From: Thermoplasmata archaeon
GTDB taxonomy: Archaea; Thermoplasmatota; Thermoplasmata; Lutacidiplasmatales; UBA184
Length of the DNA: 64,000 nucleotides
Reading direction: 5' to 3'
Assembly (NCBI GenBank): GCA_035504395.1
Contig: DATJRX010000042.1
Location: 593 to 64,592, forward strand
How positions within the stretch are numbered: position 1 is the first letter of the stretch; each line of letters opens with the position of its first letter. Positions 1 to 64,000 of the stretch are shown one piece after another. Made by a program: the position numbers and the translations under genes. A model generated the notes under the pieces. The model was not told the origin of the DNA. It saw only the letters and a program-made list of their open reading frames with translations, and did no database searches.

Positions 1-2
1 CG

Positions 3-701
3 ATGCGCGAGCTGAAGGAGTCGCTGCAGGCGCTTTCGATCGACGAGTCGGTCCGGGCCGTCCTTCTCACCGGCGCGGGCGGCGCGTTCTCCGCAGGGGG
101 CGACGTCGCGACGATGGAGGAGTTCCGGTCGCGGGGCGAGCTGGTATCGCTCTTCCATGACCTGACCGGGGAGATGGAGGCCGCGATCCGGGAGATCGTC
201 GGCATGCCGAAGCCGGTGCTCGCGGCCCTGCCCGGGGTCGCGGCCGGGGGCGGACTTTCTCTCGCGCTGGCCGCCGACTGGAGGATCGCCAGCGAGAACG
301 CGACGCTCGTCCCCGCGTTCGGGGCTCTCGGGGCCGTCCCGGACGGGGGTCTGACGTACTTCCTTCCCCACTACCTCGGCCTCGGGCTCGCTCAGGAGAT
401 GATCTTCACGAATGCGCGGGTCCCGGCGGCGCGCGCTCGCGAGCTGGGCCTGGTGCACGAGGTCGTCCCGCCCCCGGCCCTCATCGGCCGCGCCGAGGCG
501 CGTCTCGCCGAGCTGGCCGACGGTCCGACGTTCGCCTACGGGCGGGCCAAGCGGCTCCTGGTCGCGGCATTCGGGGGCACCCTCGAGACCCAGATGGCGC
601 TCGAGCGGCGGGCCGCGGTGGAGGCCGCCGCGCGACCGGAGCTCGACGAGGGCATCCGGGCGTTCGTCGAGAAGCGTCCCCCGAAGTTTGGCTCCGTCTA
701 G
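3..701 (+). CDS. enoyl-CoA hydratase/isomerase (crotonase) family, 5'-partial
   Basis: ORF 3..701. Crotonase-fold motifs LLTGAGGAFSAGGD and PKPVLAALPGVAAGGGLSLALAADWRIA. The usual N-terminal ~30 aa are missing, so the gene probably starts left of the window. Confidence 0.85.
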   Translation: MRELKESLQALSIDESVRAVLLTGAGGAFSAGGDVATMEEFRSRGELVSLFHDLTGEMEAAIREIVGMPKPVLAALPGVAAGGGLSLALAADWRIASENATLVPAFGALGAVPDGGLTYFLPHYLGLGLAQEMIFTNARVPAARARELGLVHEVVPPPALIGRAEARLAELADGPTFAYGRAKRLLVAAFGGTLETQMALERRAAVEAAARPELDEGIRAFVEKRPPKFGSV

Positions 702-1339
702 GCCCCGGGCGCCGGCGGAGGTCGAGCGGGCGGGGTCCACGGCCGCTCCAGCATCGACTCGAGGCGAGTCCGCACCGCCGGCCATTCCGTGACGAGGATG
801 CTGAACATGACGGAGGAACGGCGGTACCCGTCGGGGAGCAGGGCGTCCTCCCGGAGCACGCCCTCCCGGACGGCCCCGAGGCGAGCGATCGCGGTCTGAG
901 ACCGCTCGTTCCGGGAATCCGTCTGCAGCTGGACCCGGTGCGCTCCTTCCCCCTCGAACGCGTGGCGGAGCAGGAGGAGCTTCGACTCGGTGTTGACCGG
1001 CGTGCGCCAGAACGCGGGATCGAGCCAGGTGCCCCCGATCTCGACGCTCTCGTTGGGTCGGTCGATCCGAAGGTAGCGGGTCATCCCGATCGCCTCCCCC
1101 GTCGGTCGGAACCGGGTCGTGAACGGAAGATCGGTCCCTGCGGTCTGCAAGGCGAGGAGCTCGTCCACCACGAGGTCGAGGTCGGCGGGCACCCGAGGGA
1201 CGCCGATCCGCAGGTACCGCATGACCTCGGGACGACGGGCGGTCTCCCACAGCTGGGCGGCGTGGCTCCGGGCGAGCGGAACGAGCTCGACCCAGCGACC
1301 GCGGAACGAGCAGGGGGTGCGGAACGCGTCGGGTCGCAT
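698..1339 (-). CDS. GNAT family N-acetyltransferase (RimJ/RimL-like)
   Basis: 213-aa ORF. IGGTWLDPAFWRTPVNTESKLLLLRHAFE...RVQLQTDSRNERSQTAIARLGAVREGVLR fits the RimJ/RimL-type acetyltransferase core. A TATA-like gcgttaaacc (minus) is centred ~27 nt upstream of the ATG. Confidence 0.75.
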   Translation of the reverse strand: MRPDAFRTPCSFRGRWVELVPLARSHAAQLWETARRPEVMRYLRIGVPRVPADLDLVVDELLALQTAGTDLPFTTRFRPTGEAIGMTRYLRIDRPNESVEIGGTWLDPAFWRTPVNTESKLLLLRHAFEGEGAHRVQLQTDSRNERSQTAIARLGAVREGVLREDALLPDGYRRSSVMFSILVTEWPAVRTRLESMLERPWTPPARPPPAPGA

Positions 1340-1418
1340 CGCCCGCCCGAGCGGGCCGGCGGTTTAACGCGAACGGCACGCGGCCCGGCCGCCGGCCGGC
1401 GCGCCGCGGCGGCTACGG

Positions 1419-1426
1419 TTAAATAA
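1419..1426 (+). promoter_or_regulatory. TATA box candidate for the nuo operon
   Basis: AT island ttaaataa in a GC-rich intergenic region, ~40-50 nt upstream of the nuoA start candidates. Confidence 0.5.
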
Positions 1427-1465
1427 CGTCCGGAGGTCCCAACAGTACTACTCGCCGACCGGTAG

Positions 1466-1840
1466 GTGGACTCCATGGAAGCGGGCGTCGCGACGTTCCT
1501 CGTTTTCGCCGTGATCGCCACCGCGTTCGGGGTCGGTTCGATCGTCGCCAACCGGACCTTGGGCGCCAAGCGGCGCCGATCGTACCTCCAGCGCACGACG
1601 TACGAGTGCGGCGAGGAAGCGGAGGGCGAGGCCCAGATCGACTTCCCCACCCAGCACTACACGTTCGCGATCGTCTTCGTCGCGGTCGACGTCCTCGGGT
1701 TCATCCTCGCGCTGTGGGGCCTGACGTTCCGGGGCGCGAACTCCGCGTGGTTCCCCGTGTTCGTCGCGGTCGCGTTCACGGCCCTCGCCATGACGGGCAT
1801 CTACTACGCCCTCAGCGGCGAGAAGAGGTGGGTCGTATGA
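1466..1840 (+). CDS. nuoA: NADH-quinone oxidoreductase subunit A
   Basis: 124-aa 3-TM ORF with the YECGEE...[10 protein letters not shown] pattern typical of NuoA/ND3. First gene of the operon. ATG 1475, preceded by GGTAGGTGGA, is an alternative to GTG 1466. Confidence 0.9.
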
Positions 1841-2457
1841 CGACCCCGGCCCCGGCCGTGACCCCGGCAAAGCCGGGGACGCCCGACGCCTACCGTCTCG
1901 AGGGGGACCTCCCGATGGTCGGCCAGCCGGCGGTCCCGCTCTTCGAGATCGAGACCCTCCGGGCCAAGGAGTTCATCCCCGCCGCCCGGGAGACCCTCTC
2001 CGCCCTGATCAAGGAGCAGGGCGAGGGGAAGGTCATCCGGCCGGTCTTCAACTGGGCCGGGCGGAACTCGCTGTTCCCGCTCCACTGGGGGCTCGCCTGC
2101 TGTGCGATCGAGTTTGCGGCCGGCTTCGGCGCCCGCTGGGACGCAGAGCGCTTCGGCGTCGTCCCCCGGTCCTCGCCCCGCCAGTGCGACCTCATGATCG
2201 TCAACGGGACCGTGACCTGGAAGGTCGCCCACAAGCTGATCACGCTCTACGAGCAGATGCCCGAGCCGAAGTGGGTCATCGCGATGGGGAACTGCGCCAC
2301 CGGTGGGGGTCCGTTCCGGACGGCCTACTCGGTCGTGCCGGGCGTCGACAAGCTCGTGCCGGTCGACGTCTACATCGCGGGCTGCCCGCCCCGGCCGGAG
2401 GCGATGCTCGACGGGATCCTCAAGCTCGAGGAGCTGATCCGGGAGCGCAAGGAGTAG
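1837..2457 (+). CDS. nuoB: NADH-quinone oxidoreductase subunit B
   Basis: In the frame of track ORF 1606..2457. ATG 1837 overlaps the nuoA stop (ATGA). Cluster N2 ligand motifs [18 protein letters not shown] and IAGCPPRPE. Confidence 0.92.
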
Positions 2458-2494
2458 TCGGCGTGGCCGACGATCCGCATCGGAGGGGGAGGAC

Positions 2495-2971
2495 GTGCAG
2501 CCGGACGACCTCACACAAGCTCTCGCGCCGGTGCTCGGCGATCGCCTGATCGCGGTCGACGCGTTCCCCAACACGGCGGGCCGGATCCGGTTCCGGCCGG
2601 ACGGCGCCCTCGACCTGTTCCGGGCCCTCCGGGACGACCTCCACTTCGGCCACCTCTCGATGGTCGCGGGCATCGACTGGGTCGACCACCGCGAGGTGGT
2701 CTACACCCTCTGGAGCGACGCGGCCCGCCAGTACGTGCTCCTCTCGGCCGACGTCCCGGCCGACCACGCGCACATCGAGAGCGCTTCGGGCGTCTGGCCG
2801 AGCGCGAACTGGCACGAGCGCGAGGCGTGGGAGCTCGTCGACATCACGTTCGACCACCACCCCGACCTCCGCCACCTCCTCACGCCCGACGGGTACGAGT
2901 TCCATCCGCTCCTGCGATCGTTCAAGCTCCACGAGCCCGAGGAGCTGGAGGTCAAGTCGCGCCATGTCTGA
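2495..2971 (+). CDS. nuoC: NADH-quinone oxidoreductase subunit C
   Basis: 158-aa ORF with a GTG start behind GGAGGGGGAGG. 30-kDa subunit motif WPSANWHEREAWE. Confidence 0.9.
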   Translation: MQPDDLTQALAPVLGDRLIAVDAFPNTAGRIRFRPDGALDLFRALRDDLHFGHLSMVAGIDWVDHREVVYTLWSDAARQYVLLSADVPADHAHIESASGVWPSANWHEREAWELVDITFDHHPDLRHLLTPDGYEFHPLLRSFKLHEPEELEVKSRHV

Positions 2972-4109
2972 GATGTGGATCAACATGGGGCCGCAGCACC
3001 CCATGACGCACGGGCTCTGGAACCTCCGCGTCAAGATCGACGGGGAGATGGTGCTCGACGTCGACCCCGAGATGGGCTACCTCCACCGCGGGATCGAGAA
3101 GATCAGCGAGGACCGGCACTACAACGAGGTGATCACCCTCATGGACCGGTGCTGCTACGTCGCCGGGTTCGCCTGGGAGCACCTCTACATCCAGGCCGCG
3201 GAGAAGGCGCTCCACGTCGTGCCCCCGGAGCGGGCCGAGTACCTGCGCGTCCTCTCCGACGAGTTCCAGCGAATCGGTTCGCACCTCATGTGGTACGCGG
3301 CGTTCGTGCAGGACCTCGGGCTGATGAGCCCGTTCCTCTACGGCATGCGGGACCGCGACCTGGTGCTGGACCTCTTCCAGAGCTACACCGGGGCCCGGCT
3401 CACGTACGAGTACATGCGCGTGGGCGGGGTGCGCAACGACCTCCCGCCGGGCTTCACCGACCGGGCGCGGAAGGTGCTCGACTGGCTCGACGACCGGTAC
3501 CGAGAGTACGACCAGTTGTGCATGGGGTCGACGATCTTCCGGGAGCGGTGCGACGACCTGGGGATCCTGAAGGCGAACGACTGCATCGCCCACGGGGTCA
3601 CCGGGCCGATGCTGCGCGCGGCCGGCGTGCGGCGGGACCTCCGCAAGGACCGCCCGTACTCGGTCTACGCGGACCTCCAGTTCGACGTCGCCCTCGCCGA
3701 CGCCGCCGACGTGACCGCGCGCTACCTGGTGCGCATGGAGGAGCTGCGTCAGTCGAACCGCATCCTGCGCCAGGTGCTCGACTGGCTCGACCACCACCCG
3801 GGTCCGGTGATGGCGGAGAACGTGCCCCGCTGGCTCGGGGCGCCGTACGCCCCGATCGGGAACGAGGGCTACCTGCTGAAGCGCAGCTATCCGAAGGGGG
3901 TCGGCTTCTCCGCCGTCGAGGAGCCCCACGGCGAGGCGTGCGCCTACGTGGTGAACGAGGGCGCCCTCCACCCGTACCGGGTCAAGTTCCGCTCGCCGGT
4001 GTTCGGGAACATGAGCGCGGCCCGTCAGTACCTGGTCGGCTACCACGTCGCCGACATCCCGCCGATCATGGGGAGCGTCGACGTCTGCGTCGGGGAGGTC
4101 GACCGCTAG
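2964..4109 (+). CDS. nuoD: NADH-quinone oxidoreductase subunit D
   Basis: 381-aa ORF overlapping nuoC by 8 nt. Motifs GPQHPMTHG, YLHRGIEK and C-terminal DIPPIMGSVDVCVGEVDR. Confidence 0.95.
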   Translation: MSEMWINMGPQHPMTHGLWNLRVKIDGEMVLDVDPEMGYLHRGIEKISEDRHYNEVITLMDRCCYVAGFAWEHLYIQAAEKALHVVPPERAEYLRVLSDEFQRIGSHLMWYAAFVQDLGLMSPFLYGMRDRDLVLDLFQSYTGARLTYEYMRVGGVRNDLPPGFTDRARKVLDWLDDRYREYDQLCMGSTIFRERCDDLGILKANDCIAHGVTGPMLRAAGVRRDLRKDRPYSVYADLQFDVALADAADVTARYLVRMEELRQSNRILRQVLDWLDHHPGPVMAENVPRWLGAPYAPIGNEGYLLKRSYPKGVGFSAVEEPHGEACAYVVNEGALHPYRVKFRSPVFGNMSAARQYLVGYHVADIPPIMGSVDVCVGEVDR

Positions 4110-4115
4110 GACCCC

Positions 4116-5243
4116 ATGACGCCGCTCACGCTCTACGGGGTCTCGTACGACCTCTCGAACGCGATCCTCAACCTGATCGGATTCATCATCCCGCCGATCC
4201 GGGCGCCGATCACGAACGGCGACGTCGTCACCGGTCTCGGCGTCCTGATCTTCGGGGCGCTGCTGCTCGCGGCGAGCATGCTCAACACGATCCTGCTGAT
4301 CTGGTGGGAGCGCAAGCTGCTCGGGCGGTTCATGGACCGGCGCGGCGCGATGCACGTCGGCTTCGCCGGACTGCTCCAGAACTTCGCGGACGGCCTGAAG
4401 CTGTTCCGCAAGAACACCTTCCAGCCGGCGGAGGCGGACACGCTCGGGTTCTACTCGGGCCCGACCGCGTACATGGTCGCCTCGATGATCCTGTTCGGGA
4501 TCCTGCCGATCTCCTCGGGGTGGAACTCGGGGACCCTGCCGCTCTCGCTGCTCCTCGCGCTCGCGATCTTCTCCTTCGCGCCGCTGTTCATCTTCATCAG
4601 CGCGTGGTCGAGCAACAACAAGTACTCGCTGATGGGCGGGATGCGGTCCGCCGCCCAGATGATCGCCTACGAGGTCCCGATCCTCCTGGCGGTCGTCTCG
4701 GTCGTGATCCTGGCCGGGAGCTTCAACCTCACCACGATCGTCTACGAGCAGCAGAACTACTGGTTCTGGGGCCCGCTCGTCGTCGCGCTGATCGTCTTCG
4801 TCGCCGGGATGCTCGCCGAGATGGAGCGGATCCCGTTCGACCTCCCCGAGGCCGAGGCCGAGCTGGTCGAGGGCTGGAACACGGAGTACGGCGGGATGCT
4901 GTTCGCCTTCTTCATGCTCGCCGACTACCTTCGCGCGCTCGTCGGGAGCATCCTGGTCGTGCTCCTCTTCCTCGGCGGCTGGACGATGCCGTCGTACGTC
5001 CCGAGCGCGCTCACATCGTTCCCGCTCGCCGGGATCGTGTGGTTCATGCTCAAGACCTACATCGTCTTCGGGCTGTTCGTCTGGGTCCGCGCGGCCCTCC
5101 CCCGCGTGCGCACCGACCAGCTCCTGAGGGTCGGGTGGAACCGGATGATCCCGCTGAGCCTGCTCTCGGTCTTCCTCGCCGCGGTCCTCGTCATGGTGAA
5201 GTGCGTCCCCGGTCTCGGCTGCGTCCCGTCGCCGGGGGTCTAG
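4116..5243 (+). CDS. nuoH: NADH-quinone oxidoreductase subunit H
   Basis: 375-aa polytopic ORF. NuoH/ND1 motifs WWERKLLGRFMDRRG and EAEAELVEGWNTEYGGM. Confidence 0.93.
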   Translation: MTPLTLYGVSYDLSNAILNLIGFIIPPIRAPITNGDVVTGLGVLIFGALLLAASMLNTILLIWWERKLLGRFMDRRGAMHVGFAGLLQNFADGLKLFRKNTFQPAEADTLGFYSGPTAYMVASMILFGILPISSGWNSGTLPLSLLLALAIFSFAPLFIFISAWSSNNKYSLMGGMRSAAQMIAYEVPILLAVVSVVILAGSFNLTTIVYEQQNYWFWGPLVVALIVFVAGMLAEMERIPFDLPEAEAELVEGWNTEYGGMLFAFFMLADYLRALVGSILVVLLFLGGWTMPSYVPSALTSFPLAGIVWFMLKTYIVFGLFVWVRAALPRVRTDQLLRVGWNRMIPLSLLSVFLAAVLVMVKCVPGLGCVPSPGV

Positions 5244-5253
5244 AGGGAACGCG

Positions 5254-6033
5254 ATGGCAGCCCCCGCAGCGACCAAGGAGAAGCCGAGCGACAATCCCGT
5301 CCTGTTCGTCGCCCGGCCCATGGCGACGGCCGCGCGCCAGTTCGCGAAGAGCCTGATCCGCCCGTCCACGATCCTCTATCCGTTCGAGCGCCTCGAGGAC
5401 CCCCAGTTCCGGGACGAGGTCCGGGTCGCCTCGGGCAAGCCGCTCGGGGTCGGCCACGTCTGGGACAACTACCGTGGCGTCCACGCGCTGAACATCGCGA
5501 CCTGCATCAGCTGCAACCTCTGCGCGTTCTCCTGCCCCGATCTCTGCATCGACATGGTCACCGTGCCCGGCGGCGACCCGAAGCACCCGAAGAAGTGCCC
5601 GCAGATCGACTACGGGAAGTGCAGCTACTGCGGGTTCTGCTCGGACGCGTGCCCCGAGGGCTGCCTCTCGATGACCACGCGCTACGAGCTCTCGACGCCG
5701 AAGCGCTCGGAGATGGTCTACTCGCCCGAGAAGCTGTTCGCGATCTTCCAGCACAAGCTGCCGATGAACCCGATCCGCGTCGAGCGGCCCGCGAACGAGG
5801 ACTCGATCCTCCTCGATCCGCCGCTGTGCATCGGGTGCAACGCGTGCGCGCGGGACTGCCCGACGAACTGCATCACGATGCTCGAGATCCCGAAGCCCGA
5901 CGCGAAGCCGGGCGAGAAGCTCCCGAAGCGGATCTGGAAGGAGCCCGTGGTGAACGACTCGGACTGCGTCCGCTGCGGCACCTGCATCAGCGTGTGCCCC
6001 AAGGACTGCCTCTTCTGGGGGACGCGCAAGTGA
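5254..6033 (+). CDS. nuoI: NADH-quinone oxidoreductase subunit I with an extra C-terminal 2x[4Fe-4S] domain
   Basis: 259-aa ORF with four CxxCxxCxxxCP motifs (CISCNLCAFSCP, CSYCGFCSDACP, CIGCNACARDCP, CVRCGTCISVCP). The position between nuoH and nuoJ fits NuoI. Confidence 0.9.
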   Translation: MAAPAATKEKPSDNPVLFVARPMATAARQFAKSLIRPSTILYPFERLEDPQFRDEVRVASGKPLGVGHVWDNYRGVHALNIATCISCNLCAFSCPDLCIDMVTVPGGDPKHPKKCPQIDYGKCSYCGFCSDACPEGCLSMTTRYELSTPKRSEMVYSPEKLFAIFQHKLPMNPIRVERPANEDSILLDPPLCIGCNACARDCPTNCITMLEIPKPDAKPGEKLPKRIWKEPVVNDSDCVRCGTCISVCPKDCLFWGTRK

Positions 6034-6518
6034 GCCTCGAGGAACTGGCGTTCCTCGCGCTCGCGCTGGTCGCCGTCGTCACCGCGCTCGCGGCCCTCCT
6101 CGTGCGCGAGCTCGTCCACACGATCCTGTGGATCGCGATGTTCTTCGTCGACCTCGCGGCGATCTACTTCCTGCTCGACGCGCCGTTCCTGGGCGTCCTC
6201 CAGCTCGGGGTCTACGCCGGCGCGGTCACGATCCTGCTGCTGTTCGGCATCATGGTCACGCGCAAGCGGATCTTCGCGCGGGAGGCGGCGACGGGCATCG
6301 GGCCGGTCCCGCTCGCGCTCGCGATCGTCACGTTCATCTTCCTGATCTCGGCCCTGGGCGAGCTCCCGCAGTCGGAAACGGCGGTCGCGAGCTACGACCC
6401 CACCGCGCTGAGCGTGAACCTCTTCGGACCCAACGGCGCCTGGCTGCTCCTGCTCGGCTTGATCATGCTCGCCGGTGTCTCGGGCGCGATCTACCTCGTC
6501 CGGGAGGGCCGCGATTGA
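6030..6518 (+). CDS. nuoJ: NADH-quinone oxidoreductase subunit J
   Basis: GTG 6030 overlaps the nuoI stop (GTGA). 162 aa, multi-TM (VSLEELAFLALALVAVVTALAALLV...). The upstream part of track ORF 5595..6518 is a shadow of nuoI. Confidence 0.85.
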   Translation: MSLEELAFLALALVAVVTALAALLVRELVHTILWIAMFFVDLAAIYFLLDAPFLGVLQLGVYAGAVTILLLFGIMVTRKRIFAREAATGIGPVPLALAIVTFIFLISALGELPQSETAVASYDPTALSVNLFGPNGAWLLLLGLIMLAGVSGAIYLVREGRD

Positions 6519-6835
6519 CCGACCTCGCCCTGCCCGGCTTCCTCGCGCTCTCGGCGGCGCTCCTCGGGGTCGGGATCTTCGGCATCCTCACCCGGCGGAA
6601 CTTCATCCTCCTCCTGATCGCGGTCGAGATCGCGATGAACGCCGCGATCCTGAACTTCGTCTACTTCGCCGCGTTCCCCGCGAACGGGGCCACCGGCATC
6701 TCGGGCCAGTCGATCGCGGTCGTCCTCATCGGGTTCGCCGCCACCGAGGTCGCCGTCGGCCTTGCGATCGTCCTCGCCCTCAACCGGCTGAAGGGCACGA
6801 TCAACGTGGCCCAGGCGAACGACCTCAAGCTGTAG
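6515..6835 (+). CDS. nuoK: NADH-quinone oxidoreductase subunit K
   Basis: TTG 6515 overlaps the nuoJ stop (TTGA). 106 aa, 3 TM (LTDLALPGFLALSAALLGVGIFGILTRRNFILLLIAVEIAMNAA...), typical NuoK/ND4L. In the frame of track ORF 6128..6835. Confidence 0.85.
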   Translation: MTDLALPGFLALSAALLGVGIFGILTRRNFILLLIAVEIAMNAAILNFVYFAAFPANGATGISGQSIAVVLIGFAATEVAVGLAIVLALNRLKGTINVAQANDLKL

Positions 6836-6924
6836 GGTAGGAGGGGAGCGTCACGGTCGGGCTCAGCATCCTGTTCTCCTGGGCGTTCCTCGTCCCGCTG
6901 TTCTCCGTCGCGTCGTTCGTCCTC

Positions 6925-8838
6925 GTGGGGGTCGCGGGCCCGCGCCTCAAGACCCTCGAGTGGGGCGGCTGGGTCGCGGTCGGGTTCGCGGGGGCCGCGA
7001 TGGTCCTCGGGGTGCTGATCGCCCTCGGCGAGATGCTGAGCCCGGGCACCTACACGAACGTCCAGTTCACCTGGCTCCACCTGCCGCCCGCGCCCGGGCC
7101 GTTCCCGAACGGCTTCTCGCTCGTCATGGGGACGCTGGTCGACCCGCTCTCGTCGCTGATGCTGGTGGTGGTGACGGTCGTCGGGTTCCTGGTGATGCTG
7201 TACTCGATCGGGTACATGCACCACGACCACGGGCTCCCCCGGTACTACGCGGAGCTCTCCCTTTTCCTCGCCTCGATGACGGGGCTCGTCCTCGCCAACA
7301 ACCTGCTCGAGTTTTTCCTCTTCTGGGAGCTGGTCGGCGTCTGCTCGTACTTCCTGATCGGATTCTACTACGAGAAGCCGAGCGCCGCGAGCGCGGCGAA
7401 GGAGGCGTTCCTGGTCACGCGCGTCGGCGACATCATGTTCCTCCTCGGGATCTTCATCTTCTTCTCCCAGTACGCCACGGCCGGCCCGTCGGGCGGGTGG
7501 GCGGCGAACGGGTTCGTCTTCGCCCATGGGAACGCGCCGTTCCTGCCGGTCGGGACCGGGAGCAACACGCTGCTCCTCACGGTCGCGGGGATCATGATCC
7601 TCGGCGGCGCGGCGGGGAAGAGCGCGCAGTTCCCGCTCCACGTGTGGCTCCCGGACGCGATGGAAGGCCCGACCACGGTCTCGGCGCTGATCCATGCCGC
7701 GACGATGGTCGCGGCGGGCGTCTACCTCCTCGCGATCACCTCGGTCTTCATCGGCTTCACGTCGACCGACCAGCTCGCGATCGTCGCGATCGGGGGCTTC
7801 ACGACGTTCTTCGCCGCGACCATGGCCGTGGTCCACCCGGACATCAAGCGCGTGATCGCGTACTCGACCATCAGCCAGCTCGGCTACATGGTCCTCGCCG
7901 TCGGCGCCGGCTTCGCGATGGTCGGACTGTACCACCTGTTCACGCACGCGTTCTTCAAGGCGCTCCTGTTCCTCGCCGCGGGCTCGGTCATCCACGCCGT
8001 CGGGACGCAGGACCTGTTCAAGATGGGCGGACTGCGCAAGCCCATGCGGCTGACGGCCGCGGCGTTCGCGATCGGCGGCCTCGCGCTGGCCGGCATCCCT
8101 CCGTTCGCCGGCTTCTGGAGCAAGGACGACATCCTGTCGTCCGTCTACTCGACGCTCGGGACGCACCCGCTCTACTGGCCGTTCTTCCTCCTCGCGCTCC
8201 TCGCGGTCTTCCTGACGGCCTACTACATCTTCCGGGCCTGGTTCCTCGCCTTCTCGGGCGACCGTCCGCGCGATCCCACGCTCCCCGAGGCGCACGAGGG
8301 ACCGTGGATGATGCAGGTCCCGCTCGCCGTCCTGTCGGCGTTCGCGGTCGTCGCGGGCCTGTTCGTGTTCATCCCCGGCTTCGCGTCGCTCCTCCCCGGG
8401 GTCGGCATCCCGCCGACCTACACGTCGACCGACCTCGTCCTCTCCTCGATCAGCGTCGGGCTGGGCGCGGGCGGGATCGGGCTCGCCTACTCGCTCTGGG
8501 GCAACGGCCGGGTCTTCGAGCTGCCCGCGAACAGCGCGCTCCAGCCCGTGCGGCGCCTCCTCCTCAACCGGTACTACTACAAGGAGGCGGTCGACGCGTT
8601 CGGCCTCACGGTCGTCTACTCGGCCGCGCGGGCGGCCGACTTCTTCGACCGGTTCGTCATCGACGGGACGGTCCGCGGGCTGGAGCGGATGTTCGCCGCC
8701 GCGTCCGACCGCCTGCGCCGGATGCAGAGCGGGGTGGTCTCCGACTACGCGGCGTACGTGGTCGCGGGGCTCGTCGCGGTGTTCGTCCTCCTGCTGATCG
8801 TCGGCCCGTACGTCCTCGCGCGCTTCGGAGGGACCTAG
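6925..8838 (+). CDS. nuoL: NADH-quinone oxidoreductase subunit L (true N-terminus probably upstream, see findings)
   Basis: 637-aa ORF from the first canonical start (GTG 6925). ND5/NuoL motifs (FLFWELVGVCSYFLIGFYY, KSAQFPLHVWLPDAMEGPT). The frame is open back to the stop at 6838 and encodes a TM1-like helix there. Confidence 0.9.
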   Translation: MGVAGPRLKTLEWGGWVAVGFAGAAMVLGVLIALGEMLSPGTYTNVQFTWLHLPPAPGPFPNGFSLVMGTLVDPLSSLMLVVVTVVGFLVMLYSIGYMHHDHGLPRYYAELSLFLASMTGLVLANNLLEFFLFWELVGVCSYFLIGFYYEKPSAASAAKEAFLVTRVGDIMFLLGIFIFFSQYATAGPSGGWAANGFVFAHGNAPFLPVGTGSNTLLLTVAGIMILGGAAGKSAQFPLHVWLPDAMEGPTTVSALIHAATMVAAGVYLLAITSVFIGFTSTDQLAIVAIGGFTTFFAATMAVVHPDIKRVIAYSTISQLGYMVLAVGAGFAMVGLYHLFTHAFFKALLFLAAGSVIHAVGTQDLFKMGGLRKPMRLTAAAFAIGGLALAGIPPFAGFWSKDDILSSVYSTLGTHPLYWPFFLLALLAVFLTAYYIFRAWFLAFSGDRPRDPTLPEAHEGPWMMQVPLAVLSAFAVVAGLFVFIPGFASLLPGVGIPPTYTSTDLVLSSISVGLGAGGIGLAYSLWGNGRVFELPANSALQPVRRLLLNRYYYKEAVDAFGLTVVYSAARAADFFDRFVIDGTVRGLERMFAAASDRLRRMQSGVVSDYAAYVVAGLVAVFVLLLIVGPYVLARFGGT

Positions 8839-8839
8839 G

Positions 8840-10315
8840 ATGCTGCCGCTGATCTCGATCATCCTGGTCTCGCTCGGCGTCGGTACGGTCGCGACGTTCG
8901 CGTCCGGTCGCTGGGCCCGCTGGGTCGCGCTCGCGACATCGATCGTCTTCCTCGCCGAGGTCGCGCTGCTGTTCGCGAGCTACGCCGGGTGGCCGGGCTA
9001 CTCCGCCGCGCTCGTGCCGGGCTTCTCGGACACCGAGACGTACGCCTGGATCCACCTCAGCTGGCTCTCGATCAACTACTCGGTCGGGGTCGACGGGATC
9101 TCGCTCGTCCTGATCCTCTTGACCGCGATCCTCCAGATCGCGACCGTCATCTACTCCTGGGGCGAGACGCACCGCCCGGGCGGCTACTTCGGGCTCGTCC
9201 TGCTGACGTGCCTCGGCTCGTTCGGCGTCTTCGTCGCCCTCGACATCCTCCTGTTCTTCCTCTTCTGGGAGGCCGTCCTCGTCCCGATGTTCTTCCTCAT
9301 CGGGTACTGGGGCGGTCCGAACCGCCGCTACGCGGCGCTGAAGTTCTTCGTCTACACGCACGTCGCCTCGATCGTGATGCTGGTCGGCCTGCTCGCCCTC
9401 GTCTTCTACTCCGGCGCGACCTCGTTCGACTTCTCGAGCGTCTACGCCGCCGCGCGCGGGCTGGCGCCCGAGGTCCAGGTGTTCCTGTTCCTCGCGCTGT
9501 TCTTCGGGTTCGCGGTCAAGTTCCCGATCGTCCCGTTCCACACCTGGCTGCCCGACGCGCACGTCGAGGCGCCGACCGGGGGTTCGGTCCTCCTCGCCGG
9601 GCTCCTGCTGAAGCTCGGCGGCTACGGGCTCATCCGGTGGGCGGTGGAGGTCCTCCCGCACGCCGTGCACTCGCTCCAGCCGCTCCTCTTCCTCATCGCC
9701 TTCGTCTCGATCGTGTGGGGCTCGGTGCTCGCGCTCGCGCAGCGCGACGTGAAGCGCCTGGTGGCGTACTCGTCGATCAACCACATGGGCATCGTGCTGC
9801 TCGCGATCGCCCTCGACTCGTCGCTGGGCCTCCTGGCGGCGGTCCTCCTGATGTTCGCGCACGGGATCGTCTCCGCGCTCCTCTTCATGACGTCGGGGAG
9901 CCTCCACCACCAGTACGGGACCCGCGACATCCACTCGATCGGAGGCCTCACGCCGACCGCGCCGATCCTCGCGACCCTCATCATGGCGGGGTCGCTCGCC
10001 TCGCTGGGGCTCCCCGCGCTCATCGGGTTCCCCGCCGAGTTCACCGCGTTCCTCGCGACCTGGGACGGCATCGGCTACTGGGTCCTGATCCCGCTCGTCG
10101 TCCTCGTGGTCACCGCGGCGTTCTACCTGTGGATGATGCAGCGGATCCTCTTCGGACCGGAGAAGGGCCTCCCGGCCGAGGTGCATCCGCTCCCGTGGTA
10201 CGAGAGCGTCGGAATGGGGATCCTCCTCGCCTTCACCGTGCTGTTCGGCATCCTCCCGAGCCTGCTGGTCAACGTGATCGTGAACTCGCCGGTCAAGGGA
10301 TTCCCGGGGACCTGA
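8840..10315 (+). CDS. nuoM: NADH-quinone oxidoreductase subunit M
   Basis: 491-aa ORF starting 1 nt after the nuoL stop. ND4/NuoM antiporter-like motifs (FFLFWEAVLVPMFFLIGYWGG, FPIVPFHTWLPDAHVEAPT). Confidence 0.93.
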   Translation: MLPLISIILVSLGVGTVATFASGRWARWVALATSIVFLAEVALLFASYAGWPGYSAALVPGFSDTETYAWIHLSWLSINYSVGVDGISLVLILLTAILQIATVIYSWGETHRPGGYFGLVLLTCLGSFGVFVALDILLFFLFWEAVLVPMFFLIGYWGGPNRRYAALKFFVYTHVASIVMLVGLLALVFYSGATSFDFSSVYAAARGLAPEVQVFLFLALFFGFAVKFPIVPFHTWLPDAHVEAPTGGSVLLAGLLLKLGGYGLIRWAVEVLPHAVHSLQPLLFLIAFVSIVWGSVLALAQRDVKRLVAYSSINHMGIVLLAIALDSSLGLLAAVLLMFAHGIVSALLFMTSGSLHHQYGTRDIHSIGGLTPTAPILATLIMAGSLASLGLPALIGFPAEFTAFLATWDGIGYWVLIPLVVLVVTAAFYLWMMQRILFGPEKGLPAEVHPLPWYESVGMGILLAFTVLFGILPSLLVNVIVNSPVKGFPGT

Positions 10316-10319
10316 GGCG

Positions 10320-11915
10320 ATGGACGCCACCTCGTTCGTCGGTCCCTTCCTGCCCGAGCTCGTCCTGCTCGCCGGCGCGCTCCTCGTCTTCCTGCTCGAC
10401 GTCCTGAAGCTCCGGCGGACGGAGTTCGTCGGAGGGATCGCGGCCGGGTCGACGCTCGTCGCGCTCGTCCTCGTGCTCGCCGACCTCCGGTTCGGCCCGA
10501 TCGCCGGGCTCGCGACGATCCCGGCGGGGCAGATCGATCGGGTGCCGGGCCTCGGGAGCGCGCCGCTCTACGCGTTCACGTCGTTCGGCCTCATCTTCCA
10601 GGCGATCTTCCTCGTCGCCGCGTTCCTGGTCGCCGTCGCGTCGCTGAGCCGGCCCTCGGACGAGCGGGGCGCTCCGATCTTCTTCGGGCTCTTGCAGGTC
10701 GCGACGCTCGGGATGCTGCTCGTGGCGCTCTCGTCCGACCTCATCTTCCTCCTCCTCGCGATCGAGGTCGTCAGCATCCCGTCGTACCTCCTCGCCGGCT
10801 ACACGCGCCGCGATCGACGCGGGCTCGAGGCGGCGATGAAGTTCTTCGTGATCGGCGCCCTCTCCTCCGTGCTCTCGTTCTTCGGCGCGTCGCTCCTCTT
10901 CGGGGCGTACGGGACGACGAACCTCTACCTGATCCGCGCGGCCGGCACGGCGGTCGGGACGCCGGTCCTCGTCCTGCTCGGCTACGCGTTCCTGATCGCC
11001 GGGCTCGGGTTCAAGGTCACGCTCGTGCCGTTCCATGCGTGGGCCGTCGACGTGTACGACGGGGCCCCGCACGAGGTCAGCGCGTTCCTCGCCGGGGGCA
11101 CGAAGAAGATCGGCATCTTCGCGTTCTTCCTCGTCTTCCTGGGTCCGGTCCTCGTCGTCCAGGCCTCGGGCACGAGCGGCTACGGACTGTTCGGGGGCTC
11201 GGTCGCCCTCGGACCGAGCGTCCAGCTCACGCTCGCGGTCCTCGCGGTCGTCACGATGACCGTGGGGAACGTCCTCGCGCTCCTGCAGAAGGAGATGAAA
11301 CGGATGCTCGCCTACTCGTCGATCAGCCAGGCCGGGTACATGCTGATCGGCATCGCGGTCGGCACCTCGCCCGCCCTCGCCGGCGCCACGCTCCAGGTCT
11401 TCGCGCATGCCCTGATGAAGACCGGCGCCTTCCTCGTGGTCGGGGCGGTCGCCGCGCTCGGCGTCGGGCCCCTCATCCAGGACTGGCGGGGCCTCGGGCA
11501 GCGCCGCCCGGTGCTGGGCGTCGCGTTCGCGCTGATGCTCCTCTCGCTCGCGGGGGTCCCGCTGACCGTCGGCTTCGTGTCGAAGTTCATCCTGTTCAGC
11601 GCGGCCGTCGACGCGCGCGGCTGGTTCATCTGGCTCGCCGTGGCCGGTCTCCTCAACAGCGCACTCTCCGTGTTCTACTACGCCCGCGTGCTGCGGGTCA
11701 TGTTCTTCGACGCCGCCCCCGCGCCGACCGCCGCGATCGGGGCCGTCGAGGGCGCGAGCGAGCCCGCGATCCTGCCGCTCGGGGGCCTCGGGTACGGACG
11801 GGCGGGCGCGATCGGGCTCATCGCCGCGCTCATCGTCCTGTTCGGCATCTACCCGCAGCCCGTGATCGGCGCGATCCAGTCCGCGGCGTCCCACTTCCTG
11901 ATCGCGGGAGCGTGA
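10320..11915 (+). CDS. nuoN: NADH-quinone oxidoreductase subunit N
   Basis: 531-aa polytopic ORF. ND2/NuoN-like (VPFHAWAVDVYDGAPHEVSAFL). Last nuo gene. Confidence 0.9.
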   Translation: MDATSFVGPFLPELVLLAGALLVFLLDVLKLRRTEFVGGIAAGSTLVALVLVLADLRFGPIAGLATIPAGQIDRVPGLGSAPLYAFTSFGLIFQAIFLVAAFLVAVASLSRPSDERGAPIFFGLLQVATLGMLLVALSSDLIFLLLAIEVVSIPSYLLAGYTRRDRRGLEAAMKFFVIGALSSVLSFFGASLLFGAYGTTNLYLIRAAGTAVGTPVLVLLGYAFLIAGLGFKVTLVPFHAWAVDVYDGAPHEVSAFLAGGTKKIGIFAFFLVFLGPVLVVQASGTSGYGLFGGSVALGPSVQLTLAVLAVVTMTVGNVLALLQKEMKRMLAYSSISQAGYMLIGIAVGTSPALAGATLQVFAHALMKTGAFLVVGAVAALGVGPLIQDWRGLGQRRPVLGVAFALMLLSLAGVPLTVGFVSKFILFSAAVDARGWFIWLAVAGLLNSALSVFYYARVLRVMFFDAAPAPTAAIGAVEGASEPAILPLGGLGYGRAGAIGLIAALIVLFGIYPQPVIGAIQSAASHFLIAGA

Positions 11916-11919
11916 TCGC

Positions 11920-13020
11920 GTGGACCGCTACGACGTCGTGGTCGTCGGGGCGGGTCCCGCCGGATCCCTCGCGGCGCGCGCGGCCGCGGAGTCCGGGGCG
12001 TCGACCCTTCTCGTGGACCAGCGACCGGAGCTCGGGCACCCGGTCCAGTGCGGCGAGTTCCTGCCCGAGGCGTCGGAGCTCGCGGACCTGTTCGGTTGCC
12101 CCGCGCTGATCCGGGCCGCGTTCGAGGTCCCGCCGGGCACGGTCCTTAGGTCGACGCGATGGATGACGTGCGTTTCGCCCTTCGGACACCGCTTTCGGTT
12201 CCCCCTCTCGGGGTACACGGTCTCCCGGCGGGCGTTCGACAAGGCGCTCGCCTATCGGGCGGAGGGCGCCGGCGCCGAGCTGCGCCACCCGTGCGGGGTC
12301 ACCGGGGTCCGGGACGACACGGTGGTCCTCGCCCGCGGGGCGCCCGTCCGGGCGGGCGCGATCGTCGCGGCCGACGGTCCGCTGTCGACCGTCGGGCACT
12401 CGGTCGGCTTCACGCCGTCCCGGACGCTCTTCCGGATGATCACCGCCACGACCGATGGACCGCTGCGGGACGAGATCGACCTCCACTTCGGACACGTCGC
12501 CCCGGGCGGCTACGCGTGGGTCTTTCCCCGCCAGGACGACGCGAACGTCGGACTCGGCGTCGCGGAGCTGCCGGCGGGCGTCTCGCTCGACCGGCTCCTG
12601 GACGCGTTCCTCCGCGAGGAGGGGATCGGCCCGGCCCGCGAGCGCACCCACTGGTGGGTGCCCGTCGGACCGCCGCCCGAGAGCCTGGTCCGCGGGCGGG
12701 CGGTCTTCGCGGGCGACGCGGCGAACCTGGTCATGGCCACGAACGGCGGCGGGATCCCGACCGCGATGCTGAGCGGGTGGCTGGCCGGGCTCGCGGCGGC
12801 GCGCCACGCGCGGGACGGCCGGCCCCTCGCCGAGTACGACGCGGCGTGGCGGAGCGCGCTGTTCGAACCGCTCGCCCGGGCGGCCCGGATCCAGCATTTC
12901 GGCGACCGGTTCGCGCGGTTCGACGTTCTCCTGGCGCTGGGGATGCGCTATATCGGGGCCTCCGGTCTCGACTCCATGATGCGGCTTCGGTGGCCCGCCC
13001 GGCTCGGGAGGCACGCATGA
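11920..13020 (+). CDS. geranylgeranyl reductase family FAD-dependent oxidoreductase
   Basis: 366-aa ORF, start 4 nt after the nuoN stop. Dinucleotide-binding motif VVVVGAGPAGS, GEFLP and GDAANLV patterns of the GGR family. Confidence 0.8.
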   Translation: MDRYDVVVVGAGPAGSLAARAAAESGASTLLVDQRPELGHPVQCGEFLPEASELADLFGCPALIRAAFEVPPGTVLRSTRWMTCVSPFGHRFRFPLSGYTVSRRAFDKALAYRAEGAGAELRHPCGVTGVRDDTVVLARGAPVRAGAIVAADGPLSTVGHSVGFTPSRTLFRMITATTDGPLRDEIDLHFGHVAPGGYAWVFPRQDDANVGLGVAELPAGVSLDRLLDAFLREEGIGPARERTHWWVPVGPPPESLVRGRAVFAGDAANLVMATNGGGIPTAMLSGWLAGLAAARHARDGRPLAEYDAAWRSALFEPLARAARIQHFGDRFARFDVLLALGMRYIGASGLDSMMRLRWPARLGRHA

Positions 13021-14075
13021 CGAGCCCCGCGTCCGTCGCCGAGCCGCTCGAGGCGTCGCTCGAGTCGCTCGTCACCGAGACGTTCGGGGCCGAGGCGCTC
13101 GCCCAGGTCTCCGGCCTCCTCCCGATCCTCGTCCGCGACCTCTCGGACGTCGACTGGCGTCTCCAGGAGGTGCTCGGGTCGACCTACGCCCAGCTGACGG
13201 AGGCGGCCCGGTACGCCTGCGCGACCGGGGGGAAGCGGGTCCGCCCGCTGCTCATGGCGGTGACCGCGCGCGCCCTCGGCGCGGACTCGACCGGTCCGAT
13301 CCGCTCGCTCGCCGCGGCGTTCCAGCTGATCCACACCGCGACGCTCGTCCACGATGACGTGATCGACCACGCCGAGACCCGGCGCGGCCGGCCCTCGCTG
13401 CCCCGCGCGTACGGGGTCCCGCTCGCGATCGTCTCGGGCGACTACCTCTTCGTCCGCGCGTTCGAGCTCGCCGCCGAGTACCCCCGACCGATCATCCTGA
13501 GGTGCGGCGAGGCGTGCGCCGACCTGGTCGAAGGCGAGGTCCTGCAGGAGTCCGCGCTGTTCGACCTCGCGTCGGGGCGCGAGCACTACGTCCGGATCGT
13601 CGAGCGGAAGACCGCGGCGATCATCGCCGCCGCGCTCGCGTCGGTCGCCGAGATCCAGGGCGCGACCCCGGCGCTCGTCGACGCCGTCACGGGCTACGGA
13701 CGCGCGCTCGGGATCGCCTTCCAGATCCGCGACGACCTCCTGGACGTCTACGGCGACCCGGACCTCCTCGGGAAGCCGCTCTACACCGACCTCCGCGAGG
13801 GGAACCCCACCCTGCTCTCCATCGAGGCGTTCCGCCGCCTCGACCCCACGCGGCAGGCCGAGTACGAGGCGCTGTTCCAGCGGCGGCACAAGAAGACGAA
13901 GCACCTGCTCCGCCTCCGCGAGCTGACCGACCTCACCGACGCGCCCGCGGCGGTGGCGGACGAGGCGAACCTCTGGGCGGACCGCGCGATCCGGGCGCTC
14001 GAGCCGCTCCCGGACGGACCGTACCACCACCTGCTCGACCTCCTCGCCCACGGCGCGGCGGTCCGTCGGTTCTGA
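13017..14075 (+). CDS. polyprenyl (trans-isoprenyl) diphosphate synthase
   Basis: ATG 13017 overlaps the upstream stop (ATGA). 352 aa. Asp-rich motifs LVHDDVIDH and FQIRDDLLD. The rest of track ORF 12159..14075 is a shadow frame. Confidence 0.9.
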   Translation: MTSPASVAEPLEASLESLVTETFGAEALAQVSGLLPILVRDLSDVDWRLQEVLGSTYAQLTEAARYACATGGKRVRPLLMAVTARALGADSTGPIRSLAAAFQLIHTATLVHDDVIDHAETRRGRPSLPRAYGVPLAIVSGDYLFVRAFELAAEYPRPIILRCGEACADLVEGEVLQESALFDLASGREHYVRIVERKTAAIIAAALASVAEIQGATPALVDAVTGYGRALGIAFQIRDDLLDVYGDPDLLGKPLYTDLREGNPTLLSIEAFRRLDPTRQAEYEALFQRRHKKTKHLLRLRELTDLTDAPAAVADEANLWADRAIRALEPLPDGPYHHLLDLLAHGAAVRRF

Positions 14076-14111
14076 GCGGAGCCGCGACCCGTCCCGCGGC
14101 ACGGGCCGCGT

Positions 14112-14140
14112 CGAACGAAATCTACAAGACCCTTCGTTCG
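14112..14140. repeat. perfect 8-bp inverted repeat cgaacgaa-N13-ttcgttcg
   Basis: Read directly. A relatively AT-rich palindrome between the polyprenyl synthase stop and the next ORF. Could be a hairpin or an operator. Confidence 0.6.
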
Positions 14141-14166
14141 GCTCCTTCGGGTGCGGAGTTCTGCCG

Positions 14167-14607
14167 ATGCCCAGCGCCTCCTCGTCGGACGCCCCCGTGA
14201 CGTTCGACCACCTGCCGCCCGCGTGGCAGCCGACGCCGGCCGTTCCCCGCCGGCCCCTCGGGGTCGCGATCATCGCGGTGCTGATCGCCCTCGGCGCGCT
14301 CGTGCTGATCCTCGCGGGGCTGCTCTTCCTGCTCTCCTCGTACCTCGGGCCGGTCGTGCCGTCCACGCTCGACCTCGTCCCCTCGGTCGACGTCTGGGGC
14401 GCGGTCATCGTGGTCGTCCTCGGGGCGGCGCTGCTCGGCATCGCCACCTCGCTGTGGCGCCAGGAGACCTGGGCGCTCTGGACGACGATCGTGATCGTCT
14501 TCGCGACGACCGCCTACCTGTTCTTCACGGGGTCGATCACGGTCCTGTTCCTCGTGTTCGTCGTGATGTTCGTCTACCTTATCTCGGTCCGCCGATACTT
14601 CTACTGA
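14167..14607 (+). CDS. hypothetical integral membrane protein (about 4 TM)
   Basis: 146-aa ORF with GC-rich third positions and four hydrophobic segments. Its stop overlaps the start of the next gene by one base (TGATG). Confidence 0.6.
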   Translation: MPSASSSDAPVTFDHLPPAWQPTPAVPRRPLGVAIIAVLIALGALVLILAGLLFLLSSYLGPVVPSTLDLVPSVDVWGAVIVVVLGAALLGIATSLWRQETWALWTTIVIVFATTAYLFFTGSITVLFLVFVVMFVYLISVRRYFY

Positions 14608-15428
14608 TGCGCTGCGTCCTCGCGCAGCTCGCCCCGCGGACCGGCGATCTCCCCGCCAACCTCGAGCGGCTGCGCTCGGTCGTCCAGGGCGCGCCCGCCG
14701 ACCTCGTGATCTTCCCCGAGCTCTACCTGTCGGGCTATCGCGTCGGCGACCGGATCCATCGCCTGGCCGTCCGGGAGGGCGACACCACCCTGGCCGCCCT
14801 TCGGGCCGCGGCGCGGGAGAGCCGCGCCGCGATCGTCGTGGGGGCGCCGTTCGCGTCCCGCGAGCGGCCGGGCGAGGTGCAGAACGCGGCGATCGCGGTC
14901 CGCCCCGACGGCGAGGTCCACCTCCAGGTGAAGCGCTACCTCCCGAACTTCGGACCGTTCGAGGAGGGGGCCCACTTCACGCCGGTCGATGCGAGCGAGC
15001 CGATGCCGCTCGCCGCGCACTCCGTGGGCGTCGAGATCTGCTACGACACGTTCTTTCCCGAGGTGTCGCGGGCGCTGGCCCTCGGCGGGGCGGAGCTCAT
15101 CGTCGTGATCTCGGCCTCGCCCGTGACGAGCGGTCGGCTCTTTCAGCGCCTGCTCCCGGCGCGCGCGATCGAGAACGCGACCCCGGTCGTCTTCGTCAAC
15201 CGGGTCGGGGTCGAGGACGGGCTCGTGTTCGGAGGGGAGTCCGGCGCCTGGGACGCCCGCGGCGAGCCGATCCCCGCGGTCGCCGAACCCCGTTCCGACC
15301 TGGGGCCGGAGGAACGGCTCCTTCGGGTCGAGATCGACCTCGCGGCCGCCCCGCGGTGGCGGCCGTTCCGGCCGGTCCTCCGGGACGTGGCGACCCGACC
15401 GGGCGAATCCGCCCGCGCCCCGGGCTGA
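14607..15428 (+). CDS. carbon-nitrogen hydrolase (nitrilase superfamily)
   Basis: 273 aa from ATG 14607. Glu-Lys-Cys triad contexts [21 protein letters not shown] and [11 protein letters not shown]. Confidence 0.85.
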
Positions 15429-15453
15429 GCGCAGCGGCCGACTCGAACGCGGT

Positions 15454-15461
15454 CCTTATAG
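15454..15461 (+). promoter_or_regulatory. TATA box candidate for top6B (leaderless)
   Basis: ccttatag AT island centred ~27 nt upstream of GTG 15487. Confidence 0.5.
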
Positions 15462-15486
15462 CGGCGGAGCCCCCGCCTATCGGCCG

Positions 15487-17505
15487 GTGGCGCCTCCGCC
15501 GACGATCGCCCAGCAGCTCGCCGCGAAGCAGCGCGAGATCTCCGTCGCCGAGTTCTTCGAGCGGAACCGGCAGATCCTGGGCTTCGACAACCCGTCGCGG
15601 GCCCTGCTCACGACGGTCAAGGAGGCGGTCGACAACAGCCTGGACGCGGCGGAGGAGGCCCGCATCCTCCCGGACCTCCTGGTCGAGATCTCGAAGGAGG
15701 GCGAGGAGCGGCTGCGCGTCGCGGTCACCGACAACGGTCCGGGCATCCTCCGGAAGGAGATCCCCAACGTGTTCGCCCGGCTGCTCTACGGCTCCCGGTT
15801 CCATTCGAACCGCCAGGCGCGGGGGCAGCAGGGGATCGGCATCTCGGCGGCGGTGCTGTACGCCAACCTGACGACCGCGCGCCCGGCCCACATCACGTCG
15901 AAGGTCGAGGAGGAGGAGGCCGCCCACGTGCTGGATCTCTTCCTCGACACCCAGAAGAACCAGCCGCGGGTCGCGTCCGAGGATCTCGTCCTCTGGGACC
16001 GGCCCCACGGAACGCGGATCGAGCTCGTCCTCAAGGCGCGCTACCAGCGCGGCCGGCAGTCGCCGTACGAGTACCTGCGGGGGACGGCGATCGTCAACCC
16101 GCACGCCCGGCTCGCCCTGGTCGAGCCCGACGGGACCCGGGTCACGTTCGAGCGCGCCGCGCAGGAGCTGCCGCCGCCGGCCCGGGAGACCCTCCCGCAC
16201 CCGTACGGGCTCGAGCTGGGGGAGCTCGGATATCTCCTCAAGGCGACGCGGCGGCCCACGCTCTCGGAGTTCCTCGCGAAGGACCTGGCCGGCGTCTCGC
16301 CCCGCGCCGCGCGGGAGGTCGTCGAGAAGTCCGGGCTCTCCGCGAGGACCGAACCCGCGACCGTCCACGGCGAGGACCAGGAGGCGCTCCTCAAGGCGCT
16401 CCACGAGGCGCCCCTGGTCGCGCCGTCGCCCGACTGCCTCTCGCCGATCGGTTCGATCCTGATCAAGCGCGGGCTCCGCAACGTCCTCGGGGAGCTACGG
16501 CCCGACTTCTACGCACCCCCGGTGAGCCGGCCCCCGAAGGTCCATGGGGGGTTCCCGTTCCTCGTGGAGGTCGGCCTCGTCTACGGCGGGGGGCTGCCCG
16601 CCGACCAGCCGGTGCAGATCCTGCGGTTCGCGAACCGCGTCCCGCTCCTGTTCCAGCAGGGGGCCTGCGCGATCACGAACGCGATCGCGAACCTCGACTG
16701 GCGGCGGTACGGCCTCGATCAGAAGGGCGGTTCGGGGATCCCGAGCGGCCCGGCCGTGATCCTGGTGCACCTCGCGTCGACCAAGGTCCCGTTCACCAGC
16801 GAGGCGAAGGAGGCGGTCGCCGAGGACCCCGAGGTCGACAAGGAGCTGACGCTCGCCCTTCAGGCCGCCGCGCGCCACCTGAGGACCCACATCTCCCGGC
16901 AGAGCCGCCGGGCGTTCGCCGGCGAGAAGTTCGCGATCATCCAGCGGATCCTGCCGAAGCTGGCCGAGAAGACGAGCCACCTCGTCGACAAGCCGACCCC
17001 CGACCTCACCCCGGTCATCACCCGGATCATGGACGTCGTGAACGTCGAAGCGACCGTGGCGGCCGCGCCGGACGCGGTGCGCGTCGGCGTCGAGGTCACG
17101 AACTACACGCCGCGGGCGCGCGTCCTCGAGATGTTCGTCGAGGTGCCGCCCGACGAGTTCGGTCTCGCCGCCTTCGATCCGGCCCCCGACGGGACCGAGC
17201 CCGGGCTCGGACGGGCGTGGTGGACCCTCCCGAAGCTCGCCCCGAACGGGCGCGCGAAGCTCGCGCTCCGGTTCCCCCCGAAGACCGACGTCGAGGCGAA
17301 CGACCTCGACTGGTACGTCGCGGGGATCGACGAGTCGCACCTGCTCGGAGCGGACCCGCTCCCCGGCGACTGGGACGTCCGGCTCCCCCGAACGATCATC
17401 GAAGCGGCCGAGAGCGCCGCGGCCGAGGAGGCCGCGGCGACGGCCGAACCGGAGGTGGATTACGATGCCGCCGAGTCGAGCGCGGGCCAAAGCGAAGACG
17501 AGTGA
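15487..17505 (+). CDS. top6B: DNA topoisomerase VI subunit B
   Basis: 672-aa ORF. N-terminal [41 protein letters not shown] and [13 protein letters not shown] (GHKL ATPase) are characteristic. Long C-terminal region with an acidic tail. Confidence 0.95.
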
Positions 17506-18607
17506 CGACGACGACGCGCCGAAGATCCGCGCGGACGCGCTCAAGCCCACGCTCGCGCTCGCCGAGCAGATCTACGAGCAGCTCGACCACGGCGAGATCC
17601 CGCGCATGCGGCTCCCGCTGAGGACGAAGCAGAACCTCTCCTTCCAGGTCCGCGACGGCGTCTGGAAGCTCGGGAAGGCGATGGGCACCCGCAGCGCGCG
17701 CAAGCTCGACGGCGCGCTGATGCTGCTCCGGACGTTCTACGTCGTCGACTTCATCAACGAGATGGCCCGCGACAAGAAGACCTCCACGCTGCGGGAGCTC
17801 TACTACATCAGCGAGGCGTGGGAGGATGCGAAGTTCCACAGCGAGGACGAATCGAACCTCCTCGTCGAGGACCTCGAGGTCATGTGCGCGCGGATGCGGG
17901 AGGACTTTAGGCTCCACCCCGAGGAGAACGGCGCGTCCGTGATCGGGGACCTGACGATCAAGGAGAAGAACCGCAAGGGCGCGGTCAAGAAGATCAACTG
18001 CAAGGACGACGTCGGGGACGGCGGCTACTCCCTCCCGTTCAACGTCGAGAAGGAGAAGATCGAGTTCGTCGGGACGAACGCGAAGTTCGTGATCGCGATC
18101 GAGTGCGGCGGCATGGTCGACCGCCTCGCGGAGAACAACTTCGACGAGGACCAGGAGGCGATCCTGCTCCACCTGAAGGGCCAGCCCGCGCGCTCCACGC
18201 GCCGGTTCCTGAAGCGCGTCTCCGAGGAGCTGAAGCTCCCGGTCGTCGTCTTCACCGACGGGGACCCCTGGTCGTTCCGCATCTTCGCCTCGGTCGCGTA
18301 CGGCGCGATCAAGACCGCCCACATCTCGAACTACCTCGCCACGCCGTCCGCGGAGTTCCTGGGCGTGACCGCCTCCGACATCGAGAACTACGAGCTTCCG
18401 TCCGACCATCTCTCCGAGCAGGACATCCGGGCGCTGCAGGCCGAGCTGACCGACCCCCGGTTCGGCACGGCCGAGTGGCGGAGCGAGATCGAGCTGATGC
18501 TGAAGAACGGCAAGAAGGCGGAGCAGCAGTCGCTCGCGAAGTACGGGCTGAACTACGTCACGGAGCACTACCTGCCCGAGAAGCTCACCGAGATGGGCGT
18601 CCTCTGA
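17465..18607 (+). CDS. top6A: DNA topoisomerase VI subunit A (Spo11 family)
   Basis: 380-aa ORF overlapping top6B by 41 nt. Catalytic-Tyr context [11 protein letters not shown] and a Toprim region ([19 protein letters not shown]). Confidence 0.95.
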
Positions 18608-18704
18608 ACCGGGCCGGACGAGCGGGTCGGGCGCCCCTGGGGTCCTGCCGCCCGTCGGCGCACGTCGATAGACTTAACAAGGCGAAACGGCGGTGGCGGG
18701 TCCG

Positions 18705-19448
18705 ATGTCCTGGTCGCTCTCGCAGAAGCTGCTCGCCGAGTTCGTGGGAACGTTCGTCCTCGTGGTCACGATCTGCGGCGGGGTCGTCTGGTCCCTGCAC
18801 GATAGCGTGGACTTCCTTTCGGTCGACCTGATCGGCTCGCTCGCGATCGGCTTCGGCGTCCTCGGCGCAGCGTACGCGTTCGGCGACATCTCGGGGGCTT
18901 GCTTCAACCCGGCGATCACCCTCGCGGCATGGGTGGCCGGGCGGATGCCGGGCCGGCACGTGGTCCCGTACATCGTGGCCCAGGTCGCGGGAGCGATCAC
19001 GGGGGCCGCGTTCGTCGCGGGCGTGGCGTACGGGAACGGGAGCGTCTTCGCGAGCGCCCAGGCGACCGCGATCGCGTCCCAGGGATATTCCGGCAACGGA
19101 TCACCGTACATCGTGGCCCTCGGCTCGGTCTTCCTGCTCGAGGTCGGCCTCACGTTCGTGCTGGTGCTGGTGGTCCTGTTTTCCACGCGGCCGGGCGGTT
19201 CGACACTGAATCTGGCTCCCGTGGGGATCGCCCTGACGCTCGGCATGATCAACCTGATCGCGATCCCGATCGACGGAGCCTCCGTCAATCCCGCGCGCAG
19301 CTTCGGTCCGGCGCTCCTCGCCGCAGCCTGGCCCGGTTCGCGCTGGGCGATCCAGCAGGACTGGATCTTCTGGGTCGCGCCGATCGTGGGTGGACTCCTG
19401 GCCGCCGGGCTCGAGCGCGCCCTTCGGGCGCGCGCGACCTCCGGCTAG
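18705..19448 (+). CDS. aquaporin / MIP family channel
   Basis: Two NPA boxes (NPAITLA, NPARSFG) and six hydrophobic segments. ATG 18705 lies ~27 nt after the AT island cttaacaa. The track ORF starts at GTG 18693. Confidence 0.9.
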   Translation: MSWSLSQKLLAEFVGTFVLVVTICGGVVWSLHDSVDFLSVDLIGSLAIGFGVLGAAYAFGDISGACFNPAITLAAWVAGRMPGRHVVPYIVAQVAGAITGAAFVAGVAYGNGSVFASAQATAIASQGYSGNGSPYIVALGSVFLLEVGLTFVLVLVVLFSTRPGGSTLNLAPVGIALTLGMINLIAIPIDGASVNPARSFGPALLAAAWPGSRWAIQQDWIFWVAPIVGGLLAAGLERALRARATSG

Positions 19449-19566
19449 GCGCACCGTTCCCGATCCGGGCTCTCGGATCCCGGTCGCGACGCACTCCGGT
19501 CCGCGCGACCCCGGGGCCCGCTTCGGGCTGTCCCGCGGATTCGAGGTCGACCGGGAAACCCTTTGA

Positions 19567-21822
<2,256 letters not shown>

Positions 21823-21909
21823 GCCCGGGAGGTCGGCGTCCGCCGGGCGAGGTCGCTCGGGACGACGGTCGCGCTCCGCCGGGGGCGACGCGGCCGTGCG
21901 GTCGCGTCG

Positions 21910-22326
21910 CTACCCGATGCCGAGCGTCCCGAACACCTCGGGCCGCAGGAGCTGATCGCGCAGCTCGGTCGGCCCGTAGACCAGAGCGCCGGCGGGACCG
22001 GCCACCCGGGTCCAGTCGATCCCCTGCTCCTTGAACTCGGACGGTTCGGCGCCGACCTCGATCACGGTCTCGGTGAGCCGCAGGGGGACGGACGTCCCGT
22101 CGCGGGCGAGGAGCAGCACGTCGCTTGCTTCGTCCCAGACGACCCACGAGAGCGGCACGACGACCTTGAGATGCACCAGCCGGGGCCGGAACTGGCTCTC
22201 GGACTCGGTTTCGGTTCGTCCGAAGACGGCCACGGTTCGACCGTCGACCTCGGCGAGCCGTTCGAACGAGAACGATCGCTGCCGGAACTCGAGAACGTTG
22301 ACCTCGAGGTCGGCCGGGGTCAACAC
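21910..22326 (-). CDS. hypothetical protein
   Basis: 138-aa ORF (GTG start) with GC-rich third positions and a balanced amino-acid composition. No family recognised. Confidence 0.5.
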   Translation of the reverse strand: MLTPADLEVNVLEFRQRSFSFERLAEVDGRTVAVFGRTETESESQFRPRLVHLKVVVPLSWVVWDEASDVLLLARDGTSVPLRLTETVIEVGAEPSEFKEQGIDWTRVAGPAGALVYGPTELRDQLLRPEVFGTLGIG

Positions 22327-22400
22327 GGCGCGCGGAGCGGGGCCGGGTACATAACGGACCGCGACCGGGGCGTTCTCCGCCGACGGGCCGCCGGGCAGCC

Positions 22401-22407
22401 TTATAAA
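22401..22407 (+). promoter_or_regulatory. TATA box candidate for the eL41 gene
   Basis: ttataaa AT island ~40 nt upstream of ATG 22446. Confidence 0.5.
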
Positions 22408-22445
22408 CGGACGGCCCTACCCGCGCCCCATCGGACGCTCCTCGG

Positions 22446-22553
22446 ATGAAACGTTCCTCTCGGGTTTGGAAGAAGCGGGGCCACATGCGCTGGAAATGGC
22501 GCAAGAAGCGCATGCGTCGACGCATGCGGGCCCAGAAGATGCGCCAGCAGTAG
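22446..22553 (+). CDS. rpl41e: 50S ribosomal protein eL41 (35 aa, not in ORF track)
   Basis: Hand translation gives MKRSSRVWKKRGHMRWKWRKKRMRRRMRAQKMRQQ*. This matches the extremely basic eL41 pattern (KWKKKGRMRWKWxKKR) as I remember it. Confidence 0.85.
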   Translation: MKRSSRVWKKRGHMRWKWRKKRMRRRMRAQKMRQQ

Positions 22554-22565
22554 CGACCCGGGCGG

Positions 22566-23249
22566 TCAGCCGGCCCGCGGACCCGGTGCCGGGCGCGAGC
22601 GCGCGAGGTACGCGGAGACGAGGAAGATCCACAACAGCACGGAGCCGAGGAACACCCGCTCGATGAGCCCGCCGGCCTCGTCGGCGACCCGATGCACGAG
22701 GTTCGCTCCGACGAGCTCCACGACCACGAGCAGGATCGTGACGCCCGCGAGCGCGAGCGACCATCCCTGCGCCGGCCGCAGGACCGCGGAGTGCTCGAAC
22801 CGGGTCGCGAACCAGTAGGTCCCGAGCGCGCCTCCGAGGAACGCGAGGACCGCGACCACGAGGTGGATCGCCCCGTGCCACGAGACCGGCGTCGCCGGCA
22901 CGTCCGTCGGGAACGCGGCGAGGAGGAACGCGCCGACCCCCCAGACCAGGAACGCGGCGTAGGCCCGCCGATACTGGCGCCACGAGCCGCCCTCGGCGGC
23001 GACGGTCCGGGCGAACGCCGCGAGGAACAACAGCGTGAGGGCGCCGCGCAGCACGAAGTTCGCGGTCATGATCCCGCCGTACGGACCGACCGCGAGATCG
23101 CTCTCCGCCTGCGAGATCGGACTGTAGTGCGGCGGCAGCAGCTGCGCGATCGCGTCCAGCACGACGTACCCGACGATCGCGACGCAGACGAGGGCGAACC
23201 ACCGGCGGGCCTCGGGCGGCGGCACCTCGCGCGCGGGGGTCGTCACCAT
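22566..23249 (-). CDS. integral membrane protein, DUF998-like (about 6 TM)
   Basis: 227 aa from ATG 23249, in the frame of track ORF 22566..23597. Hydrophobic repeats. Its start overlaps the upstream microprotein stop (ATGGTGA). Confidence 0.55.
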
Positions 23250-23455
23250 CCGAGCCTCTCGAGCTTGCGCGCGGACTTGGTCTCCTTCTTCCACTCCTTG
23301 TAGTGGTCGCGGCAGAGCGGGGCCCGACGCCCTCTCTCGGGCAGCTGGGGGAACACCTTGCGGGCCTCCGCCAGCGCGAGCCGGCGCGCCGAGGGCGAGC
23401 CGCACCCCGGGACGAGGCAGGGCTCTTCGGCGGTCGCCTCCTCGTCGGGGCTCAT
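23243..23455 (-). CDS. Cys/His-containing basic microprotein (70 aa), unknown function
   Basis: [22 protein letters not shown]...[25 protein letters not shown], the last 70 codons of track ORF 23243..24130. The ATG overlaps the sucD stop (ATGA). Third positions are GC-rich. Confidence 0.55.
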
Positions 23456-24336
23456 CGACGGGCCTGGCGCGCGACGATCGCCGCGACCATGTCCGGGATC
23501 TCGTACGGGAATCGGGCGACCTGGGCCCCGGCCTTCTGGAGCGCCGCGAGCTTGGTTTCCGCCGTGCCGCGACCGCGCGAGATGATCGCGCCCGCATGGC
23601 CCATGCGCTTCCCCGGCGGGGCGCTGCGCCCGGCGATGTAGGCGACGACCGGCTTCGTGACGTGGGCGTGGATGTACTCCGCCGCCTCCTCCTCGGCGGT
23701 GCCGCCGATCTCCCCGACCATCACGATCAGATCGGTCTCGGGATCGGCCTGGAACAGCGGGAGCGCGTCCACGAACGAGGTGCCGACGACCGGGTCGCCG
23801 CCGAGCCCGATGCAGGTGGACTGGCCGAGGCCGTGCTCCTTGATGCCGTTCACGATCTCGTAGGTCAGCGTCCCGCTGCGGGAGATGACGCCGACGCGTC
23901 CGGGCTGGAAGACGACGTTCGGGATGATCCCGACCTTCGCCTTCCCCGGCGCCGCGATGCCGGGGCAGTTCGGCCCGATGATCCGGGCGCCCTTCGACCG
24001 GGCGTAGTGGTACATCACGAGCATGTCGTGGAACGGGATGTGCTCGGTCACCACGACCGCGAGCCGGATCCCCGCATCGACCGTCTCGAGGAGCGCGTCC
24101 TTGGCGAACGGCGCGGGCACGAAGATGCACGCGGCGTTGGCCCGGGCCGCCTGGACCGCCTCGTGGACCGAGTCGAAGACCGGGACCCCCTCGACCTCGA
24201 CGCCGGCCTTCCCCGGAGTGACGCCGGCCACGACCTTCGTGCCGAACGCCTTCATCTGCCGGGTATGGACCGTCCCCTGGTGGCCGGTGATCCCCTGGAC
24301 GACGACCCGGGTCTCCGCGTCGACGAGGACCGTCAT
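23452..24336 (-). CDS. sucD: succinyl-CoA synthetase alpha subunit
   Basis: 294 aa from ATG 24336. [11 protein letters not shown] CoA-binding start and phosphohistidine loop RMGHAGAII. The ATG overlaps the sucC stop. Confidence 0.95.
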
Positions 24337-25466
24337 GTGGGCCCCCGGGCCGCGGCCACGACCGCCTGCGCCGACTCCTTGAGGCTCGGGATCGAGGTGA
24401 TCCCGGCCGCGCGGAGGATCTCGATGCCTTCCTTCTCGTTGTTGCCTCGGATCCGCGCGATGAGCGGGAACCGCTCGGACGCGGGCACCTGCTGCATCGC
24501 GGCCACGAGTCCGGTCGCGACCGTGTCGCACCGGGTGACCCCGCCGAAGATGTTCAGGAAGACCGCCCGCGGCCGCGCCTGGGCCATCAGGAGGAACGCC
24601 TCGGTGACTTTCCTCGGATCGTCGGTCCCACCGAGATCGAGGAAGACGCCGGGGTTCCCGCCGAACTCCTTCAGGACGTCGAGCGTGGCCATCGTGAGCC
24701 CCGCGCCGTTCGCGATCACGCCGATGTTCCCGTCGAGCTGGACGAACGCGATCTCCTTCTCGCGGGCGATCTCCTCGAGGGGCGTGCGGTCGTCGCGAAT
24801 GTCGGCGTACTCCGGATGGCGGAACGCCGCATCGTCCTCGATGATCACCTTGGCATCGAGCGCGACCAGACCGTCGCCCACGATCGCGAGCGGATTGATC
24901 TCGACGAGCTCCGAGTCCTCCGCCTGGAAGAGGCGCCAGAGCGCGGGGAGCAGACGGTCGAGCGACGCGGCCGGAGCGCCCGTGAGCCCGAGGGCCTTCG
25001 AGATCCTTCGCCGCTCGTAGGAGACGAGCCCCGGGAACGGGTCGACCGGGACCCGGTCGATCGCAGCGTCGTCGACGGACTCGATCTCGACCCCACCCTG
25101 GGCGCTCGCGATGACGATCGGCAAGCGGAGGCTCCGATCGAGCGTGATCGAGAGGTACAGTTCGCGACCGATCGAAAGCTTCTCCTCGAGAAGGATCTCC
25201 TTGACCTTCTCGCCCTTGAACTCGAGCCCGAGGATCGCCTCGGCGGCGACCTGGACCTCCTCGGGGGTGTTCGCGAAGCGCACCGCGCCCCCCTTGCCGC
25301 GCCCGCCCGAGAGCACCTGCGCCTTGACGACGCACGGCAGCGGAACTGCTCCCAGTCGGACGAGCTGCTCCGCTTCCGCGCCCGATCGGGCCACCTGGCC
25401 CCGCGGCAGCGGCACGCCGTACTTCCGGAAGAGCTCCTTTCCTCTCCACTCCGCGAGCTTGACCAT
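24333..25466 (-). CDS. sucC: succinyl-CoA synthetase beta subunit
   Basis: 377-aa ORF. ATP-grasp N-terminus (EWRGKELFRKYGVPLPRG, VVKAQVLSGGRGKGG) and ligase-CoA domain. Confidence 0.95.
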   Translation of the reverse strand: MVKLAEWRGKELFRKYGVPLPRGQVARSGAEAEQLVRLGAVPLPCVVKAQVLSGGRGKGGAVRFANTPEEVQVAAEAILGLEFKGEKVKEILLEEKLSIGRELYLSITLDRSLRLPIVIASAQGGVEIESVDDAAIDRVPVDPFPGLVSYERRRISKALGLTGAPAASLDRLLPALWRLFQAEDSELVEINPLAIVGDGLVALDAKVIIEDDAAFRHPEYADIRDDRTPLEEIAREKEIAFVQLDGNIGVIANGAGLTMATLDVLKEFGGNPGVFLDLGGTDDPRKVTEAFLLMAQARPRAVFLNIFGGVTRCDTVATGLVAAMQQVPASERFPLIARIRGNNEKEGIEILRAAGITSIPSLKESAQAVVAAARGPT

Positions 25467-25496
25467 GCCGAACCTCGGGCGCGCCGAGGCCGGACC

Positions 25497-25505
25497 GATA
25501 TTAAG
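25497..25505 (-). promoter_or_regulatory. TATA box candidate for sucC, overlapping the coaBC stop codon
   Basis: Minus strand reads cttaatatc, centred ~30 nt upstream of ATG 25466. The TAA of coaBC (25501-25503) lies inside it. Confidence 0.45.
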
Positions 25506-26844
25506 GGCGCGCCTTGCCGCGCCGCGCGGACGCGGCTCGACGCGGCCGGGGGCGGCGGCGGTGGGCGTCCGGTCCCCGCGCCTCGGGAGGCGAGGGCTCG
25601 GGCGCGCCGGCGGTGAGGTTCGACAGGTCTCGGCCCAGTTCGTCCAACAGACGGCCTGCGAACTCGGGCTTGGGCCCGCGGATCCAGTGCCGGTCGCCGC
25701 GGGGCGTCAGCACGAGCGCATCGGTGGAGGCGCTGCCCATCGTGGCCGCATCGTTCGCGATCACCCAGTCCGCTCCGGTCTCGTCCCGGAGGCGCTCCGC
25801 CTCGGTCGCGAGGCGTTCGGGCCCTTCGCCGGCGAGGAGCTTGAAGGCGACGAGGCGGACCGGCGGCGGGGCGAGCCGACGCAGCTCGGGCAGGATCTTC
25901 GGCGCGCGTCGCAACGTGAGGTCGAGCGTGGGGTGGTCGCGCGACGCGATCTTCCCGCTGCGCCGGTCAACGCTGAAGTCGGAGAGCGCCGCCGGGACGA
26001 TGACCCCCGCCGCGCGCTGGAGGGTCGCCGGCTCGCGGCGGGCGAGCGCGAGCAGGTCCTCGACGCTGCCCCATCGTACGGCCGCGAGGAACGAGGGGAT
26101 CGGAACCTCTACCGAGCCCAACCAGAGGTCGACCTCCGCGCCGCGGTAGTGCGCCTGGGTCGCCAGCGCCAGCGCGGTCGCCCCCGAGCTCTCGTTCGTC
26201 AGGGATCGGACCGCGTCGACCGGTTCTCGGGAGGCCCCCCCGATCACGACGACCCGCCGCCCCGCCCAGGGCCCGCGGGCCATGCGGTGCAGCACCGCGG
26301 CGGCAATCTCCTCCGGGGTCGCGAGCTTCTCCTCGCCCTCGGTCGCCGCGCCGGTCACCAGTCCGACGCCCCATCCCCGGAGCTTCTCGAGGCTCTCGGC
26401 CACCGCCGGATTCCGGGCCATGTCCGCGTGCATCGCGGGTGCGAGCAGCATGGGGACCCCTCCCCCGAGCGCCACCGACGCGCAGGACGTCACCACGGTG
26501 TCGTCGATCCCGTGGGCGATCTTCGAGATCGTGTTCGCGGTCGCGGGCGCGACCAGATAGAGGTCCGCCTGTCCTTCGCCCGGGCCGAGCAGGGTCACGT
26601 GCTCGACGTTGCCGGAGAGCTGGGTGACCGCCGGGTGGCCGGTGGCGAACTCGAGCGCCTCGGGCGTCACGATCCGCGCCGCGTCGGGGCTCATGACCGC
26701 GCGCACGTCCGCCCCGTGCCGGATCAGTTCGCGGACGATCTTCGGGACCTCGACGGCCGCGATCGATCCCGAGACCCCGACGAGCACCCGTCGACCGTCC
26801 AGGAGGCGGGTCGTGCGACCCCGGATCGCTCGGCTCGGATGCAC
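25501..26844 (-). CDS. coaBC: bifunctional phosphopantothenoylcysteine decarboxylase / phosphopantothenate-cysteine ligase
   Basis: Flavoprotein domain RRVLVGVSGSIAAVEVPKIVRELIRHGADVRAVMSP followed by a CoaB domain. GTG 26844 was chosen by homology to Dfp N-termini. The upstream part of track ORF 25501..27195 is antisense to the HAD gene. Confidence 0.85.
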   Translation of the reverse strand: MHPSRAIRGRTTRLLDGRRVLVGVSGSIAAVEVPKIVRELIRHGADVRAVMSPDAARIVTPEALEFATGHPAVTQLSGNVEHVTLLGPGEGQADLYLVAPATANTISKIAHGIDDTVVTSCASVALGGGVPMLLAPAMHADMARNPAVAESLEKLRGWGVGLVTGAATEGEEKLATPEEIAAAVLHRMARGPWAGRRVVVIGGASREPVDAVRSLTNESSGATALALATQAHYRGAEVDLWLGSVEVPIPSFLAAVRWGSVEDLLALARREPATLQRAAGVIVPAALSDFSVDRRSGKIASRDHPTLDLTLRRAPKILPELRRLAPPPVRLVAFKLLAGEGPERLATEAERLRDETGADWVIANDAATMGSASTDALVLTPRGDRHWIRGPKPEFAGRLLDELGRDLSNLTAGAPEPSPPEARGPDAHRRRPRPRRAASARRGKARP

Positions 26845-26917
26845 GTGACCACCGCCGGGCGCGCCGGCTCCCGGGCAAGCTCGGTGGGGTAAAAGAGGGT
26901 CGCTCGGAGCGCCGTCC

Positions 26918-26926
26918 CTTAAAGAG
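26918..26926 (+). promoter_or_regulatory. TATA box candidate for the HAD gene (leaderless at ATG 26948)
   Basis: cttaaagag AT island centred ~27 nt upstream of ATG 26948. A second AT island, gtaaaagag (26889..26897), faces coaBC. Confidence 0.45.
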
Positions 26927-26947
26927 GGGGCGAGCTTGCTCGGACCG

Positions 26948-27802
26948 ATGGACACCGGCCCCTCGAAGGCGCGCGTGGCGTCGGAGCCGTCCCTGATCGG
27001 GCTCGAGCTCCCGATGGTGGCGGCGACGAGCCAGTACGCCGAGATCGGCCACCTCGCCGGGCGACCGAAGGAGCCCCTGCCCCCCCGGCGGGTCGAGCGT
27101 GGGGTCGTGGTGTTCGATCTCGACGGAACGATCCTGGACGACCTCGGCCGGATCAGCGACGTGGCCGCCGACGTCATGGCGTCGGCGTTCGGCACCCCGG
27201 CGTCCGAGGCGCGTCTTCACTATCTCGCGACCACGGGGATGCCGTTCGAGGCGCAGCTCGCCCAGCTCTATCCCACGGCCCCCGCCGCGCTGCGCGCGGC
27301 GACCGCGCGCACGTTCCATCAGCGGAAGGTCGCCGAAGCGTACGCGAAGGCGAAGCCGTTCCCCGAGGTGCCGAAGCTGCTGAAGCGCCTCGGCGGGGAC
27401 CGATGGACCCTCGCGGTCTCGACCGGCGCAGAGACCGAGATGGCCGACCTGCTGCTCGAGCGGGAAGGTCTGCGGTTCTGGTTCGAGGACGTCCTCGGGT
27501 CGGGCGAGGGGACGAAGCGGGAGCATCTCGCGGAGTACCGCCGACGGTTCCCCGACGTCCCGATGTTCCTGGTCGGGGACTCGCGGTTCGACATGGAGGC
27601 CGCCTCGTCGGTCCCCGGAGTCCTTCCGGTCGGGCGGGCGTCGCGGCTGAAGGACTGGACGCTGTCCCCGCTGGACCTCAAGAAGTGGGGGGCGCGCTGG
27701 GCCGAGTACACCCTGAGCGATCTCCCCGAGGCGCTGGACCGGCTCGCGCGGCCGCGGGCCCCCCGGCCCAAGGCGCGGCGCGTGCGCGGGAAGAAGCCGT
27801 AG
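26948..27802 (+). CDS. HAD-superfamily hydrolase
   Basis: Motif I VVFDLDGTILDD and a later GDSRFD motif. The track ORF starts at TTG 26936. Basic C-terminal tail. Confidence 0.8.
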   Translation: MDTGPSKARVASEPSLIGLELPMVAATSQYAEIGHLAGRPKEPLPPRRVERGVVVFDLDGTILDDLGRISDVAADVMASAFGTPASEARLHYLATTGMPFEAQLAQLYPTAPAALRAATARTFHQRKVAEAYAKAKPFPEVPKLLKRLGGDRWTLAVSTGAETEMADLLLEREGLRFWFEDVLGSGEGTKREHLAEYRRRFPDVPMFLVGDSRFDMEAASSVPGVLPVGRASRLKDWTLSPLDLKKWGARWAEYTLSDLPEALDRLARPRAPRPKARRVRGKKP

Positions 27803-27910
27803 GGCCGGGACCGAGAGGTCCAGGGCGCGGGGTTCGGCCCCGCTCCCGTTTGAACCCGGGTCGAGGGATCCACAGTCCCCCAGGATAGGCCAAGCTACCC
27901 CATCCCGGCC
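27803..27910 (-). tRNA. tRNA-His (anticodon GUG) with a ~32-nt intron in the T-loop
   Basis: Hand-folded minus strand: G(-1), acceptor GCCGGGA/UCCCGGC, U8, D arm GGGU-AGCUUGGCCUA-UCCU, anticodon arm GGGGA-CUGUGGA-UCCCU, variable CGAC, T stem CCGGG/CUCGG. The T-loop UUCAAA is interrupted by 27816..27848. C73 pairs with G-1. No CCA is encoded. Confidence 0.8.
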
Positions 27911-27935
27911 GCGAGCGATGGAGGTCGGGAGCGCC

Positions 27936-27946
27936 AGAAAAGGTTT
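27936..27946 (-). promoter_or_regulatory. TATA-like element for tRNA-His
   Basis: Minus strand aaaccttttct centred ~30 nt upstream of the tRNA 5' end. Confidence 0.35.
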
Positions 27947-27953
27947 GCCTTGG

Positions 27954-28160
27954 TTAGCGGGCCGGCGGGGCCCCGGTCTCGGGAGCCTCGTGCTCGCGCA
28001 GCCAACGGCGGCGCTCCGCGCCCTCGCCGCGACCGACCTGCACGAAGAACGCGCCGAAGCCGATCGCGAGGAACGCCCCGAGCCAGCCCCCGGCGTACTC
28101 CCACCCGGCACCGGACCAGAGGAGTCCCACGATCAGAGCGACCCCCATGGCGATGACCAT
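27954..28160 (-). CDS. hypothetical small membrane protein (68 aa, 2 TM)
   Basis: MVIAMGVALIVGLLWSGAGWEYAGGWLGAFLAIGFGAFFVQVGRGEG..., the C-terminal end of track ORF 27954..29387. The rest of that ORF is a shadow frame. The start is uncertain (GTG 28175 is possible). Confidence 0.4.
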   Translation of the reverse strand: MVIAMGVALIVGLLWSGAGWEYAGGWLGAFLAIGFGAFFVQVGRGEGAERRRWLREHEAPETGAPPAR

Positions 28161-28350
28161 CGCCCCGCCCAGCACGAACGTGGTCTCGCGGAGCAGTCCG
28201 CGGGTCTCGGGTCGTAGCGCTCCCCGACCCCAAGGACGGCCGACCGGCACCGGGGGATCTCGCGGCACGGGTATCGCCCTCGGCCGCGAGGCGTCGCAAG
28301 CGTAAAGTCCGCTCGGGCGACGGCCGGGCGCGTCCCTCGGGAGGGAGTCG

Positions 28351-28716
28351 ATGGCGGCGGCGGACGACCGGCGGATAGGGTTCCTCTTCGGGGTGCTGGC
28401 CGCCGTCCTCCTCCTGGTCGCGGCCCTGCTGAGCCTGATCGTCGGGATCGCGTTCCTCGTCACCGGGGCCTTCCACCCCGCGGCGGGCTCGATCGGCGCT
28501 TCGGTGATCGAGGTGGTCGTGGCGCTGCTGATCGGATTTTTCGCGTTCCTCGGTCGCGGGCGGGGCGGCGACCGCAGCGTGACCGCCGGGATCGTGCTCA
28601 TCGTCCTGGCGGTCGTCGGCTGGCTCGCGCTCGGATTTGGGGGGAGTCTGCTCGCGATCCTTGCGTCGATCTTCGCCCTGATCGCGGGGGTCCTCTTCGT
28701 GCTCGCCGGACGCTGA
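28351..28716 (+). CDS. hypothetical membrane protein (4 TM)
   Basis: 121-aa ORF preceded by GGGAGGGAG. Four hydrophobic helices. No family recognised. Confidence 0.55.
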   Translation: MAAADDRRIGFLFGVLAAVLLLVAALLSLIVGIAFLVTGAFHPAAGSIGASVIEVVVALLIGFFAFLGRGRGGDRSVTAGIVLIVLAVVGWLALGFGGSLLAILASIFALIAGVLFVLAGR

Positions 28717-28782
28717 CCGCGCGTCGGCCGCCGTGAGCGACGGAAGCGCACGGTGTTCGGGAGTCGAGTGCGGGAAACGGAC

Positions 28783-28822
28783 AAAAAAAAAGGGGCCGGA
28801 CCCCCGGTGAGGGGGCCCGGAC
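28783..28822 (-). terminator. GC hairpin followed by a T9 run (minus strand)
   Basis: Minus strand reads ccgggccccctcaccgggggtccggcccc followed by ttttttttt, directly downstream of the stop at 28841. This is the only long homopolymer run I saw in the window. Confidence 0.65.
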
Positions 28823-28840
28823 GGCCGGTCGGACTCTTGC

Positions 28841-29398
28841 TCAGCTGCCGGTCACCGTGACGTCGATCGCGGTGACGCCCGGCTGAGCGGACGTGGCGGG
28901 GACCCCGGTGTCGATGTTGATCACGGCACTGCACATCGCCGGCGCGGAGGTCGGGCCGCAGCCGATCGAGACCGTGCTGGTCGTCATGCTCGTCGCGGAG
29001 CCGAACTCCGAGGAGATCACGAACACGTCGGTGTACGTGCCCGCGGTCAGGGTGTCGGCGCTGCTGAAGGTGAGCTGCAGGACGAAGTCGGAGACGCCGG
29101 AGCAGGCGCCCGGGCCGCCCGAGACCCAGGCCGTGACGACGACGTTGGACGCGCTGCCGCCGTTGGTGTTGGCCGTGCAGGTGCCGCCCGTGCCGTCGGT
29201 CCCGGTCATGTACACGCTGCCCGAGAGGCCGGGCTGGTAGATCGTATTCGCCGTCGCGATCGCGCCCTGGTTGCCCTGGACGGTGATCGCCCCGAAACCG
29301 GCGAACAGCCCGCTGGCCAGGGCGAACCCGGCCACCATCATCGACATTGCCGCGATCGTCGCTACGTAGACCGTCCGGGAGCGCCACTTCGATTTCAT
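28841..29398 (-). CDS. small secreted/anchored Thr-Ser-Gly-rich protein (185 aa)
   Basis: MKSKWRSRTVYVATIAAMSMMVAGFALASG... (basic N-terminus plus hydrophobic segment), then a T/S/G-rich sequence with four Cys. ATG 29398 is preceded by GAGGCGG. The upstream part of track ORF 28841..30184 is a shadow. Confidence 0.65.
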   Translation of the reverse strand: MKSKWRSRTVYVATIAAMSMMVAGFALASGLFAGFGAITVQGNQGAIATANTIYQPGLSGSVYMTGTDGTGGTCTANTNGGSASNVVVTAWVSGGPGACSGVSDFVLQLTFSSADTLTAGTYTDVFVISSEFGSATSMTTSTVSIGCGPTSAPAMCSAVINIDTGVPATSAQPGVTAIDVTVTGS

Positions 29399-29433
29399 CG
29401 AGCCGCCTCGCGACAGTCGAGATGGCGCGGGTG

Positions 29434-29445
29434 CGTATTTATACG
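29434..29445. promoter_or_regulatory. near-palindromic TATA element cgtatttatacg between divergent genes
   Basis: The strongest AT island in this region. ~40 nt from the minus-strand ATG 29398 and ~65 nt from the plus-strand ATG 29509. Confidence 0.5.
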
Positions 29446-29508
29446 TATTGAACTCCTCTTCCTCTCGGAGGTCCGCCTCCGCCCAGGGGGCGGCCACGGT
29501 ACGGCCGG

Positions 29509-30066
29509 ATGTCGGCCGATTCGGAGAGTCCACCGGCCCCGCGCGGGGCGACCGCGACGGTCGACGAGCCCGCTCCGGCCCGCGGGTGGCGGGCGGGTCT
29601 TGCGGAGAGCTTTCCCCTGCTCGCCGCGGCGATCGTGTTCGCGGTCCTCGGGGCGATCGCGGCGTCGCGCGGGCTCGATGTCGGGCCGGCGCACATTCAC
29701 CTTTCGGTCCTGCTCTACGCGCTCGCCGCGGTCGCGGCCGTGGGCGCCATCGTCGCCGGGCTGAGCGCCTCCGAGGACGAGGAGACGCCGCCGACGCCGG
29801 TGTCCTCCGAGGCGCCCGCCGCTTCGGCGGCCGACGATATCGGTCGACCCCGTCCATCGGTCGTTCGTGGGACGCGGGTGGATGCCGCCCCGGCGCCGTG
29901 GATGGAGGACGACGAGCCGCTGCCCCCGCGCCGACCCGTGGCTCGCCCGGCCCCCACTCCCCCGTCCGGGGAGATCGACCGCGCGCTCGACGAGATCGAC
30001 GCGATCCAGACCGCCCTCGATCGTCGACCCCCACGGAGCCGAGCGACCGCCCCCACCGAATCTTGA
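29509..30066 (+). CDS. hypothetical 2-TM protein, paralog 1 (Pro-rich linker, C-terminal RALDEI helix)
   Basis: 185-aa ORF. Shares TM2 (LAAVAAVGAIVAGLSA) and the C-terminal IDRALDEIDAIQTAL motif with the next gene. Confidence 0.6.
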   Translation: MSADSESPPAPRGATATVDEPAPARGWRAGLAESFPLLAAAIVFAVLGAIAASRGLDVGPAHIHLSVLLYALAAVAAVGAIVAGLSASEDEETPPTPVSSEAPAASAADDIGRPRPSVVRGTRVDAAPAPWMEDDEPLPPRRPVARPAPTPPSGEIDRALDEIDAIQTALDRRPPRSRATAPTES

Positions 30067-30139
30067 CGAGGTCCGTGGCCGTCGAGCGTAACATCCAATA
30101 CGTCCCGCGACGCCCGAGTTCGGTGGAGTCACCACCGGA

Positions 30140-30664
30140 ATGCCGCTCGATTCGACCCCCGCCGCCGCCATCGAGGCGGGTCATTTCCCGGCGGCGCTCC
30201 GGGCCGCCGGTCCCCTGATTGTCGTGGCCATCGGCCTCTCCGTAAGCTCCCTGGTCGCGCTGGAGTACGGTCCCGGAACGGGACCGTTCCCGCTGTGGGG
30301 GATGCTCGTCACGCTCGCCGGCGTGGCGGCGATCGGTGCGACGGTCTCGGGGTTGAGTGCGCGGCGCACGCCGACCCCAGCGCCTACCACCCCCCCCACG
30401 CGCACCGGAGCCGCGATCCCGGTACCGGGTCGTCCTTCGCCCGAGGCGCAGAGGCCGATCCCCTACCGGCCGGCGGCGGTCTGGGATGAGTCAACGGTCG
30501 TCGCGCGACCGGTCGCGGTCCCGGTCCGACCCTGCGCGATCGCTGTCGATCCCGAGCCGGACGACGTGGAGCGGGCCCTCGACGAGATCGCCGAGATCGA
30601 GGCGGAGCTGGGGATGGTCCCGGATCTCGCTGCCCGGACGTCGGGTGCCCCCGCTCGCAGTTAA
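30140..30664 (+). CDS. hypothetical 2-TM protein, paralog 2
   Basis: 174-aa ORF. TM2 LAGVAAIGATVSGLSA and C-terminal VERALDEIAEIEAEL parallel the upstream gene. Confidence 0.6.
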   Translation: MPLDSTPAAAIEAGHFPAALRAAGPLIVVAIGLSVSSLVALEYGPGTGPFPLWGMLVTLAGVAAIGATVSGLSARRTPTPAPTTPPTRTGAAIPVPGRPSPEAQRPIPYRPAAVWDESTVVARPVAVPVRPCAIAVDPEPDDVERALDEIAEIEAELGMVPDLAARTSGAPARS

Positions 30665-30688
30665 GTCCTCGCCGGCTTCGGACGGTCC

Positions 30689-31258
30689 ATGGAGCTCGTG
30701 CCCCTGGCCTCGGTCGACGCGACCGCGCTCCGATGGCTGCGCACGGCCGACTCCCCGGCGGCGTTCGAACTCGCCTCGGGAGACCGCCCGGTCGGACGCC
30801 TCGCGTGGGAGCGGCCGTCCGGGACGCTCGCGACCTTCGCGACGGCGGACAGCGCGGTCAGCCTGAAGCGCGTGGGTTTCCTTCACCCGATCGTCACCGC
30901 CCGGCGCGCGTCGGACCCGCGCGACCTCGCGCGGGTCTCGGTCCATCTCAACTACCACCGCATCGAGATCGCCGGCGGCCCCTCGTTCCGCCTCCACCGC
31001 GCCGGACTCATGGTACCGGCGTGGAAGGTCTCCACGGAAGGCGGAACCGAACTGCTGCACATCGAGCCGATCCGGGAGGGTCGCAAGCTCGTGGGGGGAG
31101 CCGTGATCGCCTCGCCCGACGGGGCGCGCCGGGGCGAGATCGGACTGCTCGCGGGGCTCGCCTGGTACATGATCGTCCTCGCCTGGTTCGAGGACGAGGC
31201 GCTGGTACCGTTCGAGGGCCCGGACGCTCCAACGTCCTCGCCGGCGCCCGCGCGCTAG
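30689..31258 (+). CDS. hypothetical protein with C-terminal hydrophobic helix
   Basis: 189-aa ORF with a beta-rich-looking sequence followed by IGLLAGLAWYMIVLAWF. No family recognised. Confidence 0.5.
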   Translation: MELVPLASVDATALRWLRTADSPAAFELASGDRPVGRLAWERPSGTLATFATADSAVSLKRVGFLHPIVTARRASDPRDLARVSVHLNYHRIEIAGGPSFRLHRAGLMVPAWKVSTEGGTELLHIEPIREGRKLVGGAVIASPDGARRGEIGLLAGLAWYMIVLAWFEDEALVPFEGPDAPTSSPAPAR

Positions 31259-31407
31259 GTGGGGCGAGGGACCGACTTGGTCTTGGCCGCGGCGAAGCAG
31301 GCCGAGCAGAGGTTGTGCATCCGCTCCCATCCCTCGGCGGGCACCTCGGTGATCCGGGTGATCGGGCGTTGGCAGGCGTCGCAGACGAGTTGGCCGTTCT
31401 GGAGCAT
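31255..31407 (-). CDS. Zn-ribbon microprotein (50 aa, not in ORF track)
   Basis: Hand translation gives MLQNGQLVCDACQRPITRITEVPAEGWERMHNLCSACFAAAKTKSVPRPT*. Two CxxC pairs, GC-rich third positions, 37 nt downstream of the esterase gene on the same strand. Confidence 0.5.
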   Translation of the reverse strand: MLQNGQLVCDACQRPITRITEVPAEGWERMHNLCSACFAAAKTKSVPRPT

Positions 31408-31443
31408 GGGGCGGGAACCGGGGTCGAACAGCGCGCGAGGGTA

Positions 31444-32544
31444 CTAAAGCGCGGGGCCTCCGGGGCCCGGCGCCGGGAAGCCGACCGCGGTGAGCAGCCT
31501 CGGGATCATGACGTCGTAGCGGGGTCCCCGGTCCCCGTGCGCTCCGTCGTACTCCTCGAGCTCCACGCGCGCCCCTGCGCGGCCCGCTGCGGCGGCGAGG
31601 ATGCGCGCGCTGACGTCGAGGCCCCACTCGTCGCGCGCTCCGCCGTCCAGGTACAGGAGGCGGAGCCGGCGGACCGCCTCGGTCCCCTCGGGGGAGGCGA
31701 CCATCCGGACCGGGTCGTGGGCGAGCCAGCGCGCCCAGACGTCCGGACGCAGGGCCCCCGAGTCCAGATCGAACGGCAGGTCGAAACGACCGGGCTCGTC
31801 CTCGATCGGCGAATACGCCGAGGCGTACGCCATCGTCGAGAACGCGCGGGCGATCGGGTTCGACGGCCCGAACCCGTTGATGTACTCGGAGAGGGCGCGA
31901 CGGAGGAACGGTTCCGGCCCCCCGGCCTTCCGGATCTCCCGGAACGCGACCGCGAAGTCGGGGATGTAGCAGTACTCGAAGTAGGCGTCCCCGGCGTTCG
32001 AGGCCACGGCCGCGAACACGTCGGGATGGCGGAGTCCGAGCGAGAGCGCGCCGTACCCCCCGCTCGACGTGCCGAGGACGGCGGTCGGACCGGTTCCGAA
32101 CCGGGCGCGGACCCATGGCACGATCTCCTCGACAACGTAGTCCTCGTAGCGGCCCGTCGCGGTGGAGTTCAGGTACTGGCTCCCGCCGAGGGTCGTGAGG
32201 CAGTCGGGTCCGACCATCACCGCCTCGGCCGCCGCGCCCGTTCGGATCAGTCGGTCGAGCCGGCTCGCGATCGAGTCGTCCAGGAATCGGCCCCGCTGGA
32301 AGTGGTAGGTGCCCGCGCCCGTGTACCCGCTGAGGAGCACGAGCAGCGGTCGACCGTCGGTCTTCCCCGACGGCGGGAGATAGACCGGGAGGTCGCGCTC
32401 GACCGGGTCGCCCCACGGGTTCCCGGCGAGCACCCGGCTGGGCCATCGGTGGTGCTCGATCGTCCCCCGCAGCGGCCGCGGGAACTGCGCGTCCGACCGG
32501 GCCTCGGTCGGCACTTTCCAGGAGACCATCGCCGGGGCCGGCAC
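31444..32544 (-). CDS. putative esterase (esterase D / enterochelin-esterase-like alpha/beta hydrolase)
   Basis: 366-aa ORF. Nucleophile elbow GTSSGGYGA. PLLVLLSGYTG and later His/Asp contexts are typical of the putative-esterase family. Confidence 0.75.
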   Translation of the reverse strand: MPAPAMVSWKVPTEARSDAQFPRPLRGTIEHHRWPSRVLAGNPWGDPVERDLPVYLPPSGKTDGRPLLVLLSGYTGAGTYHFQRGRFLDDSIASRLDRLIRTGAAAEAVMVGPDCLTTLGGSQYLNSTATGRYEDYVVEEIVPWVRARFGTGPTAVLGTSSGGYGALSLGLRHPDVFAAVASNAGDAYFEYCYIPDFAVAFREIRKAGGPEPFLRRALSEYINGFGPSNPIARAFSTMAYASAYSPIEDEPGRFDLPFDLDSGALRPDVWARWLAHDPVRMVASPEGTEAVRRLRLLYLDGGARDEWGLDVSARILAAAAGRAGARVELEEYDGAHGDRGPRYDVMIPRLLTAVGFPAPGPGGPAL

Positions 32545-32661
32545 TCGGGCGGCCTACAAGATACGTCCGGTGGTTCCCGGTCGGTGGCACCCGCGCTCCG
32601 GGAAACGCCAAGAGCCGACGCGAGCTCCGTCCGACCGGCCCTCGGGCCGGACCCGGACTCG

Positions 32662-32991
32662 ATGGAGCGGATCGCTGCCGAGGCATTCGACGGGGAGCGG
32701 CTCCGTCGTCCGGGGACGTGGGCGGTGGCGTTCCTCGCGGACTGGTGCCCGTTCTGCCGCGCCTTCGCCCCGAAGTTCGATACGCTCGCCGGCGGCGGGA
32801 ACTACCAGATCGCGCGGGGCGACGTCACGGACGAGAACAGCCCGCTCTGGGACGCGTTCCACCTCGACGTCGTCCCAACGGTGATCGTGTTCCACGACGG
32901 CGTCGCGTCGTTCCGCAAGAACGGCCAGCTGGGGCGCGGGCTCTCCGACGCCGACCTCGCGACGATCCGCTCCCATCTCCCCGGTCCGTAA
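32662..32991 (+). CDS. thioredoxin-fold protein (WCPFC active site)
   Basis: 109 aa from ATG 32662, the last part of track ORF 30733..32991. Motifs FLADWCPFCRAF and VPTVIVF. Confidence 0.8.
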   Translation: MERIAAEAFDGERLRRPGTWAVAFLADWCPFCRAFAPKFDTLAGGGNYQIARGDVTDENSPLWDAFHLDVVPTVIVFHDGVASFRKNGQLGRGLSDADLATIRSHLPGP

Positions 32992-33051
32992 GGAACCGGG
33001 CGGCCGGCGGCCCGGGCGCACGCCTTTTCTTCCGGCGCCCCTCCTCGCGGC

Positions 33052-33882
33052 GTGGTCGGTACGACGTCGGACGGGGCGCGGGGCGATCGACCGGTCGCGC
33101 TCGTGACCGGCGGCGGCACGGGCCTCGGCCTCGCGATCGCGGCCGGACTGTTCGAGGACGGCTACGACCTCGTGATCGCCAGTCGGTCCCCCGAGCACCT
33201 CGCCGCGGGCGCCGCGACGCTCCGCGCCCGGGGGGCCCGGGTCCTCGAGGTGCCCACCGATGTCCGGGCGGCCGAGCAGGTCGACCGGCTCCTCCTCGCG
33301 GTCGCCGAGGCGTACGGGCGGCTCGACGTCCTCGTCAATAATGCCGCCGGGAACTTCCTCTCGCCCGCCGAGCGGATCTCCCCCAACGGCTGGCGGGCCG
33401 TCGAGGGGATCGTGCTCGACGGCACCTTCCTCTGCTGCCGCGCCTCGCTGCCGTACCTGCGCCGGTCCCCGGCGCCCTCGATCGTCAACATCGTGGCCTC
33501 GTACGCGTGGATGGCGGGGCCCGGCACGGCGCACTCCGCGGCCGCGAAGGCCGGGGTCCTCGCGCTGACCCGCACGCTCGCGGTCGAGTGGGCCCGCCAC
33601 GGGATCCGCGTCAACGCGGTCGCGCCCGGACCGGTCCGGACCGAGGGGACCGACCGGCAGCTCTGGCTCTCCGAAGCGCTGGTCGAGACGATCCGGCGCG
33701 GGATCCCCATGGGACGATTCGGCACGCCCGAGGAGATCGCGGACAGCGTCCGCTTCCTCGTCAGCCGGCGCGCGAGCTACATCACCGGCCAGGTGCTGGC
33801 GGTCGATGGCGGACAGTGGCTCGGAAAGGGGGTCCTCGACTTGCTGGACGCGGCGTTCCCGCCCGACCCGGGTCCGGGGTGA
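33052..33882 (+). CDS. short-chain dehydrogenase/reductase, 2,4-dienoyl-CoA-reductase-like
   Basis: 276-aa ORF. TGGGTGLGLAIA cofactor motif, NNAAGNF, and HSAAAKAG in place of the classic YxxxK, as in DECR-type SDRs. Confidence 0.8.
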   Translation: MVGTTSDGARGDRPVALVTGGGTGLGLAIAAGLFEDGYDLVIASRSPEHLAAGAATLRARGARVLEVPTDVRAAEQVDRLLLAVAEAYGRLDVLVNNAAGNFLSPAERISPNGWRAVEGIVLDGTFLCCRASLPYLRRSPAPSIVNIVASYAWMAGPGTAHSAAAKAGVLALTRTLAVEWARHGIRVNAVAPGPVRTEGTDRQLWLSEALVETIRRGIPMGRFGTPEEIADSVRFLVSRRASYITGQVLAVDGGQWLGKGVLDLLDAAFPPDPGPG

Positions 33883-33900
33883 CCCGGGCCGGCCGCCGGA

Positions 33901-34731
33901 TCAGGTGACCGGCACGTTCCGCTCGAGCAGGAAGTTCACGAGGAGCCCCACGTACTGGTGCGGACGGGCCAGGTGGGGCGCGTGCCCGACGTCGGGCAGC
34001 TCCAGCACCTGGGCGTTCCTCAGTCGCGCCGCCAACGCCTGCGTGACCCGGTGGAGGAACCGGGGGCTGAGCGAGCCCTCGGTCAGCAGCACCGGGATCA
34101 GCAGGTCGTGGAGCCCCGCGGGATCGGGCGCGAGGGCGTCCGGGTCCTCGTACTCCTCGGCCCAGCGATCGGCGTGCCGGACGAACGTCGCTCGCATCGC
34201 GGGCGGCAGGCGGGTCCAGGCCCCGGGCTCCGTGGAGAACGTGTCGACGAGTCGCTCCATCCCCGCCTCGGGCCGCCCCGCGTGGACGAGGGTCCGGATC
34301 GCCTCCACTTCCTCGGACAGCCGGTCGAGCTCGGGCGCCGTCGACGGATCTCCCGCGAGCAGTCCCACGAACGGGGTCTCGTGCATCGCAAGGCTCCGGA
34401 CCATCTCGGGTCGGTCGATCGCCAGCCGGAGGGCGACCGCACCGCCGTACGAATGGGCGACGATGTGGGCCGGGTAGTGATCGAGGGCGACCATCAGAGC
34501 GGCGAGGTCCGCCGCGTCGTCGCGGACCGGCTGGCGTCGGACGCCGAGCGAGCTCTGCCCGTGCCCCCGGCGGTCGTAGGCGACGACCTGGAGCGCCTGG
34601 GAGAGGCCGGGCGTCACGAGGTCCCAGCTATGGTGGTCGACGCACGAGCCGTGCACGAGCACTACCGGGTCGCCCGAGCCTCCGTGGGTCTCGTAGAACA
34701 GATCGACCCCGTTGACCTGGACCGTCGGCAT
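33901..34731 (-). CDS. alpha/beta hydrolase
   Basis: 276 aa from ATG 34731 (GGAGGG 8 nt upstream). VVLVHGS, nucleophile elbow AHSYGG and C-terminal GHAPH. Confidence 0.85.
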   Translation of the reverse strand: MPTVQVNGVDLFYETHGGSGDPVVLVHGSCVDHHSWDLVTPGLSQALQVVAYDRRGHGQSSLGVRRQPVRDDAADLAALMVALDHYPAHIVAHSYGGAVALRLAIDRPEMVRSLAMHETPFVGLLAGDPSTAPELDRLSEEVEAIRTLVHAGRPEAGMERLVDTFSTEPGAWTRLPPAMRATFVRHADRWAEEYEDPDALAPDPAGLHDLLIPVLLTEGSLSPRFLHRVTQALAARLRNAQVLELPDVGHAPHLARPHQYVGLLVNFLLERNVPVT

Positions 34732-34826
34732 CGCCTCGCCCTCCTGCGGCGCCGCCGGAGGGTCCGGGGGCCCGACGTGGACGTCCCGCGACGGACTTAG
34801 CGTCTGGGGAAGCTCGCCGCCGGCGC

Positions 34827-34835
34827 TCTTTATCT
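34827..34835 (+). promoter_or_regulatory. TATA box candidate (leaderless start at 34864)
   Basis: tctttatct AT island centred ~30 nt upstream of GTG 34864. Confidence 0.4.
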
Positions 34836-34863
34836 CGGGCGCCGGCCTCGGCGGCCGACCCTC

Positions 34864-35169
34864 GTGAGCGCGATCTTCCAGCGTCCGCTGTGCGACATGG
34901 GCCGGGCGTACGACTTCGCCTTCCGCCCGTCCGTCGGCGACCCCGACGTCGGGGCCGGCGGCGGGTGCGACGACCGGCCCCACCGGGTCGAGCTCTACGC
35001 GGCTGCGACGGACCCCGCGTCGCCCGCGGCCGTGTGGCAGGCGTTCTCGCTCTGCCCCGAGCACGAGCACCAGCTGCGCCAGTACGACACGCGCCTCGTA
35101 GCCCGAGGCCAGGCGGCCCGGTTCCGGTCGACCGGGGGCCCCGGCAGCGGGGAGCGGGGTCGCGCATGA
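34864..35169 (+). CDS. hypothetical protein (101 aa), coupled to the aldo/keto reductase
   Basis: GC-rich third positions. The stop overlaps the AKR ATG (ATGA). Cys/His scattered (CD..., GC..., CPEHEH). Confidence 0.45.
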   Translation: MSAIFQRPLCDMGRAYDFAFRPSVGDPDVGAGGGCDDRPHRVELYAAATDPASPAAVWQAFSLCPEHEHQLRQYDTRLVARGQAARFRSTGGPGSGERGRA

Positions 35170-36017
35170 CCGGCTTTCCTCTGACCGGCCTCGACGGCCG
35201 GGTCCGGCTCAACCAGGGGACCGAGATCCCCGTCCTCGGGCTCGGAGTGTTCCAGAGCCCGCCCGGCGCGGTGACGCAGCAGGCGGTGCGATGGGCCCTG
35301 GACGCCGGCTACCGGCTGATCGACACGGCTGCGCTCTACGAGAACGAGGCGGACGTCGGCGCGGCGGTCCGGGCGAGCGGCCTCCCGCGGTCGTCGATCT
35401 TCGTCACCACCAAGCTGTGGCACTCGAACCACGGCTACGATCGCGCCCGGGCGGCGTTCGCGGAGAGCGTGGGGAAGCTGGGCCTCGACTACGTCGACCT
35501 CTACCTCATCCACTGGCCCCGGGCGGACTCGCCGGAGGACCGACTGGGGTCGTGGCGCGCCCTCGAGGAGCTCAAGGAGCAGGGAAAATGCCGCGCGGTC
35601 GGGGTGAGCAACTACACCATCCGACACCTCGAGGAGATCCGCACGCATTCGAGCCTGGTGCCGGCCGTCAACCAGGTCGAGTTCCACCCGTTCCTCTACG
35701 ATCCCGAGCTGCTCGACTATTGCCGGGCCCACGGGATCCAGCTCGAGGCCTACAGCCCCCTGACGCGCCACCGCCGTCTCGACGATCCTCGGATCGCCGC
35801 CCTCGCCGCCGAGGTCGGGCGGAGCCCGGCCCAGGTGCTCATCCGCTGGGGCCTCCAGCACGAGGTGGTCGAGATCCCGAAGTCGGTCCACCGGGAACGG
35901 ATCCTCGAGAACGCCCGGGTCTTCGATTTCGCCCTCTCCGCCTCGCAGATGGCGCGGCTGGACGCGCTCGCGGACCATCAGCGGGTCACGCAGTGGGACC
36001 CCGCGCAGATCCCGTAA
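35166..36017 (+). CDS. aldo/keto reductase (2,5-diketo-D-gluconate reductase-like)
   Basis: 283 aa. Motifs GYRLIDTAALYENE, LYLIHWP and VNQVEFHP. Confidence 0.92.
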   Translation: MTGFPLTGLDGRVRLNQGTEIPVLGLGVFQSPPGAVTQQAVRWALDAGYRLIDTAALYENEADVGAAVRASGLPRSSIFVTTKLWHSNHGYDRARAAFAESVGKLGLDYVDLYLIHWPRADSPEDRLGSWRALEELKEQGKCRAVGVSNYTIRHLEEIRTHSSLVPAVNQVEFHPFLYDPELLDYCRAHGIQLEAYSPLTRHRRLDDPRIAALAAEVGRSPAQVLIRWGLQHEVVEIPKSVHRERILENARVFDFALSASQMARLDALADHQRVTQWDPAQIP

Positions 36018-36070
36018 CGCCCCCCGGAGCACGGGCCGCGCCGCCGGCGGGACCGCCGTCCCCACTAGCG

Positions 36071-36078
36071 TTAATAAA
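36071..36078 (+). promoter_or_regulatory. TATA box candidate for the ferredoxin gene
   Basis: ttaataaa AT island ~35 nt upstream of ATG 36110. Confidence 0.5.
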
Positions 36079-36109
36079 CCCCCTTCGCTCCACCGGAGTG
36101 GGTTAGCGC

Positions 36110-36388
36110 ATGGTCACGGTCGAGGTCGCTCACGAGAAGTGCACGGGCTGCAGCCACTGCCGGGACGTGTGCCCGGTCACCGTGTTCGAGATGCAACCGC
36201 GCGAGAACTGGCCGAACGTCGTCGACGACCCCGCGGTCGCCGCGAAGTTCCAGTTCCGCGCCGAGAAGTCCGCCGTCATCCACGGGCCCGACTGCATCAT
36301 GTGCGAGGCGTGCCTGTTCGAGTGCGAGGGCGAGTGCATCACGATCGTGGACGACGAGGGCACCGTCCACAAGTCGACCTACAAGTAG
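36110..36388 (+). CDS. 4Fe-4S dicluster ferredoxin
   Basis: 92-aa ORF. CTGCSHCRDVCP plus CIMCEACLFECEGEC. Confidence 0.85.
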   Translation: MVTVEVAHEKCTGCSHCRDVCPVTVFEMQPRENWPNVVDDPAVAAKFQFRAEKSAVIHGPDCIMCEACLFECEGECITIVDDEGTVHKSTYK

Positions 36389-36413
36389 GTCGTCGCCGCG
36401 GCGGCCCGCCGCG

Positions 36414-37397
36414 TCAGAACGCCGGGTGCCGGGGCCGGTAGAACGCGCTCTTCACGACCGGCGGCGCTCCGCCGGCCGGGAAGGTCACGCGGACGGCGCT
36501 CGACCGCCCGAACGCGGTGAACTCGAGCGAGTACCAGACCGCGACCCAGTCGCCCGCCGCCGAGACGAACGCCTCCCCGAAGTGGTAGGTCGATGCGATC
36601 ACGCGGCTCGCCTTGCGGGCGATCCCGTACGACCAGCTCAGCGCCTCGTCGGCGCTGGTCGGGTTTCCCGCGTGCGGCGGGGCCTCGATCGGCGCCTCGA
36701 CCGCGTTCGGCCCGTCGACGATGCCCCGGCCGAGGCGGTAGCGGGCCCAGGTCGTCCGGACGCGCCCGTCGTGGGCGGTCTCCGAGAGGAGGACCCACGC
36801 GAACGGATCCCCCGTCGGGACGACCGCCGGGTAGTCCCCGAGCGCCCGCGCGACGGCGCCGACGCGCAGGCGGCCCGCGATCCGGATCGCGAAGTATGCC
36901 GCGAAGAATGCCATCAGGAGGTACACCGTGAGGAGGTACCACGCGAACGGGACGTGGTTCCGCTCGACACCGAGGAGCAGGTAGAACGAGAGGACCGAGA
37001 CGATCAGGGTCGCGAAGTTGATCGCCCGGTCGGCGTCGAGGTGGACCTCCCGCTTCGACCACGGGAGGAACGGCGGGACCGAGAAGTTCGTGAACGCGTC
37101 CTGGAGGACATGGCAGAGCCCGCCGACCCACATGACGAGGAAGTAGATCCACGGCGAACCGGGGGCGATCATCGGCGCGACGATCGCGCCCGCGACCGCG
37201 ATGATGGTGATGCCGGTCAGCGAGTGGGTGATCCCGTGGTGGCGCAGGATCGGGAACCGGCGCGCGAGCGGGAAGAACAGCGCGTCCGCGTCGGGGAGCC
37301 CGCCCGCGAGCGCCCCCGCGGCGAGGTACGAGGGCTGGAACCCGACGATCCCGAAGGTGACGAGGTACGCGACGAGGATGTGGGTGAACAGGTCCAC
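36414..37397 (-). CDS. membrane-bound metal-dependent hydrolase, YdjM/DUF457-like, with C-terminal soluble domain
   Basis: 327-aa ORF. N-terminal MDLFTHILVAY...HHGITHSLTG pattern of the YdjM family and several TM helices. Confidence 0.65.
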   Translation of the reverse strand: MDLFTHILVAYLVTFGIVGFQPSYLAAGALAGGLPDADALFFPLARRFPILRHHGITHSLTGITIIAVAGAIVAPMIAPGSPWIYFLVMWVGGLCHVLQDAFTNFSVPPFLPWSKREVHLDADRAINFATLIVSVLSFYLLLGVERNHVPFAWYLLTVYLLMAFFAAYFAIRIAGRLRVGAVARALGDYPAVVPTGDPFAWVLLSETAHDGRVRTTWARYRLGRGIVDGPNAVEAPIEAPPHAGNPTSADEALSWSYGIARKASRVIASTYHFGEAFVSAAGDWVAVWYSLEFTAFGRSSAVRVTFPAGGAPPVVKSAFYRPRHPAF

Positions 37398-37419
37398 GGT
37401 CGCGCGACCCGGGGGACCG

Positions 37420-37686
37420 CTACAGCAGGCCCTCTTCCATGACCTCGACCGACTCGACCTCGGGCACCTTGGCGAGGGCGTGCTCGGTCGACTCGAGGAT
37501 CCCGCCCGCGTCGTCCATGACGACCGAGACGAGCAGCGACTTGAGACCGTAGGCGATGTCCTTGACCTGCATCCCGCGGATCGTCACGCCGGCCGGGACG
37601 CTCGCCGCGACCTGCTTCGCGACGGCGTTCAGGTCGGTCTCGACGCCGTGCGGCATCAGGCGGAACAGGACGGCGACCTTGCCCAT
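37420..37686 (-). CDS. translation elongation factor aEF-1 beta
   Basis: 88-aa ORF MGKVAVLFRLMP...IAYGLKSLLVSVVMDD...VESVEV, the characteristic aEF-1beta length and pattern. Confidence 0.9.
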   Translation of the reverse strand: MGKVAVLFRLMPHGVETDLNAVAKQVAASVPAGVTIRGMQVKDIAYGLKSLLVSVVMDDAGGILESTEHALAKVPEVESVEVMEEGLL

Positions 37687-37696
37687 CGAGCGACCC

Positions 37697-37867
37697 CTAC
37701 GGACCGGTGAAGCCGCAGTTCGGGCAGACGTAGAGCACGCTCTGGTCGCGGCACCGGGCGTCGCGCCCGATCGTCACCTGCCCGCAGCTGGGGCAGGGGA
37801 ACTGGGTCGCCCCCTTCGCCGGCACCGCCCGGCCGCACGAAGTGCAGCGGAGCTCGGCCGAGGGCAT
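37697..37867 (-). CDS. Zn-ribbon protein, DUF1610/HVO_2753-like (56 aa, not in ORF track)
   Basis: Hand translation gives MPSAELRCTSCGRAVPAKGATQFPCPSCGQVTIGRDARCRDQSVLYVCPNCGFTGP*. CxxCG/CPxCG motifs. Sits immediately upstream of aEF-1beta, the conserved neighbourhood as far as I recall. Confidence 0.75.
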   Translation of the reverse strand: MPSAELRCTSCGRAVPAKGATQFPCPSCGQVTIGRDARCRDQSVLYVCPNCGFTGP

Positions 37868-37886
37868 CGGAGAGGGCGTCGCGGTC

Positions 37887-38714
37887 TCACTTCCTCGCCG
37901 GCGACCGCCGGCGCGCGGCCACCCGGGTGGCGAATATAAAGAGTACCCCGAAGAACGACACGATCCCGGCGACGTACCACACGGTGTACGACGGCGGGGC
38001 GCCCGGCACGAAGAACTGGACCGAGATCGACGTCGCGCCGCCGGCGAACGTGACGAGGCCGTGCTCCTGCGCGAGCGACGCGGTGAACGTGTGCTCCCCT
38101 TGGCTCAGGCCGAGCGTCGGGTACTCGAACGTCGCGGTGTAGTTCTCGCTCGGCGAGAGGTTCGGGATCGCGAGCGAGCCGACCGGCGTCCCGTCCAGGA
38201 AGATCGTCAGGTTGAACGCGGCGACCGCCGCGGACTTCCCGGTCTCCAGGTGGAGGGTCAGCGTGTACGGCTGGACCACGTGGAACACCCACGAGAAGTT
38301 CGCGGAGACGTTCGCCGACGCGTTCGTCGAGGAGACCTCGACCGTGAGGGTGAGCGTCTGCACGACGGTCCCGACGCTCACCGTGGTCGTGGACGGGGTC
38401 CCCGGCGTGAGGTTGCCGGACGCCGGGGTGACCGCCACGCCCGTCGTGTTCGTCCCGCCGATGGTGGCGAGCCAGGTCAGGTTGCCGACCAGCGTCCCGG
38501 CGGACGAGACCGCGGGGCCGCCGGTGCCGTTGATGAAGAACGTCTGGTTGGTGTTGGTCGACACGACCGTCGGGCCGGACAGGTTCCCGACGACCGGCGA
38601 GCTCGCCGCCAGCACGGGACCGGCGGGCGCCCCGGCCGCCGCCCCGGCGAACCCGGCCCCGAGGGCCGAGCCGAGGAGGAGGACGGCCGCGGCGACGAGG
38701 ATCCACGGCCTCAT
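37887..38714 (-). CDS. sequon-rich cell-surface protein with signal peptide and C-terminal TM anchor (CARDB-like)
   Basis: 275 aa from ATG 38714, which overlaps the aglB stop (ATGA). MRPWILVAAAVLLLGSALG signal, about 12 N-x-S/T sequons, C-terminal WYVAGIVSFFGVLFIFATRVAARRR. Confidence 0.75.
   Translation of the reverse strand: MRPWILVAAAVLLLGSALGAGFAGAAAGAPAGPVLAASSPVVGNLSGPTVVSTNTNQTFFINGTGGPAVSSAGTLVGNLTWLATIGGTNTTGVAVTPASGNLTPGTPSTTTVSVGTVVQTLTLTVEVSSTNASANVSANFSWVFHVVQPYTLTLHLETGKSAAVAAFNLTIFLDGTPVGSLAIPNLSPSENYTATFEYPTLGLSQGEHTFTASLAQEHGLVTFAGGATSISVQFFVPGAPPSYTVWYVAGIVSFFGVLFIFATRVAARRRSPARK
37933..37940 (-). promoter_or_regulatory. TATA-like element embedded in the 3' end of the glycoprotein CDS
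   Basis: Minus strand tttatatt is formed by the codons GTA CTC TTT ATA TTC, a run of A/T-ending codons in a GC3-rich gene. It is centred ~70 nt upstream of the Zn-ribbon ATG. Confidence 0.35.
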
Positions 38715-41700
38715 CGGCGCGTCCACCGCCGCGTGCGCCACCAGCGGTAGGTGAGCACCCCGACGACCAGGGCGATCGCCGGAACGAAGGAGAGCAGCGG
38801 CACCAGCCACGCCGGGCTCGACGGCGGCGGCGTCCCGAGGACCGGTCCGGTGACCGTCAACGGGTTCGTGCCGTTCGACGTATGCGGGGCGAGGGACGCG
38901 ACCGGGATCGGGAGCGCGACGAACGACTGGTACGCGCCGCTGTGGTTCGTCACCGAGGCCTGGACCGTCACGCTGCCGGGCACCACGAAGACCGGGGCGG
39001 CGGCCGTGAGCGAGACGTCGTAGGTGGAGTTCTCGAACGGCGTCAGCGAGATCGCGGTTCCGTTCACGCTCGAGCCCGACGTCGTGAACCCGACCGACCA
39101 GCCCTGGCCCTCGATCCGCGCAAGATCGACCACCGTGAGATCGACGGTCTCGACGGTGTTCCCGGTGTTCACGAGGTAGAACGGCACGCTCGCCGACGTC
39201 GGGCTGTCGACCGGCGCCCCGGCCGAGACGACCAGGACCCCATACACCGGGACCACCACGATCTGGAACGAGAAGGAACCGACCACGGTCCCGTTCGCGA
39301 GCTCGATCTGGACCTGTCCGTTCGGCTCGAGCGCGCTCGCGCCCGCCGGGATCTGGACCGTCATCGAGGCCGCGTAGGGCGCGGACCCGCCCCCGGGGTT
39401 CAGGGTGACGGACGTGAACGAGTACGAGAAGCCCCAGGACGCGGGGCTCCCTACGGCGTGGACGGTCACCGGGCTGTTCCCGATCGCGCGGATCGAGAAG
39501 GCGAACGAGGCCGAGCCGGGGGCCGCGACCGTGGCGGTGGCGCTACCGGTCACGGCGGCCGAGACGGCGTAGCTGTACACGTAGGAGAGGGCGAGGGTCG
39601 CGCCCACGTTCCCGTGGAGGATCGAGACCGGCATCGTCGCGCTCGCGTTGCTCGTGACCCCGTACGGGGTCCCGAACGAGGTCGCGGCGGCGACGTACGC
39701 GCCGACCGGGAGCGCGAGCTCGATCGGGGTGCCCGTCGCGACCCCGGGGAACGCGATGCGGGCACCGAGCGAGCTCGTGACCGTGACGTTCGCCGGCCCG
39801 AGGAGCGGGGCCGCGCCCGACGGAGCGGCCACGCCGATCGTCGCGGTCCACGCCGGCGACAGCGCGAACGTCACGACTCCGGGCGAGGAGAGCGAGACCG
39901 GGACCGTCGTGAGGTCGGCGAGCGGACTCGACGCGCCCCCGCCCGTGACGTAGACCGAGTAGTCGCCCGGCGCGAGCGCGACGGAGAACGCCCCGGTCGG
40001 GGCGGAGACCGTCGTCGCCGCGGTCGACGGGTACGGCCCGAAGAACGTGAGGTTGCCGGCGATCGCGCCGGGGACCCCGGACGCGGTGAGGGTACCGTTG
40101 AGGTAGACCGGTTGCGGGGCCGGGACCATGGTCACGCCGCAGGAGCTCGTGTTGTAGCCGGCGGTGCAGCTCGAGCCGGTCGCGGCCGTCCAGGCGGCGG
40201 TGTACACGCCGGCGGACCCGAGCTCGCGGGTCGTCGCGGACGCCGTGACTGCGTAGACGGTGTCCGCGGGGACCAGAACGGAGAACTTCCCACCCGAGAC
40301 CGCGATCGAGATCGTCGTGCCGTCCTTTCCGGTCAGCACGGCGGTCGTGTTGACCGCGAGGGCGACGTTCGCCGACCGTTCGAGCGTGCCCGTCAGGTCG
40401 ACTCCGGCGGTCCCGATCGCGAGCGCCGGCGAGACCTTCCCGCCCGCGCTGACGACCACGGGGGTGAGCGAGGCGTAGGTGGAGCTGCCGACCGTGACGG
40501 AGGCGTGGGCGGTGTAGGCGCCGGGCGCGACGTAGAACCCGTCGGTGTACGCGGTGCCGTTCACGGTGACGTTGAACGTCGGCGACGAGAGCCCGATCGA
40601 GGCGGAAGCGAGGGTCCCGCCGCTTGGGACGGAGACCGTCCCGGTCGAGTTCTTGAGCGTCGTCAGCACAAGCGAGACGCTGGCCGAGGTGCCCCCGATC
40701 GGAACGGTGAAGTTGACGGTCGAGGTCGAGCGATAGACCGTCGTCGCGTTGCCCGTCGGGGCCCACCCGCTGAGGGCGTAGGAGCCCGGGGCGAGCGCGG
40801 TGGAGAACGTCGGGCCCCCGAGGAGGGCGGTCGTGACCGCGGTCGCGCTCGTGGCGGTCGCGTTGACCCGCAGCACGTTCGCCGGGTCCCCAAGGACGCG
40901 GATCGTGACCGGGACCGGGCGGAGCGAGATCGGCAGGCTGGTGATCCCCGCCAGGGCGCCGGGGCTGAGGCCGCACTGGTTCGATCCGGAGTAACCGGTC
41001 GCGACCACGGACACGCAGTACGAGAAGGCCGGGCTCGGTAGCGCGGACGGGACGTACGCGGCGGCGACCCCGGCGGGAGAGGCGAGGACCGTGACGGACG
41101 GGCCGGCGGCCGTGCCCGCCGAGATCGTGACCTGCGCGCCCACCGCGGGGGCGAGGGTGCCGGAGGCGGTCGTGCTGCCGACGGTCGCGCTCAGCTCGAT
41201 CGCGGAGCTCGGTACCAGGCTGACGGTCGTGCCCGGGACGAGGCTCACGCGCGTGAGGGCGGCGAAGTTCTCGGAGTTCGGCTCGTTGATCCCCTGGACC
41301 ACGGAGAGGTTGTACGTGGCCGCCGGCAGGTAGAGCGCGAACGACCCGTTCACCGCCCAGGCCGACACGGGCACGCCGCTCGGGGTGTAGGCGGTGACCG
41401 CGGTCGCCGGCTCCTCGGACGGGTCCTCGGTCGCGACGGTCCCGCTGAGCCGGACCGCGGGCGCGAGCGCGAGGGTGAGGGTGGGGCCGGGCGCGAGCGC
41501 CGAGGCGACCAGCGACCCGACGGCGGTCGAGAGCGTCCCGCCGACGCGGGCCAGGACCGTGACCGTGTAGTTGGCGTACGGGAGCGCGATCGTCGCGACC
41601 CCCGCCGCGTTCGTGAGCGCCACGCTCCCGTTGCCGAGGGCGCTCTCGTAGGCGCCGATCGGCTCGACCGACGCGTTCGCGAACGAGGGGTAGGGAGTGA

Positions 41701-44700
41701 AGTCGACCGGGACCCCGGCGACCGGCGACCCGCCCGCGACCACCGATACCGAGGCCGTGGTGACCGGGCGGACCGTGAGGTTCTGCTCGAGCACCGTCGC
41801 CTCCGTGGCGAACGACACCGGGATCGTCGCCGACTGCTCCGAAGCGGTCGGGACGCTGGCGGTCAACGAGTAGTTGCCCGGCGGGAAGGTGCGCAGGGAG
41901 TACGTGCCGTTCGCGCCCGAGGTGTTCGTGACGACCGACCCGGTCGCGTTCGACAGGACGATGCGGGCGCCGGTGATGGGAACCCCGCCGGGCCCGTCCA
42001 CCGTGCCCTGGACCGAGGTCGCGGTGAGGCCGACGGACGAGTTCTCCTGCTCGGCCGGGGGCGGCTCGATCGTCAGCGCGGTCTGGGAGTAGTTGTACCC
42101 TCCGTAGAGGATGTCGTAGTTGTAGGTCCCCGGGGCGACGTTCGTGAACTGGAACGCGCCGCTGGCGTCGGTGGTCGTGACGAGCCGCGAGACGTTGTTG
42201 GGGCCCCAGAGCACGACCGACGCGCCCGACACGACCGGGTCCTGGGTCGGCTCGTAGGAGGTGCCGTTCGCGACGTTCCAGTAGACGAACCCGTGGACGG
42301 TCGATCCCCCGAGCACGATCGTCTCGGGGAGGTTCGGCGCGTTGAACGAGAGGGCGACGGACGGCGGGACGTAGAGGTGGAGGGTCTTCAGCAGCGTCGC
42401 GCCCTGCTGCGTGAGCCCCTGGAGGGCCCCGGTCGTGATGTTCAGCGTGTCGTTGCCGGGGGGGAGGACGAGGGAGAACGATCCGTCCGGGGCCGTGACC
42501 ACCGACTCGTGCGGGACCCCCCACTGGTCGAAGACCGTCACGCGGTCCCCTCCGATCGGGGCGCCGTTCGGGAGCTGAAGGTCCCCGAGCAGGGTCTGTC
42601 CGGGGTAGTACTCGAGCATCGACTCGCCGCCCGAGAAGTACTGGTAGGCGGACAGGTTCGCCTGGCCGCCCGAGCTCGCGGCGAGGGATCGGGCGCTCGG
42701 GGAGTTCATCGCGACCCCGCCGCTCGAACAGTTGGTCGCACCGGAGCCGGGCGCGCAGTAGTAGGCGGTCTGGTAGACGACCGCGAAGTGCTCGAGCATC
42801 CAGCCCGGCTCGACCGGGTCGCTCGCGACGCCGCCCTCGAGGCCCGGGATCCCCGCGGACTGGCCGATGTCCGTCCCGTTGTAGCCGAAGTACGTCCGGT
42901 AGATGAGCGAGTTATAGAACGGGGCGAAGTAGTTCACGTAGTAGTTGACCGGCGAGACGTCCGCCGGCACCGAGCCGAGCGGGTAGTAGTTCCCGTCCGA
43001 GCCGAGGACCGTGACGTTGAAGAAGCTCGTCGGAAGGCCGGCGCCGTTGATGACCCGGCCCGTCAGGTCCGCCGGCGCGTAGTAGATCCCGGTGTCCTGG
43101 CCGCTGAACGGGATCAGGCGGCTGTCGACCATGTCGTAGCGGATCGACCAGCCCGTGTAGAGCTGGATGTCGTTGTAGATCGTGGCCACGCCCGAGAGCG
43201 TCTGCGACGTGGCGATGAAGTGCGACATCACGAGGTACATCGCGTTGTCGTCGGTGAGCGTGCTCGGGTTGACCGGGAGGTAGACGTCGGGGTTCGCGAC
43301 GACCGCGTTGTAGTCGGCGCTCTCGTTGGTCATGTAGGAGTGGAGGCGGCTGACGTTGAGCCCGTCGCGCGCGAGGATCACGTTGAGGGACGCGGGGAGG
43401 TACTTCTCTCCCGACGCGAGCTGCTCCGCCTGCAGGAGGGTCGTCGCGAGGACCCCGATCGCGTTCGACTCGTTCTGCGCGAGGAGGAACTGGCCGGCGG
43501 GGTCGATCCCGTTCTGGAAGTTGTCGGCGACGCTCGGATGCTGGCCCTGATCGATCGCCTGGAACCCGTAGTCCCACCAACTGACGAAGGCGGGACGATT
43601 GGCGGCCGGGACGTTGGTGTCCTGCGTCGCGAGCCACGAGTACCCCGCGCTATCGTACAGGTTGGACGTGTCGAGGCTCGTGCCGGCGGCCCCGAAGTAG
43701 TTCGTCGCGGTGGACGAGTTGCCGCGCAGCCAGGTCGGCAGCGAATCGTAGACCTGGTCCGAGAATCCGGTCTTCGTGTTGCCCGGGATGCCCGCGTCGA
43801 TCCCGACCCAGACGTTCGGGAGCACGATCGCGACGATGAGCAGGAAGATCAGCACGTGGCGGGCCTTGAACGCCTTGCGGAAGGCGGCGAACTGGCTGCC
43901 GCGATCCGAGAGGGAGGCGACCGTCCGGCGCAGCGTCGGGTACCCCCCCACGTCGAGCGCCCGCTCGATCGCCTCGGCCGGAAGGAGGGCGAACGCGGGG
44001 GACCCGAGGAGGAAGAACTTCGCGGCGGAGATCGGGAGGTAGATCGACAGGACGGCGAAGATCAGGAAGACGATGTGCTGCCGCTTGAACCGCTGGCGGA
44101 TCAGCGCCCACACGAACAGCGCCACTCCGGCGAAGGCGAGGAAGAACGTGACGACCCCGTAGCCGACGACCAGCTGGTCGATCGACGGGGCCTGGGCCTC
44201 GGCGACGGTCGAGTAGATGAGGTTCTTGACGAAGTACCCCTGGCCCGTGACGATGCTCGTGAAGTAGCGCGGCTCGATGAAGAACAGGAAGAGCGCGGCG
44301 ACGAGCACGAGCCCGACGAGCGTCGGGATCGAGAAGACCCACGGGATGTCCCGCATCAAAAGGAACGGGAGCATGAGCGCGAGCGTCCCGAAGAACAAGA
44401 GGAGCGGAAGGTCGAACCAGGCCGAGAACTGGTGCTGCACGAGGTAGTAGGGAACCGCCATCGGGAAGCCGACGAGCCCGACGATCGCGGTCGTCACGTA
44501 GAGGCCGAACGAGTCGATCCGCCGCAGCCGCTCGATGATCATCGCGATCACGAGCGTGAGCCCGATCACGACGATCGCGTAGGTGTACCCCTGCCACGCG
44601 AGCGCGAGCGCCCCCATCGAGACCCCGGTGAACACCGCCCACTTCACCGCGGTCCGCTCGGTCCGCAAGAACGCGCGCAGCCCGGGCAGGTACTGCTTCG

Positions 44701-45307
44701 GGTCCCGATAGTTGGCGATCCAGCGGCGGGACCCGACCGCCTTGACGGTCCGGATGTAGGCGTAGATCGTGACGAGGATGATGAAGGTGTAGAACGAGAG
44801 ATAGTTCGCGTAGCCGAAGATCGACGAATCGATGTTCGCGCTCAGGAACGGAAAGATGATCGCGGCGATCAGGCCCATCCGCTTCGAGCTGATCTCCCGG
44901 CCGATCAGGTACACCGGGATGATCTCGAGCGCGGCCCACAGCGGTCCCTGAAGGTCGAGGAACCAGGCGCCGGCGACGACCGCGTTCCCGCCGAAGAACG
45001 GAGCGAAGACCAGGCCGAGGATCGCGTTCATCCAGTCGAACAGCGGCTCGCGGGGGTTGTAGCCGCCCACCGGGAAGTGGATCATCGGGTCGAACACGAG
45101 GTTCGCGTGGTTCGTGATGATGAACGTCGTGACGCGCGAGTGGTAGTACGAGTCCGAGCCGCCGGCGTAGGTGTAGAGCGGCCCGAACTGCTGGATGATG
45201 GGGTAGGTCCAGATGGTCCGGATCGCGAACGCGATGCCGATGGCCCCCAGAAGGATCGCGACCGTCCAGCCGTGACGGCGCCACCACCCGTATTGCGACC
45301 CTTCCAT
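38711..45307 (-). CDS. aglB: archaeal oligosaccharyltransferase AglB (STT3 family) fused to a ~1300-aa repeat-rich extracellular extension
   Basis: Uninterrupted 2198-aa ORF. N-terminal multi-TM region, EL5-type TVAE motif, WWDYG at residues 577-581 (nt 43565..43579). From about residue 910 there are repeated beta-sandwich-like units and a final TM plus basic tail. Confidence 0.9.
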   Translation of the reverse strand: MEGSQYGWWRRHGWTVAILLGAIGIAFAIRTIWTYPIIQQFGPLYTYAGGSDSYYHSRVTTFIITNHANLVFDPMIHFPVGGYNPREPLFDWMNAILGLVFAPFFGGNAVVAGAWFLDLQGPLWAALEIIPVYLIGREISSKRMGLIAAIIFPFLSANIDSSIFGYANYLSFYTFIILVTIYAYIRTVKAVGSRRWIANYRDPKQYLPGLRAFLRTERTAVKWAVFTGVSMGALALAWQGYTYAIVVIGLTLVIAMIIERLRRIDSFGLYVTTAIVGLVGFPMAVPYYLVQHQFSAWFDLPLLLFFGTLALMLPFLLMRDIPWVFSIPTLVGLVLVAALFLFFIEPRYFTSIVTGQGYFVKNLIYSTVAEAQAPSIDQLVVGYGVVTFFLAFAGVALFVWALIRQRFKRQHIVFLIFAVLSIYLPISAAKFFLLGSPAFALLPAEAIERALDVGGYPTLRRTVASLSDRGSQFAAFRKAFKARHVLIFLLIVAIVLPNVWVGIDAGIPGNTKTGFSDQVYDSLPTWLRGNSSTATNYFGAAGTSLDTSNLYDSAGYSWLATQDTNVPAANRPAFVSWWDYGFQAIDQGQHPSVADNFQNGIDPAGQFLLAQNESNAIGVLATTLLQAEQLASGEKYLPASLNVILARDGLNVSRLHSYMTNESADYNAVVANPDVYLPVNPSTLTDDNAMYLVMSHFIATSQTLSGVATIYNDIQLYTGWSIRYDMVDSRLIPFSGQDTGIYYAPADLTGRVINGAGLPTSFFNVTVLGSDGNYYPLGSVPADVSPVNYYVNYFAPFYNSLIYRTYFGYNGTDIGQSAGIPGLEGGVASDPVEPGWMLEHFAVVYQTAYYCAPGSGATNCSSGGVAMNSPSARSLAASSGGQANLSAYQYFSGGESMLEYYPGQTLLGDLQLPNGAPIGGDRVTVFDQWGVPHESVVTAPDGSFSLVLPPGNDTLNITTGALQGLTQQGATLLKTLHLYVPPSVALSFNAPNLPETIVLGGSTVHGFVYWNVANGTSYEPTQDPVVSGASVVLWGPNNVSRLVTTTDASGAFQFTNVAPGTYNYDILYGGYNYSQTALTIEPPPAEQENSSVGLTATSVQGTVDGPGGVPITGARIVLSNATGSVVTNTSGANGTYSLRTFPPGNYSLTASVPTASEQSATIPVSFATEATVLEQNLTVRPVTTASVSVVAGGSPVAGVPVDFTPYPSFANASVEPIGAYESALGNGSVALTNAAGVATIALPYANYTVTVLARVGGTLSTAVGSLVASALAPGPTLTLALAPAVRLSGTVATEDPSEEPATAVTAYTPSGVPVSAWAVNGSFALYLPAATYNLSVVQGINEPNSENFAALTRVSLVPGTTVSLVPSSAIELSATVGSTTASGTLAPAVGAQVTISAGTAAGPSVTVLASPAGVAAAYVPSALPSPAFSYCVSVVATGYSGSNQCGLSPGALAGITSLPISLRPVPVTIRVLGDPANVLRVNATATSATAVTTALLGGPTFSTALAPGSYALSGWAPTGNATTVYRSTSTVNFTVPIGGTSASVSLVLTTLKNSTGTVSVPSGGTLASASIGLSSPTFNVTVNGTAYTDGFYVAPGAYTAHASVTVGSSTYASLTPVVVSAGGKVSPALAIGTAGVDLTGTLERSANVALAVNTTAVLTGKDGTTISIAVSGGKFSVLVPADTVYAVTASATTRELGSAGVYTAAWTAATGSSCTAGYNTSSCGVTMVPAPQPVYLNGTLTASGVPGAIAGNLTFFGPYPSTAATTVSAPTGAFSVALAPGDYSVYVTGGGASSPLADLTTVPVSLSSPGVVTFALSPAWTATIGVAAPSGAAPLLGPANVTVTSSLGARIAFPGVATGTPIELALPVGAYVAAATSFGTPYGVTSNASATMPVSILHGNVGATLALSYVYSYAVSAAVTGSATATVAAPGSASFAFSIRAIGNSPVTVHAVGSPASWGFSYSFTSVTLNPGGGSAPYAASMTVQIPAGASALEPNGQVQIELANGTVVGSFSFQIVVVPVYGVLVVSAGAPVDSPTSASVPFYLVNTGNTVETVDLTVVDLARIEGQGWSVGFTTSGSSVNGTAISLTPFENSTYDVSLTAAAPVFVVPGSVTVQASVTNHSGAYQSFVALPIPVASLAPHTSNGTNPLTVTGPVLGTPPPSSPAWLVPLLSFVPAIALVVGVLTYRWWRTRRWTRR

Positions 45308-45353
45308 CCGCCGCGACGCTCCCCCGGCCGGCGGCGCGCGAGAATGGGCGGGC

Positions 45354-45360
45354 TATAAAT
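45354..45360 (-). promoter_or_regulatory. TATA box candidate for aglB
   Basis: Plus strand tataaat (minus atttata) ~50 nt upstream of ATG 45307. GGGGGAG lies between. Confidence 0.5.
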
Positions 45361-45423
45361 AGGATGCTCCCGGCGACCGCCGGTCGCCGTCAGAGCGGCG
45401 CGCCGCGCGCGGCCGCCCGGACG

Positions 45424-45945
45424 TCAGTCGAGCGCGCGGAACCGGTAGAAGACGCGCCCGTCGCCGACGTCGTACGGCTCGACCGCGACGCGCGCCCCGA
45501 TCGCGAGCTCGCTCCACGGCTTCCCGTCGATCCGGCCGAACAGTCGCAGCGGGGCCCCGTCCAGGTCGACCAGCCCGACCGCGTACGGCACGTCGCCCTC
45601 CATCCCGAGCGGCGCCGCGCCGAGCACCGCGCTGAACGCGTAGATCCGGCCGTGCTCGGGAAGGTCGATCCACTCGAGGTCCTCCGCGTGGCAGCGCGGG
45701 CACGCGACGCGCGGCGGCCACTGGAGGTCGCCGTCCCGCCGACATCGGGTCGTCGAGAGGCGCCCCTCGCGCAGCCGGTCGAAGAAGCGGGAGAGCCGGG
45801 TCTCGTTCGCGCTCTCGAGCGGGAAGAAATCGAGCAGGAACGGCCGCTTCTCCCGGGGATGCTCGTCCGCCGGTTTCTCGAGCGGGGCCGCGGCGGTCGG
45901 CACGTCGGGTCCGGGGCCCCGGCGAGGCTTCGCGGCGACGCTCAC
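45424..45945 (-). CDS. DUF35 OB-fold/Zn-ribbon protein (thiolase-associated)
   Basis: 173 aa from GTG 45945, which overlaps the thiolase stop. Zn-ribbon CRRDGDLQWPPRVACPRC followed by an OB-fold region (YAFSAV...GLVDLDG...GRI). Confidence 0.8.
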   Translation of the reverse strand: MSVAAKPRRGPGPDVPTAAAPLEKPADEHPREKRPFLLDFFPLESANETRLSRFFDRLREGRLSTTRCRRDGDLQWPPRVACPRCHAEDLEWIDLPEHGRIYAFSAVLGAAPLGMEGDVPYAVGLVDLDGAPLRLFGRIDGKPWSELAIGARVAVEPYDVGDGRVFYRFRALD

Positions 45946-47126
45946 GCCGGTCCGCCTCCCTGGTAGATCATCACCGAGTGGACGTTCGCGCTCCCCGAGA
46001 GGTTGTGGACCAGGGCCCACTCCGGGTCGGGGACCTGCCGCGCGGGCGGGACGCGGCGCGCACACTGGTCGAACACCTCGACCGCCTGGGCGATCCCGGT
46101 CGCCCCCAGCGGGTGACCGCATCCGAGCAGCCCGCCCCGCGGGTTGACGACGACGTCGCCCCCGAGGTCCGAGCGGCCGTCCTCGACGAACGCGCCGCCC
46201 TCGCCGGGGCCGCAGAAGCCGAACGCCTCGTACTCCACGATCTCGGAGATCGAGAAGCAGTCGTGGATCTCCGCGAAGTCGAGGTCCTTCGGGCCGATCC
46301 CCGCGCTCCGGAACGCCTCCCGCGCCGCGAGGGTCAGTCCGGGCCACTCGCTCAGCGAGCCCGCATGCGCCAGATTGTGGAAGTCCGAGTACTGCCCGGT
46401 CCCGCGGACCCACACCGGAGCGTCGGTGTACTGCCGGGCGCGGTCGGCGGCGACCAGCACGACCGCGGCCGCTCCGTCGGTCATCGACGAGCAGTCGCCG
46501 AGCCGCAGCGGCGGCGCGACCAGGGGTAGGCCCTTGAGCTTGGCCCGAGGGAACGTCTTCGCGTAGAACTGGGCGTTCGGGTTCGAGTTCGCGAACCGAT
46601 GGTTCTTCTCGGAGACCGCCGCGAGCTGATCGTCCGTGGTGCCGTGCTCGAGCATGTGGCGCTGCGCGACCATCGCGAAGAACGGCGGGGCGGTCGCACC
46701 GCCCGGCCCGTCCCACGCCCGGTCCATCACGCACACCATCGAGGTGTTCGCCTCGGCCATCGAGGGGAGGTTCATCTTCTCCACGCCGACCGCCACCGCC
46801 ACGTCGGAGAGCCCCGCCGCGATGGCGGCGTACGCGGATCGGATCGCGGACTGACCGGAGGCGCAGGCGAGCTCGGTCCGCTGGACGATCCGATGCGGAC
46901 GCAGGCCCATCTGCTCGGCGGCGAACGGCGCCACGTGCGACTGGAACGCGAACCGCTCGGGCTCGGCGGCCCCGACGAACAGCGAGTCGACGTCCTCGGT
47001 GCGCAGGTTCGGGACCGCGCGGAAGAGTGCCGCGCCGACCTCCTGGGCGAGCTCGGCCCACGTGGCCGGCCGGACCCCGAAGGCGGTGGTCGCCCCGCCC
47101 ACGAGCGCGACCTCGCGGGCGATCAT
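45942..47126 (-). CDS. thiolase (archaeal/SCP-x type acetyl-CoA C-acyltransferase)
   Basis: 394 aa from ATG 47126 (GGAGGCGG upstream). Catalytic contexts ELACASG, IHDCF and GHPLGATG. Confidence 0.9.
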   Translation of the reverse strand: MIAREVALVGGATTAFGVRPATWAELAQEVGAALFRAVPNLRTEDVDSLFVGAAEPERFAFQSHVAPFAAEQMGLRPHRIVQRTELACASGQSAIRSAYAAIAAGLSDVAVAVGVEKMNLPSMAEANTSMVCVMDRAWDGPGGATAPPFFAMVAQRHMLEHGTTDDQLAAVSEKNHRFANSNPNAQFYAKTFPRAKLKGLPLVAPPLRLGDCSSMTDGAAAVVLVAADRARQYTDAPVWVRGTGQYSDFHNLAHAGSLSEWPGLTLAAREAFRSAGIGPKDLDFAEIHDCFSISEIVEYEAFGFCGPGEGGAFVEDGRSDLGGDVVVNPRGGLLGCGHPLGATGIAQAVEVFDQCARRVPPARQVPDPEWALVHNLSGSANVHSVMIYQGGGPA

Positions 47127-48259
47127 GCCGCCTCCCGGCGCACCGCGTCCGCCACCCGATCCCCCGCGGTCCGGGTGGAGACGGTACCCCCCTGATCGTA
47201 GGTCCGGGCCGCTCCGCTCTGGAGCGTCGAGGCGATCGCGCGCTCGAGCCGGTCGGCCTGGCGGCGGAGGCGGGCGTCGGCGTTCCGGTCCCCGAGCCAG
47301 CGGAGCATCTGCTCGAGGGCGAAGAACGTCGCGAACGGGTTCACCTGGTCCTTGCCGGCGTACTTCGGCGCGCTTCCGTGGACCGGCTCGAACATCGCGT
47401 GATCCTGTCCGATGTTCCCGCCGGAGGCGAACCCCATCCCCCCCTGGAGCACCGCGGCGAGGTCCGTGATGATGTCCCCCATCATATTCGTCGCGACCAC
47501 GACGTTGTACTGCTCGGGGTTGCGGATCAGCCACTGCGTGAACGCGTCGACGTATGCGTAGTCGCGCGGGATCTCAGGATACTCGGCCGTGCCGATCCGG
47601 TCGAAGGTCTCGCGGAAGAAGCGGCACCCCTCGAGCACGTTCGACTTGTCGACGCAGGTGACGCGGCGGGCCCCGTCGGCGGGCGCGCCCCGGGCCCGGG
47701 CCCGCGCGAGCTCGAACGCGAAGCGGATGACCCGCTCCGACCCCTTCTTCGTGACCACCCGCGTGTCGATCGCGACCTCGGTCTCGCCGGCCCGCCTTAG
47801 CCGCCCGCGGGCGGGCGTGTAGAGGTCCTCGGTGTTCTCCCGGACGATCACCATGTCGACGCGGTCGGGCGACCACACCTGGCGGTAGTCGCCGCTGATC
47901 CGATGCTGGACCCCGGGGTAGAGGCGGCACGGTCGGACGTTGGCGAACAGGTCGAGCGACTCGCGCAGGCCGAGGACGAGGGCCCGGCCGGCGATGTCGC
48001 CGTTCGGGAGCATCGCGCCCGGCCAGCCGACGGCTCCGAGGAGGATCGCGTCGGCGGACTGCGCGGCCGCCGCGCCTTCGGGCTCCCACTCGCGACCGGT
48101 CTTGAGGTAGTACTGTCCGCCCCCCGCATGCTCGGTCCAGTGCCACGGCGCGGGTCCGCCCTCGGCGAGCGCCGCGAGGACCTTGAGGCCCTCCCGGATC
48201 ACCTCGGGCCCGGTGCCGTCCCCCGCGAACACGGCGATCTCGTAGCCCGCGTCCTTCAT
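47123..48259 (-). CDS. isopropylmalate/homoisocitrate/tartrate dehydrogenase family (beta-decarboxylating dehydrogenase)
   Basis: 378 aa from ATG 48259, which overlaps the upstream stop. Motifs AVFAGDGTGPEV, VIVRENTEDLY, NMMGDIITDLAA and FEPVHGSAPKYAGK. Confidence 0.85.
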   Translation of the reverse strand: MKDAGYEIAVFAGDGTGPEVIREGLKVLAALAEGGPAPWHWTEHAGGGQYYLKTGREWEPEGAAAAQSADAILLGAVGWPGAMLPNGDIAGRALVLGLRESLDLFANVRPCRLYPGVQHRISGDYRQVWSPDRVDMVIVRENTEDLYTPARGRLRRAGETEVAIDTRVVTKKGSERVIRFAFELARARARGAPADGARRVTCVDKSNVLEGCRFFRETFDRIGTAEYPEIPRDYAYVDAFTQWLIRNPEQYNVVVATNMMGDIITDLAAVLQGGMGFASGGNIGQDHAMFEPVHGSAPKYAGKDQVNPFATFFALEQMLRWLGDRNADARLRRQADRLERAIASTLQSGAARTYDQGGTVSTRTAGDRVADAVRREAA

Positions 48260-48783
48260 GCCGGCGCCCCCGCGGAGGGGGTGCGGGCCGCCAGCTCGCG
48301 GCGGACGTGCTCGACGAGCCCGCCGGCCTCGAGGATGCGGAGCAGGTGGGGCGGCAAGGGGGGGAACGCGACGGAGGCCCCGGTCCGGACGTTCGTGACC
48401 CGGCCCTGCCCCATCTCGATCCGGGCCGTGTCGCCCTTCTCGAAGATCGCGCGCACGCCGGGGACCTCGATCACCGGGAGCCCCAGGTTGATCGCGTTGC
48501 GGAAGAAGATCCGCGCGAACGAGTCGGCGACCACCGCGCCCACGCCGATCGCGCGCATGGCTGCGGGGGCGTGCTCGCGGCTCGAGCCGCATCCGAAGTT
48601 CTCGCCGGCCACGAGGATGTCGCCGGGGCGGGCCCCCGCCGCGAACTCGGGGAGCGCGATCTCGAACACGTGCTTCTTGAGCTCCTCGGGATCGATCACC
48701 GTGAGGTACTTCCCGGAGATGATCCCGTCCGTGTCGACGTCGGCCCCGAGCGTCCACACCCGTCCCTCGATCACGTCCTGCAT
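48256..48783 (-). CDS. leuD: 3-isopropylmalate/homoaconitate dehydratase small subunit
   Basis: 175-aa ORF. GENFGCGSSREHA motif of the aconitase swivel domain. Substrate specificity is not assignable. Confidence 0.85.
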   Translation of the reverse strand: MQDVIEGRVWTLGADVDTDGIISGKYLTVIDPEELKKHVFEIALPEFAAGARPGDILVAGENFGCGSSREHAPAAMRAIGVGAVVADSFARIFFRNAINLGLPVIEVPGVRAIFEKGDTARIEMGQGRVTNVRTGASVAFPPLPPHLLRILEAGGLVEHVRRELAARTPSAGAPA

Positions 48784-48792
48784 CGATCGGCC

Positions 48793-50076
48793 TCAGAGCA
48801 TCGGGCGGTGGTCGGTGACCTCACCGGTGATGGCCGCCGCGACCGTCGCCGCGGGGGACATGAGATAGATCCGGGCCTGCTTGGCCCCCATCCGTCCGGG
48901 GAAGTTGCGGTTCGACGACGACGCGCAGGCCTCCTCGGGCGCGAGGAGCCCCATGTTCCCGCCGAAGCACGCGGAGCAGCTCGAGTTGGTGAAGACCGCG
49001 CCCGCTTCGGTGAACGTCTCGATGATCCCTTCCTTGAGGCACTGCTCGTAGATGCGGGTCGAGGCCGGCGACACGATGAACCGCACGCCGGGCGCGACCT
49101 TGTGCCCCTTCATCAGCGCCGCGCCCTCCCGGAGGTCCTCGATGCGGGCGTTCGTGCACGACCCGAGGAACACCTGGTCGACCTTCACGTGCTCGCGGGC
49201 GACCTCGGGCAGCGGGCGGACGTTGTCGGGCGAGTAGGGGCAGGCGACCATCGGCGGCATCCCGTCGACGTCGATCTCCACCTCCCGGTCGTACCGCGCG
49301 TCCGCGTCGGCCCACATGGGATGCATCGCGTGCTTCGCGGTGGTCGCGAGGTACTCGTACGTCTTCGAGTCGGGGGCGACCATGCCGCACTTGGCCCCCA
49401 TCTCCGTCGTCATGTTGCAGATCGTGAGTCGCTCGGGCATCGAGAGCGCCTCGATCGTCGGGCCGGTGAACTCGACCGACTTGTACGTGGCCCCGGTCGT
49501 GCGGATCTCGCCCAGGACCCGGAGGACCAGGTCCTTCGCGGTGACGCCCTTGTCGAAGTGGCCGCGCACCCGGACCCGAACCGTGGAGGGCACCTTGAGC
49601 CAGAGACGGCCCAGCGCGAGCACGGCCGCCATCTCCGTCGGACCGATCCCCGCGGCGACGGCCCCCATCGCGCCGAGGGTGTTCGTGTGGGAGTCGGTGC
49701 CGACGGCGAGGTCGCCGGGCACGACCCATCCGTTCTCCGCGAGGATCTGGTGGCAGATGCCGTGGTTCCCGACGTCGTAGAAGTGCGGGAGGTGGGTCTC
49801 CGCCGCGAACTTCCTCAGGATCCGGTGGAGCACGGCGGCCCCTTCGGTGGGGGCCGGGACCCAGTGGTCGATCGCGATCACGACCCGGTCCGGGTCCCAG
49901 ACGCGCTCGGCCCCCATCTGGTGGAACGGGGCGACCGTCTGGGCGCCCTGCTCGTGCATCATCGCGAGATCGACGTTGCCGTCGACGATCTGTCCTGGCA
50001 CCACGCGCTCGGACCCCGAGGCGCGCGCCAGGACCTTCTCGGCGAGAGTCATCCCGTGGCCGCTCGACGCGCTCAT
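48793..50076 (-). CDS. leuC: 3-isopropylmalate/homoaconitate dehydratase large subunit
   Basis: 427-aa ORF. Aconitase-family motifs (VGTDSHT, GSCTNARIEDL, CSACFG). Substrate specificity is not assignable. Confidence 0.88.
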   Translation of the reverse strand: MSASSGHGMTLAEKVLARASGSERVVPGQIVDGNVDLAMMHEQGAQTVAPFHQMGAERVWDPDRVVIAIDHWVPAPTEGAAVLHRILRKFAAETHLPHFYDVGNHGICHQILAENGWVVPGDLAVGTDSHTNTLGAMGAVAAGIGPTEMAAVLALGRLWLKVPSTVRVRVRGHFDKGVTAKDLVLRVLGEIRTTGATYKSVEFTGPTIEALSMPERLTICNMTTEMGAKCGMVAPDSKTYEYLATTAKHAMHPMWADADARYDREVEIDVDGMPPMVACPYSPDNVRPLPEVAREHVKVDQVFLGSCTNARIEDLREGAALMKGHKVAPGVRFIVSPASTRIYEQCLKEGIIETFTEAGAVFTNSSCSACFGGNMGLLAPEEACASSSNRNFPGRMGAKQARIYLMSPAATVAAAITGEVTDHRPML

Positions 50077-51320
50077 GCGCTCACCGCGGTGATGCCGACC
50101 GCATCCACCATCGCCCAGAAGTCGGCATCGGAGAGGCCCGGGCGCTCGAACAGGCGGCGGTACTCGTGGAGGAACCGGAGGAGGTCCTCCTTCGAACGGG
50201 TCTCCGTCTCCGCCTTGATCCGCCGGAGCAGCTCGAGGAGGAGCGGGTCGTTCGCCGTCAGGCCGCGCTCCTTCAACTTCTCCACGAGGGCGGCCTTCCC
50301 CGTGTGCTTCCCGAGGATCATCTGGCGGCGGGCGCCGACGACCTCGGGCTGGAGGGGCTCGTACGTGAGGGTGTTCGCGAGGATCCCGTGCGTGTGGATG
50401 CCGGCCTCGTGGGAGAAGGCGTTGTACCCGACCAGGGCCTTGTTGGCGGCGACCGGGATGCCCGAGAGCTCCTCAACGAGCCGGGACAGCTCGACGAGCC
50501 GCTCGGTCCGAAGGCCGGTGCGCACGCCGTAGAGCGACTCGAGGATCACGGCGACCTCCTCGAGCGCAGCGTTGCCGGCGCGTTCCCCGAGGCCGTTGAC
50601 GCAGACGTGGGGGGAGCGCGCGCCGCACTCGATCGCCGTGATCGTGTTCGCGGTGGCGAGCCCGAAGTCGTTGTGGCAGTGGACGGACAGGTCCTTCGGA
50701 TGGACGCGCCGCTGGAACTCGGTGAGGTACCAGCGGAAGGTCAGGGGCGTCATGATCCCGACCGTGTCGGCGACCACGAGCCGGTCGGCGCCCGCGTCCT
50801 GCACGTCGCGGTAGAGCCGCTCGACGAAATCCAACGGAGCGCGCACGGTGTCCTCGGTGACGAACGCGACGTGGAGACCCGCCTCCTTGGCCTGGCGCAC
50901 GGTCGCGACCGAGACCCGGTGGACCTCCTCCTGCGTCATCTTGAGCTTGTAGCGGAGGTGCACCTGGCTCGCTGCGACGAAGATCGCGATGTGCGTCGCG
51001 CCGCTGTCGATCACCGCCTGGACGTCCCGCGGCACGGTCCGCGCGGCCGCGAGGATCTGGCACTTGAGGCCCGAGCTCGCGAGGAGCCGCACCGCACGGT
51101 CCTCCTCGTCCGAGACCACCGGGATCCCCGCGTTCACGAGCGGGACCCCGATCTCGCCGAGCAGCGTCGCGATCCTCAGCTTCTCCTCGGGCGTGAAGTG
51201 GACCCCCGGCGTCTGCTCGCCGTCGCGCAGCGTCTCGTCCCAGAGAACGAGCGACTCGGGGATCCGACGCTCGGCGGCCGTCTCCGTGTGGTAGTTCTCG
51301 ACCAGGCGAGACGACTCCAT
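50073..51320 (-). CDS. homocitrate/2-isopropylmalate/citramalate synthase family, short form without LeuA regulatory domain
   Basis: 415 aa from ATG 51320. LWDETLRDGEQTPGV, HCHNDFGLATANT and a DRE-TIM fold. The AT island cttaatg (minus, 51344..51350) lies ~27 nt upstream, suggesting a leaderless mRNA. Confidence 0.85.
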   Translation of the reverse strand: MESSRLVENYHTETAAERRIPESLVLWDETLRDGEQTPGVHFTPEEKLRIATLLGEIGVPLVNAGIPVVSDEEDRAVRLLASSGLKCQILAAARTVPRDVQAVIDSGATHIAIFVAASQVHLRYKLKMTQEEVHRVSVATVRQAKEAGLHVAFVTEDTVRAPLDFVERLYRDVQDAGADRLVVADTVGIMTPLTFRWYLTEFQRRVHPKDLSVHCHNDFGLATANTITAIECGARSPHVCVNGLGERAGNAALEEVAVILESLYGVRTGLRTERLVELSRLVEELSGIPVAANKALVGYNAFSHEAGIHTHGILANTLTYEPLQPEVVGARRQMILGKHTGKAALVEKLKERGLTANDPLLLELLRRIKAETETRSKEDLLRFLHEYRRLFERPGLSDADFWAMVDAVGITAVSA

Positions 51321-51484
51321 CGTCGGTTCTACTCGCGCAGGGCCATTAAGCCTAGCGCGGGGCCCGGCGTGCGCGGGCGCTCTTCGCCGGCGGGCGCGGG
51401 TACGCTCGGGGCCCCGGCTGTCGTGCCGTCCGGTCGCGCCGCGGCGGCGCCGTCCCCCGAGGGCGCTTGCCCCCGTCAAAGGGG

Positions 51485-51492
51485 GTAAATAC
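51485..51492 (+). promoter_or_regulatory. TATA box candidate for korAB
   Basis: gtaaatac AT island ~55 nt upstream of ATG 51546. Confidence 0.4.
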
Positions 51493-51545
51493 GCACCCGT
51501 CCTCGAACGAGGTACGAACGGCCTTCGGCCAGCGACGGTAGCAGC

Positions 51546-53339
51546 ATGACCACCCCGGCGGAACGCACGACGCCCATCTCCGGAGAAACCGGACCGGTCG
51601 AGGCCCCACGCCCCCTCGAGCTCGGTGACCTGAGCGTGATGATCGGAGGGCAGGGCGGCGACGGGACGCTCACCGTCTCGGACCTCCTCGGCCGCTACTT
51701 CCGCAAGTGCGGCCTGTACGTGTACACGTCCCGCAACGTGCTGTCCCGGATCCGAGGCGGCCACGCGGACGCGTCGGTCCGGGCCTCTCGCGACCCGATC
51801 TCGGCGGTCAAACCCCAGGTCGACGTCCTGGTCGCCTTCGACAACGAGGCGATCGAGATGGGGAAGGCCGAGCTCGCGCCCCACGGCTTCGTCCTCTACG
51901 ACTCCACCGGCTTCCACACCGACCTCCCGAACTCGGCCGGATTCCCGTTCGCGACCCTCGTGGGGGGGCCGCTCGGGCAACCGATCTTCAAGAACACCGC
52001 CGCCTACGGCGCGCTCTCGGTGCTCCTCGGCTTCGATCTTGCGAAGACCCGGGCGGTCATCGAGGACCGGTTCAAGCGCCGGAGCCCCGAGGCGCTCGAC
52101 AAGAACCTGAAGGCGCTCGAGATCGGGCGCAAGGCCGCGCTCGAGGCGACGGGCGTCGCGAACCGCTACTCGGTGCTCGACGGCGACGCGCACGACCTGA
52201 TCCTCACCACCGGGAACCAGGCGGTCGCGCTCGGGTTCGTGGTCGGCGGGGGCCGGTTCTTCGCGGGCTACCCGATCACCCCGGCCACCGAGATCATGGA
52301 GTACCTCCAGCGGTACCTGCCGGCCTACGGGGGCGTCGTGCGCCAGGCCGAGGACGAGCTCGCGGCCGTGAACATGATCATCGGCGCCTCGTACACGGGC
52401 GCCCGCGTGATGACCTCGACCAGCGGACCGGGCCTCTCGTTGATGACGGAGGGGATCGGCCACGCCGGCACGGCCGAGATCCCGATCGTCGTCGCCGACT
52501 GCCAGCGGGTCGGGCCGAGCACGGGACAGCCGACGCGGCACGAGCAGTCGGACCTCTCGCACCTCGTGAACCTGGGCCACGGCGAGTATCCGAGGTTCGT
52601 CCTCGCGCCGGCGACGCCCGAGGACTGCTTCGGCATGACCGTGGACGCGCTCAACCTCGCGGACCGGTGGCGGGTCCCGGTGATCCTGCTGCTCGACCAG
52701 GCGCTCTGCCAGAACACCGCGACCAGCCCCCGCTTCGATGTCGGGAGCGTGCAGGTGGAGCGCGGGCCGCGGATCACGGCGGAGGACGCCGCGCAGCTCA
52801 CGGAGTACAAGGCCTACCGATTCACCGACGACGGGGTGAGCCCGTACGCCCCACCGGGAACGCCCGGGCTGTGGGCGGAGATCACCGGCAACGAGCACGA
52901 CGAGTGGGGCCACGTCTCCGTGAACGTGGCGAACCGCGTCCGCATGATGAAGAAACGGATGGAGAAGATGGTCCGCGCGGTGCCGGACCTGCCGCCCGCG
53001 CGGCTGTTCGGGGACCCGAAGGCGCGGATCGGCCTGATCGGGTACGGCTCGACCTCGGGTCCGATCCGCGAATCCCAGGCGATCCTCGCCACGCGCGGCG
53101 TCCCGACCCGCTACTTCCAGGCGCGCACCCTCTACCCGGTGCCGGTGGCGGAGCTCGATCCGTTCCTGAAGGACGTGGACGTCGCCTACGTCGTCGAGCA
53201 CAACTACACCGGCCAGTTCGCGCGGCTGATCCGCGAGCACCTTCCGTGGCACCACGCGAAGCTGCGCTCGATCCTGAAGTACGACGGGCTCTCGTTCCGC
53301 ACGCCGCAGATCCTCGGCGAGATCCAGGGGGCGACGTAG
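51546..53339 (+). CDS. korA: 2-oxoacid:ferredoxin oxidoreductase, fused gamma-alpha subunit
   Basis: 597-aa ORF. N-terminal gamma-type VMIGGQGGDG followed by the alpha-domain GYPITPATEIMEY. This is the two-subunit OFOR architecture. Confidence 0.9.
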   Translation: MTTPAERTTPISGETGPVEAPRPLELGDLSVMIGGQGGDGTLTVSDLLGRYFRKCGLYVYTSRNVLSRIRGGHADASVRASRDPISAVKPQVDVLVAFDNEAIEMGKAELAPHGFVLYDSTGFHTDLPNSAGFPFATLVGGPLGQPIFKNTAAYGALSVLLGFDLAKTRAVIEDRFKRRSPEALDKNLKALEIGRKAALEATGVANRYSVLDGDAHDLILTTGNQAVALGFVVGGGRFFAGYPITPATEIMEYLQRYLPAYGGVVRQAEDELAAVNMIIGASYTGARVMTSTSGPGLSLMTEGIGHAGTAEIPIVVADCQRVGPSTGQPTRHEQSDLSHLVNLGHGEYPRFVLAPATPEDCFGMTVDALNLADRWRVPVILLLDQALCQNTATSPRFDVGSVQVERGPRITAEDAAQLTEYKAYRFTDDGVSPYAPPGTPGLWAEITGNEHDEWGHVSVNVANRVRMMKKRMEKMVRAVPDLPPARLFGDPKARIGLIGYGSTSGPIRESQAILATRGVPTRYFQARTLYPVPVAELDPFLKDVDVAYVVEHNYTGQFARLIREHLPWHHAKLRSILKYDGLSFRTPQILGEIQGAT

Positions 53340-54206
53340 ATGGTGACGTCCGCGAAGCCGGTGCCTCCGATCTGGTGCCCCGGGTGCGGCGACTTCGGCC
53401 TCCTCGCCTCGGTCAAGCGGGCCGCGGCGGACCTGAAGATCCCCCCGCACGACCTGGTGCTCGTCGGAGGGATCGGGTGCTCCGGGTCGATCCACAACTT
53501 CCTCGAGGTCAACGGGATCCATGCGCTCCACGGGCGCCTGCTGGCGCAGGCGGTCGGCGTGAAGCTCGCGAACCCGCATCTGACCGTGGTCGCGGCCGGT
53601 GGCGACGGGGACGGCTACGCGATCGGCATGGGGCACTTCATGCACGCGTTCAAGAAGAACGCCTCGATCCTCTACCTCGTGATGAACAACGAGACCTACG
53701 GTCTCACGAAGGGTCAGCCGTCGCCGACGAGCCAGATCGGGTTCGAGGGGAACATCGAGCAGCCGTTCGACGCGATCCTGAGCGCGCTCTCGATCCCGGC
53801 CCCCAACTTCATCGCGCGGACGTTCTCGGGCGACCCGAAGACGATGACCGCGGTGCTCGAGGAGGCGATCAAGTTCAACCACGAGCACCGGGGCTTCGCG
53901 TTCGTCGAGGACCTCTCGCCGTGCGTCACGTACAACGACACGTACAAGCTCTGGCGCGAGAAGGTGCTCGACCTCTCGAAGCTGCCGGGCTACGACCCGA
54001 CCGACCGGCAGGCGATGTTCCGCCTGTACCTCGACACGGTGAACCAGGGCAAGATCCCGATCGGGATCATGCATCGGCCCAAGGAGGTCGCCGCGGCGGG
54101 CCTCGAGGCGAAGCTCCTGGGCACGGCCGTCGGTCCCGCTCGCTCGGACATCTCCCTCGCGTCGAACCTCGCCTCGTACCAGAAGCTAGTCGGCAGCGTC
54201 GCGTAG
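53340..54206 (+). CDS. korB: 2-oxoacid:ferredoxin oxidoreductase beta subunit (TPP-binding)
   Basis: 288-aa ORF starting right after the korA stop. Motifs WCPGCGDFG and GGDGDGYAIGMGH. Confidence 0.92.
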   Translation: MVTSAKPVPPIWCPGCGDFGLLASVKRAAADLKIPPHDLVLVGGIGCSGSIHNFLEVNGIHALHGRLLAQAVGVKLANPHLTVVAAGGDGDGYAIGMGHFMHAFKKNASILYLVMNNETYGLTKGQPSPTSQIGFEGNIEQPFDAILSALSIPAPNFIARTFSGDPKTMTAVLEEAIKFNHEHRGFAFVEDLSPCVTYNDTYKLWREKVLDLSKLPGYDPTDRQAMFRLYLDTVNQGKIPIGIMHRPKEVAAAGLEAKLLGTAVGPARSDISLASNLASYQKLVGSVA

Positions 54207-54258
54207 ACCGGCGCTCCTCATCTTCCCGGCCCGCTTCCCGCCTCCGGGGGCATCGGCC

Positions 54259-55569
54259 ATCTGGATCGGGATCGACGACACCGACAGCCCGGCCGGCGGC
54301 TGCACGACCTGGGTCCTGAGCGAGCTCCTGGCCGAGGCCCGGGGGGAGGGGGTCGATCTGATCGGCGAGCCGCGGCTGGTCCGCCTCAACCCCAACATCC
54401 CCTGGAAGACCCGGGGCAACGCGGCCCTGGCGGCCCGGTTCGGCCGCGGTCGGGGGCCCCGACGCCGGATCGGAGAGGCCGAGGGCCGACCCCTGTGGTC
54501 GTACCGATCCGCCCGGCCCCTGCCGCGGTCGGCGGCGGACGCCTGGGTCGAGCGAGCATGGGAGGTCGTCCTGCGCTCCGCGCGGACCGACGCGCCCGGG
54601 ACCGATCCCGCGCTCGTCGCGCTCCCCGCCCCGGTCCCATCGTGGCTCTACTGGGACGCCGTACGATCGGTGGTCCCCGTCGCGAGGGTCCGGGCCGAGC
54701 TCGAGCGACGCCGGGCCGAGATTCGCACCCACGGGAGCGACCGGGGGCTTGTGGGGGCGACCGCCGCGGTCGCGTGGCCCGAGCGGCGGCCCACCTGGGA
54801 GCTCATCTCGTACCGGGCACCCGACCGCTGGGGTCGACCCCGGGAGGTCGACCGCGAGAGCGTGCGGCGCGCGGCGCGGGCCCATCCGGCGCTCTTCCTC
54901 TGCGACGATCCGCGCACCCGCCGCCTCCTGGTCGCGCCCCACACCCCCTGCCCGATCCTCTACGGGCTCCGGGCGACCGCCGCGACGCCCGCGCTCCGGG
55001 CGCGCCGCGAGGTCCGATCGGAACCGGTCGACCGATGGGTGCTGTTCCGGACCAACCAGGGAACGGGGGACCACTTGGTGGCGCGACCGCTCGACGACCG
55101 GCCTGCGCTCGGCTCGGGGCGGTGGGCCGGATGGGTGGGCGAGCCGCCCCTCGAGATGGGCGGAGGCCATGTCGCGTTCTCCATCGAGGACCAAGACGGG
55201 CGGGCGCTCCGATGCGTCGCCTTCGAGCCGACCAAGACGCTGCCCCGGGTCGCCCGGACCCTGCGCCCCTCGGACCGGGTTCGCGTCTGGGGGAGCTGCG
55301 GGCCGGACCGGGTGGTCCGGCTCGAGGGGCTCGAGATCGTGCGCCTCGCTCCCGGGCGGGGACCGATCCGCGGCCCCCGCTGCCCGTCCTGCCGGAAGGC
55401 GACCCGGTCGCTCGGGCACCTGCGCGGATACCGCTGCGCGACGTGCCGCCGCCGCTGGCCCCCCGAGGCGGGACGGCCGCGGTCGGACCCGATCCCGTTC
55501 GGCCCGGGCGTCTACCACCCGACGCCCTCGGCCCGTCGGCACCTCGCGCCGCGCGGGCCCGAGCCGTGA
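54259..55569 (+). CDS. tiaS: tRNA(Ile2) 2-agmatinylcytidine synthetase TiaS (start codon unresolved)
   Basis: The frame is open from 54190. IWIGIDDTDSPAGGCTTW...RLNPNIPWKTRGNAA is the TiaS N-terminal signature, followed by an OB-like region and C-terminal Zn ribbon CPSC...CATC. The first canonical start is only at 54670. ATC 54259 was taken as the provisional start. Confidence 0.75.
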   Translation: MWIGIDDTDSPAGGCTTWVLSELLAEARGEGVDLIGEPRLVRLNPNIPWKTRGNAALAARFGRGRGPRRRIGEAEGRPLWSYRSARPLPRSAADAWVERAWEVVLRSARTDAPGTDPALVALPAPVPSWLYWDAVRSVVPVARVRAELERRRAEIRTHGSDRGLVGATAAVAWPERRPTWELISYRAPDRWGRPREVDRESVRRAARAHPALFLCDDPRTRRLLVAPHTPCPILYGLRATAATPALRARREVRSEPVDRWVLFRTNQGTGDHLVARPLDDRPALGSGRWAGWVGEPPLEMGGGHVAFSIEDQDGRALRCVAFEPTKTLPRVARTLRPSDRVRVWGSCGPDRVVRLEGLEIVRLAPGRGPIRGPRCPSCRKATRSLGHLRGYRCATCRRRWPPEAGRPRSDPIPFGPGVYHPTPSARRHLAPRGPEP

Positions 55570-55610
55570 CCGCTCGGGCGGACCGAGAGCTTTTGAGCCC
55601 CTGTCCCGGT

Positions 55611-55618
55611 GTATATAC
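55611..55618 (+). promoter_or_regulatory. palindromic TATA element gtatatac
   Basis: Perfect 8-bp AT-rich palindrome in the tiaS-downstream intergenic region, ~85 nt upstream of ATG 55700. Confidence 0.4.
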
Positions 55619-55699
55619 GGGTCCCGGCGCAGGGAGCCCGTCCCGCGCTCCGACGGCCGCGCGTCGGTCGGGCGCCCTCCGCGGCCCGGGCTGAAGGCG

Positions 55700-56818
55700 A
55701 TGGTCTCCTGTCCCGTCTGCGGCGCCGAGGTCGGCGACCACGACGCGTGCCCTCAGTGCCATCTCGCGGTGAGCCTCTTCGGGTCGGTCCGCGAGGCGGC
55801 CCGGGAGGCGGCGGATTCCGATCCGACCTATCTCAAGACGATCGGCGAGCTCCTCGCGACCGTCGACGGCCCGGCCCCGGCCCGGCCGGGGCGCGGGGTC
55901 CCCGGTCCCCGCCTCGCCCCCCGGGAGCCTCCGGTCCCCGCCGCGCCTCCGGTCCGGCCTCCCCCAGCGCGTCCGCCGGTCGAGGTCGCGCCGCTCTCCG
56001 AGCTCCCCGAGGCGCCCCCCGAGAACGAGGTGCCCCGGGAGCTGAAGCGCCGCATCACGGAGTACTTTGAGATCGGGCGTCGGCTCGGCCTCGACTTCAC
56101 CGACTTCTCCCAGCGGTCCCAGTCGGCCGCGCTGGTCGACGACATCGACTCTCTCGAGGTGCTGCAGCGGGAGATGTTCGTCCACCTCTCGAGCACGATC
56201 GCGGAGGAGTACGAAGCATGCCTCGCGCGGCGGAACGAGCTCGCGAACCTCCTCTCGACCGCGAGCGCGGACGTCGAGCTCACCGCCGTCCGTCGCGCGA
56301 TCGGCGCCGGCGACCTGAGCGGCGCCCAGCGCCGCCTCGCGCACGTGCGGGAGGTGCTCGTCCGGATCGAGGAGCAGTGGCAGGTCGGCCAGATCCTGAT
56401 CGCCGAGGGCGACCTGCTCGCCGAGACGATCCGCGAGCTCGGCGGCGACCCGACCCCGGCGATCGGACCGCTCGAGGAGGGCCGGAAGCTGTTCGCCGCG
56501 GGCCGCCGCGCGGCCGCGGAGCAGATGTGCGCCCGCTCCGCGATGGCGCTCTGGAGCCTGCTCGAGCCTCGGCTCATCGCCGACCTGAAACGACTGAGGG
56601 ACCGGATGACGGAGGAGCGGGCGGCGGGCCTCGACATCGAGCCGGCGCTCGCCGAGCTGCGCGGACTGTCGACCGAGCTGCGCGGCCGCAACTTCGCCGG
56701 CACGATCCTGGCCTACCGACGCCTCCGCTCGACCGTGGAGCGGACGGCGCCGACGACCGTGGAGGGCCCGACCGGGCCCGCCTCCGCCGCCGAGATCCGG
56801 ACGACGCCCTCGGCGTGA
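55700..56818 (+). CDS. hypothetical protein: N-terminal Zn ribbon, Pro-rich linker, helical-repeat C-terminal domain
   Basis: 372 aa from ATG 55700. MVSCPVCGAEVGDHDACPQCH, then a PPVPAAPPVRPPPARPP linker, then ~260 aa predicted helical with repeated A..A...G(D/N)(L/F)..A patterns. The upstream part of track ORF 54749..56818 is a shadow of tiaS. Confidence 0.6.
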   Translation: MVSCPVCGAEVGDHDACPQCHLAVSLFGSVREAAREAADSDPTYLKTIGELLATVDGPAPARPGRGVPGPRLAPREPPVPAAPPVRPPPARPPVEVAPLSELPEAPPENEVPRELKRRITEYFEIGRRLGLDFTDFSQRSQSAALVDDIDSLEVLQREMFVHLSSTIAEEYEACLARRNELANLLSTASADVELTAVRRAIGAGDLSGAQRRLAHVREVLVRIEEQWQVGQILIAEGDLLAETIRELGGDPTPAIGPLEEGRKLFAAGRRAAAEQMCARSAMALWSLLEPRLIADLKRLRDRMTEERAAGLDIEPALAELRGLSTELRGRNFAGTILAYRRLRSTVERTAPTTVEGPTGPASAAEIRTTPSA

Positions 56819-56862
56819 CCCCCGCCACAAAGCCCAAGAACGGAGACCCGTCTCGCGCGGCC

Positions 56863-58164
56863 ATGCCGGCCGGCGTGCTCCGCGGGTTCCGTGACTACCC
56901 CCCGCCCGACGGCGGCGCGCGCTCGGAGATCCGTCGTCGGATGCGCTCGGCGGCCCGCCGGGGCGGCTACCAGGAGCTCGAGGTGCCGTGCGTGGAGCTG
57001 TTCGAGCTCTACCAGACCAAGAGCGGGGAGGGGATCGCCGCCCAGGCGTGGATGTTCCACGACAAGGGGGACCGGCCCGTCGCGCTCGTGCCCGAGACGA
57101 CCCCGTCGCTGGCCCGGGTCTTCGTGGAGCGGGCGAAGTCGGAGCCGATGCCCGTCAAGTGGTTCACGATCTCGAAGACCTGGCGCTACGAGGAGCCCCA
57201 GACCGGCCGGACCCGGGAGTTCACGCAGTTCAACCTCGACATCCTCGGTGTGCCGGGCGTCGAGGCGGAGGTCGACCTCCTGGCGACCGCCGCCCTCGTG
57301 CTCGACGACGTCGGGGCGCGCGACCTCTACGCGTTCCGGATCAACGACCGCGCGATCTCGGAGGGGCTCGGGCGCCTGTTCGGCGCGGATCGGCCCGCGC
57401 CGTTCTTCCGGGCCGTCGACCAGTACCGGAAGATCTCCCCCACCGAGTTCACGGCCGAGCTCGCTCAGGCCGGCGTCGCGGCGCCGGCGGCCGCCGAGCT
57501 GCTCGACGTCTTCGCGAAGGCCCCGAACGGCGTCGCCCCGCCCGAGCTCGACGCCTACCTCGACGCGCTGGTGGCGCGGGGTCTTGACGCGCGCGCCCAG
57601 GAGGGCGTCGAGCGGATGCGATCGCTCTTCCGCCTCCTCGTGCGCGCGGGGCTCGGCGACCGGATCGTCTTCGACATGACGGTCGTCCGGGGGCTCGCCT
57701 ACTACACGTCCACCGTTTTCGAGGCGTACGCGCGCACGGACGCGGGCCGGTCGATCTTCGGCGGCGGCCGCTACGACCACCTGATCGAGCTGTTCGAGGG
57801 CCCGCCGACGCCCGCGGCGGGTCTCGCGATCGGCGACCAGATGCTCGAGGTGCTCCTCAAGCGGGCGGGCCGGTGGCCCGACGGCGAGCCGCCGCTCGAC
57901 ACCTACGTCGTGGTCGTGGACCGCGCCCAGATGGCCGACGCGATCCAGCTCGTCCAGGAGCTGCGCGTCGCCGGCCTGAGCGCCGACTGCGACCTCCTCG
58001 GGAGGTCGATGTCCCGCCAGCTCAAGGAGGCGGCGCGGCGGAGGGCCCGGCGGGCGCTGATCCTGGGTCTACGGGAGTCGGCTCCGGGGACGGTCGTGGA
58101 GCGTGACCTCGCGAGTGGTGCGCAGCGTGCGCTGGCTCGCTCCGAGGCGGCACGATCGGCGTGA
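56863..58164 (+). CDS. hisS: histidyl-tRNA synthetase
   Basis: 433 aa from ATG 56863. LRGFRDY N-terminus, class II motif 2 (REFTQFNLDILG) and motif 3 (GGGRYDHLI), anticodon-binding C-terminal domain. Confidence 0.93.
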   Translation: MPAGVLRGFRDYPPPDGGARSEIRRRMRSAARRGGYQELEVPCVELFELYQTKSGEGIAAQAWMFHDKGDRPVALVPETTPSLARVFVERAKSEPMPVKWFTISKTWRYEEPQTGRTREFTQFNLDILGVPGVEAEVDLLATAALVLDDVGARDLYAFRINDRAISEGLGRLFGADRPAPFFRAVDQYRKISPTEFTAELAQAGVAAPAAAELLDVFAKAPNGVAPPELDAYLDALVARGLDARAQEGVERMRSLFRLLVRAGLGDRIVFDMTVVRGLAYYTSTVFEAYARTDAGRSIFGGGRYDHLIELFEGPPTPAAGLAIGDQMLEVLLKRAGRWPDGEPPLDTYVVVVDRAQMADAIQLVQELRVAGLSADCDLLGRSMSRQLKEAARRRARRALILGLRESAPGTVVERDLASGAQRALARSEAARSA

Positions 58165-58906
58165 TCGACTCGAAGGTGTCGCCGTCCCACAGCAGGATCC
58201 CGTTCGGGGACTCGGCCCCGTCGACGTAGCCGTACCAGTAGACGACGGCGCCCTCGCCGAACAGCTCCGTGTACGGCGCGAGCTGGCGCCGAAGGTTCTT
58301 GCGGAGCTCGACGTCGTCGCCGAAGTTCGCCTTCGACTCGATCCAGGTGAGCTTCTGCCCGTAGAAGATGATCGGCTCGTCGAGGAGGGCGTCCGGGGTC
58401 TTCGCGAACTTGCCGCGCAGGTCCTTCTCGGTGCGGTACCCGATCCCGTGCTTCTCCAGCCAGCGCTGGAGACGCTCCTCGCCGCGTCGGCCGCGCTCCC
58501 GCTGGAGCTCCATGCCGCGCGGCGAGTAGATCATGTCGGCGGCGAGCAGGTCGTCGACCTCCTTGCGGATCCGCGCGTCGGGGGCGGTCTCGGGGTGGAG
58601 GAACGTGCCCCAGACCTTCTTGCGCGGGATCCCGAGCTCGCCGAGCATCTGCTGGCCGAGGAGGACCGGCGGGAACCGAAGCTCGCGCGCGATCTCGATC
58701 ATCGGACGACCCCGACGCCACTGCTTCACGAGGTTCGGGATCTCGTGCTTCACGCGGTAGAAGCGCCGGGTCGCGTCGCGCGTGACGCGGTGGGTGTGGA
58801 TGACGAATAGGAGGTCCTCGTCGAAGTGCTCGTGGTGCGCGATGCGGTGGACGTCCTCGTACGTCGCGAGGCTGTCGTACAGGCGCTGGTAGGTCGCTCG
58901 GTCCAT
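58022..58906 (-). CDS. CDIN1/C15orf41-like protein (TPD-motif family, predicted PD-(D/E)XK nuclease with N-terminal HTH)
   Basis: 294-aa ORF. KTPDALLDEPIIFYGQKLTWIESKANFG contains the TPD motif and a D...ExK arrangement. An HTH-like segment is MIEIARELRFPPVLLGQQ. The last ~48 aa are low complexity and antisense to hisS. Confidence 0.55.
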   Translation of the reverse strand: MDRATYQRLYDSLATYEDVHRIAHHEHFDEDLLFVIHTHRVTRDATRRFYRVKHEIPNLVKQWRRGRPMIEIARELRFPPVLLGQQMLGELGIPRKKVWGTFLHPETAPDARIRKEVDDLLAADMIYSPRGMELQRERGRRGEERLQRWLEKHGIGYRTEKDLRGKFAKTPDALLDEPIIFYGQKLTWIESKANFGDDVELRKNLRRQLAPYTELFGEGAVVYWYGYVDGAESPNGILLWDGDTFESITPIVPPRSEPAHAAHHSRGHAPRPSPEPTPVDPGSAPAGPSAAPPP

Positions 58907-58984
58907 GGCAGAATTCGGAACGGAGGTCAGCGAGGCCCGCTCACGGATAAGGTTGCGCGGGCGGCCGGGAACGACCGCGGGAGG

Positions 58985-59794
58985 TCACTCCCGCCAGTCG
59001 ATCCCGACCGTACGGAAGCCGATCTTCGCGACCGGGGGAGGGCGCCGCTTGTGGCGGGTCGACTCGACCCGGTGCGCCACGCCGTGGACGCGCTCGATCG
59101 GAAAGCCGGTGATCTCGGCGATCTCCTCCTCGGTCCTCAGCTGCTCGAGGCCGTGGAGGATCTGGTCGATCTCGGAGTACGGCAGCCCGAGCTCCGCCTC
59201 GTCGGTCTGGCCTTCCCAGAGCCCGGCGCTCGGCGGCCGGGCACGGATCGCCTCGGGGAGGCCGAGCCGCTCGGCCAGCGCGCGGACCTCGGTCTTGTAG
59301 AGGTCGCCGATCGGAAGGAGGTCAACCCCGCCGTCGCCGTACTTGGTGAAGTACCCGAGGAGGAGCTCCGACTTGTTCCCCGTGCCCGCGACCAGGCGCC
59401 GGGACTCCCGCGCGATCGCGTAGAGCGCGGTCATGCGCACGCGGGGCGCGATGTTCCCGAGGGTCACTCGTTCCGTCACCTCCGGGACCAGGGATCGGAC
59501 CGCCGACTCGGCGGCCGCGATCGGCACCGTCCGGCTGGCGATGCCGAGGCTGCGCGCGTACGCCTCGGTCTCCCGCGCGAGGTCGGCGGGGAATCGCGCG
59601 TCCGGCAGGAGCACGCCGAGCACGTGGTCCGGTCCGAGCGCGTCGCGGGCGAGACGGGCGGTGAGGGCGCTGTCGATCCCGCCCGAGAGACCGACCACCA
59701 CGCCCTGCGCGCCGTCGAAGTGGGCGTGGGCGCGCAGGAACTGGTGGATCGTCGGCTCGGCGTGGGCCGGGAGCCGCGGTCGAAGGTCGGTCAC
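58985..59794 (-). CDS. nadE: NH3-dependent NAD+ synthetase
   Basis: 269 aa from GTG 59794, which overlaps the upstream stop. PP-loop GLSGGIDSALTA, GTGNKSELLLGYFTKYGDGG. Confidence 0.92.
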   Translation of the reverse strand: MTDLRPRLPAHAEPTIHQFLRAHAHFDGAQGVVVGLSGGIDSALTARLARDALGPDHVLGVLLPDARFPADLARETEAYARSLGIASRTVPIAAAESAVRSLVPEVTERVTLGNIAPRVRMTALYAIARESRRLVAGTGNKSELLLGYFTKYGDGGVDLLPIGDLYKTEVRALAERLGLPEAIRARPPSAGLWEGQTDEAELGLPYSEIDQILHGLEQLRTEEEIAEITGFPIERVHGVAHRVESTRHKRRPPPVAKIGFRTVGIDWRE

Positions 59795-60813
59795 GCCTCG
59801 ACCCCCAGGGGCTCGAGGGCGCGCCGCTGCGTCCACTCGGCGCGGCAGTCGCACGAGAGCTCCGCGAGCGGGCCGAACTCCTGGGCGAGGGACGCCTCCT
59901 CGATCGCGCCGAGCACGCGCGCATCGCACCGGCCACAGTTGTGCGGTCCGCGGGGCTTGCCGCCGGCCGTCGGGAACGAGACGAGCCGGGCGGCATCGCG
60001 GACCGCCGCGCCCGCGCGCAGCGACTCGACGACGCTCCACAGCCAGGGCGGCCGGTAGCGGCCCCGATGGTAGAGCCACTCCACCACGGTACCGTTCTGG
60101 ATGTGCACCGGGTTGATCGAGAGCGCATCGAAGTGGGCGGACGCCGCCGCCACGGAGCGCACCACGTCGTCGATCGACTCCTGTTCCGTGAGGTACGGCG
60201 GCTTCAGCAACAGGTAGGCCTTCGCGCGGAGACCGAGCGCGCGGACGCGGTCGCCGGCCGCGAGGTAGGCGCTCGGGGGCGCGTTCTTGTGGACGTACCG
60301 GGCGAGGACGGTCGGGTCGGTCGTCTCGAGCCCGAGCGCGACCTCGAGCTCCCCCGCGAACGCCGACCGGAGCGGGGCGAGCGCGGCCTCGGTCGCGAAC
60401 TCGGGGAGCGTCTCGAACAGGAGACGGCGCGCGCGGCCCGAGAACGCGGCGACGAACCGTTGGCGGCTCTCGGGGTCGACCTCCCGGTCGTCGAGGAAGC
60501 TACCCGAGGTGTAGACCTTCACGTACGGCTCGCCCCGGTACCGGGCGAGCGCCCGGTCCGTCTGCTCGCGGAGCTCCTCGGGCGTCGCCGAGCGCCCGAG
60601 CGTGTCCTTGGCGTAGCCGCACATCGAGCAGCCCTTCTGGTCGGCCCAGTAGCAGCCCCGCGTTTTCAGGATCAGGACGAACGCGTCGACGCGCTCCGGC
60701 CCGATCGCCTCGCGCTCCACCCACTGGTTCACGTAGCGACGGGCGGAGGTCCCGCTCGCGGGATCCGGCCGCCGGTCGTGCGCGACCGCGCGGGCGAGCG
60801 AGCCTCCGGTCAC
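59791..60813 (-). CDS. radical SAM protein, archaeosine-biosynthesis RaSEA-like (TIGR01210-type)
   Basis: 340 aa from GTG 60813, which overlaps the rbkR stop. Cys cluster GCYWADQKGCSMCGY near the N-terminus and a C-terminal Cys pair (CGRCD...CDC). The family call rests on remembered architecture only. Confidence 0.55.
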   Translation of the reverse strand: MTGGSLARAVAHDRRPDPASGTSARRYVNQWVEREAIGPERVDAFVLILKTRGCYWADQKGCSMCGYAKDTLGRSATPEELREQTDRALARYRGEPYVKVYTSGSFLDDREVDPESRQRFVAAFSGRARRLLFETLPEFATEAALAPLRSAFAGELEVALGLETTDPTVLARYVHKNAPPSAYLAAGDRVRALGLRAKAYLLLKPPYLTEQESIDDVVRSVAAASAHFDALSINPVHIQNGTVVEWLYHRGRYRPPWLWSVVESLRAGAAVRDAARLVSFPTAGGKPRGPHNCGRCDARVLGAIEEASLAQEFGPLAELSCDCRAEWTQRRALEPLGVEA

Positions 60814-61550
60814 GGCTCCTCGAGCTCGATGGAGACCGGGTCGTCGTCGTGCAGGGAGAGCACGTCGCGCAGCCGCTCCGCGGCGATGAACTCGACGACG
60901 TCCTGGTAGTGCGTGCGATCGGGATGGATGAGGTGGCAGGGGTGACCGTTCATCCGGGCCGGAAAGCAGGACGCGCCGCCGAACGTCCGGCCGCTCGCCT
61001 CGAACCCGTCGATCCGGAGCCCGGTCCATCCCCCGACGAGGTCGACCTTGCGGCGCGCCTCGGCCCCGACGCGGACGTTGAGCGTGCCGGGGTACGGCGA
61101 ATAGCCGAGCCGCTCCGTGAACTGGACGACATAGCCGGGCTGGCTCAGGTAGTAGCGGCCCTCCCCGAGCCCGGAGACGACCGTCCCGGAGAACGAGAGG
61201 CGGCCGGGGCCCTCGAAGATGCGGCGGTACGCCTGGTACTCGCCGCGGAGGGTCGCCATCCCGGCGGGGGTCACCGTGAGGCGCTGGCGGCGCTGGGCGA
61301 GCGACCGCGTGATCGCACCGGCCCCCTCGAGCGCGACCAGGTAGCGGTCGGCCGCCTGCTGGCTCACGCCGATGCGATCCCCGAGGGCGCGCGAGGTCAT
61401 GACCGACGGCGTGTGGTCGGCTCCCGCGAGCGCGAGAACCTTGAGCACCGCGAGGGCGTCCCCCCGCGTGCGGGGGCGCTCGCCCTTCGAGCGCCCGGGC
61501 GGGCCGGAGCGTCGCTCAGCCGCCTTTCGAGGGGGTTCCCTGCGGGGCAT
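60810..61550 (-). CDS. rbkR: RbkR-type fusion: winged-HTH regulator + CTP-dependent riboflavin kinase
   Basis: 246-aa ORF. N-terminal wHTH (LAVLKVLALAG...SRALGDRIGVSQQAADRYLVALEGAGAITR) and archaeal riboflavin kinase core (GTVVSGLGEGRYYL...YPGTLNVRV). The start is uncertain and ATG 61550 overlaps the Sm gene by 35 nt. Confidence 0.8.
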   Translation of the reverse strand: MPRREPPRKAAERRSGPPGRSKGERPRTRGDALAVLKVLALAGADHTPSVMTSRALGDRIGVSQQAADRYLVALEGAGAITRSLAQRRQRLTVTPAGMATLRGEYQAYRRIFEGPGRLSFSGTVVSGLGEGRYYLSQPGYVVQFTERLGYSPYPGTLNVRVGAEARRKVDLVGGWTGLRIDGFEASGRTFGGASCFPARMNGHPCHLIHPDRTHYQDVVEFIAAERLRDVLSLHDDDPVSIELEEP

Positions 61551-61758
61551 GGAGCGTCACGACGTTCGAGCCGCGGAGGAGCACGCGACCGATCCGTCGG
61601 GTCACCTCGGCGGTCGTCTCCTCGGTGTCGTCGAGGACCAGGTTCATGTGCTCGTCCAGGGCGAGCAGCTTCCCCGAGAGCCTCCGCGAGTCCTTGAGGA
61701 CCAGCATCACCCGCTGTCCCAGGACCCGTTCGAGAAGGTGCGTCGGCGCGTCGGCCAT
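61516..61758 (-). CDS. Sm-like archaeal protein (LSm/SmAP)
   Basis: MADAPTHLLERVLGQRVMLVLKDSRRLSGKLLALDEHMNLVLDD...RIGRVLLRGSNVV contains the Sm1 and Sm2 motifs. The track ORF starts at GTG 61770. ATG 61758 fits an AT island (minus aaggctaaga) ~27 nt upstream. Confidence 0.88.
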   Translation of the reverse strand: MADAPTHLLERVLGQRVMLVLKDSRRLSGKLLALDEHMNLVLDDTEETTAEVTRRIGRVLLRGSNVVTLHAPQGTPSKGG

Positions 61759-61808
61759 CGCGCGAACCACGGACCACGGGTCTTAGCCTTTCGGGTCGGG
61801 CGGGGCGC

Positions 61809-61818
61809 GAAGCTATCC
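61809..61818 (+). promoter_or_regulatory. TATA-like element for gltA flanked by repeated GGGTCG half-sites
   Basis: gaagctatcc centred ~27 nt upstream of ATG 61842. tcgggtcgg (61791..61799) and ccgacccga (61817..61825) form a perfect 9-bp inverted repeat around it. Confidence 0.35.
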
Positions 61819-61841
61819 GACCCGACCGGGTCGGTCGCCGA

Positions 61842-62972
61842 ATGCCGGAGGCGGCCCGCTTCTCGAAGGGCCTCGACGACATCGTCGTCGGGCGGTCCTC
61901 GATCTCCTGGGTCGGAGGAGAGACGGGGGACCTGGTCTACCGGGGGTTCGACGTCCGCGAGCTCGTCCCCGGCCTCCCGTACGAGTCGGTCGTCCACCTC
62001 CTCCTCTACGGCGAGCCGCCGTCCGCGGACCCCTCGCGCGAAGTGGGCCGGGAGCTCGCGGCCCGGCGCGACGCGCCGGCGCCGGTCGAGCGCGTGGTCG
62101 ACGCGCTGCCCACCGGGCTCCCGCCGCTCGAGGCGCTGCGCACGATCCTCTCCGCGCTCGGCGACGGAAGCTTCGGCTATCCGCCCACGCGGGAGGAGGG
62201 GTTCGGCCTCATCGCGCGGACCCCGACGCTGCTCGCGCGCTACGTCCGCCACGCCCGGGGCGCGGCTCCGATCCCGCCGCGCGCCGACCTCGGCCACGCG
62301 GCCAACTACCTCTGGATGATGTTCGGGGAGCTCCCGGACCGTCGCAAGGTGGCCGCGCTCGAGGGCTACCTCGACCTCCTCGCCGACCATGGGATGAACG
62401 CCTCGACGTTCGCCCTCCGGGTCGTGATCTCCACGCAGTCCGACCTCGCGAGCGCCGCGACCGCGGCCCTCGCGGCCCTGAAGGGTCCGGTGCACGGCGG
62501 CGCCCCGAGCCGGGTCTCCGACATGCTCGATGCGATCGGCTCGCCCGACCGCGCCGCCGGCTGGGTCGCCGACCGGCTCGCGCGCAAGGAGGTACTGTAC
62601 GGCTTCGGCCACCGGGCGTACAAGACCGAGGACCCCCGCGCGGTCGTCCTGCACCGCATCGCGCGCGAGGTCGCGGAGCCCCATCGGCTGAAGCTGGCGG
62701 AGGAGGTCGAGCGCGCGGCCCTCGACGCGCTCCGGCGGGCGAAGCCCGGCGCGCGTCTCTACACGAACGTCGAGTACTACAGCGCGGTCGTGCTCGAGGC
62801 GGTCGGGCTCCCGCGCGAGCTGTTCACGCCGACGTTCGCGGTCGCCCGGACCGCCGGCTGGACGGCCCACGCGCTCGAGCAGGCGAGCGACAACCGCCTG
62901 ATCCGCCCGGACGTCGAGTACGTCGGCCCCGCCAAGGGCCGGGTCTGGCCCCGGCCGATCGCGGGGCACTGA
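61842..62972 (+). CDS. gltA: citrate synthase
   Basis: 376-aa ORF. Motifs GPVHGGAPS and GFGHRAYKTEDPRA. Archaeal short-type length. Confidence 0.93.
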   Translation: MPEAARFSKGLDDIVVGRSSISWVGGETGDLVYRGFDVRELVPGLPYESVVHLLLYGEPPSADPSREVGRELAARRDAPAPVERVVDALPTGLPPLEALRTILSALGDGSFGYPPTREEGFGLIARTPTLLARYVRHARGAAPIPPRADLGHAANYLWMMFGELPDRRKVAALEGYLDLLADHGMNASTFALRVVISTQSDLASAATAALAALKGPVHGGAPSRVSDMLDAIGSPDRAAGWVADRLARKEVLYGFGHRAYKTEDPRAVVLHRIAREVAEPHRLKLAEEVERAALDALRRAKPGARLYTNVEYYSAVVLEAVGLPRELFTPTFAVARTAGWTAHALEQASDNRLIRPDVEYVGPAKGRVWPRPIAGH

Positions 62973-62994
62973 CCCGCCCGCGGGCGGCGGGGGA

Positions 62995-64000
<1,006 letters not shown>

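Follow-up and report, generated by a model that had tools for sequence, protein, structure and literature searches.

A tRNA-His(GUG) gene with a predicted 59/60 intron in the T-loop from a high-GC Thermoplasmata archaeon

The tRNA-His(GUG) gene and its surroundings

The window, by which we mean the whole stretch of 64,000 nucleotides analyzed here, has a GC content of 71%, and its typical archaeal genes include those for topoisomerase VI A and B, an STT3-type oligosaccharyltransferase, and a CTP-dependent riboflavin kinase. On the minus strand of this window, facing a convergent gene for a HAD-family hydrolase, lies a complete tRNA-His(GUG) gene that is interrupted within its T-loop. The features of the locus are as follows.

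27803..27910, minus strand: complete tRNA-His(GUG) gene, from G-1 (27910) to the discriminator base C73 (27803), as established by reading of the sequence and by ARAGORN on the spliced form
27849..27910, minus strand: 5' exon, with G-1, the acceptor 5' strand, D arm, anticodon arm, variable region, T-stem 5' strand, and U54-A59
27871..27873, minus strand: anticodon GUG, with G34 at 27873 (direct reading and ARAGORN)
27803..27816, minus strand: 3' exon, with U60, the T-stem 3' strand C61-G65, the acceptor 3' strand, and C73
26948..27802, plus strand: convergent HAD-family hydrolase gene (Pfam HAD_2/Hydrolase; 284-aa product), used as a synteny marker
27936..27946, minus strand: promoter-like element AAACCUUUUCU (putative BRE/TATA), at -36 to -26 from G-1

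Read directly from 27910 to 27803 on the minus strand, the gene starts as G(-1)-GCCGGGA-UG-GGGU-AGCUUGGCCUA-UCCU-G-GGGGA-CUGUGGA-UCCCU-CGAC and continues as CCGGG-UUCAAA-(33 nt)-CUCGG-UCCCGGC-C. Its acceptor stem (GCCGGGA/UCCCGGC) is Watson-Crick paired at 7/7 positions, and its T stem (CCGGG/CUCGG) consists of 5 bp with one G-U pair. U8, A14, G18G19, A21, and U33 are all found, so that the stems and conserved bases read just as the initial annotation had them, and the tertiary bases U8, A14, G18G19, G53-C61, and U54 U55 C56 R57 A58 are likewise present. An extra G-1 opposite the discriminator C73 is an identity element for histidine. Here, both G-1 (27910) and C73 (27803) are encoded by the gene itself, as had been claimed, and among related loci an encoded G-1 is seen in 102 of 102 (the matches listed together with the synteny loci described below). 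Also in line with the initial annotation, no CCA is encoded, and the HAD open reading frame ends at 27802 with its stop codon abutting C73.

Following the T-loop start UUCAAA is an inserted block of 33 nt (27848..27816), the last base of which we assign to the exon as nt 60. Splicing out the remaining 32 nt in silico gives the exon junction ...GGGUUCAAA joined to UCUCGG..., restores a 7-nt T-loop (UUCAAAU), and takes the 108-nt unspliced precursor to a tRNA-His of 76 nt. The 3' part of the spliced molecule reads GGGUUCAAA followed by UCUCGGUCCCGGCC, to which CCA would then be added post-transcriptionally. When the sequence without 32 of the 33 block bases was given to ARAGORN (with CCA appended to the input), a normal tRNA-His(gtg) of 76 nt was called.

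On the raw 64-kb window, ARAGORN found no tRNA anywhere, and Rfam gave nothing at gathering score in the window and nothing relevant around the gene at E values up to 10. Among relatives, the intron-containing genes were likewise missed by ARAGORN and Rfam or given wrong boundaries, although both do find intron-less Methanoregula-type tRNA-His genes (54.9 bits). For these two tools, then, the expectation that standard scanners would overlook the gene proved correct. Three 'tRNAs' with introns of 114-2378 nt that ARAGORN -i proposed in the window were spurious, and a second covariance-model match in the window, at 53737..53801 (24.9 bits), was judged a chance one, since it forms no cloverleaf and falls in an open reading frame, where a 2-oxoacid:ferredoxin oxidoreductase beta gene encodes its TPP-binding domain. 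The archaeal mode of tRNAscan-SE 2.0 looks for non-canonical introns with a bulge-helix-bulge (BHB) by default (PMC8450103). As a matter of annotation, genomes from this widespread group of soil Thermoplasmata can seem to be without a tRNA-His unless a BHB-aware tool is used.

Intron borders and the bulge-helix-bulge junctions

The junctions in the window can be drawn as a strict 3-4-3 hBHBh', with two 3-nt bulges on opposite strands and a 4-bp helix (H) between them. Both flanking helices, the exon-exon h and the intron-intron h', are present. The individual elements are these.

27817..27848, minus strand: 32-nt intron at position 59/60, from the BHB geometry, with the same borders from a blind scan
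27855..27859 (nt 49-53) with 27811..27815 (nt 61-65), minus strand: outer BHB helix h, identical with the T stem, 5/5 pairs
27851..27854, minus strand: exon strand of the central helix H, U54 U55 C56 A57, 4 bp
27819..27822, minus strand: intron strand of the central helix H, UGGA, forming the pairs U-A, U-G, C-G, and A-U
27848..27850, minus strand: bulge 1, made up of A58, A59, and the first intron base C, with the 5' splice site between 27849 and 27848
27816..27818, minus strand: bulge 2, C C U60, with the 3' splice site between 27817 and 27816
27823..27847, minus strand: inner helix h', GGG.GCGGGG / CCCCGC.CCC, with the loop CCGAA (27833..27837)

In each bulge of a BHB, the tRNA splicing endonuclease EndA cuts behind the second base, and for this reason the intron is placed at 27848..27817, with the U at 27816 as nt 60. 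Group I and group II ribozyme cores are hundreds of nucleotides in size, and a self-splicing intron of either kind is ruled out by the 32-nt length and the lack of an Rfam match. Nor did we find an intron-encoded box C/D guide RNA of the kind known from tRNA-Trp: neither a C box (RUGAUGA) nor a D box (CUGA) occurs in the intron (CGGGAGCGGGGCCGAACCCCGCGCCCUGGACC). By definition, the BHB has 3-nt bulges flanking a 4-bp helix, and canonical motifs of this kind occur in the T-loop too (PMC6379350). Both bulges in the window are exactly 3 nt, on which grounds the relaxed classes (hBH, HBh', and BHL) were rejected for it. The 10 positions of h' comprise 9 pairs and one A·G mismatch (3 bp, A·G, 6 bp).

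To locate such motifs without reference to the gene, we listed all strict 3-4-3 BHBs on both strands whose flanking helices measure 3 bp or more and whose intron is 11-70 nt long, spliced the candidates in silico, and ran them through ARAGORN. For the window and ~800 kb of related loci, this blind scan produced 10,146 candidates, from which tRNA-His alone was recovered; no further BHB-interrupted tRNA was found there under the strict definition. Within the window itself, exactly one tRNA emerged, namely tRNA-His with the intron 27848..27817. The reading of the sequence, ARAGORN on the spliced form, and the blind scan thus agree on a tRNA-His(GUG) with a 32-nt T-loop intron at 59/60, much as the initial annotation had it. 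A relaxed BHB scan of the window returned, besides tRNA-His, only odd ARAGORN calls of 82-100 nt, and 79 non-His candidates with interrupted T-loops from a loose regular expression were all implausible in GC-rich DNA.

A fold of the region had been suggested from the outset as a check for a BHB, and here a strict 3-4-3 can be drawn, though it is not the local minimum free energy (MFE) structure. For the T arm plus intron of the window, a register-shifted 3-6-3 has the local MFE (-27.0 kcal/mol, against -24.6 kcal/mol for 3-4-3). Folded in full, the 108-nt precursor has an MFE structure (z = -1.8) in which bulge 1, H, and the inner helix all appear; for relatives, the median gap by which the canonical BHB exceeds the MFE is 3.6 kcal/mol. 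From the alignment of relatives, RNAalifold predicted no helices besides the T stem and h', the latter independently of our drawing, and left H unpaired. The 4-bp helix H is thermodynamically weak; given that it is also not part of the local MFE and is unpaired in RNAalifold, its support is mainly comparative and geometric.

Conservation and covariation among relatives

The HAD protein has hundreds of close homologs, which are named 'Thermoplasmata archaeon' and in one case 'Candidatus Lutacidiplasmatales archaeon'. Via HAD homologs with 77-100% identity, we fetched nine loci (L001-L005 and L246-L249), among them a 2.18-Mb contig (L003; ERZ25039467:contig_19268) and the Lutacidiplasmatales assembly GCA_044452065.1. 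Since this sampling is independent of the tRNA sequence, these loci are free of search-pattern bias. In 9/9 of them, a tRNA-His gene is found directly downstream of the HAD gene, with the same exons as in the window and diverged introns, and the 5' exon is identical to that of the window in L003, L005, and L246-L249.

A scan of metagenomes with a 30-nt 5'-exon pattern ending at A59 gave at least 120 matches. Among the matches listed, ~100 have a block of 30-33 nt followed by the same 3' exon as in the window, this exon (the T-stem and acceptor 3' strands) having been located with a near-exact filter, so that its invariance is imposed, as is the invariance from the anticodon to the T-loop by the search pattern. 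Constrained by neither pattern nor filter are the acceptor 5' strand and the D arm, for which there are nine variants among the matches listed, with differences confined to nt 9 and the D-loop. With the synteny loci included, there are at least 105 loci with at least 87 distinct intron variants, and on these numbers the predicted T-loop intron of tRNA-His is far beyond chance. The GC content of the intron-containing loci spans 58-75% (among the matches listed). Also well kept is the promoter-like element AAACCUUUUCU, which nearly all loci (among the matches listed together with the synteny loci) have at the same distance, between diverged flanks; lower-GC relatives have TTATATG or TATAAG in its place. 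We take this element to be a putative BRE/TATA promoter.

Another 17 among the matches listed are intron-less tRNA-His genes, which have a different acceptor stem and no encoded G-1 and come from contigs with 42-58% GC. One that we inspected (L131) adjoins a gene for an aIF5B that shares 83-97% identity with database proteins, many of which carry the name Methanoregula. The T arm of these Methanoregula-type genes (CCGGG-UUCAAAU-CUCGG) matches exactly the T arm predicted for the window gene after splicing. No spliced, intron-less allele with the exons of the window was present in 241 million metagenome records. When tRNA-His genes of other taxa were searched for with the same anticodon-arm/T-loop pattern, 121/121 among the matches listed close the T stem directly; here the pattern was generic, with bacteria and Crenarchaeota and no Thermoplasmata among the matches listed. 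Viral contigs had no match to the 5'-exon pattern or the 3' junction, and there is therefore no sign of the gene serving as an integration site.

The 87 variants from the matches listed and the synteny loci, to which all counts in this paragraph refer, have introns of 29-32 nt (blocks of 30-33 nt including U60). The last base of the block is U in 87/87, as expected for exon nt 60 and consistent with the predicted cuts between A59 and C and between C and U60, and the first base is variable (G 65, U 10, A 6, and C 6). C56 is always faced by G (87/87) and both U54 and U55 always by purines (87/87). A57 faces U in 61 variants, where helix H is accordingly fully paired (61/87), and G or A in the other 26. 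The spacing from the T stem to the inner helix is 7 + 7 nt in every variant, the hairpin varies in length, and bulge 2 is NNU throughout, mostly ACU. The 5' end of the intron also varies (GCGG, GAGG, AGAG, and UCGG), and the pairing of its CGGG with C61-G64, as first suggested, was not upheld by this comparison: those bases pair with the intron's own 3' CCC, where compensatory changes are seen.

Covariation was measured in the 69 variants (among the matches listed) whose blocks are 33 nt long and align without gaps; in this alignment, the outer helix h (the T stem) is invariant in 69/69 sequences. In the proposed structure, 94.5% of the cells are paired, compared with 31-62% when the partners are slid by 1-3 columns, and for helix H the figure is 96%. 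In h', 7/10 pairs have double (compensatory) changes, and the GC hairpin that had been pointed out in the intron falls within this covarying helix. In all, we counted 80 compensatory cells against 31.6 ± 3.9 in shuffles, and 0/500 shuffles reached the covariation score.

These comparisons bear on three other readings of the locus. One is that a different splice register is used (the 3-6-3, or one with the first base of the block kept as nt 60), which would give a non-standard T-loop. The shifted 3-6-3 has in its favor that, locally, the T arm plus intron of the window reaches its MFE in this form. Yet it needs CC in bulge 2, which is seen in only 2/87 listed variants (most have AC), from which we conclude that this fold is peculiar to the window's own sequence. 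The shifted register would also leave a T-loop of 5 nt, and the first base of the block is variable with the last always U among the listed variants, and UUCAAAU is the T-loop of the intron-less homologs too. Such a register is consequently very improbable. Less probable still is a reading in which the 32 nt are kept as an extra arm of the mature tRNA, as the contact between T-loop and D-loop on which the L-shape depends would be lost with U54-A57 paired to the insert, and the exact BHB geometry and its conservation would be left unexplained.

The third is that the gene is a pseudogene, inactivated by a 32-nt insertion, with a working copy elsewhere. That standard scanners such as ARAGORN and Rfam give no call would fit with this. 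Against it, the exons are intact and, over the 87 intron variants among the matches listed, nearly invariant, the intron has compensatory changes, and G-1 and the promoter-like element are conserved. Moreover, the metagenome records hold no intron-less allele, and a Lutacidiplasmatales genome has been reported with tRNAs for all 20 amino acids, as found by tRNAscan-SE 2.0 in archaeal mode (PMC9287336). We therefore give a pseudogene very little credence, about as little as the altered register. The intron-bearing gene is probably the only tRNA-His gene of the clade. With a probability of about 90%, the locus is best explained as a functional gene for tRNA-His(GUG), from a Lutacidiplasmatales-like, high-GC member of the Thermoplasmata, that is cut at 59/60 by a 32-nt protein-spliced intron of the archaeal type.

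Proposed splicing, EndA specificity, and comparison with known systems

For this tRNA-His, we infer transcription, cleavage, ligation, and the acting enzymes from the sequence, and draw the enzymatic steps from known archaeal tRNA splicing (PMC6379350, PMC4090602). Transcription would proceed from the BRE/TATA-like element ~26-36 nt upstream. In the precursor, the T stem would stay paired, U54-A57 would pair with the 3' UGGA of the intron, and the remainder of the intron would fold into a GC-rich hairpin. EndA would then cleave the resulting strict hBHBh', with its two 3-nt bulges 4 bp apart, between A59 and C and between C and U60. An RtcB-type ligase would join the exons, whereby the 7-nt T-loop UUCAAAU is restored, and would probably circularise the intron. 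Finally, RNase P (with G-1 retained), RNase Z, and CCA addition would finish the tRNA-His.

As for the endonuclease, a phmmer search with M. jannaschii EndA (a query verified as identical to PDB 1A79) turned up no EndA, either in the window or across 860 kb of related loci. Narrow-specificity EndA of the alpha4 and alpha'2 types requires a strict hBHBh' (PMC3239211, PMC6379350), and the enzyme of T. acidophilum, a cultured member of the Thermoplasmatota, is a narrow alpha'2 (PMC6379350). Since the window offers just such a strict 3-4-3 hBHBh', the relaxed-specificity EndA predicted in the initial annotation is unneeded, and the splicing of this intron would need no unusual enzyme. A rival view is that the junctions are relaxed BHBs, for which a broad-specificity EndA ((alpha-beta)2, epsilon2, or one with a specific loop) has to be present. 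Speaking for it are the listed variants with A57 opposite G or A (26/87), where a 3-bp helix with a mismatch beside bulge 1 results, the difference between the canonical BHB and the MFE structure, and the reviews that tie non-canonical intron positions to broad-specificity enzymes (PMC4033280, PMC4090602). However, the motif in the window is paired at 4/4 positions, both its bulges are exactly 3 nt, and it is flanked by one helix of 5 bp and one of 3+6 bp, and as such it is what alpha4 and alpha'2 enzymes require; moreover, the 7+7 nt spacing is kept in all 87 listed variants, and the known EndA of T. acidophilum is a narrow one. Thus, we consider relaxed junctions with a broad-specificity enzyme improbable, albeit less so than the other alternatives, and in view of the mismatched variants the EndA of the clade may tolerate some mismatch.

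On the sequences at hand, what stands out most about this putative intron seems to be its stability: throughout a broad radiation of soil Thermoplasmata it keeps its site, and its length hardly changes. Such stability (at least 87 variants, GC 58-75%) would argue that motif strictness, and not position, limits the persistence of introns, and the clade would be a simple substrate for testing this idea with a recombinant alpha'2 EndA. The intron also appears to be a clean natural case of a strict BHB located in the T-loop, and this in a phylum where the EndA of cultured members is narrow in specificity. A bolder and rather doubtful proposition is that the Lutacidiplasmatales-like Thermoplasmata have an old, clade-wide intron in their only tRNA-His together with only a narrow EndA of the alpha'2 type. 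If true, an essential single-copy tRNA would rely on non-canonical splicing in a lineage reviewed as restricted to 37/38, and intron position and EndA specificity would be uncoupled in vivo. The persistence of the intron may then come from breaking up the T-arm/3' segment commonly targeted by integrases, or from gating the folding and modification of the T-loop.

Our literature search found no report of this tRNA-His T-loop intron. Nevertheless, 59/60 is a recorded position of archaeal introns (PMC4090602, PMC3239211), and non-canonical introns in Thermoplasmatota are documented as well, which makes the tRNA-His case new within a known type. The initial annotation had called a T-loop intron unusual in such a euryarchaeon-like context. 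Reviews place euryarchaeal introns at 37/38 (PMC4090602), and rare the case is, yet its rarity had been overstated, as the survey with tRNAscan-SE 2.0 has 25 non-canonical ones among 545 introns in 144 Euryarchaeota (PMC8450103 Table S7). These include 6 in 3 genomes of Methanomassiliicoccales and 1 in 5 genomes of Thermoplasmatales (PMC8450103 Table S7), i.e., from the same phylum and of the same position category as the intron in the window. However, that table lists no isotype or position, and the Lutacidiplasmatales-like clade is outside the survey.

Closest in kind are the 59/60 introns of ARMAN-2, where pre-tRNA-Pro(GGG) has a strict hBHBh' and pre-tRNA-Cys(GCA) a relaxed hBH at this position (PMC3239211). 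These share the T-loop site, the protein-spliced type, and the BHB junctions with the tRNA-His of the window, and pre-tRNA-Pro(GGG) is strict 3-4-3 as well. Where the window differs from the known 59/60 introns is in the isoacceptor (His), in the host (soil Thermoplasmata, and not DPANN or Crenarchaeota), and in having a single intron that is fixed across a broad clade at 29-32 nt (among the matches listed). With the euryarchaeal introns at 37/38 (alpha4/alpha'2), it has in common the strict 3-4-3 hBHBh', one short intron, and a presumed narrow enzyme. In contrast to these, H is built from the universally conserved T-loop bases U54-A57 instead of anticodon-loop bases, and the 3' end of the intron is therefore fixed to YGRR-NN.

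Further afield, the multiple-intron tRNAs of Thermoproteales and Thaumarchaeota likewise have BHB-flanked introns outside the anticodon loop. There, however, the introns are many, often relaxed, and apparently mobile, and EndA is (alpha-beta)2, whereas the clade of the window has one seemingly stable, strict intron. In Nanoarchaeum equitans, it is again tRNA-His that is disrupted, with a BHB serving in its repair (PMC4090602). While that tRNA-His is encoded at two loci, split at 37/38, and trans-spliced, the one described here has its gene in one piece, with an intron in cis at 59/60.

Immediate upstream region of the intron-containing tRNA-His gene

Directly upstream of the tRNA-His(GUG) gene, and on its strand, lie the following two features of the window:

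27936..27946 (-), promoter-like element AAACCTTTTCT
~27954..28270 (-), small ORF, with its stop codon at 27954..27956, 44 nt before G-1, the extra 5' G of tRNA-His

Among the matches listed, about 100 loci have the promoter-like element where the window has it, conserved in the high-GC Thermoplasmata at a constant spacing upstream of tRNA-His; in the lower-GC relatives L137, L156, and L222, its place is taken by TTATATG or TATAAG. AAACCTTTTCT may offer a view of how promoters appear in this uncultured Thermoplasmata group. The small ORF is likewise found, with the same placement and orientation, in every syntenic locus (L001, 2696-2971; L003, 4142-4375; L005, 3968-4252; L246, 1186-1437), and its product of 70-104 residues gave no Pfam match.

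Automated calls and other features of the window

In some relatives, ARAGORN does name the intron-containing gene as tRNA-His, though with wrong boundaries and wrong lengths (78-92 nt), and hence its automated annotation will differ from genome to genome. The mis-bounded calls are these:

L005, 3831-3922
L129, 5503-5592
L152, 10732-10809
L178, 9083-9162

Elsewhere in the window, the following features were noted:

53737..53801 (+), second match (24.9 bits) to the covariance model of the T arm plus intron
38711..45352 (-), 2213-residue ORF with an STT3 (oligosaccharyltransferase) N-terminal domain, then CarboxypepD_reg-like repeats
~59000..60800, about 1.8 kb with long overlapping ORFs on both strands
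60009..60040, odd 'tRNA-Gly(acc)' calls by ARAGORN from relaxed bulge-helix-bulge scans

The second covariance-model match (UCGGGUUCGAG...CUCUCGAUCCCGGCC) matches the tRNA-His acceptor strand at its 3' end. It falls inside a 2-oxoacid:ferredoxin oxidoreductase beta gene, in the part that encodes the TPP-binding domain, and no cloverleaf lies upstream of it; we therefore judged it to be a chance match. No ORF in the 1.8-kb region carries the strong GC3 signal of the window's other genes, and the 'tRNA-Gly(acc)' calls are probably spurious. For an archaeal AglB-type protein, the STT3 ORF is unusually long.

Intron-less tRNA-His genes

Our metagenome scan recovered intron-less tRNA-His genes at no fewer than 17 loci (L131, L135, L161, L162, L166, L172, and 11 others), whose anticodon and T arms are those of the window gene. 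Their acceptor strand reads GCCAGGG, with T or A at position -1. With G-1 thus absent from the genome sequence, its post-transcriptional addition is implied for these tRNAs. The L131 gene adjoins an aIF5B gene whose product shares 83-97% identity with proteins in the database, among them many named Methanoregula.

Follow-up and report, generated by a model that had tools for sequence, protein, structure and literature searches.

A single gene in the window, the whole 64,000-nucleotide stretch of DNA analyzed here, encodes an AglB-type oligosaccharyltransferase (OST) homologue of 2198 residues, in which the enzyme module runs on in the same chain into an array of sequon-rich beta-sandwich domains and a second membrane anchor. 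A gene for a small CARDB membrane protein overlaps its stop codon. The best explanation overall, with a probability of roughly 0.55, is that giant AglB and this partner form a bona fide OST module with a non-catalytic, glycan-coated extension. Judging from the sequences compared, length, domain order, anchor, and partner are conserved class-wide, and the giant type is best explained as ancestral to, and kept throughout, the class Thermoplasmata.

Integrity of the Gene

38711..45307, minus strand: coding sequence of giant aglB, 2198 aa and a TGA stop (38711-38713), in a single frame
45354..45360, minus strand: archaeal TATA-like box (ATTTATA) lying 53 nt 5' of the aglB start codon, from sequence reading
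~45328-45345, minus strand: conserved leader after the TATA-like box, from comparison of homologous loci

Is so long a reading frame in 71% G+C DNA what it appears to be? Spurious long ORFs do arise in high-GC DNA, examples here being an antisense ORF of 1021 aa (42293..45358, plus strand) and another of 993 aa (39543..42524, minus strand), and the giant ORF might likewise be due to chance, to a stop or frameshift that was missed, or to a chimera in the assembly. Comparative data refute this. The unbroken gene recurs across hundreds of assemblies made independently and in cultured species with complete genomes, and a gene for ~2200 aa is carried by 80 genome loci and represented in more than 120 protein clusters. 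The codon-position signature is uniform from end to end (GC3 ~0.96, GC2 ~0.53) and runs on through the junction of enzyme and extension, where codon-position GC along the gene revealed no frame change; the AlphaFold models of the extension are, moreover, confident. The gene is intact, the chance of an artifact is negligible, and it is virtually certain that the fusion is real and conserved. The first-pass annotation had read one continuous ORF joining enzyme and array, and had allowed for a chimera or missed stop. Its reading is borne out by the single frame and uniform GC3, and the fusion proves genuine: close homologues are all 2178-2211 aa with full coverage, and synteny is kept in 80 loci.

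The ATTTATA sequence is a putative promoter of aglB's own. Of 62 homologous loci, 57 have it at -52 to -56, with a conserved GGTCTCGCGCGCCGCC stretch on its 3' side.

The STT3/AglB Module

43748..45307, minus strand: STT3/AglB multi-TM catalytic domain, residues 1-520 (Pfam STT3, AfAglB-L profile match, motifs, hydrophobic segments)
45152-45154, minus strand: D52 codon (motif conservation)
44798-44806, minus strand: EL2 site N168-Y-L170 (motif alignment)
44198-44209, minus strand: TVAE, residues 367-370 (motif conservation)
42599..43747, minus strand: extracytoplasmic AglB core region, residues 521-903 (AglB_core-like match, 8 sequons)
43565-43579, minus strand: WWDYG, residues 577-581 (motif reading)

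The STT3/AglB module spans residues 1 to ~903, and its homology to AglB is established by sequence comparison. Pfam STT3 (PF02516; GT-C) matches residues 47-449 with 38 bits against a cutoff of 24.5, and a family profile finds A. fulgidus AglB-L (3waj/5gmy) at E 3e-21, with residues 6-617 collinear with 4-596. An AglB_core-like Pfam match lies at residues 570-620, and 3vu0 and 3vgp match around WWDYG. The motifs sit exactly where the first reading had put them, TVAE at 367-370 and WWDYG at 577-581; the latter, invariant in 120/120 homologues, is the sole WWDXG-type motif in the window. In the first external loop, D52 occurs in a GGxDxYYH context that aligns with AfAglB GGNDPWYYYR and is present in 118 of 120 homologues, the remaining two being N-terminally truncated. 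Within the EL5 motif TVAE (TIXE/SVSE-type), T367, A369, and E370 are invariant in the family alignment. Column conservation of the enzyme part among the 120 homologues is mostly 0.74-0.89, dipping to 0.62 at 851-900, and the core region 521-903 is poorly modelled by AlphaFold in isolation.

At the EL2 DxD/DxE/DxH position, 118 of 120 family members read N168-Y-L170, in a loop whose alignment is uncertain, while distant giant homologues retain DHD or DWD; Thermoplasmatales orthologues have DGRMH. The enzyme may therefore use a different set of ligands, with D160 nearby, or be altered. Could the giant protein of the window's family be a catalytically impaired pseudo-OST, kept for binding or for structure, with glycosylation left to another enzyme? 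The EL2 substitution would fit, as would the score of TIGR04154 archaeo_STT3 (the archaeosortase A-associated AglB subfamily), which reaches 223 bits, below its cutoff of 450, over residues 17-623 only. Nevertheless, this is most improbable given that D52, TVAE, and WWDYG are invariant apart from the two truncated sequences and that the TM domain is the best-conserved portion of the protein (0.74-0.89). The nearly invariant D160, 8 residues upstream of the EL2 site, could substitute, and no second STT3 was found within the window. The Thermoplasmatales orthologues deviate too, yet passages of PMC11407970 credit Vinogradov 2012 with demonstrating that T. acidophilum N-glycosylates its own surface proteins. 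Giant AglB is thus predicted, with good confidence, to be an active OST.

The Extension and Its Anchor

38897..42598, minus strand: extension, residues 904-2137, made up of ~13 beta-sandwich domains and holding 33 sequons (AlphaFold, Pfam, HHalign, Foldseek)
38750..38806, minus strand: C-terminal TM helix, residues 2168-2186 (hydropathy 2.41)
38714..38749, minus strand: aromatic/basic tail YRWWRTRRWTRR, residues 2187-2198, predicted cytoplasmic, nearly invariant in the family

AlphaFold models the extension as all-beta with a pLDDT of 80-93 and a TM helix after it, upholding the beta-sandwich array first proposed by eye, while the geometry between domains is uncertain (pTM 0.43-0.49). The array had also been described as a chain of carboxypeptidase-regulatory/Ig-like repeats. 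A domain array it is, but by sequence only the first three domains are CarboxypepD_reg (PF13620), in three stretches at ~1000-1170 scoring 79.6-99 bits against a gathering score of 32.3; no Pfam match was found in the domains beyond ~1170. In an all-against-all HHalign comparison, 10-11 of the 13 domains are interrelated: D4, D5, and D7-D11 are distantly related to D1-D3, and D6 weakly, to D1, while the last two, D12 and D13, are of another type. No repeats were detected in the extension at the DNA level, and the sequence relationships identify it as an ancient, diverged domain array rather than a recent repeat expansion.

The giant protein has 41 N-x-S/T sequons, with none in the TM region, 8 in residues 521-905, and 33 in residues 906-2160, close to the earlier estimate of ~40 mostly in the extension. 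Shuffling the extension yields 12.1 +/- 3.0 sequons (maximum, 22), so that the actual 33 represent a 2.7-fold enrichment; the density is 26 per 1000 aa, versus 0-10 per 1000 in other ORFs of the window. About 20 sequon positions are kept in at least 85% of 120 homologues. Column conservation is 0.50-0.66, i.e., the extension evolves faster than the enzyme part, as surface-exposed proteins do.

How does the chain end? The C terminus reads ...PAWLVPLLSFVPAIALVVGVLTYRWWRTRRWTRR, with an AlphaFold helix at 2168-2194, and a C-terminal TM plus basic tail is present in every giant homologue examined, distant ones having analogous tails with W/Y plus R/K. No NCBIfam CTERM model for a PGF-CTERM/archaeosortase signal matched giant AglB (...PAWLVPLLSFVPAIAL...) or its partner (...PPSYTVWYVAG...). 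The second TM helix would bring the chain back to the membrane, leaving the array tethered at both ends, beside the active site. Collinearity with AglB-L, sequons outside the TM region, conserved Cys pairs in the family, and the terminal TM all fit the extracellular topology proposed at first. The array is accordingly predicted, again with good confidence, to be extracellular and glycosylated, and its self-glycosylation is plausible.

With CarboxypepD_reg, SdrD_B, and SpaA-like domains, and Foldseek matches to Gram-positive pilins, the TIE protein, SdrD, and large adhesins, the array might also be an adhesin or carbohydrate-binding arm directed, for instance, at polysaccharide, mineral surfaces, or neighboring cells, and fused to AglB only incidentally. 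The habitats of giant-AglB Thermoplasmata are acid soil, acid mine drainage, hot springs, and deep-sea vents. However, the matches are generic fold matches with TM-scores of ~0.1-0.3, to multi-Ig/MG/pilin arrays; anchoring at both ends restricts reach; and strict conservation of fusion, length, and partner ill suits a niche-specific adhesin, making such a role very unlikely.

The CARDB Partner

37887..38714, minus strand: partner gene, type-I membrane protein of 275 aa plus stop (37887-37889), directly downstream with a 4-nt overlap
38646-38702, minus strand: signal-like N terminus (hydrophobic segment)
38076-38231, minus strand: CARDB-like domain (Pfam)
37917-37985, minus strand: C-terminal TM, then basic tail (hydropathy)

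The partner begins within the aglB stop codon (cga tga / atg agg), giving an ATGA stop/start overlap. The signal, CARDB segment, C-terminal anchor, and ~12 sequons ascribed to it on first inspection were all found: it has 12 sequons where 3.0 are expected, a CARDB match (PF07705) of 33.1 bits against a gathering score of 22.7, and a PPSY motif. Its coupling to giant AglB is likewise upheld, since the partner lies immediately downstream in all loci having enough flank, with an ATGA or GTGA overlap in most. In T. volcanium and Aciduliprofundum, where all other neighbors differ, the partner is kept with a 4-nt overlap, and CARDB scores 28.0 and 36.9 bits, respectively (cutoff, 22.7). The family comprises 228 matches, with lengths of 265-292 aa and, where given, names that are nearly all "hypothetical protein" or "CARDB" among the 120 matches listed.

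Retention of the partner where every other neighbor has changed points to a two-protein OST module, and its class-wide, fixed-length, translationally coupled conservation favors a partner or subunit over a mere substrate. Physical association with giant AglB is predicted. A subunit role for the partner and an accessory one for the array together make a serious proposition, if one that falls somewhat short of even odds.

Spread across the Thermoplasmata

More than 120 homologous clusters share 52-72% identity with the window protein at 96-100% query coverage (nearly all 99-100%) and are 2178-2211 aa long. The best 80 genome loci all belong to Thermoplasmata, including Ca. Lutacidiplasma silvani, and their synteny is conserved. 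A search with the STT3 part only retrieved 278 representatives at E < 1e-30, of which the full-length ones are mostly 2000-2775 aa, at just 29-41% identity. Giant AglBs occur in T. acidophilum (Q9HJ37/CAC12262.1, 2081 aa), T. volcanium (Q979C6, 2076 aa), Aciduliprofundum sp. MAR08-339 (AGB04633.1, 2081 aa), and Ferroplasma sp. (WP_309214711.1, 2056 aa), as well as in Oxyplasma, Caldiplasma, and Cuniculiplasma; the Aciduliprofundum protein is collinear with that of the window across 2133 residues at 27% identity. Giant homologues examined have 30-88 sequons. Shorter forms do occur (Acidiplasma, 1425 aa; others, ~1150-1290 aa), so the full array is not indispensable everywhere. The fusion is lineage-wide, a point that the first-pass annotation had proposed to check, and is not limited to Lutacidiplasmatales-type soil Thermoplasmata. 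That annotation knew of no described example; no publication describing the architecture was found, nor any functional description of Q9HJ37, Q979C6, AGB04633.1, or WP_309214711.1, although the design has been public in databases since the Thermoplasma genomes.

Might the extension be primarily a structural surface coat, or glycocalyx, of these mostly wall-less archaea, fused to the OST for glycosylation in cis during its emergence, with the CARDB protein as a second coat component and substrate? The enzyme would then both make the coat and belong to it. In favor are a very high, conserved density of sequons (34-57 per protein in the window protein's family; Thermoplasma and Ferroplasma reach 72-88), a composition in which Ser, Thr, Ala, Gly, and Val abound and charged residues are nearly absent, the faster divergence of the extension relative to the enzyme, and Foldseek matches that include SlaB and Haloferax csg. 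Abundant membrane glycoproteins are known in Thermoplasma (Yang and Haug 1979, as cited in a passage of PMC2952790), which also suits a coat. On the other hand, coat and adhesin proteins typically vary in repeat number, whereas length (2050-2200 aa) and order are fixed class-wide here; an OST is usually of low abundance, and a 1:1 fusion would link the amount of coat to that of enzyme; and a tether at both ends disfavors a protruding fiber. Nor would a regular lattice be implied. A coat of this kind is a possibility, though clearly a lesser one.

Proposed Model

In the preferred reading, a bona fide OST module with a glycan-coated extension, the multi-TM STT3 domain and external WWDYG core would transfer a lipid-linked glycan to Asn-x-Ser/Thr. 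The chain would continue outside the cell as ~13 beta-sandwich domains and re-enter the membrane by a second TM helix, ending in the cytoplasm with a tail of basic and aromatic residues. From the same mRNA, stop/start-overlap coupling would deliver a type-I CARDB membrane protein of 257-301 aa, and the two proteins would make up one OST module of fixed stoichiometry. Extension and partner would be non-catalytic and heavily N-glycosylated by the enzyme to which they are attached, acting as a glycan-coated scaffold or shield around it and possibly as a platform that handles emerging substrates. The best guess for the extension is a self-glycosylated scaffold or shield with no catalytic function; an S-layer is less favored.

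A more elaborate version joins these elements and is put forward tentatively, as doubtful in its entirety. In it, giant AglB and the CARDB partner would be a hitherto unrecognized multi-module archaeal OST holoenzyme, in which the second TM of the giant chain and the TM of the partner would both dock onto STT3. Tethered at both ends and coated with glycans, the arch of beta-sandwiches would form a canopy above the active site and translocon exit, an independently evolved functional counterpart to the non-catalytic subunits of eukaryotic OSTs and to translocon-associated rods of the NOMO type. In the wall-less Thermoplasmata it might double as a major protective element of the glycocalyx.

What would this mean? 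(i) If true, a class-wide AglB with an ectodomain of >1200 residues, a second anchor, and an obligatory co-translated partner would represent an independent route to a "complex" OST. (ii) It may shed light on the way in which acidophiles without a cell wall make and protect a glycoprotein surface. (iii) Giant AglBs bear inconsistent labels (GT39, hypothetical, carboxypeptidase-regulatory-like), and nearly every member of the partner family is called "hypothetical"; both families could be renamed. Because cultivable hosts exist (T. acidophilum and T. volcanium), the model is directly testable.

Comparison with Known Systems

With AfAglB-L (3WAJ/5GMY, an 875-residue chain), giant AglB shares a homologous multi-TM domain, the EL1 Asp, the EL5 TIXE-type motif, WWDYG, and an external C-terminal globular region after the last TM. 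It is, however, ~2.5 times longer: the core is followed by ~13 further beta-sandwich domains, then by another TM anchor with a tail in the cytoplasm. It also differs from AglB/STT3/PglB in that the EL2 DxD/DxH is not kept at the aligned position (N-Y-L), in a loop of uncertain alignment, and in having an obligatory, translationally coupled small partner gene. The Thermoplasma, Aciduliprofundum, and Ferroplasma orthologues share the order of STT3, sequon-rich and beta-rich extension, and C-terminal TM plus basic tail, with the CARDB partner next and a 4-nt overlap where checked. They are only 27-30% identical to the window AglB; sequons are more numerous in the Thermoplasma proteins (72-76), which have DGRMH at EL2, and Pfam STT3 gave no match on that of T. 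acidophilum. Annotations of these orthologues vary among "conserved hypothetical membrane protein," "glycosyltransferase family 39," and "carboxypeptidase regulatory-like domain-containing protein."

The S-layer glycoproteins Haloferax csg and Sulfolobus SlaA/SlaB are likewise rich in beta-sandwiches, laden with sequons, and C-terminally membrane anchored, and they are AglB substrates. Foldseek matches of the extension to SlaB and csg are of low TM-score, among many generic beta-sandwich arrays, and giant AglB differs in lacking a PGF-CTERM/archaeosortase signal, in its tether at both ends, and in its fixed length and domain order. The initial suggestion of an OST built into the cell envelope is unlikely in the S-layer sense, as orthologues are found in species without an S-layer.

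NOMO (nodal modulator), a type-I protein of the endoplasmic reticulum (ER), has ~12 transthyretin/CarboxypepD_reg-like domains and a C-terminal TM. The extension resembles it in having about a dozen prealbumin-like beta-sandwiches in a string with a TM-anchored end, and in its predicted position on the exoplasmic face of a membrane competent for translocation. Pfam NOMO_5th (23.3 bits) and NOMO_3rd (~15 bits) both fall below the gathering score of 27, and a weak EMC7_beta-sandw match reflects the shared fold; homology to NOMO or EMC7 is not claimed, and the extension, unlike these, is part of a larger chain.

By the textbook, an OST of archaea or bacteria has a single subunit; in eukaryotes it is a multi-subunit machine in which non-catalytic subunits (ribophorin I/II, OST48/Wbp1, Swp1) assemble around STT3. 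These are type-I proteins with lumenal beta-sandwich domains, one C-terminal TM, and a short basic tail, a topology that the partner and the C-terminal end of the extension appear to reproduce. The likeness is architectural only: Pfam placed neither extension nor partner in the ribophorin, OST48, or OST3/6 families, with no ribophorin or DDOST match at E <= 0.1. Where the eukaryotic machine recruits separate subunits, giant AglB carries most of its extra mass covalently within the catalytic chain.

Gene integrity

A single conserved polypeptide joins an AglB-type enzyme to an array of beta-sandwiches, and a small type I membrane protein is encoded beside it in a conserved overlapping reading frame. 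The features of this locus, with the long frames that overlap it, are as follows.

38711..45307, minus strand: giant aglB, 2198 codons
37887..38714, minus strand: partner, a 275-aa CARDB protein
45424-50472, minus strand: upstream neighbours, namely a DUF35-like OB-fold protein, an archaeal thiolase, isopropylmalate dehydrogenase and LeuD/LeuC-like proteins (from translations only)
37420-37686, minus strand: downstream neighbour, aEF-1beta (from its translation only)
42293..45358, plus strand: spurious ORF, 1021 codons, antisense to giant aglB
39543..42524, minus strand: spurious ORF, 993 codons, in another frame overlapping the giant aglB region
38143..38754, plus strand: spurious ORF, 204 codons, overlapping real genes

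Is the giant frame a real gene? The G+C content of the window is 68 to 76% (71% overall), and long chance ORFs are therefore common; the overlapping frames of 1021, 993, and 204 codons are by-products of this composition. An antisense frame with shared third-codon positions reaches a GC3 of ~0.99, so the strand cannot be chosen by GC3 alone. The 2198-codon frame has GC1/2/3 values of 0.59/0.53/0.96, the codon signature of a real gene over its full length, and it runs unchanged across the proposed junction between enzyme and extension at ~42600. The first-pass annotation, made from the sequence alone, had described one uninterrupted ORF, and this continuous signature bears it out. The translation also contains the multi-TM N terminus, TVAE (367-370), and WWDYG (577-581) reported there, together with a long Ser/Thr/Ala/Gly/Val-rich stretch, and it ends, as described, in PAWLVPLLSFVPAIALVVGVLTYRWWRTRRWTRR.

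Could the fusion nevertheless be an assembly artefact or a chance ORF? Comparative evidence led us to reject both. Essentially all loci with sufficient flank keep the order thiolase, DUF35-like protein, giant aglB, partner, aEF-1beta, which rules out both a chimeric assembly and a missed stop. Given these comparative data, a frameshift across 42400-42700 is very unlikely.

Distribution of giant AglBs

Among 5.8 billion proteins searched there were 543 matches, of which the best 120 are described here. They share 52 to 72% identity with the query at 96 to 100% coverage (99 to 100% in nearly all), and 118 are 2178 to 2211 aa long, the remaining two having 2109 and 2135 aa. The sequences derive from many independent metagenomes, under the label Thermoplasmata archaeon. 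The best 80 loci in GTDB contigs (one genome per species) all belong to Thermoplasmata MAGs, including Candidatus Lutacidiplasma silvani, which puts the window within or close to the Lutacidiplasmatales; these are acid-soil archaea with a G+C content of ~69% (PMC9287336). A HMMER scan of 1.84 billion representatives with the STT3 part alone (residues 1-905) gave 278 proteins at E < 1e-30. The first-pass annotation had proposed comparing AglB lengths across related genomes: the ~2200-aa form is kept, and the full-length HMMER matches across the Thermoplasmata are mostly 2000 to 2775 aa, even where identity is only 29 to 41%. Organism names were recovered for the HMMER matches and for relatives of a Ferroplasma member.

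Table. Named organisms with giant AglB homologues
Thermoplasma acidophilum, CAC12262.1 / Q9HJ37: 2081 aa, conserved hypothetical membrane protein
T. volcanium, TVG1271204 / Q979C6: 2076 aa
Ferroplasma sp.: 2056 aa
Oxyplasma meridianum: 2113 aa
Caldiplasma sukawensis: 2093 aa
Cuniculiplasma spp.: giant AglB homologue among the named members
Aciduliprofundum sp. MAR08-339: 2081 aa, putative membrane protein, required for N-linked glycosylation

All inspected giant homologues share WWDxG at ~570-590 (later if an N-terminal insertion is present), 30 to 88 sequons located mostly beyond the core, and a C-terminal TM helix that leads into an aromatic and basic tail. Collinear alignments of the window protein extend across 2133 residues with the Aciduliprofundum protein (27% identity) and across ~2190 residues with two unnamed representatives; with Thermoplasma the alignment is clear up to about residue 1160. 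Judged by these sequence comparisons, the architecture is ancient and class-wide in the Thermoplasmata. A lineage-specific invention of the soil clade was rejected because giant AglBs are found across the class.

Shorter forms occur as well. Acidiplasma (proteins P0312 and P0406) has an AglB of 1425 aa in which the array is truncated and the C-terminal anchor retained. Proteins P0260-P0265 are about 1150 to 1290 aa long, and the ~1156-aa form stops after the first three beta-sandwiches, without an anchor. Such AglBs amount to a natural deletion series that could reveal dispensable domains.

The enzyme module

In the solved structures of AglB, PglB, and STT3, the N terminus lies in the cytoplasm and the WWDYG-type domain outside. 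A profile built on residues 1-905 aligns collinearly over residues 6-617 with A. fulgidus AglB-L (3WAJ/5GMY; E 3e-21), and the same topology is therefore predicted for the giant protein. The Pfam search that the first-pass annotation had recommended places STT3 at residues 47-449 and three CarboxypepD_reg domains at ~1000-1170, with a sub-threshold AglB core-like piece at 570-620. D52 (in GGSDSYYH), E370 (in TVAE), and WWDYG are invariant. Membership in the AglB/STT3 family is supported by this fold-defining homology together with three of the catalytic motifs; the protein is not a member of TIGR04154, the archaeosortase-associated AglB subfamily. No part of the protein is better conserved than the TM domain (column conservation 0.74 to 0.89), which makes catalytic competence likely.

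The metal motif of EL2 is unexpected. At its site (window 44798-44806, residues 168-170), 118 of 120 members of the window family have N168-Y-L170. Distant giant AglBs have DHD or DWD, which aligns with D161/H163 of the A. fulgidus enzyme, and the Thermoplasmatales have DGRMH. D160, eight residues before N168, is nearly invariant and might substitute. The window family may have a rearranged metal site.

What of the Thermoplasma orthologues? For the T. acidophilum protein Q9HJ37, Pfam gives PMT_2 and, with the limit relaxed to E <= 10, still no STT3; the record of the T. volcanium protein lists PMT_2 alone. Their annotations read "glycosyltransferase family 39" or "conserved hypothetical membrane protein." Each is probably the AglB of its organism, and this looks like a systematic annotation gap.

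The extension and its anchor

Structure prediction of the extension, also advised at first pass, consisted of two AlphaFold models built from input alignments of 27 to 29 homologues. The beta-domains from ~904 on have pLDDT values of 80 to 93, and the model of 1400-2198 has a mean of 83. From the DSSP strings of these models we infer about 13 beta-sandwich domains (D1-D13, residues 904-2137), a low-confidence linker, and a helix at 2168-2194. The Pfam matches within the extension fall only in D1-D3. In an all-against-all HHalign comparison, D1-D5 and D7-D11 are interrelated, each being tied to at least one other at 75 to 96% probability, with many individual pairs below that range; D6 is marginal, and D12 and D13 form a separate type. 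No tandem repeats were seen in the DNA of the extension. Since the domains are related at the profile level only, a recent tandem-repeat array was also rejected.

Fold comparison left out the external core (521-903), whose isolated model was of low confidence. Foldseek matched only generic multidomain beta-sandwich arrays at TM-scores of 0.05 to 0.3, among them alpha-2-macroglobulin, the MG domains of complement and TEP proteins, Gram-positive pilins, the B. anthracis TIE protein, SdrD, ciliary ASH-domain proteins, SlaB, and csg; matches this generic and low scoring led us to infer no specific function. The conserved Cys pairs 1431/1445 and 1714/1723 are consistent with an extracytoplasmic extension.

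The first-pass estimate of some 40 N-x-S/T sequons, mostly in the extension, agrees with a count of 41. Of these, 33 lie in 906-2160 and 8 in 521-905, while the TM region has none. Shuffled versions of the extension contain 12.1 +/- 3.0 (maximum, 22). Per 1000 residues there are 26 sequons in the extension, 43 in the partner, and 0 to 10 in the remaining ORFs of the window. The 120 homologues carry 34 to 57 each (median, 45), and ~20 sites keep their position in at least 85% of them.

Within the family, the C-terminal TM helix and the YRWWRTRRWTRR tail after it hardly vary. A Trp/Arg-rich motif is present at both predicted cytoplasmic ends: GWWRRHGW at the N terminus (45280-45307) and YRWWRTRRWTRR at the C terminus (38714-38749), both conserved in the window family. 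The two could represent a common interaction or lipid-interface motif, or merely the positive-inside rule.

The CARDB partner and its locus

The stop codon of giant aglB overlaps the start of the partner gene (...cgc cga tga / atg agg ccg..., an ATGA overlap). The partner has a hydrophobic N terminus, 12 sequons, a CARDB domain above the Pfam threshold, and a C-terminal TM helix with a basic tail, much as the first-pass annotation had read it. Its family numbers 228 matches; the 120 listed are 265 to 292 aa long, belong to the Thermoplasmata wherever the source names an organism, and are nearly all called "hypothetical protein" or "CARDB" where named. An ATGA or GTGA overlap recurs in most loci. 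In T. volcanium (locus L081, 11228-12007) and Aciduliprofundum (locus L082, 11243-12016), giant aglB is followed, with a 4-nt overlap, by CARDB proteins of 259 and 257 aa, while every other neighbour of the pair differs from the window. These proteins are homologous to the window partner (blastp E 1e-15 and 1e-11, respectively), and all three share a signal peptide, a PP(S/N)Y motif, a TM helix, and a basic tail. In each of these distant lineages the motif stands right before the C-terminal TM helix, and it is a candidate interface or processing motif. Is the partner a duplicate of the C-terminal domains of giant AglB? This was rejected; HHalign gave no significant match, and the best one (E 0.017) covers the TM anchor only.

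Upstream, an ATTTATA box lies at 45354-45360, 53 nt before the aglB ATG. Of 62 homologous loci, 57 have it at -52 to -56, followed by a conserved ~16-nt G+C-rich stretch with the consensus GGTCTCGCGCGCCGCC, which reads ATTCTCGCGCGCCGCC in the window (box and stretch within 45321-45362). Conservation of position and sequence is unusually strong here for intergenic DNA. Box and stretch could be a promoter plus regulatory leader, which suggests that aglB and its partner form their own transcription unit. Membership in an agl gene cluster was rejected, as the neighbours (thiolase/DUF35-like, leuB/D/C-like, aEF-1beta) are housekeeping genes that differ in distant genomes. Elsewhere in the window, where the AT skew is strongly negative (6925-11915, plus strand), three large polytopic membrane proteins of 637, 491, and 531 aa are encoded in succession; they resemble antiporter-like subunits of respiratory complex I or an Mrp-type module.

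Proposed function

How might these parts work together? The beta-sandwich array would be extracellular and tethered at both ends, with the attached enzyme active in glycan transfer. Array and partner would both lie outside the cell and be N-glycosylated, probably by that enzyme during their translocation. Translational coupling would supply the partner in fixed proportion, and it would associate with the giant chain. We favour a reading in which the extension serves as a scaffold, a glycan shield, or a platform for handling substrates. Three observations argue for a defined structural role beside the enzyme, and against a surface fibre of variable make-up or an adhesin specific to one niche: (i) length and domain order are fixed class-wide, (ii) the partner is retained where synteny is otherwise lost, and (iii) the array is tethered at both ends. 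The first-pass annotation had suggested an oligosaccharyltransferase built into the cell envelope. A pure S-layer role is unlikely: orthologues occur in Cuniculiplasma, which has no S-layer by electron microscopy (PMC5155288). The extension quite possibly contributes to the glycocalyx of wall-less cells, which is compatible with a scaffold or shield.

Comparison with known systems

The nearest known relatives of giant AglB are its own database orthologues, inconsistently named GT39, hypothetical, carboxypeptidase-regulatory-like, or STT3 domain-containing. We found no paper on the extension or how it is conserved, nor on the second anchor or the partner coupled to it, although Nikolayev 2020 (reportedly a survey of AglB across archaea) or Vinogradov 2012 (said to cover the glycoproteomics of T. 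acidophilum glycoproteins) might mention them. The first-pass annotation likewise knew of no described example, but giant AglBs have been in the databases, implicit in annotations, since the first Thermoplasma genomes. The architecture is real and conserved, neither unique to the window nor categorically new, and its occurrence in cultured organisms makes it testable there. Beyond the archaeal orthologues, the extension and anchor are architecturally like eukaryotic NOMO, and the partner is like the type I accessory subunits of oligosaccharyltransferases; with sub-threshold Pfam matches for the former, we take both to be analogies of architecture rather than family memberships.
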